The notes beneath the pieces were generated by a model. The model worked only from the letters and a program-made list of their open reading frames with translations. It was not told where the DNA came from and ran no database searches. A DNA stretch of 13,155 nt, from contig CAZPPU010000011.1 in assembly GCA_964588515.1 (NCBI GenBank), positions 1-13,155 on the forward strand, read 5' to 3'. The position numbers and the translations under genes were made by a program. Below are positions 1 through 13,155 of the stretch, piece after piece (position 1 is the first letter of the stretch; each line of letters starts with the position of its first letter). The stretch is from an uncultured Nitrospirota bacterium (lineage in GTDB: Bacteria; Nitrospirota; Thermodesulfovibrionia; Thermodesulfovibrionales; JdFR-86).

Positions 1-129
1 TTTGGTATATCCTTTAGATACCCGAGGTGGAAGCACAATAAGAACAGCAATAAGTAACGGAGCAATTGCACAGAGGAAGAACCACGATACCGGCCCCCGC
101 CCTTTTCTTATAGCTATAATGCTCCCCAT
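1..129 (-). CDS. Possible small membrane protein, partial, running off the window start. ATG on the minus strand at 129..127; an alternative TTG start lies at 168..166.
   Basis: The minus-strand frame is open from 168 to position 1 with no stop. It translates as ...YVALLAIAGIMGSIIAIRKGRGPVSWFFLCAIAPLLIAVLIVLPPRVSKGYTK, i.e. two hydrophobic stretches separated by a positive loop (positive-inside pattern), directly downstream of the prohibitin gene. There is no recognisable family signature. The competing plus-strand ORF 2..190 is its complement and has no recognisable features. Confidence 0.25.
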   Translation of the reverse strand, partial: MGSIIAIRKGRGPVSWFFLCAIAPLLIAVLIVLPPRVSKGYTK

Positions 130-167
130 AATACCTGCAATAGCAAGCAGGGCAACATATCTAAACA

Positions 168-187
168 ATGGAGCGCTCCATTTTTTA
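168..187. terminator. Candidate intrinsic terminator, possibly bidirectional: the perfect 14-nt palindrome ATGGAGCGCTCCAT (168-181) followed by T6 (182-187) on the plus strand.
   Basis: The palindrome is read directly from the sequence. A T-run follows it on the plus strand and an A-run precedes it, with TGTTT after it on the minus strand. It lies 18 nt past the prohibitin stop on the minus strand. The stem is only ~5 bp, so this is a weak call. Confidence 0.25.
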
Positions 188-198
188 TGATTTGTCGT

Positions 199-1056
199 TT
201 ATTTTTTCTGTATCTCGCCTACGCCAATAAACGGCACTGCGCCGCCACCTGTAACCTGCGGGAGGATTCCGTTCCATTTCTCTATAGCCTTGAGATTAGC
301 CTCTACTTTTCTCAGCTCTATAAGCTCTGATGAAATATTTGCCCTCTGTAGCCTCAATGACTCCGCCTCTGCCCTTGCCGATGTAATCTTCTGCTCCGCC
401 TCAATCTTTATCCTATCCAGGTCTCTCTTTGACTTTAGTGCAAGCTGTTCTGCTGTCTGCTTTGCCTCGATAGCCTCCGTAAATACCCGTGAAAAGCTGA
501 ATGAGACAATAGAAAACGCATCAACTGCTATATTATACGGCAGGAGTCTTTCGGCAAGGGCTGCTCTCATCGCCTCGCTTACTAACGGCCTCTTTGTTAT
601 AAGTTCTTCTGCCGAATACTTGGCGGACACGGCTTTCATTACTTCTTGTATTGCAGGGTCTATCACACGCTCCTTGAAGTGTATCCCGAGGGTCTGATAG
701 ACAATATGCGCCTTATCCGGGATGATATGATAGTTAAGCGCAACCGATGAAGTCACATCCTGAAGGTCAGACGAGGCGGATGCGGCATCGGTCATTGCCT
801 TCTGCACCTTGACATCCATTATGGCAACCTTCTGCATTAAAGGCACCCTGAAATGCAGTCCTTCATTCAACACCAGAGGTTGAACAGCGCCAAAATTAAG
901 GACAATCCCTCTTTCACCTGCACCAACCTGAACCCATGGGCTAAAAAACAGGAAAACCACCAGAATTGCTCCAATAATCAGCGCTACCTTCATAGAGCCT
1001 TTCTTCATCGCAGACCGCATTGCATCCTTTGCCCTATAAATATCTTGCTCATCCAT
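199..1056 (-). CDS. SPFH/band-7 family membrane protein (prohibitin-like; HflC/HflK superfamily).
   Basis: 285-aa ORF. It has an N-terminal transmembrane helix (KVALIIGAILVVFLFF) and then a typical SPFH core (GERGIVLNFGAVQPLVLNEGLHFRVPLMQKVAIMDVKVQ...). The C-terminal half is a coiled-coil rich in A/E/K/R, as seen in prohibitins. A Shine-Dalgarno sequence GGGGGAAG sits ~7 nt upstream of the ATG on the minus strand. Confidence 0.85.
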   Translation of the reverse strand: MDEQDIYRAKDAMRSAMKKGSMKVALIIGAILVVFLFFSPWVQVGAGERGIVLNFGAVQPLVLNEGLHFRVPLMQKVAIMDVKVQKAMTDAASASSDLQDVTSSVALNYHIIPDKAHIVYQTLGIHFKERVIDPAIQEVMKAVSAKYSAEELITKRPLVSEAMRAALAERLLPYNIAVDAFSIVSFSFSRVFTEAIEAKQTAEQLALKSKRDLDRIKIEAEQKITSARAEAESLRLQRANISSELIELRKVEANLKAIEKWNGILPQVTGGGAVPFIGVGEIQKK

Positions 1057-1079
1057 TATGCTTCCCCCTTTTGCGATAA

Positions 1080-1115
1080 TGTTTGATATATATTAACACA
1101 TGTTGCCCCTCCACT
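1080..1115 (-). promoter_or_regulatory. AT-rich candidate promoter region for the prohibitin gene.
   Basis: On the minus strand, ...CATGTGTTAATATATATCAAACATTATCGC lies 20-50 nt upstream of the prohibitin RBS and contains TGn/TAATAT-like and TATATA -10 candidates. No clean -35 element was found. Judged by eye only. Confidence 0.2.
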
Positions 1116-1321
1116 GACATTGTCCCTTCCTTTCGTTGAAGTAGGAAGGACTCCGGTTGCCTTATCTTAAGCCGCCTCCTCCTTCCTGTCAAGGGGAAAT
1201 TCCCCACAAGTTCCCCCATTTTTGGGGTTCTTTGTCCGTCATGCCCGAAGCCTGCCCTCGAAGTTTGCAGTCGGGGGTCCTTAGTCGGGCATCCATGTAA
1301 CGCCCCGATCGAAGAAAATGG

Positions 1322-1341
1322 ATTCCCGCCTCCGCGGGAAT
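1322..1341. repeat. Palindromic repeat ATTCCC-GCCTCCGC-GGGAAT, left copy. The wider shared repeat GAAAATGGATTCCCGCCTCCGCGGGAATGACG spans 1314-1345.
   Basis: ATTCCCGC and GCGGGAAT are exact reverse complements, giving an 8-bp stem with a 4-nt loop. Of the 32 positions, 31 match the second copy at 2057-2088. Confidence 0.8.
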
Positions 1342-1449
1342 GACGCAGGGTTAAAAATAATTCCGAAAAGTAACCGGGGTATGGCGCAGAGCCCCCTTAT
1401 GATCCGCCGTCTTCCTCCCATCATTTTAAGGCAGAGGGTGCAGAAGTCC

Positions 1450-1689
1450 TTAGAGGTTCAACCTGATTCTTATAAAGTCCTCTCCGCTTAACCCCGCTCC
1501 TTCGAGGATTCTTCTGAATGTCTTGGGCCTGATGATTTCTCCCGCGTGATAAGAAACAATCGTTTGTTTTCCTGTAAGGGGATGCCTCCATTTCTGATGA
1601 CTTCCGGACTGGCCCGCTTTTTCAAATCCGAGGGATTTTAAAACCCTTATGATTTCATCGGCGGTTACGCGGGGCTGTCTTTGTCCCAT
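1450..1689 (-). CDS. hicA: HicA-family type II toxin (mRNA interferase).
   Basis: 79 aa. It shows the HicA-like pattern ...IIRVLKSLGFEKAGQSGSHQKWRHPLTGKQTIVSYHAGEIIRPKTFRRILEGAGLS (dsRBD-like fold with the conserved GSH...H motif). Its start overlaps the stop of the upstream hicB in an ATGA (position 1689). Confidence 0.85.
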   Translation of the reverse strand: MGQRQPRVTADEIIRVLKSLGFEKAGQSGSHQKWRHPLTGKQTIVSYHAGEIIRPKTFRRILEGAGLSGEDFIRIRLNL

Positions 1690-1883
1690 CAGACAGCGAC
1701 CTCAAAAACCTTTGCATCCTTTGAGAGTCCTTCTTTTGTGGGTCTCAAGTAGAGTTCAATGGCTTCCACGATGTTTTTGCGGGCTTCTTCTTCGGTCTTT
1801 CCGTATGTCACACAGCCGGGCAATTCCGGGCAGTAGGCAACAAAGACATCCTCATCAGGTTCGATTACCACTCTGATTTTCAT
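1689..1883 (-). CDS. hicB: HicB-family antitoxin (UPF0150-type), short form without an obvious DNA-binding domain.
   Basis: 64 aa, MKIRVVIEPDEDVFVAYCPELPGCVTYGKTEEEARKNIVEAIELYL..., the classic HicB N-terminal signature. A strong RBS (AAGGGGGTG) sits ~5 nt before the ATG. It is translationally coupled to hicA through the ATGA overlap. Confidence 0.85.
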   Translation of the reverse strand: MKIRVVIEPDEDVFVAYCPELPGCVTYGKTEEEARKNIVEAIELYLRPTKEGLSKDAKVFEVAV

Positions 1884-2010
1884 AATTCACCCCCTTTTTT
1901 CTTCCTGCATGTCCTAATTCTAACACAAACGGGGGCGCTCTTAAGTTTTCCCTGAAAGCCCCCTACGACCCTCGAAAGCACGAGACCCCCTGAAAAACTC
2001 TCTTTTCGTC

Positions 2011-2033
2011 ATTCTCCGGCTTGACCGGAGAAT
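2011..2033. repeat. Palindrome ATTCTCCGG-CTTGA-CCGGAGAAT preceded by CGTC: a variant copy of the ATTCCC...GGGAAT element in the opposite orientation.
   Basis: 9-bp perfect inverted repeat with a 5-nt loop. The flanking CGTCATTC is the reverse complement of the GAATGACG that follows the other copies, which implies a common ancestral element CGTCATTCCCGC-loop-GCGGGAATGACG. Confidence 0.7.
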
Positions 2034-2064
2034 CCAAGTTTTCTTTAAAACCAAGAGAAAATGG

Positions 2065-2084
2065 ATTCCCGCCTACGCGGGAAT
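2065..2084. repeat. Palindromic repeat ATTCCC-GCCTACGC-GGGAAT, right copy. The wider shared repeat GAAAATGGATTCCCGCCTACGCGGGAATGACG spans 2057-2088.
   Basis: Direct repeat of 1314-1345 with a single mismatch in the loop. Together the two copies bracket hicBA. Confidence 0.8.
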
Positions 2085-2162
2085 GACGAGCAAAAGTCCA
2101 TCCCGGATTCGGGGGGCTCCCTGCTCCTTGAAAACCGCCCATCATATCTGTTAATTTAATCG

Positions 2163-3038
2163 ATGCGGAAGTGTTTGAAATTGGGACTTCCGAAGGGGAG
2201 TCTTCAGGAATCCACGCTCAAGCTTTTCAGGAAGGCCGGCTATCATATCTCGGTCTCCGGCAGGTCGTATTACCCCGTCTTCGACGACCCGGAGATAGAC
2301 TCCATGCTCATCAGGGCGCAGGAGATGGCCGGCTATGTGGAAAAGGGCATACTCGACTGCGGGCTTACGGGCAGGGACTGGGTGCTCGAGCAGGGTGCGG
2401 ATGTCCGCGAGGTGGCGGAGCTCCTATATGCAAAGGAAGGGCTGAACCCGGTCAGGTGGGTGGTGGCCGTGCCCGTGGACTCCAAGATAAAGACCCTCAG
2501 GGACCTCCGGGGCAAGCGCATCGCAACCGAGCTGGTGAGCTTTACGAGGCGCTACCTCAGGGACAAGGGCATCAGGGCCGATGTGGAGTTCTCATGGGGC
2601 GCAACCGAGATAAAGCCGCCTTACCTTGCCGATGCCATCGTTGAGCTTACGGAGACCGGGGCCTCCCTCAGGGCCAACAACCTCCGGATTGTGGAGACGA
2701 TACTTGAGTCCTCCACACGCTTCATCGCAAACAAAAAGGCATGGGCAAACAGGTGGAAGAGACAGAAGATAGAAAACATCGTGATGCTCCTTAAGGGCGC
2801 GCTCGCCGCCGAGGAGAAGGTCGGCCTCAAGATGAATGTGCCGGAGAAATCCCTCAAACTCATATTAGGTCTCCTTCCGGCAATGCACTCCCCAACCATA
2901 TCCACGCTCACCGATAAAGGATGGTTCGACCTCGATGTGGTCATAGACGAGCGGACCGTCAGGGACATGGTCCCCAAGCTCAAAAAGGCCGGGGCAACCG
3001 GCATAGTAGAATACCAGCTCAACAAGGTAATCCCTTAA
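2163..3038 (+). CDS. hisG: ATP phosphoribosyltransferase, long form (catalytic domains plus C-terminal regulatory domain).
   Basis: 291 aa. N-terminus [27 protein letters not shown]... is the HisG hallmark, and [17 protein letters not shown] is the typical PRPP-binding/active-site region. Its length of ~290 aa fits the long form with the C-terminal histidine-binding domain. No strong Shine-Dalgarno sequence was seen. Confidence 0.85.
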
Positions 3039-3054
3039 AGGGGCGCGGAAATCC

Positions 3055-3468
3055 ATGAAATTCTACGAGACGGATGTCCCTGTGAGGTTCTACGAAGTGG
3101 ACTCTTATGGAGTCGTGTGGCACGGCCATTATGCCGGCTATCTCGAAGTCGGAAGGCTCGGGCTTTCGGAAACGCTTGGCCTCTCACTCGATGAGATGAG
3201 GCGCATGGGCGTTTACGCCCCCCTTGTCGAGATGAAGATAAAATATAAATCCTTTGCCCGTTTCGGGGATGTCCTCGTCGTAAAGACCGGCATCCTCCCG
3301 ACGGAGAAGGCATCGCTCACATTCAAATACACCATCGAGAGGAAGTCCGATGCGGCCCTGATTGCGGAGGCGGAGACAACCCATGTCCTTCTCACCCTCG
3401 ACGGCAAGTTGCTCTATCAGGCCCCGGAGGGGCTTAAAAAGAGGCTCGATGATTATTTTGCGGGTTAA
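3055..3468 (+). CDS. Hotdog-fold acyl-CoA thioesterase (4HBT / YbgC-like).
   Basis: 137 aa. VRFYEVDSYGVVWHGHYAGYLEVGR matches the 4HBT active-site region (catalytic D, followed by the HGHY segment). Its size is typical of a single hotdog domain. The start is 17 nt after the hisG stop. Confidence 0.8.
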   Translation: MKFYETDVPVRFYEVDSYGVVWHGHYAGYLEVGRLGLSETLGLSLDEMRRMGVYAPLVEMKIKYKSFARFGDVLVVKTGILPTEKASLTFKYTIERKSDAALIAEAETTHVLLTLDGKLLYQAPEGLKKRLDDYFAG

Positions 3469-3471
3469 GGC

Positions 3472-5841
3472 ATGCCGGTACTGAGGCTGGTCGGCGCCCT
3501 CAGCAGGCTCTCAAGGAGACGGCCAAGGGCGGTCGTGGCCGCAGTCGTCCTTCTCCTTGCAGTCTCCCTCGCAGTTATACTCACATCGCCGCTTGAAAGC
3601 GATGTAACGAGGCTCATCCCGGCCCATGCGGAAAAGACATCCCTTTATCTCAGCCTGATGGAGACATTCGGGGGGATGGAAAAGCTCTACCTCGTTTTTT
3701 CCGCAGACGACATCACGGCCCATATCCCCGAGGTTGAAAAGATAGGCGCGGAACTTTCCTCTTCGGAATTGGTGAAGGATGTGGAGTGGAAAATCTCGCC
3801 TGAAATGCAGAGGTTCATAAGGGAGACCTTTCTTAAGAGGGCGCCCCTCCTTTTAAACAGAGGCGAGATGGAAGACTTCCTCGGAAAACTCTCTGCCCCC
3901 GGCATAGAGCGGGAGCTTCAGAAGACGCAAAAGAGGCTCGCCCTGCCGGGCGGAGGGGCCCTGAGGCTCGACCCCCTGAGCCTCCATGAACTCTTCGGCA
4001 GGCACATCATGCTATCCGAGGTCTCGGTGGACATAGAATCCGGATATTTCGTCACCCCGGACAGGCGGGTGCTCATAATGATGGCGGCCCCGACGGTCTC
4101 CCCGAGGGATATAGCCTCAAACGAAAAGCTGATGAAATATGTGAGGTCGCTTATAGAGAGGCATGCAGGCGGAGGGCTCAAGGTCAGCATAACGGGAAGC
4201 CATGCGATTACATACCACGAGGCGTCCATAATGAAAAGGGAAATCGTAAAGAACATCCTTTCGTCCGCCGTTGGGGTCATGTTGGTCTTCCTTGTGTTTT
4301 TCCGGGGCCTGAGGGGGTTTCTGAATTCCATCGTTCCGGTCCTCGTATCCATAGTGCTTACCACCGGGCTCTTGACCCTGTTTTGGGGCTCCATCACCGA
4401 GGTCTCCGGCGCATTCGGCGCCCTCCTGATAGGGCTCGGCGTGGACTTAGGCATAGTCCTCTATGTGCGGTATGCGATGAGCATGGCAAGGGGCGCGGAG
4501 CGGGACATCGGCGGAAACGGCGCGGCCATGAGCATTACGGTCGGGGTCGTAACGACGGCGGCCACCTTCTACCCCATGGCCATCTCTTCCTTCGGGGGCG
4601 TCAAGGAGATAGGGCTTCTTACCGGCACCGGGATTCTGATTACATGGCTCATGCTCTTCTTGCTTTTCCCCATCCTTGCAAGGAAAGGCAAGGGAGAGCC
4701 CGTGAAGCTGAGGTTCGTAGAGCGCATCTTCGTGTTTTCGCACGAAAGACCCCTGCTCATAGCCGCGGCCGCCATACTCCTGACCGCGCTTTCGGCATAC
4801 TACATAAAAGACATCAAGGTCGAGGAAGATGTCACAACGCTCGGGGCGAAGAAAAACCCGGCAAGGGACACCCTGAAGTCCCTTTCCGAGACATATTTGA
4901 AAAAACACACACTTTACATAACCGGCACGGCGAAAGACCCTTATGATGCATCCGAAGAAAGCGCCCGGATAAAGAAGTCCCTCTCGGGAAAGCTCGATTC
5001 TTCAATCTCCATCTCGGACTTACTGCCGCCGCTTTCAAGACAAAACGAAAACATAAAGGCCCTCGCCTCCGTTGACCCGGATTCCTTCGAAAGGGCGTTC
5101 AGGCAAAAGGCAAATGCACTGGGGTTTGAGCCGGGGGCATTAGACGGATATATAAAAGGGGTAAGGGGGCTTCTTACGGGCAACCGGAAACCCATAACCA
5201 TGGAGGAGCTTGCGCCCCTAAACGATATCATAGAAAGGCTCCTGAGAAAAGAGGGCGCAGGGTACAGGTTCGTCATCACGGGAAGCCTTAAAAACGGCGC
5301 ACCGATGGAACTGCCCGGGGGGCTTCAATGCACAGGGCCGGCCTTTATAAAAAAAGAGCTCCTCGGCCTTCTTAAACACGACGCCCTGCTCATAACGCTC
5401 GTCGGGCTCGTCCTCGTCAATATCATCCTCTTCATAGACTTCAGGCGGCCGTCCTATGTGCTGGTCTCGCAGGTTCCGGTCTTATTATCCACGGTCTGGC
5501 TCTTGGGCCTGATGGGCCTCACCGGGATGGGTCTTAACTTCATGAACGCAATCGTATTCGTCATGCTCTACGGGATAGGCACGGACTACTCCATACACCT
5601 CATCCACCGGTATAAAGAGGACAGGGACATCGGGCACATTGCGGCCCAGACCGGAAATGCGGTCCTCCTTGCCGCCCTCACGACCATAGCGGGCTTCGGC
5701 TCCATGGCCGGCAGTTCCTACAGGGGGCTTTCTTCGATGGGCACGGCCACGGTCATCGGCGTGGCCGTATGTGTTATACTGTCATTGACGCTTATACCGG
5801 CCTTCTTCAGGCTTTATGAAAAAGCTCCTGACGGGAAATGA
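3472..5841 (+). CDS. MMPL / RND-superfamily exporter (COG1033-like; twelve predicted transmembrane helices and two periplasmic loops).
   Basis: 789 aa. Architecture is N-terminal TM, a ~220-aa soluble loop, a five-helix hydrophobic bundle (aa ~260-400), a second ~230-aa loop, and a second bundle (aa ~640-780). This pseudo-twofold layout is characteristic of MmpL/HpnN-type lipid exporters. Only 3 nt separate it from the thioesterase stop. Confidence 0.8.
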   Translation: MPVLRLVGALSRLSRRRPRAVVAAVVLLLAVSLAVILTSPLESDVTRLIPAHAEKTSLYLSLMETFGGMEKLYLVFSADDITAHIPEVEKIGAELSSSELVKDVEWKISPEMQRFIRETFLKRAPLLLNRGEMEDFLGKLSAPGIERELQKTQKRLALPGGGALRLDPLSLHELFGRHIMLSEVSVDIESGYFVTPDRRVLIMMAAPTVSPRDIASNEKLMKYVRSLIERHAGGGLKVSITGSHAITYHEASIMKREIVKNILSSAVGVMLVFLVFFRGLRGFLNSIVPVLVSIVLTTGLLTLFWGSITEVSGAFGALLIGLGVDLGIVLYVRYAMSMARGAERDIGGNGAAMSITVGVVTTAATFYPMAISSFGGVKEIGLLTGTGILITWLMLFLLFPILARKGKGEPVKLRFVERIFVFSHERPLLIAAAAILLTALSAYYIKDIKVEEDVTTLGAKKNPARDTLKSLSETYLKKHTLYITGTAKDPYDASEESARIKKSLSGKLDSSISISDLLPPLSRQNENIKALASVDPDSFERAFRQKANALGFEPGALDGYIKGVRGLLTGNRKPITMEELAPLNDIIERLLRKEGAGYRFVITGSLKNGAPMELPGGLQCTGPAFIKKELLGLLKHDALLITLVGLVLVNIILFIDFRRPSYVLVSQVPVLLSTVWLLGLMGLTGMGLNFMNAIVFVMLYGIGTDYSIHLIHRYKEDRDIGHIAAQTGNAVLLAALTTIAGFGSMAGSSYRGLSSMGTATVIGVAVCVILSLTLIPAFFRLYEKAPDGK

Positions 5842-7459
5842 GGCGGCCGCACAGGGCGCCTACGAGGCGGGCGTCTCCGTTGCCACGGGCTATCCGGGCA
5901 CGCCTTCCACAGAGGTCCTCGAATCCCTAATGAAATCAAGCGGGGTCTATGCGGAATGGTCCTCAAACGAAAAGACCGCGCTTGAGATGGCATCCGGAGC
6001 GTCCTTCGGCGGCAAGAGGGCGCTCGTTTCCATGAAACATGTGGGCCTCAATGCGGCCGCAGACCCCCTTATGACCCTCTCATATACCGGCGTGAGGGCC
6101 GGCCTTGTCATAGTCGTCTCGGACGACCCGGGAATGCACTCTTCACAAAACGAGCAGGACTCGAGGTTCTACGGCCTATTTGCAAAAGTCCCGGTTCTTG
6201 AGCCTTCAGACAGCGAAGAGGCCCTTCTCTTTACAAAACAGGCGTTCTCCATAAGCGAGGAGTTCGACACGCCGGTTATCGTAAGGCTCACGGCCGCGGT
6301 CTCCCATTCGGCAAGCCTCGCAGAGACGGGCGAAAGGGCAGAGCATGAGATTGCGCCATGGAAGGAGCCGGAAAAATATGTGATGCTCCCGCCTTACTGT
6401 AACGAGCGGAGGGCGGGGCTTGAGGAAAGATTAGGGAGACTGAGGGAGTTTTCCGATTCCTTCCCTCATAACAGGGCCGAGTACGGCACAGGCGAAACAG
6501 GCATCGTAACATCCGGCATCTCATACCAGTATGTGAAGGAGGCATTCCCGGAGGCCTCGGTCTTCAAGGTCTCGATGTCATACCCGATGCCGCTTGGGGC
6601 CATAAAGGAGTTCTCCAAAAGGGTAAAACGCCTCTCCGTCATAGAGGAGCTTGAGCATTACATGGAAGACGCAATAAGGGGGGGCACGGCCCCCTCCGAT
6701 TTTGGGGGCACGGCCCCCTCCGACCGGCCACGGGCCGGAGCGGCTAACGGAGCTACAGCCCCCTCGCCGGAAGAGGGCGGCGCATTTTGTGCGGGATGCC
6801 CTTACTTAGGGGTGTTTTATTGCCTCAAACGGACGGATTGCTTTGTATTCGGCGACATAGGCTGTTACACTATGGGCGCAAGGCTCTTCCCCGGGAGCAT
6901 GGACACGACGCTCTGCATGGGCGCGGGGATAAGCCAAGCCGTGGGCTTTCTCAAGGCAAGGCCCGAAGGCAAGGCCATAGCGGTCATAGGGGATTCGACA
7001 TTCTTTCATTCGGGAATCCCCGCGGTCGTAAACGCACTCCACCACAAGACGCCCCTGTCCCTGATACTCTTGGACAACGGCGTTACGGCCATGACCGGCG
7101 GGCAGTCCTATGCAGGCAAGGGAATAAACCTCGAGGGTCTCCTTCACGCCCTCGGACTCAAAAATGTCTCCGAGGTCAACCCCTACGATATAAAAAACAT
7201 AAGCGTTGCCATCCATAAAAGCCTCGATGGGGCTTTGAACTCCGCTCTGCCATCGGCTATAATTATAAGAGGCAGGTGCGCGGTAAAGGAGCGTCCCAAA
7301 AACATGGCCGTGGACCCGGCCCTGTGTAACGGGTGCATGGAATGCCTTGAGCTTAAATGCCCGGCCCTCGTAAGGGAAAACGGGGCGGTTGCCGTCCGGG
7401 CAGGATGCACCGGCTGTGGGCTTTGCGCCTCGGTATGCCGAAGAGATGCGGTTGGATAA
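5816..7459 (+). CDS. iorA: Indolepyruvate:ferredoxin oxidoreductase alpha subunit (TPP-binding, with a C-terminal 2x[4Fe-4S] ferredoxin domain).
   Basis: 547 aa. N-terminus MKKLLTGNEAAAQGAYEAGVSVATGYPGTPSTEV is the canonical IorA start. The CAGCPY...GDIGCYTMG TPP region is present, and the C-terminus carries CNGCMECLELKCP and CTGCGLCASVC ferredoxin motifs. It overlaps the MMPL stop by 26 nt. It contains an unusual low-complexity insert GGTAPSDFGGTAPSD (see findings). Confidence 0.85.
   Translation: MKKLLTGNEAAAQGAYEAGVSVATGYPGTPSTEVLESLMKSSGVYAEWSSNEKTALEMASGASFGGKRALVSMKHVGLNAAADPLMTLSYTGVRAGLVIVVSDDPGMHSSQNEQDSRFYGLFAKVPVLEPSDSEEALLFTKQAFSISEEFDTPVIVRLTAAVSHSASLAETGERAEHEIAPWKEPEKYVMLPPYCNERRAGLEERLGRLREFSDSFPHNRAEYGTGETGIVTSGISYQYVKEAFPEASVFKVSMSYPMPLGAIKEFSKRVKRLSVIEELEHYMEDAIRGGTAPSDFGGTAPSDRPRAGAANGATAPSPEEGGAFCAGCPYLGVFYCLKRTDCFVFGDIGCYTMGARLFPGSMDTTLCMGAGISQAVGFLKARPEGKAIAVIGDSTFFHSGIPAVVNALHHKTPLSLILLDNGVTAMTGGQSYAGKGINLEGLLHALGLKNVSEVNPYDIKNISVAIHKSLDGALNSALPSAIIIRGRCAVKERPKNMAVDPALCNGCMECLELKCPALVRENGAVAVRAGCTGCGLCASVCRRDAVG
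6683..6730. repeat. Tandem 24-nt direct repeat (GGCACGGCCCCCTCCGATTTTGGG then GGCACGGCCCCCTCCGACCGGCCA) inside iorA. It encodes GTAPSDFG-GTAPSD.
   Basis: Read directly: the 17-nt GGCACGGCCCCCTCCGA occurs at 6683-6699 and again at 6707-6723. The same architecture recurs at 7896-7940. Confidence 0.8.
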
Positions 7460-7982
7460 AGTAACGAACATAGTCTTTACGGGCCTCGGAGGCCGCGGGA
7501 TAATCACGGCATCGGATATCTGCGCGCTCTCGGCAGTTTACTCCGGTGCGGATGTGAAGAAGTCCGCGCTCAAGGGGATTGCCCAGAGGGGCGGGCTCGT
7601 CGTAAGTCATGTGAGGTTCGGCCCGAAAGTCCGCAGTCCCAGAGTAGAGCCGGGCGCCGCGGACTTCGCCGTAAGCATCGGCGGAAGGGAAAAGGCCGTC
7701 CCGTTCCTCGCAGAAAGCGGGATCCTAATAGATATGCCCGACGATATGATAAAAAAATACGGCCGTTTTGCGAACATCTACGCCCTCGGCATCCTGTCCC
7801 GGCATCTGCCTTTCGGCGCGGACGCATGGCTTCTTGCAATAAAGGAGAGGTTCCTCGACGGCGTGTGCTCGGAAAACATAAGAATATTCAGTGAGGGGGC
7901 TGCGGGCCCCCGCGATTTTGGGTCCGCGAGCCCCCGCGCTATAGGAATCAATGAAAGTCTGCTGTCTCATACCCGCATATAA
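7446..7982 (+). CDS. iorB: Indolepyruvate:ferredoxin oxidoreductase beta subunit. The likely start is the ATG at 7446; the six-frame ORF opens at 7389.
   Basis: MRLDKVTNIVFTGLGGRGIITASDICA... is the typical IorB/POR-gamma-like N-terminus. AAGAGA lies ~6 nt upstream. It overlaps the iorA stop by 14 nt. The C-terminal tail ...EGAAGPRDFGSASPRAIGINESLLSHTRI looks like an acquired extension that overlaps the next gene. Confidence 0.75.
   Translation: MRLDKVTNIVFTGLGGRGIITASDICALSAVYSGADVKKSALKGIAQRGGLVVSHVRFGPKVRSPRVEPGAADFAVSIGGREKAVPFLAESGILIDMPDDMIKKYGRFANIYALGILSRHLPFGADAWLLAIKERFLDGVCSENIRIFSEGAAGPRDFGSASPRAIGINESLLSHTRI
7896..7940. repeat. Second copy of the GC-rich ~44-nt element: GGGGGCTGCGGGCCCCCGCGATTTTGGGTCCGCGAGCCCCCGCGCT.
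   Basis: It aligns with 6683-6726: GC-rich unit, then GATTTTGGG, then a second GC-rich unit. It sits at the iorB 3' end, where it encodes AAGPRDFGSASPRA. Confidence 0.7.
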
Positions 7983-8622
7983 CGAAGAACGCACCATTGG
8001 GGCGGTCATCCGGGGGTGCAGGCCGCACCTTGCGGACATAGTCGTAGTGGACGACGGCTCGACCGACGGGACCCCGGAGGCGGCAAGGGGCGCAGGCGCT
8101 CATCTTCTCAGGCACGAAAAAAACTCCGGCAAGGGGATGGCCCTCAAGACGGGCTTTTCCTTTGCGCTCAAGGAAGGCTTCGACGCCGTCCTCTCCATAG
8201 ACGCAGACGGCCAGCACGACCCGGAGGAGATACCGAAATTTTTAGATGCATACAAGGCAGGCGGTGGTATAATTATAGGGGCAAGGCTTTGGGACAGGAA
8301 GGAGATACCGCTTCAGAGGTACATCTCCAACATGGTCGGGGTCTTCTTCATATCCCTTGCCGCGGGGCAGAAGATACCGGATACGCAGTCGGGCTTTAGG
8401 ATCTACGGAAAGGAGGTGCTCGAGGACATAGAGTTCGGGTCCAAGGGGTTTGAGGCCGAGACCGAAATCCTGATAAAGGCGGGAAGGGCGGGCTTCAGCA
8501 TAGGCGCCATCCCGGTAAGGGCTATATACCCCGAAAACCACAACAGCCATTTCAGGGCAGTGAGGGATTTTACGAGAATAAGTCTTACGGTCTTAAAAAC
8601 CATATATGGAGGTGTGAGATGA
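7951..8622 (+). CDS. Family-2 glycosyltransferase, short soluble form (DPM1 / polyprenyl-phosphate sugar transferase-like).
   Basis: 223 aa. N-terminus MKVCCLIPAYNEERTIGAVIRG is the GT2 signature, followed by VVVDDGSTDGT and a DAD (DxD-type) motif. There is no C-terminal transmembrane segment. The start overlaps the iorB tail by 32 nt, and the stop overlaps the next start in an ATGA. Confidence 0.8.
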   Translation: MKVCCLIPAYNEERTIGAVIRGCRPHLADIVVVDDGSTDGTPEAARGAGAHLLRHEKNSGKGMALKTGFSFALKEGFDAVLSIDADGQHDPEEIPKFLDAYKAGGGIIIGARLWDRKEIPLQRYISNMVGVFFISLAAGQKIPDTQSGFRIYGKEVLEDIEFGSKGFEAETEILIKAGRAGFSIGAIPVRAIYPENHNSHFRAVRDFTRISLTVLKTIYGGVR

Positions 8623-9032
8623 AAAAAATTCTCGCCGTTTCATTGGTCGTCTTACTCGTTTCGGTCGCCTTTGCGCAGGTCGAAAAGCCCGTTCCCGTAG
8701 AGGATATCATCAAGAAGGTAGACGAGCTAAGGGGCATGAAGGTGGAATTCACCCAGTACAACAAGGATATGAAAGGCAAGATTACCGAGGGAAGCGGAAA
8801 GGTAGTGAAAATCATGCCGCCGATGCCCTTCGGAAAGATGAACAGGGTTGCCGTCCTTTCGCCCGGAAGCAATCCCCCGGAGGGCTACAATGTCATCCTC
8901 TTTACCGCCCAAAACCCGATGATGGAACTCAACATAGGGCAGGTGATAAAGTTCAGGGGCTCATTTGACAGGGCCTCGTCGAAGTGGGCAGTAGTGGATG
9001 TCACCGGCGCCTACGAGGCGGAAAAGAAATAA
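8619..9032 (+). CDS. Small secreted/periplasmic protein of unknown function (paralog A).
   Basis: 137 aa. It has a clear Sec signal peptide (MKKILAVSLVVLLVSVAFAQ) and a strong RBS (GGAGGTG) ~8 nt upstream. It shares a ...G-[KT]-VV-[KD]...Y-[ND]-V-[IV]-L...GQ-[VT]-I-[KR]-F-[RT]-G pattern with the downstream ORF. Confidence 0.7.
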   Translation: MKKILAVSLVVLLVSVAFAQVEKPVPVEDIIKKVDELRGMKVEFTQYNKDMKGKITEGSGKVVKIMPPMPFGKMNRVAVLSPGSNPPEGYNVILFTAQNPMMELNIGQVIKFRGSFDRASSKWAVVDVTGAYEAEKK

Positions 9033-9048
9033 GCGCTTGGCAGGCAAG

Positions 9049-9444
9049 ATGAGATGTACAGCCTTTTCTCTGGCCCTGCTCCTGCTCTTCTTGGGCGCAG
9101 CCCTTGCCCTCACATTCGAGGAGGTCGAGGACAACCTCGCCCCGGATAAGAACACGAAGATATATGCCCGGAAATACTGGGAGAAGATTAAGGGCGAAGA
9201 GGTCTCATGGTCCGGCACGGTCGTAGATGTGAAAGGCGGCTTCAGGGACAGGTACAAGGTCTATGTGAAGATCGGGAAGCCGGCAAAGAAAAAATACGAT
9301 GTCGTCCTCGTAGTCTATGACGACGAGGGCGTTACGAGGCTTAAGAAAGGGCAGACGATAAGGTTTACGGGAACGCTCCGGGACTACAGCGACCTCTTGG
9401 GAAGGTTCAGCATCGTGCTTGACGATGCGACCCTGCTCCGGTGA
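9049..9444 (+). CDS. Small secreted/periplasmic protein of unknown function (paralog B).
   Basis: The six-frame ORF opens at 8998, but the ATG at 9049 yields MRCTAFSLALLLLFLGAALA, a typical signal peptide. The mature part (SGTVVDVKGG...YDVVLVVYDDEGVTRLKKGQTIRFTGTLRD) parallels paralog A and may be an OB-fold-like small beta domain. Confidence 0.65.
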   Translation: MRCTAFSLALLLLFLGAALALTFEEVEDNLAPDKNTKIYARKYWEKIKGEEVSWSGTVVDVKGGFRDRYKVYVKIGKPAKKKYDVVLVVYDDEGVTRLKKGQTIRFTGTLRDYSDLLGRFSIVLDDATLLR

Positions 9445-10748
9445 GAGGCCATCTCATCTCGCCCTGCAGGGACGAGGCCATATGGAGAAAGAGGCGGGGG
9501 ACATTCACACTGCCTCAGATGTCCCTCGCCATACTTTCCGCCCTCACCCCGCCCGATATAGAGATGAAGGTCACGGACGAACTCGTCGAGGATATAGATT
9601 TCTCCTATCCGGCCGATGCCGTTGCGCTATCCGTCAACACGACAAACAGCCTCAGGGCCTATGAGGTCGCCCGCATCTTCAGGGAAAAAGGGGCCAAGGT
9701 CTTAATGGGCGGCATACACCCCTCGATGCTCCCCGATGAGGCGGCCCTTCACGCAGACGCCATAGTCGTCGGTGAGGCCGAGGGGGTATGGCCTGCGCTG
9801 ATTGAAGACCTCAGGGGAGGCGGGCTCAAGCCCCGTTACGAGTCTTCGCACCCCGACCCCTCCGAGATACCCTTCCCCAAGTGGGACGCCCTCGACGCCA
9901 AAAGGTATTTCGTCCCCCGGACATTTCAGGTATCGAGGGGCTGTCCCTACGGGTGCAGTTTCTGCAGTTCCACAAGGTTCTTCGGGATGAAATACCGCAT
10001 GAGGCCCATAGGCGCGGCGATCGAAGAATTAAAAAGCTATCCCCGGAGGTTCGTCGTCTTTGTGGACGACAACATAGTCGGAAACCCGGACTACTCGAAA
10101 GAGCTTTTCACGGCGATGAGGCCGCTCAAAAAAAGATGGGTCGCCCAATCCTCTATAGACATCGCAAAGGACGAAACCCTCCTTCGCCTTGCAAGCGAAA
10201 GCGGATGCGCCGGCCTCCTCATCGGCTTGGAGAGCATCCGCTACGGGAACAAAAAGGATGTCAAGAAACTGAAGGCGCGCTCCGAATACGAAGAGACGAT
10301 AAGGAGGATAAAACGGGCGGGCATCGGGGTGCACGGCTCCTTTATCTTCGGCTTCGATGACGACGACCCTGAGGTATTCGACTCCACAGTGGACTTCGTG
10401 ATGAAAAACAGGCTCGAGGCCGCCAATTACTGCAAGCTCACGCCCTATCCGGGCACAAGGCTCTTCGAGGCGTTTCAGAAGGAAGGCAGGCTCATGCACA
10501 CGGACTGGTCGAAATACGACAGGTATAACATCGTCTTTAGGCCGAAGAACTTAGGCATAGACGAACTCAGGGAGAAGACCGACGAGGCATACCGGAAGAC
10601 CTACTCCATCCCCTCCATCCTCAGGCGCTGTCCCCCGGCGCTCAAGAGCATCCCCTATTACTTTGCAATCAACCTGAGCTACAGGGCAGGCGCAAGAAGG
10701 GTCTCGAATTTAAAATCCGGGCCCGCTAAGACCCCGCCTTCCGCTTGA
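9441..10748 (+). CDS. B12-binding-domain radical SAM enzyme (class B radical SAM; HpnJ/BchE-like architecture with a DUF4070-like C-terminus).
   Basis: 435 aa. The N-terminal cobalamin-binding-like domain reads ...GAKVLMGGIHPSMLPDEAALHADAIVVGEAEGVWPALIEDL. The radical SAM cluster motif is SRGCPYGCSFCS (CxxxCxxC). The C-terminus carries the TPYPGTRLF motif common to this class. The start is a GTG at 9441 that overlaps the upstream TGA stop (gTGA); the ATG at 9516 (MSLAILS...) is an alternative. The 3' end overlaps the convergent gene by 23 nt. Confidence 0.8.
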   Translation: MRGHLISPCRDEAIWRKRRGTFTLPQMSLAILSALTPPDIEMKVTDELVEDIDFSYPADAVALSVNTTNSLRAYEVARIFREKGAKVLMGGIHPSMLPDEAALHADAIVVGEAEGVWPALIEDLRGGGLKPRYESSHPDPSEIPFPKWDALDAKRYFVPRTFQVSRGCPYGCSFCSSTRFFGMKYRMRPIGAAIEELKSYPRRFVVFVDDNIVGNPDYSKELFTAMRPLKKRWVAQSSIDIAKDETLLRLASESGCAGLLIGLESIRYGNKKDVKKLKARSEYEETIRRIKRAGIGVHGSFIFGFDDDDPEVFDSTVDFVMKNRLEAANYCKLTPYPGTRLFEAFQKEGRLMHTDWSKYDRYNIVFRPKNLGIDELREKTDEAYRKTYSIPSILRRCPPALKSIPYYFAINLSYRAGARRVSNLKSGPAKTPPSA

Positions 10749-12081
10749 GCTCCTGCCATGCCTTCTCGGCCAGCCCGGCCCACTCACCGGCATATTTGTC
10801 TATCTCGGCATGGAAGTCCTTTACGATGTTTTCTGCGCCCGCATGGGTGAGATGCACTCCGGGCATCCTGCATACCTCCCTGTAGAACTCCGGGCGGTCT
10901 ATTATCATGCAGGGTCTTAGGAGGTTTTCGTTTTTACTCTGGTTTTCCCTGATCTTTTTAAACATGGGGGATGTAACGGCCTCCCTCAGGCTCACATCCT
11001 TTATGTTGTGCATCGAAAAGTGACAGAAGACGCAGGGCTCCACATCCCCTTTGGAGTTTATATGGAAGTATTTCCTTCCGCCTGCGATACAGCCGCCCAC
11101 TATAGGCCCGTCGTTCCAGAAATCTCCGAAGAGCATCTCCTTCGTCTCTCTGAAATACGCTATCCTCCGCCTGAGGAGGTCCCTCTGCTCGGGCGTGGGC
11201 ACGAGCTCCCAGTTGGGCTCCCTTCCAACGGGCGTATAAAGGAAATACCAGCCTATGGTGGCGCCCTGAGCCATGTAATGGTCTACGAAGGCATCGGAGG
11301 TGACAAGCCCGGCGTTGTGCCTCGTCACGGTATTGGAATAGGCGAAGAGCACGCCCGCCTCCTTTAGGAGCCCCATGGCCCTTATGACCTTTTCGTAATG
11401 GCCCTTGCCCCTTCTTCTGTCCGTCTCCTCCTCGAAGCCCTCGACGCTTATTGCCGGAAGGACATTGCCCAGTCCGGCAAGTCTCCCCACCAACTTTTCA
11501 TCCAAAAGCCCGCCGTGGGTGTAGACATGGAAGGACATATCGCTGTGCTTTTTGTATATGTCGAGCAAGTCGCCTCTGAAGAAAGGCTCGCCCCCGGAGA
11601 TTACTATGAAATAAACCCCCATCTCCTTGGCCTCGTTAAGCACCCTGTCGATGACCTCGAAAGACAGGTCTTCGTCCTTCTTGTACATACCGGCATAACA
11701 GCCGAAACAGTTGAGGTTGCACTTCATCGAGGGGCTTATTACGAAAAGCCCCGGCGGATAGAACCCTCCTTCCCGCTCGGAGAAGAGCTTCCTCTTGGTA
11801 GAGCCGACGAGGAGCTGGTTTATGACGAAGCTTCTAATAATGGCCTTCTTATGGTTTGGACTCGTATTTTTCAGGACCTTCATCGCCACCTTGAGGCTCG
11901 GATGCCCGGACTTCCACATCCGCCTTATCCTTCTAATGGCCCTCTTATAATGTTCCCTCGTCGTGGCCTTCTCCGCGATTCCCAGATATGAGATGAGGGC
12001 CTTCGGACTGCTCTTGGACATGAGGTAGACCATCCAGTAAAGGAACTTGGAGAGGAGTTTGGGCTTGAGCGTCTTCAGCAT
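10726..12081 (-). CDS. Radical SAM enzyme with a C-terminal Cys-rich auxiliary-cluster region (SPASM/twitch-like) and a ~110-aa basic N-terminal extension.
   Basis: 451 aa. Radical SAM motif MKCNLNCFGCYAG and the SAM-binding motif ISGGEPFF are present. C-terminal cysteines occur in GGCIAGGRKYFHINSKGDVEPCVFCHF and LLRPCMIIDRPEFYREVCRMPG. The N-terminal 110 aa are helical and Lys/Arg-rich, with no recognisable family match. The ATG lies 1 nt after the stop of the upstream B12-rSAM on the minus strand. Confidence 0.75.
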   Translation of the reverse strand: MLKTLKPKLLSKFLYWMVYLMSKSSPKALISYLGIAEKATTREHYKRAIRRIRRMWKSGHPSLKVAMKVLKNTSPNHKKAIIRSFVINQLLVGSTKRKLFSEREGGFYPPGLFVISPSMKCNLNCFGCYAGMYKKDEDLSFEVIDRVLNEAKEMGVYFIVISGGEPFFRGDLLDIYKKHSDMSFHVYTHGGLLDEKLVGRLAGLGNVLPAISVEGFEEETDRRRGKGHYEKVIRAMGLLKEAGVLFAYSNTVTRHNAGLVTSDAFVDHYMAQGATIGWYFLYTPVGREPNWELVPTPEQRDLLRRRIAYFRETKEMLFGDFWNDGPIVGGCIAGGRKYFHINSKGDVEPCVFCHFSMHNIKDVSLREAVTSPMFKKIRENQSKNENLLRPCMIIDRPEFYREVCRMPGVHLTHAGAENIVKDFHAEIDKYAGEWAGLAEKAWQELKRKAGS

Positions 12082-12082
12082 C

Positions 12083-13155
12083 TCAAAAGACCTCCTCTTT
12101 CATGACCGAATTAATCCACCGCTCCTCTTTATAGTTCAGCAGGTCTTTCTTGGACATCGGAAAGCAGGCAAACGATTTTATCAAAGGCCCGGAGTCCGTC
12201 TCTTCATATTTTTCCGAAGAGTAAAACTCCTTCCACGCAGTAAGATAACCCTCGTGGAGTTCTTCCGGCGTCATGCCTTTCGGAACGAATACGACCGAGG
12301 ATGTCGAGTATTTCGAGAAATCCCCCGTAATAAGCCTCCCCTCGATGCTGAGCCTCTCGTAGAGCCTGCTCTTGGGGTACGGGGTGAGGATGTGGAACTC
12401 GGCCTCTTCTATATTGTTTCTCTTTGCAAACCTCACCGTCTTTTCGAATATGTCCGGCCTGTCGTGGTCGAAACCGAAGACGAAGGAGGCTATGACCTTA
12501 ATCCCCATGTCGCGGATTCTCCGGATATAGTCCCCGGCCCTGCTTACCTGCACGCCGTCTATGACCTCATTCAAGCTCGCAGAGACCCATGGGCTCAAGT
12601 CTATATACATCGCCCAGCAGTTGCTTTCCTTGAGGAGCGCAAGGAATTCCCGGTCGCCGGCAGACGAAAGAGGGGCAAGGCCGACCCACCGTTTCCCGGC
12701 CCCGGCCATGCCCTTCAGGAACTTCCTCACCCTGCGTTTTGCGAGATTGAGGTTGTCGTTTACGACGAATATGCAGTCCTCGAGCTCTCCGAGGCCGGCA
12801 AGGAGTTTATCCGTGTCGAACATCCTGAATTCGGTCCCGAATGTCTGGGGCACGGAGCACATATCGCAGTTTACCGGGCACCCCCTCGACACCTGTATCG
12901 AATTCATCGGGATGTATATCCCCGACCTGAAAATACTCCACCGCGGGAGGGGATACTCCTCGGGAGGGGAAGTGCACCTGTAGACCTTTTCAAGACGCCC
13001 CCTCTTGAAATCCTCCATGACCCCGGGCCATGTGCCTTCCGCCTCGCCTATGACGATGGCGTCCGCATTCGCCGAGGCCTCTTCGGGCATAAGGGACACA
13101 TGCACGCCGCCGAGCACTACGGGGATCCCCCTTCGCCTGAAGGCGCCCGATATCT
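12083..13155 (-). CDS. Second B12-binding-domain radical SAM enzyme, paralog of 9441-10748. Its N-terminus continues beyond the window end.
   Basis: The radical SAM motif is SRGCPVNCDMCS. NADAIVIGEAEGTWPGVMEDF and TPYPKSRLY parallel the plus-strand paralog. The reading frame stays open to position 13155 (...ISGAFRRRGIPVVLGGVHVSLMP), so the true start lies upstream, outside the window. Confidence 0.75.
   Translation of the reverse strand, partial: ISGAFRRRGIPVVLGGVHVSLMPEEASANADAIVIGEAEGTWPGVMEDFKRGRLEKVYRCTSPPEEYPLPRWSIFRSGIYIPMNSIQVSRGCPVNCDMCSVPQTFGTEFRMFDTDKLLAGLGELEDCIFVVNDNLNLAKRRVRKFLKGMAGAGKRWVGLAPLSSAGDREFLALLKESNCWAMYIDLSPWVSASLNEVIDGVQVSRAGDYIRRIRDMGIKVIASFVFGFDHDRPDIFEKTVRFAKRNNIEEAEFHILTPYPKSRLYERLSIEGRLITGDFSKYSTSSVVFVPKGMTPEELHEGYLTAWKEFYSSEKYEETDSGPLIKSFACFPMSKKDLLNYKEERWINSVMKEEVF

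Follow-up and report, generated by a model that had tools for sequence, protein, structure and literature searches.

Aryl-polyene (APE) clusters (ApeA-R; E. coli CFT073, Xenorhabdus) carry a special chain on a dedicated ACP, attach it to a sugar-phosphoglycerol anchor and export it to the outer membrane, and ApeJ, ApeD, ApeK, ApeL and ApeM make and export a GalNAc-phosphoglycerol lipid (bioRxiv 10.1101/2020.12.19.423268). The "ladderane-like" FASII clusters (Kuenenia kuste3335-3352, Desulfotalea, Geobacter; antiSMASH "ladderane"; NCBIfam TIGR04072), which have been published from many non-anammox anaerobes and are uncharacterised, bring ACP, FabG and FabZ genes together with those for radical SAM enzymes, for a glycosyltransferase and for a deacetylase-like protein. 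Lipid tails are also the substrates of Mss, the bacterial membrane-spanning lipid synthase (T. ethanolicus WP_129545148.1, T. maritima Tmari_0825), and of Gms (GMGT synthase), an archaeal lipid cross-linking SPASM/twitch enzyme whose 100-aa N-terminal extension is read as a hydrophobic lipid pocket and whose gene clusters with those for a B12 radical SAM methylase and ring synthases (PMC11214058; PMC13459092). The archaeal Gmm and Grs are B12-domain enzymes that methylate or cyclise lipid tails.

The window, the whole stretch of 13,155 nucleotides analysed, from a Nitrospirota (Thermodesulfovibrionia-like) bacterium, carries a cluster that belongs to the ladderane-like type and continues outside it. 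Judging from the sequence, the whole cluster would extend over about 20 kb, of which the window covers about half. We consider it probable that the block in the window holds the export and head-group genes at one end of a cluster for specialised-lipid biosynthesis, together with three of its six radical SAM tailoring genes. Most likely, this cluster, which is widely conserved in anaerobic bacteria and uncharacterised, builds, tailors and exports an unusual envelope glycolipid.

Every gene named in a first-pass annotation of this DNA was located where that annotation had placed it. The plus-strand operon opens with a hotdog (4HBT/YbgC-type) acyl thioesterase gene (3055..3468), followed by an MMPL/RND (HAE3-type) lipid exporter gene (3472..5841; Pfam MMPL, 4.5e-34), both of them upstream of, and on the same strand as, a gene for a short soluble GT2 glycosyltransferase (7951..8622; Glycos_transf_2, 5.2e-26). 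Two genes for exported proteins come next on the plus strand, the product of the first (8619..9032) having a Sec signal peptide with an AFA-Q cleavage site and that of the second (8998..9444), which is exported or membrane-anchored, matching DUF4131 (ComEC N-terminal OB) weakly at 2.9e-5. The pair are OB-folds. Their paralogy, asserted in the first-pass annotation, is weak when the two are compared directly (22% identity, E 0.036) and convincing once orthologues are aligned, when KGYNxxL...GQxIxFxG motifs are seen to be common to both; the tandem is retained in Thermodesulfovibrio (L008). The last plus-strand gene, B12A (9441..10748), encodes a class B radical SAM enzyme of 435 aa with a DUF4070-type C-terminus, as identified by Pfam and NCBIfam profiles. 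On the minus strand lie the genes for a twitch/partial-SPASM radical SAM enzyme of 451 aa (10726..12081; Radical_SAM, 3.1e-23), hereafter the twitch enzyme, and for B12B, a class B radical SAM paralogue that runs from 12083 to beyond 13155, with its 5' end outside the window. B12A and the twitch gene meet tail-on with an overlap of 23 nt, and B12B and the twitch gene are coupled 1 nt apart, with a single base between the B12B stop TGA (12085-12083) and the ATG at 12081 of the twitch gene, for which a GAGGAGG Shine-Dalgarno sequence sits inside the 3' end of B12B.

Direct BLASTP against the APE cluster of E. coli CFT073 recovered the attachment and export module of that system. The GT2 matches ApeJ residues 8-233 (30% identity, E 9e-29), and an LpxL-type (LPLAT) acyltransferase encoded in the continuation of the cluster matches ApeJ residues 313-550 (E 2e-11); the same ApeJ-half matches were given by 39/39 GT2 and 27/27 LPLAT orthologues. 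The thioesterase is similar to ApeK (32% identity, E 1.5e-12), which was also the best match of all 17 4HBT orthologues from related loci (17/17); its other profile matches were Pfam 4HBT_2 (4.6e-14) and TIGR00051 (70.4 bits, cutoff 68.7). The MMPL exporter matches ApeM (E 6e-9 over 481 aa), the ACP matches ApeE (48% identity), the KR matches ApeQ (41%) and the DH matches ApeP. With the GT2 and the acyltransferase corresponding to the two halves of ApeJ, the aryl-polyene glycosyl/acyltransferase, and with the ApeK, ApeM, ApeE and ApeQ matches, these data point to a module for anchoring and exporting an APE/ladderane-like lipid, which is combined with radical SAM tailoring enzymes. The polyene-forming core (the KS/CLF pair ApeO/ApeC, ApeR, aryl-activating ApeH and ApeB) is another matter: no query matched ApeC, ApeH or ApeB in this comparison. 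Unlike APE clusters, the Nitrospirota version has no ApeH aryl ligase, ApeC chain-length factor, ApeB methyltransferase or ketosynthase; a radical SAM gene parts the two halves of its split ApeJ; OB-fold exported proteins are added to, or replace, ApeL and ApeN; and its radical SAM enzymes number as many as six, whereas APE clusters have none.

The part of the cluster beyond the window can be followed on the related contig L001, which is 93.7% identical to window positions 9049-13155. L001 continues with genes for the LPLAT, an ApeP-like dehydratase, the ACP, the KR and FabD, and then with B12 radical SAM gene, B12 radical SAM gene, DUF2062 gene and B12 radical SAM gene, bringing the cluster to as many as five B12-domain radical SAM enzymes plus the one twitch enzyme. 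The first of the three (L001 3587-4909) scores 357 bits against TIGR04072 ("lipid biosynthesis B12-binding/radical SAM protein"; cutoff 360), a further likeness to the ladderane-like clusters. Unlike those near kin, the Nitrospirota version has neither a phytoene-desaturase-like gene nor a divergent FabF, and since the host is not an anammox bacterium, ladderanes are not expected.

The first-pass annotation had named a membrane-lipid or glycolipid pathway as one possibility, a reading that gains support from the adjoining ACP, FabD, KR, DH, acyltransferase and thioesterase genes. The association of the GT2, secreted-protein, MMPL, thioesterase and three radical SAM genes holds up in the independent relatives L004, L008 and L090; L004 and L090 present the same gene set as the window in a compact Nitrospirota core, with the MMPL gene adjoining that of the GT2. 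Genes were then scored within 6 kb of the twitch gene at 78 non-redundant twitch loci, giving GT2 at 39 of 78, B12 radical SAM at 38, LPLAT at 27, DUF3473 deacetylase at 24, FabD at 19, 4HBT at 17, KR at 16, ACP at 15 or more, ketosynthase at 14 and MMPL at 10. The GT2 gene lies directly upstream of the twitch gene at 28 loci and the LPLAT gene directly downstream at 17. The core gene set was found again in Nitrospirota and Desulfobacterota, including Geobacter, and relatives of the cluster also have LolA/LolB-like proteins. Ketosynthase genes, whose products match ApeO/ApeR, were found only in the Desulfobacterota versions, with none in as much of the Nitrospirota loci L001, L004 and L090 as was visible.

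Both B12A and B12B have an N-terminal B12-binding Rossmann domain followed by a CxxxCxxC barrel, as in class B enzymes, and their paralogy, proposed in the first-pass annotation, is clear (39% identity over 366 aa, E 5e-90). B12A matches the B12-binding (3.4e-10; PF02310, 40.2 bits, cutoff 32.1) and Radical_SAM (1.9e-16; PF04055, 61 bits) profiles and, weakly, DUF4070. The window-truncated B12B gave DUF4070 at 1.1e-7, B12-binding at 1.8e-6 (28.2 bits) and Radical_SAM at 28.7 bits, the last two falling just under cutoff; it has the motif CPVNCDMC, and its full-length orthologue in L001 (428 aa) has both the B12-binding and radical SAM domains. B12A shares 44% identity with B12_426, and its orthologues at 59% identity or more are nearly all from Nitrospirota/Thermodesulfovibrionales. 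The best curated match of B12A is BchE (95 bits, cutoff 481), neither B12A (56.6 bits) nor B12B (45.3 bits) reaches the 360-bit cutoff of TIGR04072, and in the NCBIfam profile search none of the radical SAM proteins reached a curated cutoff or fell into a characterised equivalog family. That B12A and B12B bind cobalamin and transfer methyl groups is an assumption based on their family; the best PDB relative in the class B search was AprD4, a class B member without methylation activity.

In the twitch enzyme, the CxxxCxxC motif (C121/C125/C128) is preceded by the N-terminal extension of about 110 aa that had been noted as basic, and this extension indeed has a pI of 11.0 and is conserved family-wide. 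It is an amphipathic, all-helical five-helix bundle with zero beta strands, so the three-stranded sheet of the winged-helix, RRE-like fold suggested earlier is absent. The Cys-rich auxiliary C-terminus reported for this enzyme is present and scores 33.8 bits against SPASM PF13186 (cutoff 21.5), but a full SPASM domain, whose seven-cysteine motif serves two auxiliary clusters, seems unlikely: in the family alignment the invariant cysteines are 121, 125, 128, 331, 350 and 391, and some members have F, T or V in place of C353. The three invariant auxiliary cysteines, C331, C350 and C391, thus indicate a twitch-like or partial SPASM C-terminus, enough for one auxiliary cluster.

Lipid tails are the probable substrate of the twitch enzyme, by analogy with Mss, Gms or Tes. 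Its N-terminal extension is similar in size to that of Gms (about 100 aa), and like Gms it is encoded beside B12-domain radical SAM enzymes. Gms, however, is defined by close homology to AhbD (36% identity, 7e-79) plus a COG4001 N-terminal extension, and the twitch enzyme falls outside that definition: with the AhbD model TIGR04545 (cutoff 500) the window protein scored only 79.7 bits and an Aerophobetes homologue 49.7 bits. Moreover, the substrates of Gms, Gmm and Grs are isoprenoid tetraethers. Like Tes/GDGT-MAS (PDB 7TOL/7TOM), the twitch enzyme starts its radical SAM motif around residue 112-121 after about 110 aa, and both are candidates for lipid C-C coupling chemistry; it falls outside Tes/GDGT-MAS as defined by a full-length match at E ≤ 1e-40, two auxiliary clusters and a rubredoxin domain. 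Its likeness to Mss, also an anaerobe-restricted radical SAM enzyme, is one of phyletic distribution and gene context. The twitch family (>7,000 homologues; 606 cluster representatives at 50% identity and E ≤ 1e-30; no fewer than 592 matching stretches in GTDB sampled at one genome per species) is spread across phyla in a way that matches the published distribution of Mss homologues, with Nitrospirae, delta-proteobacteria, Actinobacteria, Synergistetes, Atribacterota, FCB, PVC and candidate phyla in common, along with Aerophobetes or Omnitrophota clusters that include grs homologues. The homologue searches and cluster look-up for the twitch family brought up no named member from Thermotogae or Firmicutes. 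Some twitch genes make up a trio with just two B12 radical SAM genes (Aerophobetes L081), some adjoin split genes bearing the PF01869/PF09989/PF06050 domain set that a published paper gives for the ether-lipid enzyme Ger, and others are solitary (as in Actinomycetota), among housekeeping genes or on IncF plasmids. These varied settings fit an enzyme acting on ordinary membrane lipids, and the stand-alone copies are consistent with the finding that one Mss gene suffices in E. coli. Unlike Mss, which acts on ordinary phospholipid tails, the twitch gene here sits in a dedicated ACP/GT2/exporter cluster.

The alternative that deserves most attention keeps the cluster as proposed and has the twitch enzyme alter the sugar head group between the GT2 and acyl-transfer steps, by an oxidation, epimerisation, decarboxylation or ring contraction such as those associated with BtrN, DesII, BlsE, Cds and HpnJ. 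The best PDB sequence match of the twitch enzyme is the sugar decarboxylase BlsE (2.6e-10), the sugar-acting twitch enzymes BtrN and DesII are among its structural neighbours, and its gene lies directly between those for the two ApeJ-half homologues. The order GT2-twitch-LPLAT fits a head-group reaction as well as it fits one on the tails. However, the PDB matches span the generic core only, no GT2 lies near the twitch gene at half of the loci, that gene is often solitary or accompanied only by B12 radical SAM genes, and the basic amphipathic N-terminal helices resemble the lipid-pocket extension of Gms; we therefore regard a head-group reaction as unlikely. The same structural comparison bears on whether the block could be a radical SAM system that makes a RiPP or modifies a protein, since the nearest structures to have been solved are those of the peptide maturases SkfB, SuiB and anSME. 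This option, which the first-pass annotation had left standing, now appears barely credible: the strand-free helical extension is not an RRE, the overlapping genes leave no non-coding room for a precursor-peptide gene, neither a protease nor a peptide transporter is present, and the neighbours are enzymes of lipid metabolism.

A different division of the locus would have the GT2 and, in relatives, the deacetylase make a polyprenyl-phosphate amino-sugar donor (ArnC/ArnD-, PpgS- or FlmF2/NaxD-like), with the radical SAM genes merely adjacent and part of a different process. The GT2 is homologous to polyprenyl-phosphate sugar synthases as well as to the N-terminal half of ApeJ, its best curated matches being AglJ (109 bits), PpgS (103 bits; both under cutoff) and ArnC; an XrtA/DUF3473-type polysaccharide deacetylase gene stands beside that of the GT2 in 24 loci, and L087 adjoins lipid A and Bam genes. 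Yet the operon junctions are overlapping or 1-4 nt apart throughout, the GT2-twitch adjacency is kept across phyla, no GT-C transferase is present and the ACP, KR, DH, thioesterase and MMPL set lies alongside, which makes this division very improbable. The hopanoid-tailoring locus of HpnN/HpnI/HpnJ type that the gene content had been said to echo is almost certainly not what this block represents. HpnN is the best curated match of the MMPL protein, and the B12 enzymes weakly match HpnJ and HpnR, but all scores are far under cutoff (HpnN 218 vs 752, HpnJ 75 vs 578 and HpnR 62 vs 650 bits), no squalene-hopene cyclase (shc) or other hpn gene occurs in the window, L001, L004 or L090, and the partner genes encode fatty-acyl machinery homologous to the aryl-polyene module. 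The echo is thus superficial.

For the preferred reading, a glycolipid tailored on its tails, we propose that the acyl chain would ride on the ApeE-like ACP, that the GT2 may add an (amino)sugar to a glycerophospholipid-type or polyprenyl-phosphate acceptor, and that the acyltransferase would shift the ACP-bound chain to the resulting head group. The B12-domain enzymes may methylate or cyclise unactivated chain carbons, as archaeal Gmm and Grs do, and the twitch enzyme would hold the lipid via its N-terminal helical domain and use its auxiliary Fe-S cluster for C-C bond formation or another C-H functionalisation on lipid tails, in the manner of Mss, Gms and Tes. The MMPL pump and the periplasmic proteins would then carry the finished lipid to the outer membrane. 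As a speculation that we hold to be quite doubtful, the ladderane-like clusters of non-anammox anaerobes might make one unrecognised class of outer-membrane glycolipid, with tails that the B12 enzymes would multiply methylate or cyclise and that an Mss-like enzyme, encoded between the split ApeJ halves, would cross-link or join tail to tail. If so, they would supply the missing methylases or ring-formers behind the branched or "overly branched" membrane-spanning lipids of bacteria (brGDGT-type), and three separate research threads, on aryl-polyene lipids, ladderane clusters and Mss, would be linked.

The operon also contains two genes that the first-pass annotation had left out, placed between those of the MMPL exporter and the GT2 on the plus strand. 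One encodes a protein like IorA, the indolepyruvate:ferredoxin oxidoreductase alpha subunit (5816..7459; TIGR03336, 550 bits, cutoff 651). This protein has TPP and 4Fe-4S domains, and the start of its gene overlaps the end of the MMPL gene. The other encodes an IorB-like subunit (7389..7982; NF005322, 110 bits; Pfam POR, 9e-17), whose true start is probably near 7446, and overlaps the start of the GT2 gene. No IorA gene occurs at the corresponding position in the relatives L004 and L090, and we infer from its operon position that IorA belongs to the pathway. In L087, a TPP_enzyme_C and POR pair adjoins the twitch gene.

On the forward strand of the window, a tightly packed operon runs from a hotdog thioesterase (3055-3468) through an MMPL/RND exporter (3472-5841), IorA and IorB (5816-7982), a GT2 protein of 223 aa (7951-8622) and two small signal-peptide proteins (8619-9032 and 8998-9444) to B12A, a B12-domain radical SAM enzyme (9441-10748). 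Two genes converge on this operon from the reverse strand, namely twitch, a 451-aa radical SAM/SPASM-domain gene (10726-12081), and B12B, a second B12-domain radical SAM gene (12083 to beyond 13155), which is cut at the window end. B12A and twitch overlap tail to tail by 23 nt, a single base separates the B12B stop codon from the twitch ATG, and the twitch ribosome-binding site, GAGGAGG, lies within the 3' end of B12B. B12A and B12B share 39% identity. Thus, the ORF listing, the profile searches, the junctions and this identity bear out the first-pass annotation, which had described a radical SAM trio with a paralogous B12 pair, a coupled junction and the upstream genes.

The window holds only part of the locus. 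The closest twitch homologue (95% identity) lies on the near-identical contig L001, which matches window positions 9049-13155 at 93.7% DNA identity. Past the window end, L001 has B12B in full, followed by an LpxL-type acyltransferase (LPLAT), a dehydratase resembling ApeP/FabZ, an ACP, a FabG-like ketoreductase, FabD and three further B12 radical SAM enzymes. The first of these scores 357 bits with TIGR04072 ('lipid biosynthesis B12-binding/radical SAM protein'), whose cutoff is 360, and the second is BchE/HpnJ-like. The last, preceded by a DUF2062 protein, is the third enzyme of DUF4070 type and forms one paralogous subfamily with B12A and B12B (38-44% identity).

None of the three radical SAM proteins of the window reached the cutoff of a curated NCBIfam model, and hence none fits cleanly into a characterised family by this profile check. 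The best scores of B12A were 95 bits for BchE (cutoff 481), 75 bits for HpnJ (cutoff 578) and 57 bits for TIGR04072 (cutoff 360). The twitch protein scored at best about 82 bits, with the mycofactocin maturase and NirJ2 models. Besides the radical SAM cysteines, C331, C350 and C391 are invariant in its family and a fourth, C353, varies, suggesting that the enzyme likely binds one auxiliary cluster. Its N-terminal extension is strongly basic (pI 11.0), with some residues invariant across phyla. In the AF2 model (pLDDT 87.6), residues 1-102 form five helices and no strands, which excludes an RRE-like peptide-binding fold.

The twitch family is widespread. More than 7,000 homologues align over the full length, an exhaustive search at E ≤ 1e-30 yielded 606 cluster representatives (50% identity), and at least 592 stretches coding for a relative turned up when each GTDB species was represented by one genome. 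The phyla represented include Nitrospirota, Desulfobacterota (including Geobacter and Syntrophaceae), Zixibacteria, Omnitrophota, Planctomycetota, Actinomycetota, Atribacterota, Synergistota, Aerophobetes and candidate phyla; a search from a central Zixibacteria family member matched metagenome-assembled genomes (MAGs) only. B12A orthologues with at least 59% identity are almost exclusively from Nitrospirota/Thermodesulfovibrionales. For 78 non-redundant loci, every ORF lying no more than 6 kb from the twitch gene was assigned to a cluster. GT2 was found in 39 loci (directly upstream of twitch in 28), B12 radical SAM genes in 38, LPLAT in 27 (directly downstream of twitch in 17), a DUF3473 polysaccharide deacetylase in 24, FabD in 19, a thioesterase in 17, KR in 16, ACP in at least 15, a ketosynthase in 14 and MMPL in 10. 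Three Thermodesulfovibrionia-type loci (L004, L008 and L090) carry hotdog, MMPL, GT2, small exported protein(s) and B12A, with converging twitch, B12B and LPLAT, so the gene set of the window recurs in relatives and the co-occurrence proposed for it is conserved. An ATP-grasp gene lies upstream of twitch in 16 loci.

To place these neighbours, we took the E. coli CFT073 aryl-polyene (APE) cluster as a reference and compared its proteins directly with those of the present cluster. GT2 matches the N-terminal half of the glycosyl/acyltransferase ApeJ (30% identity, 9e-29) and LPLAT its C-terminal half (2e-11), and this matching holds for all 39 GT2 and all 27 LPLAT orthologues. The thioesterase corresponds to ApeK, MMPL to ApeM, the dehydratase to ApeP, ACP to ApeE (48%) and KR to ApeQ (41%), and ApeO/ApeR are matched by Desulfobacterota ketosynthases. 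In Xenorhabdus, the product of the APE genes is a GalNAc-phosphoglycerol lipid; according to the authors, ApeJ has two roles, adding the sugar to the anchor and transferring the ACP-bound chain onto that sugar, and ApeM acts with LolA/LolB-like proteins to bring the lipid to the outer membrane (bioRxiv 10.1101/2020.12.19.423268). On these grounds, the present cluster has the APE-type anchoring and export module. It differs from the APE cluster in that the twitch gene separates the two halves of a split ApeJ, the genes for aryl activation, the chain-length factor and the methyltransferase are missing, and up to six radical SAM genes are added.

The two secreted proteins were modelled as OB-folds, and a LolA-like fold was rejected for them; confidence in this model is moderate because it rests on a two-sequence alignment. 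In relatives, the twitch gene is followed by an extra protein of 250-265 aa with weak LolA/LolB/DUF4292 matches, and a DUF4410 lipoprotein is also found, both being absent from the window. IorA and IorB, whose genes overlap their neighbours within the lipid operon, are an insertion in this lineage only, and L004 and L090 have no IorAB at the corresponding position. IorA scores 550 bits against the IOR_alpha cutoff of 651 and contains a low-complexity insert (GGTAPSDFGGTAPSD...). In the Desulfobacterota locus L087, a TPP_enzyme_C and POR pair similar to IorAB adjoins the twitch gene on its downstream side. Speculatively, IorAB might provide either an acyl-CoA starter or, for the radical SAM enzymes, reduced ferredoxin. 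The same locus (1-9929, one genome) carries KS, ACP, two polyketide-cyclase-like genes, an FMN reductase and two phytoene-desaturase-like genes before its twitch/LPLAT/B12 module, and a bamA-skp-lpxD-fabZ-lpxA outer-membrane biogenesis array after it.

Kinship also extends to the 'ladderane' clusters described in 2009 in Kuenenia, with synteny in Desulfotalea and Geobacter, which share ACP, FabG, FabZ, radical SAM enzymes, a glycosyltransferase and a deacetylase-like gene with the present cluster (PMC2649909, PMC4790861). Our literature search for the cluster in Geobacter returned only Rattray et al. 2009. Genome mining repeatedly flags this type as 'ladderane' in non-anammox phyla without known function (PMC9902471), and no product is assigned to such clusters in Desulfobacterota, Nitrospirota, Omnitrophota and other anaerobes (PMC9902471, PMC2649909); the radical SAM step in ladderane synthesis itself is still unknown according to a 2026 review (PMC13459092). 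The locus is a real finding rather than a chance juxtaposition: it is a distinct Nitrospirota variant of a known, functionally unsolved kind, the APE-/ladderane-type lipid clusters with radical SAM enzymes. Membrane-lipid or glycolipid tailoring, one of the possibilities raised in the first-pass annotation, is well supported by the APE-module homology and the lipid-gene neighbours, whereas the resemblance to hopanoid tailoring and the peptide- or protein-modification reading considered there find no support; both the product and the individual reactions are predictions.

The joining of lipid tails by C-C bonds is known for three characterised radical SAM enzymes, Tes, Gms and Mss. Sequence and structure comparison rejected membership of the twitch enzyme in Tes. 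The hallmark of Gms is a 100-aa N-terminal extension with a hydrophobic lipid pocket, and its gene clusters with B12 radical SAM genes for tail methylation (Gmm) or cyclisation (Grs) (PMC11214058; PMC13459092). The twitch enzyme shares both the N-terminally extended architecture and this partnership; it is not Gms, since it scores only 50-80 bits with the AhbD model. The published distribution of Mss homologues, which includes Aerophobetes and Omnitrophota clusters with grs homologues, is very close to that of the twitch family. An Aerophobetes MAG (L081, 9747-14426) has a bare trio of twitch, a DUF4070-type B12 enzyme and an HpnJ/BchE-type B12 enzyme between valS and nudix/pta, probably the 'mss + grs homologue' arrangement given for Aerophobetes in the Gms preprint.

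Other contexts point the same way. Just downstream of twitch, Syntrophaceae-type loci (L028, L032, L044, L046, L048 and related loci) carry split genes with PF01869/PF09989/PF06050 (BcrAD_BadFG, DUF2229, HGD-D), the domain set of the ether-lipid enzyme Ger according to its source paper. In Actinomycetota MAGs (L067, L073, L075, L077, L083, L084 and L086), twitch interrupts the conserved thrS / infC-rplT-pheST housekeeping array between its thrS and infC genes, and no lipid genes are close by. Two enterobacterial IncF plasmids carry it as a single gene, K. pneumoniae pFF1023_1 (NZ_CP077819.1, 7956-9257) and E. albertii pEA5_1 (NZ_CP117576.1, 2254-3633), both homologues being full length including the N-terminal extension (34-36% identity, E 1e-74 to 1e-78). 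The bare trio and the Ger-like, housekeeping and plasmid contexts fit activity on the tails of ordinary membrane lipids, the most likely role of the enzyme. Because twitch stands between GT2 and LPLAT in the gene order, a reaction on the head group, after the GT2 step and before acyl transfer, is a serious competing reading. IS66 and IS3 elements occur in the same regions as the plasmid homologues.

To our knowledge, the search continues both for the organisms behind the branched tetraether lipids that serve as palaeoclimate proxies and for the enzymes that methylate or cyclise these lipids. The cluster offers a concrete, testable gene set, in which the halves of a split ApeJ flank a widely conserved twitch radical SAM enzyme and which also comprises the DUF4070-type B12 radical SAM paralogue family and a dedicated exporter. 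Geobacter, a genus with genetically tractable members, carries the same core, and the product could therefore be settled there by knock-outs and lipidomics.

Rfam and tRNA scans of the window gave no matches, and promoter and terminator scans gave counts not clearly above shuffled-sequence expectation. The genes 5' of the operon, hisG, a hicAB pair and an SPFH gene, are unrelated to it. The hicA/hicB-like toxin-antitoxin pair (79 aa and 64 aa; 1450-1883, reverse strand) lies in an otherwise 'empty' gap (1056-2163) and is flanked on either side by a copy of a 33-nt element (1313-1345 and 2056-2088), which contains an 8-bp GC-rich hairpin (ATTCCCGC...GCGGGAAT) and resembles a terminator when read on the reverse strand.
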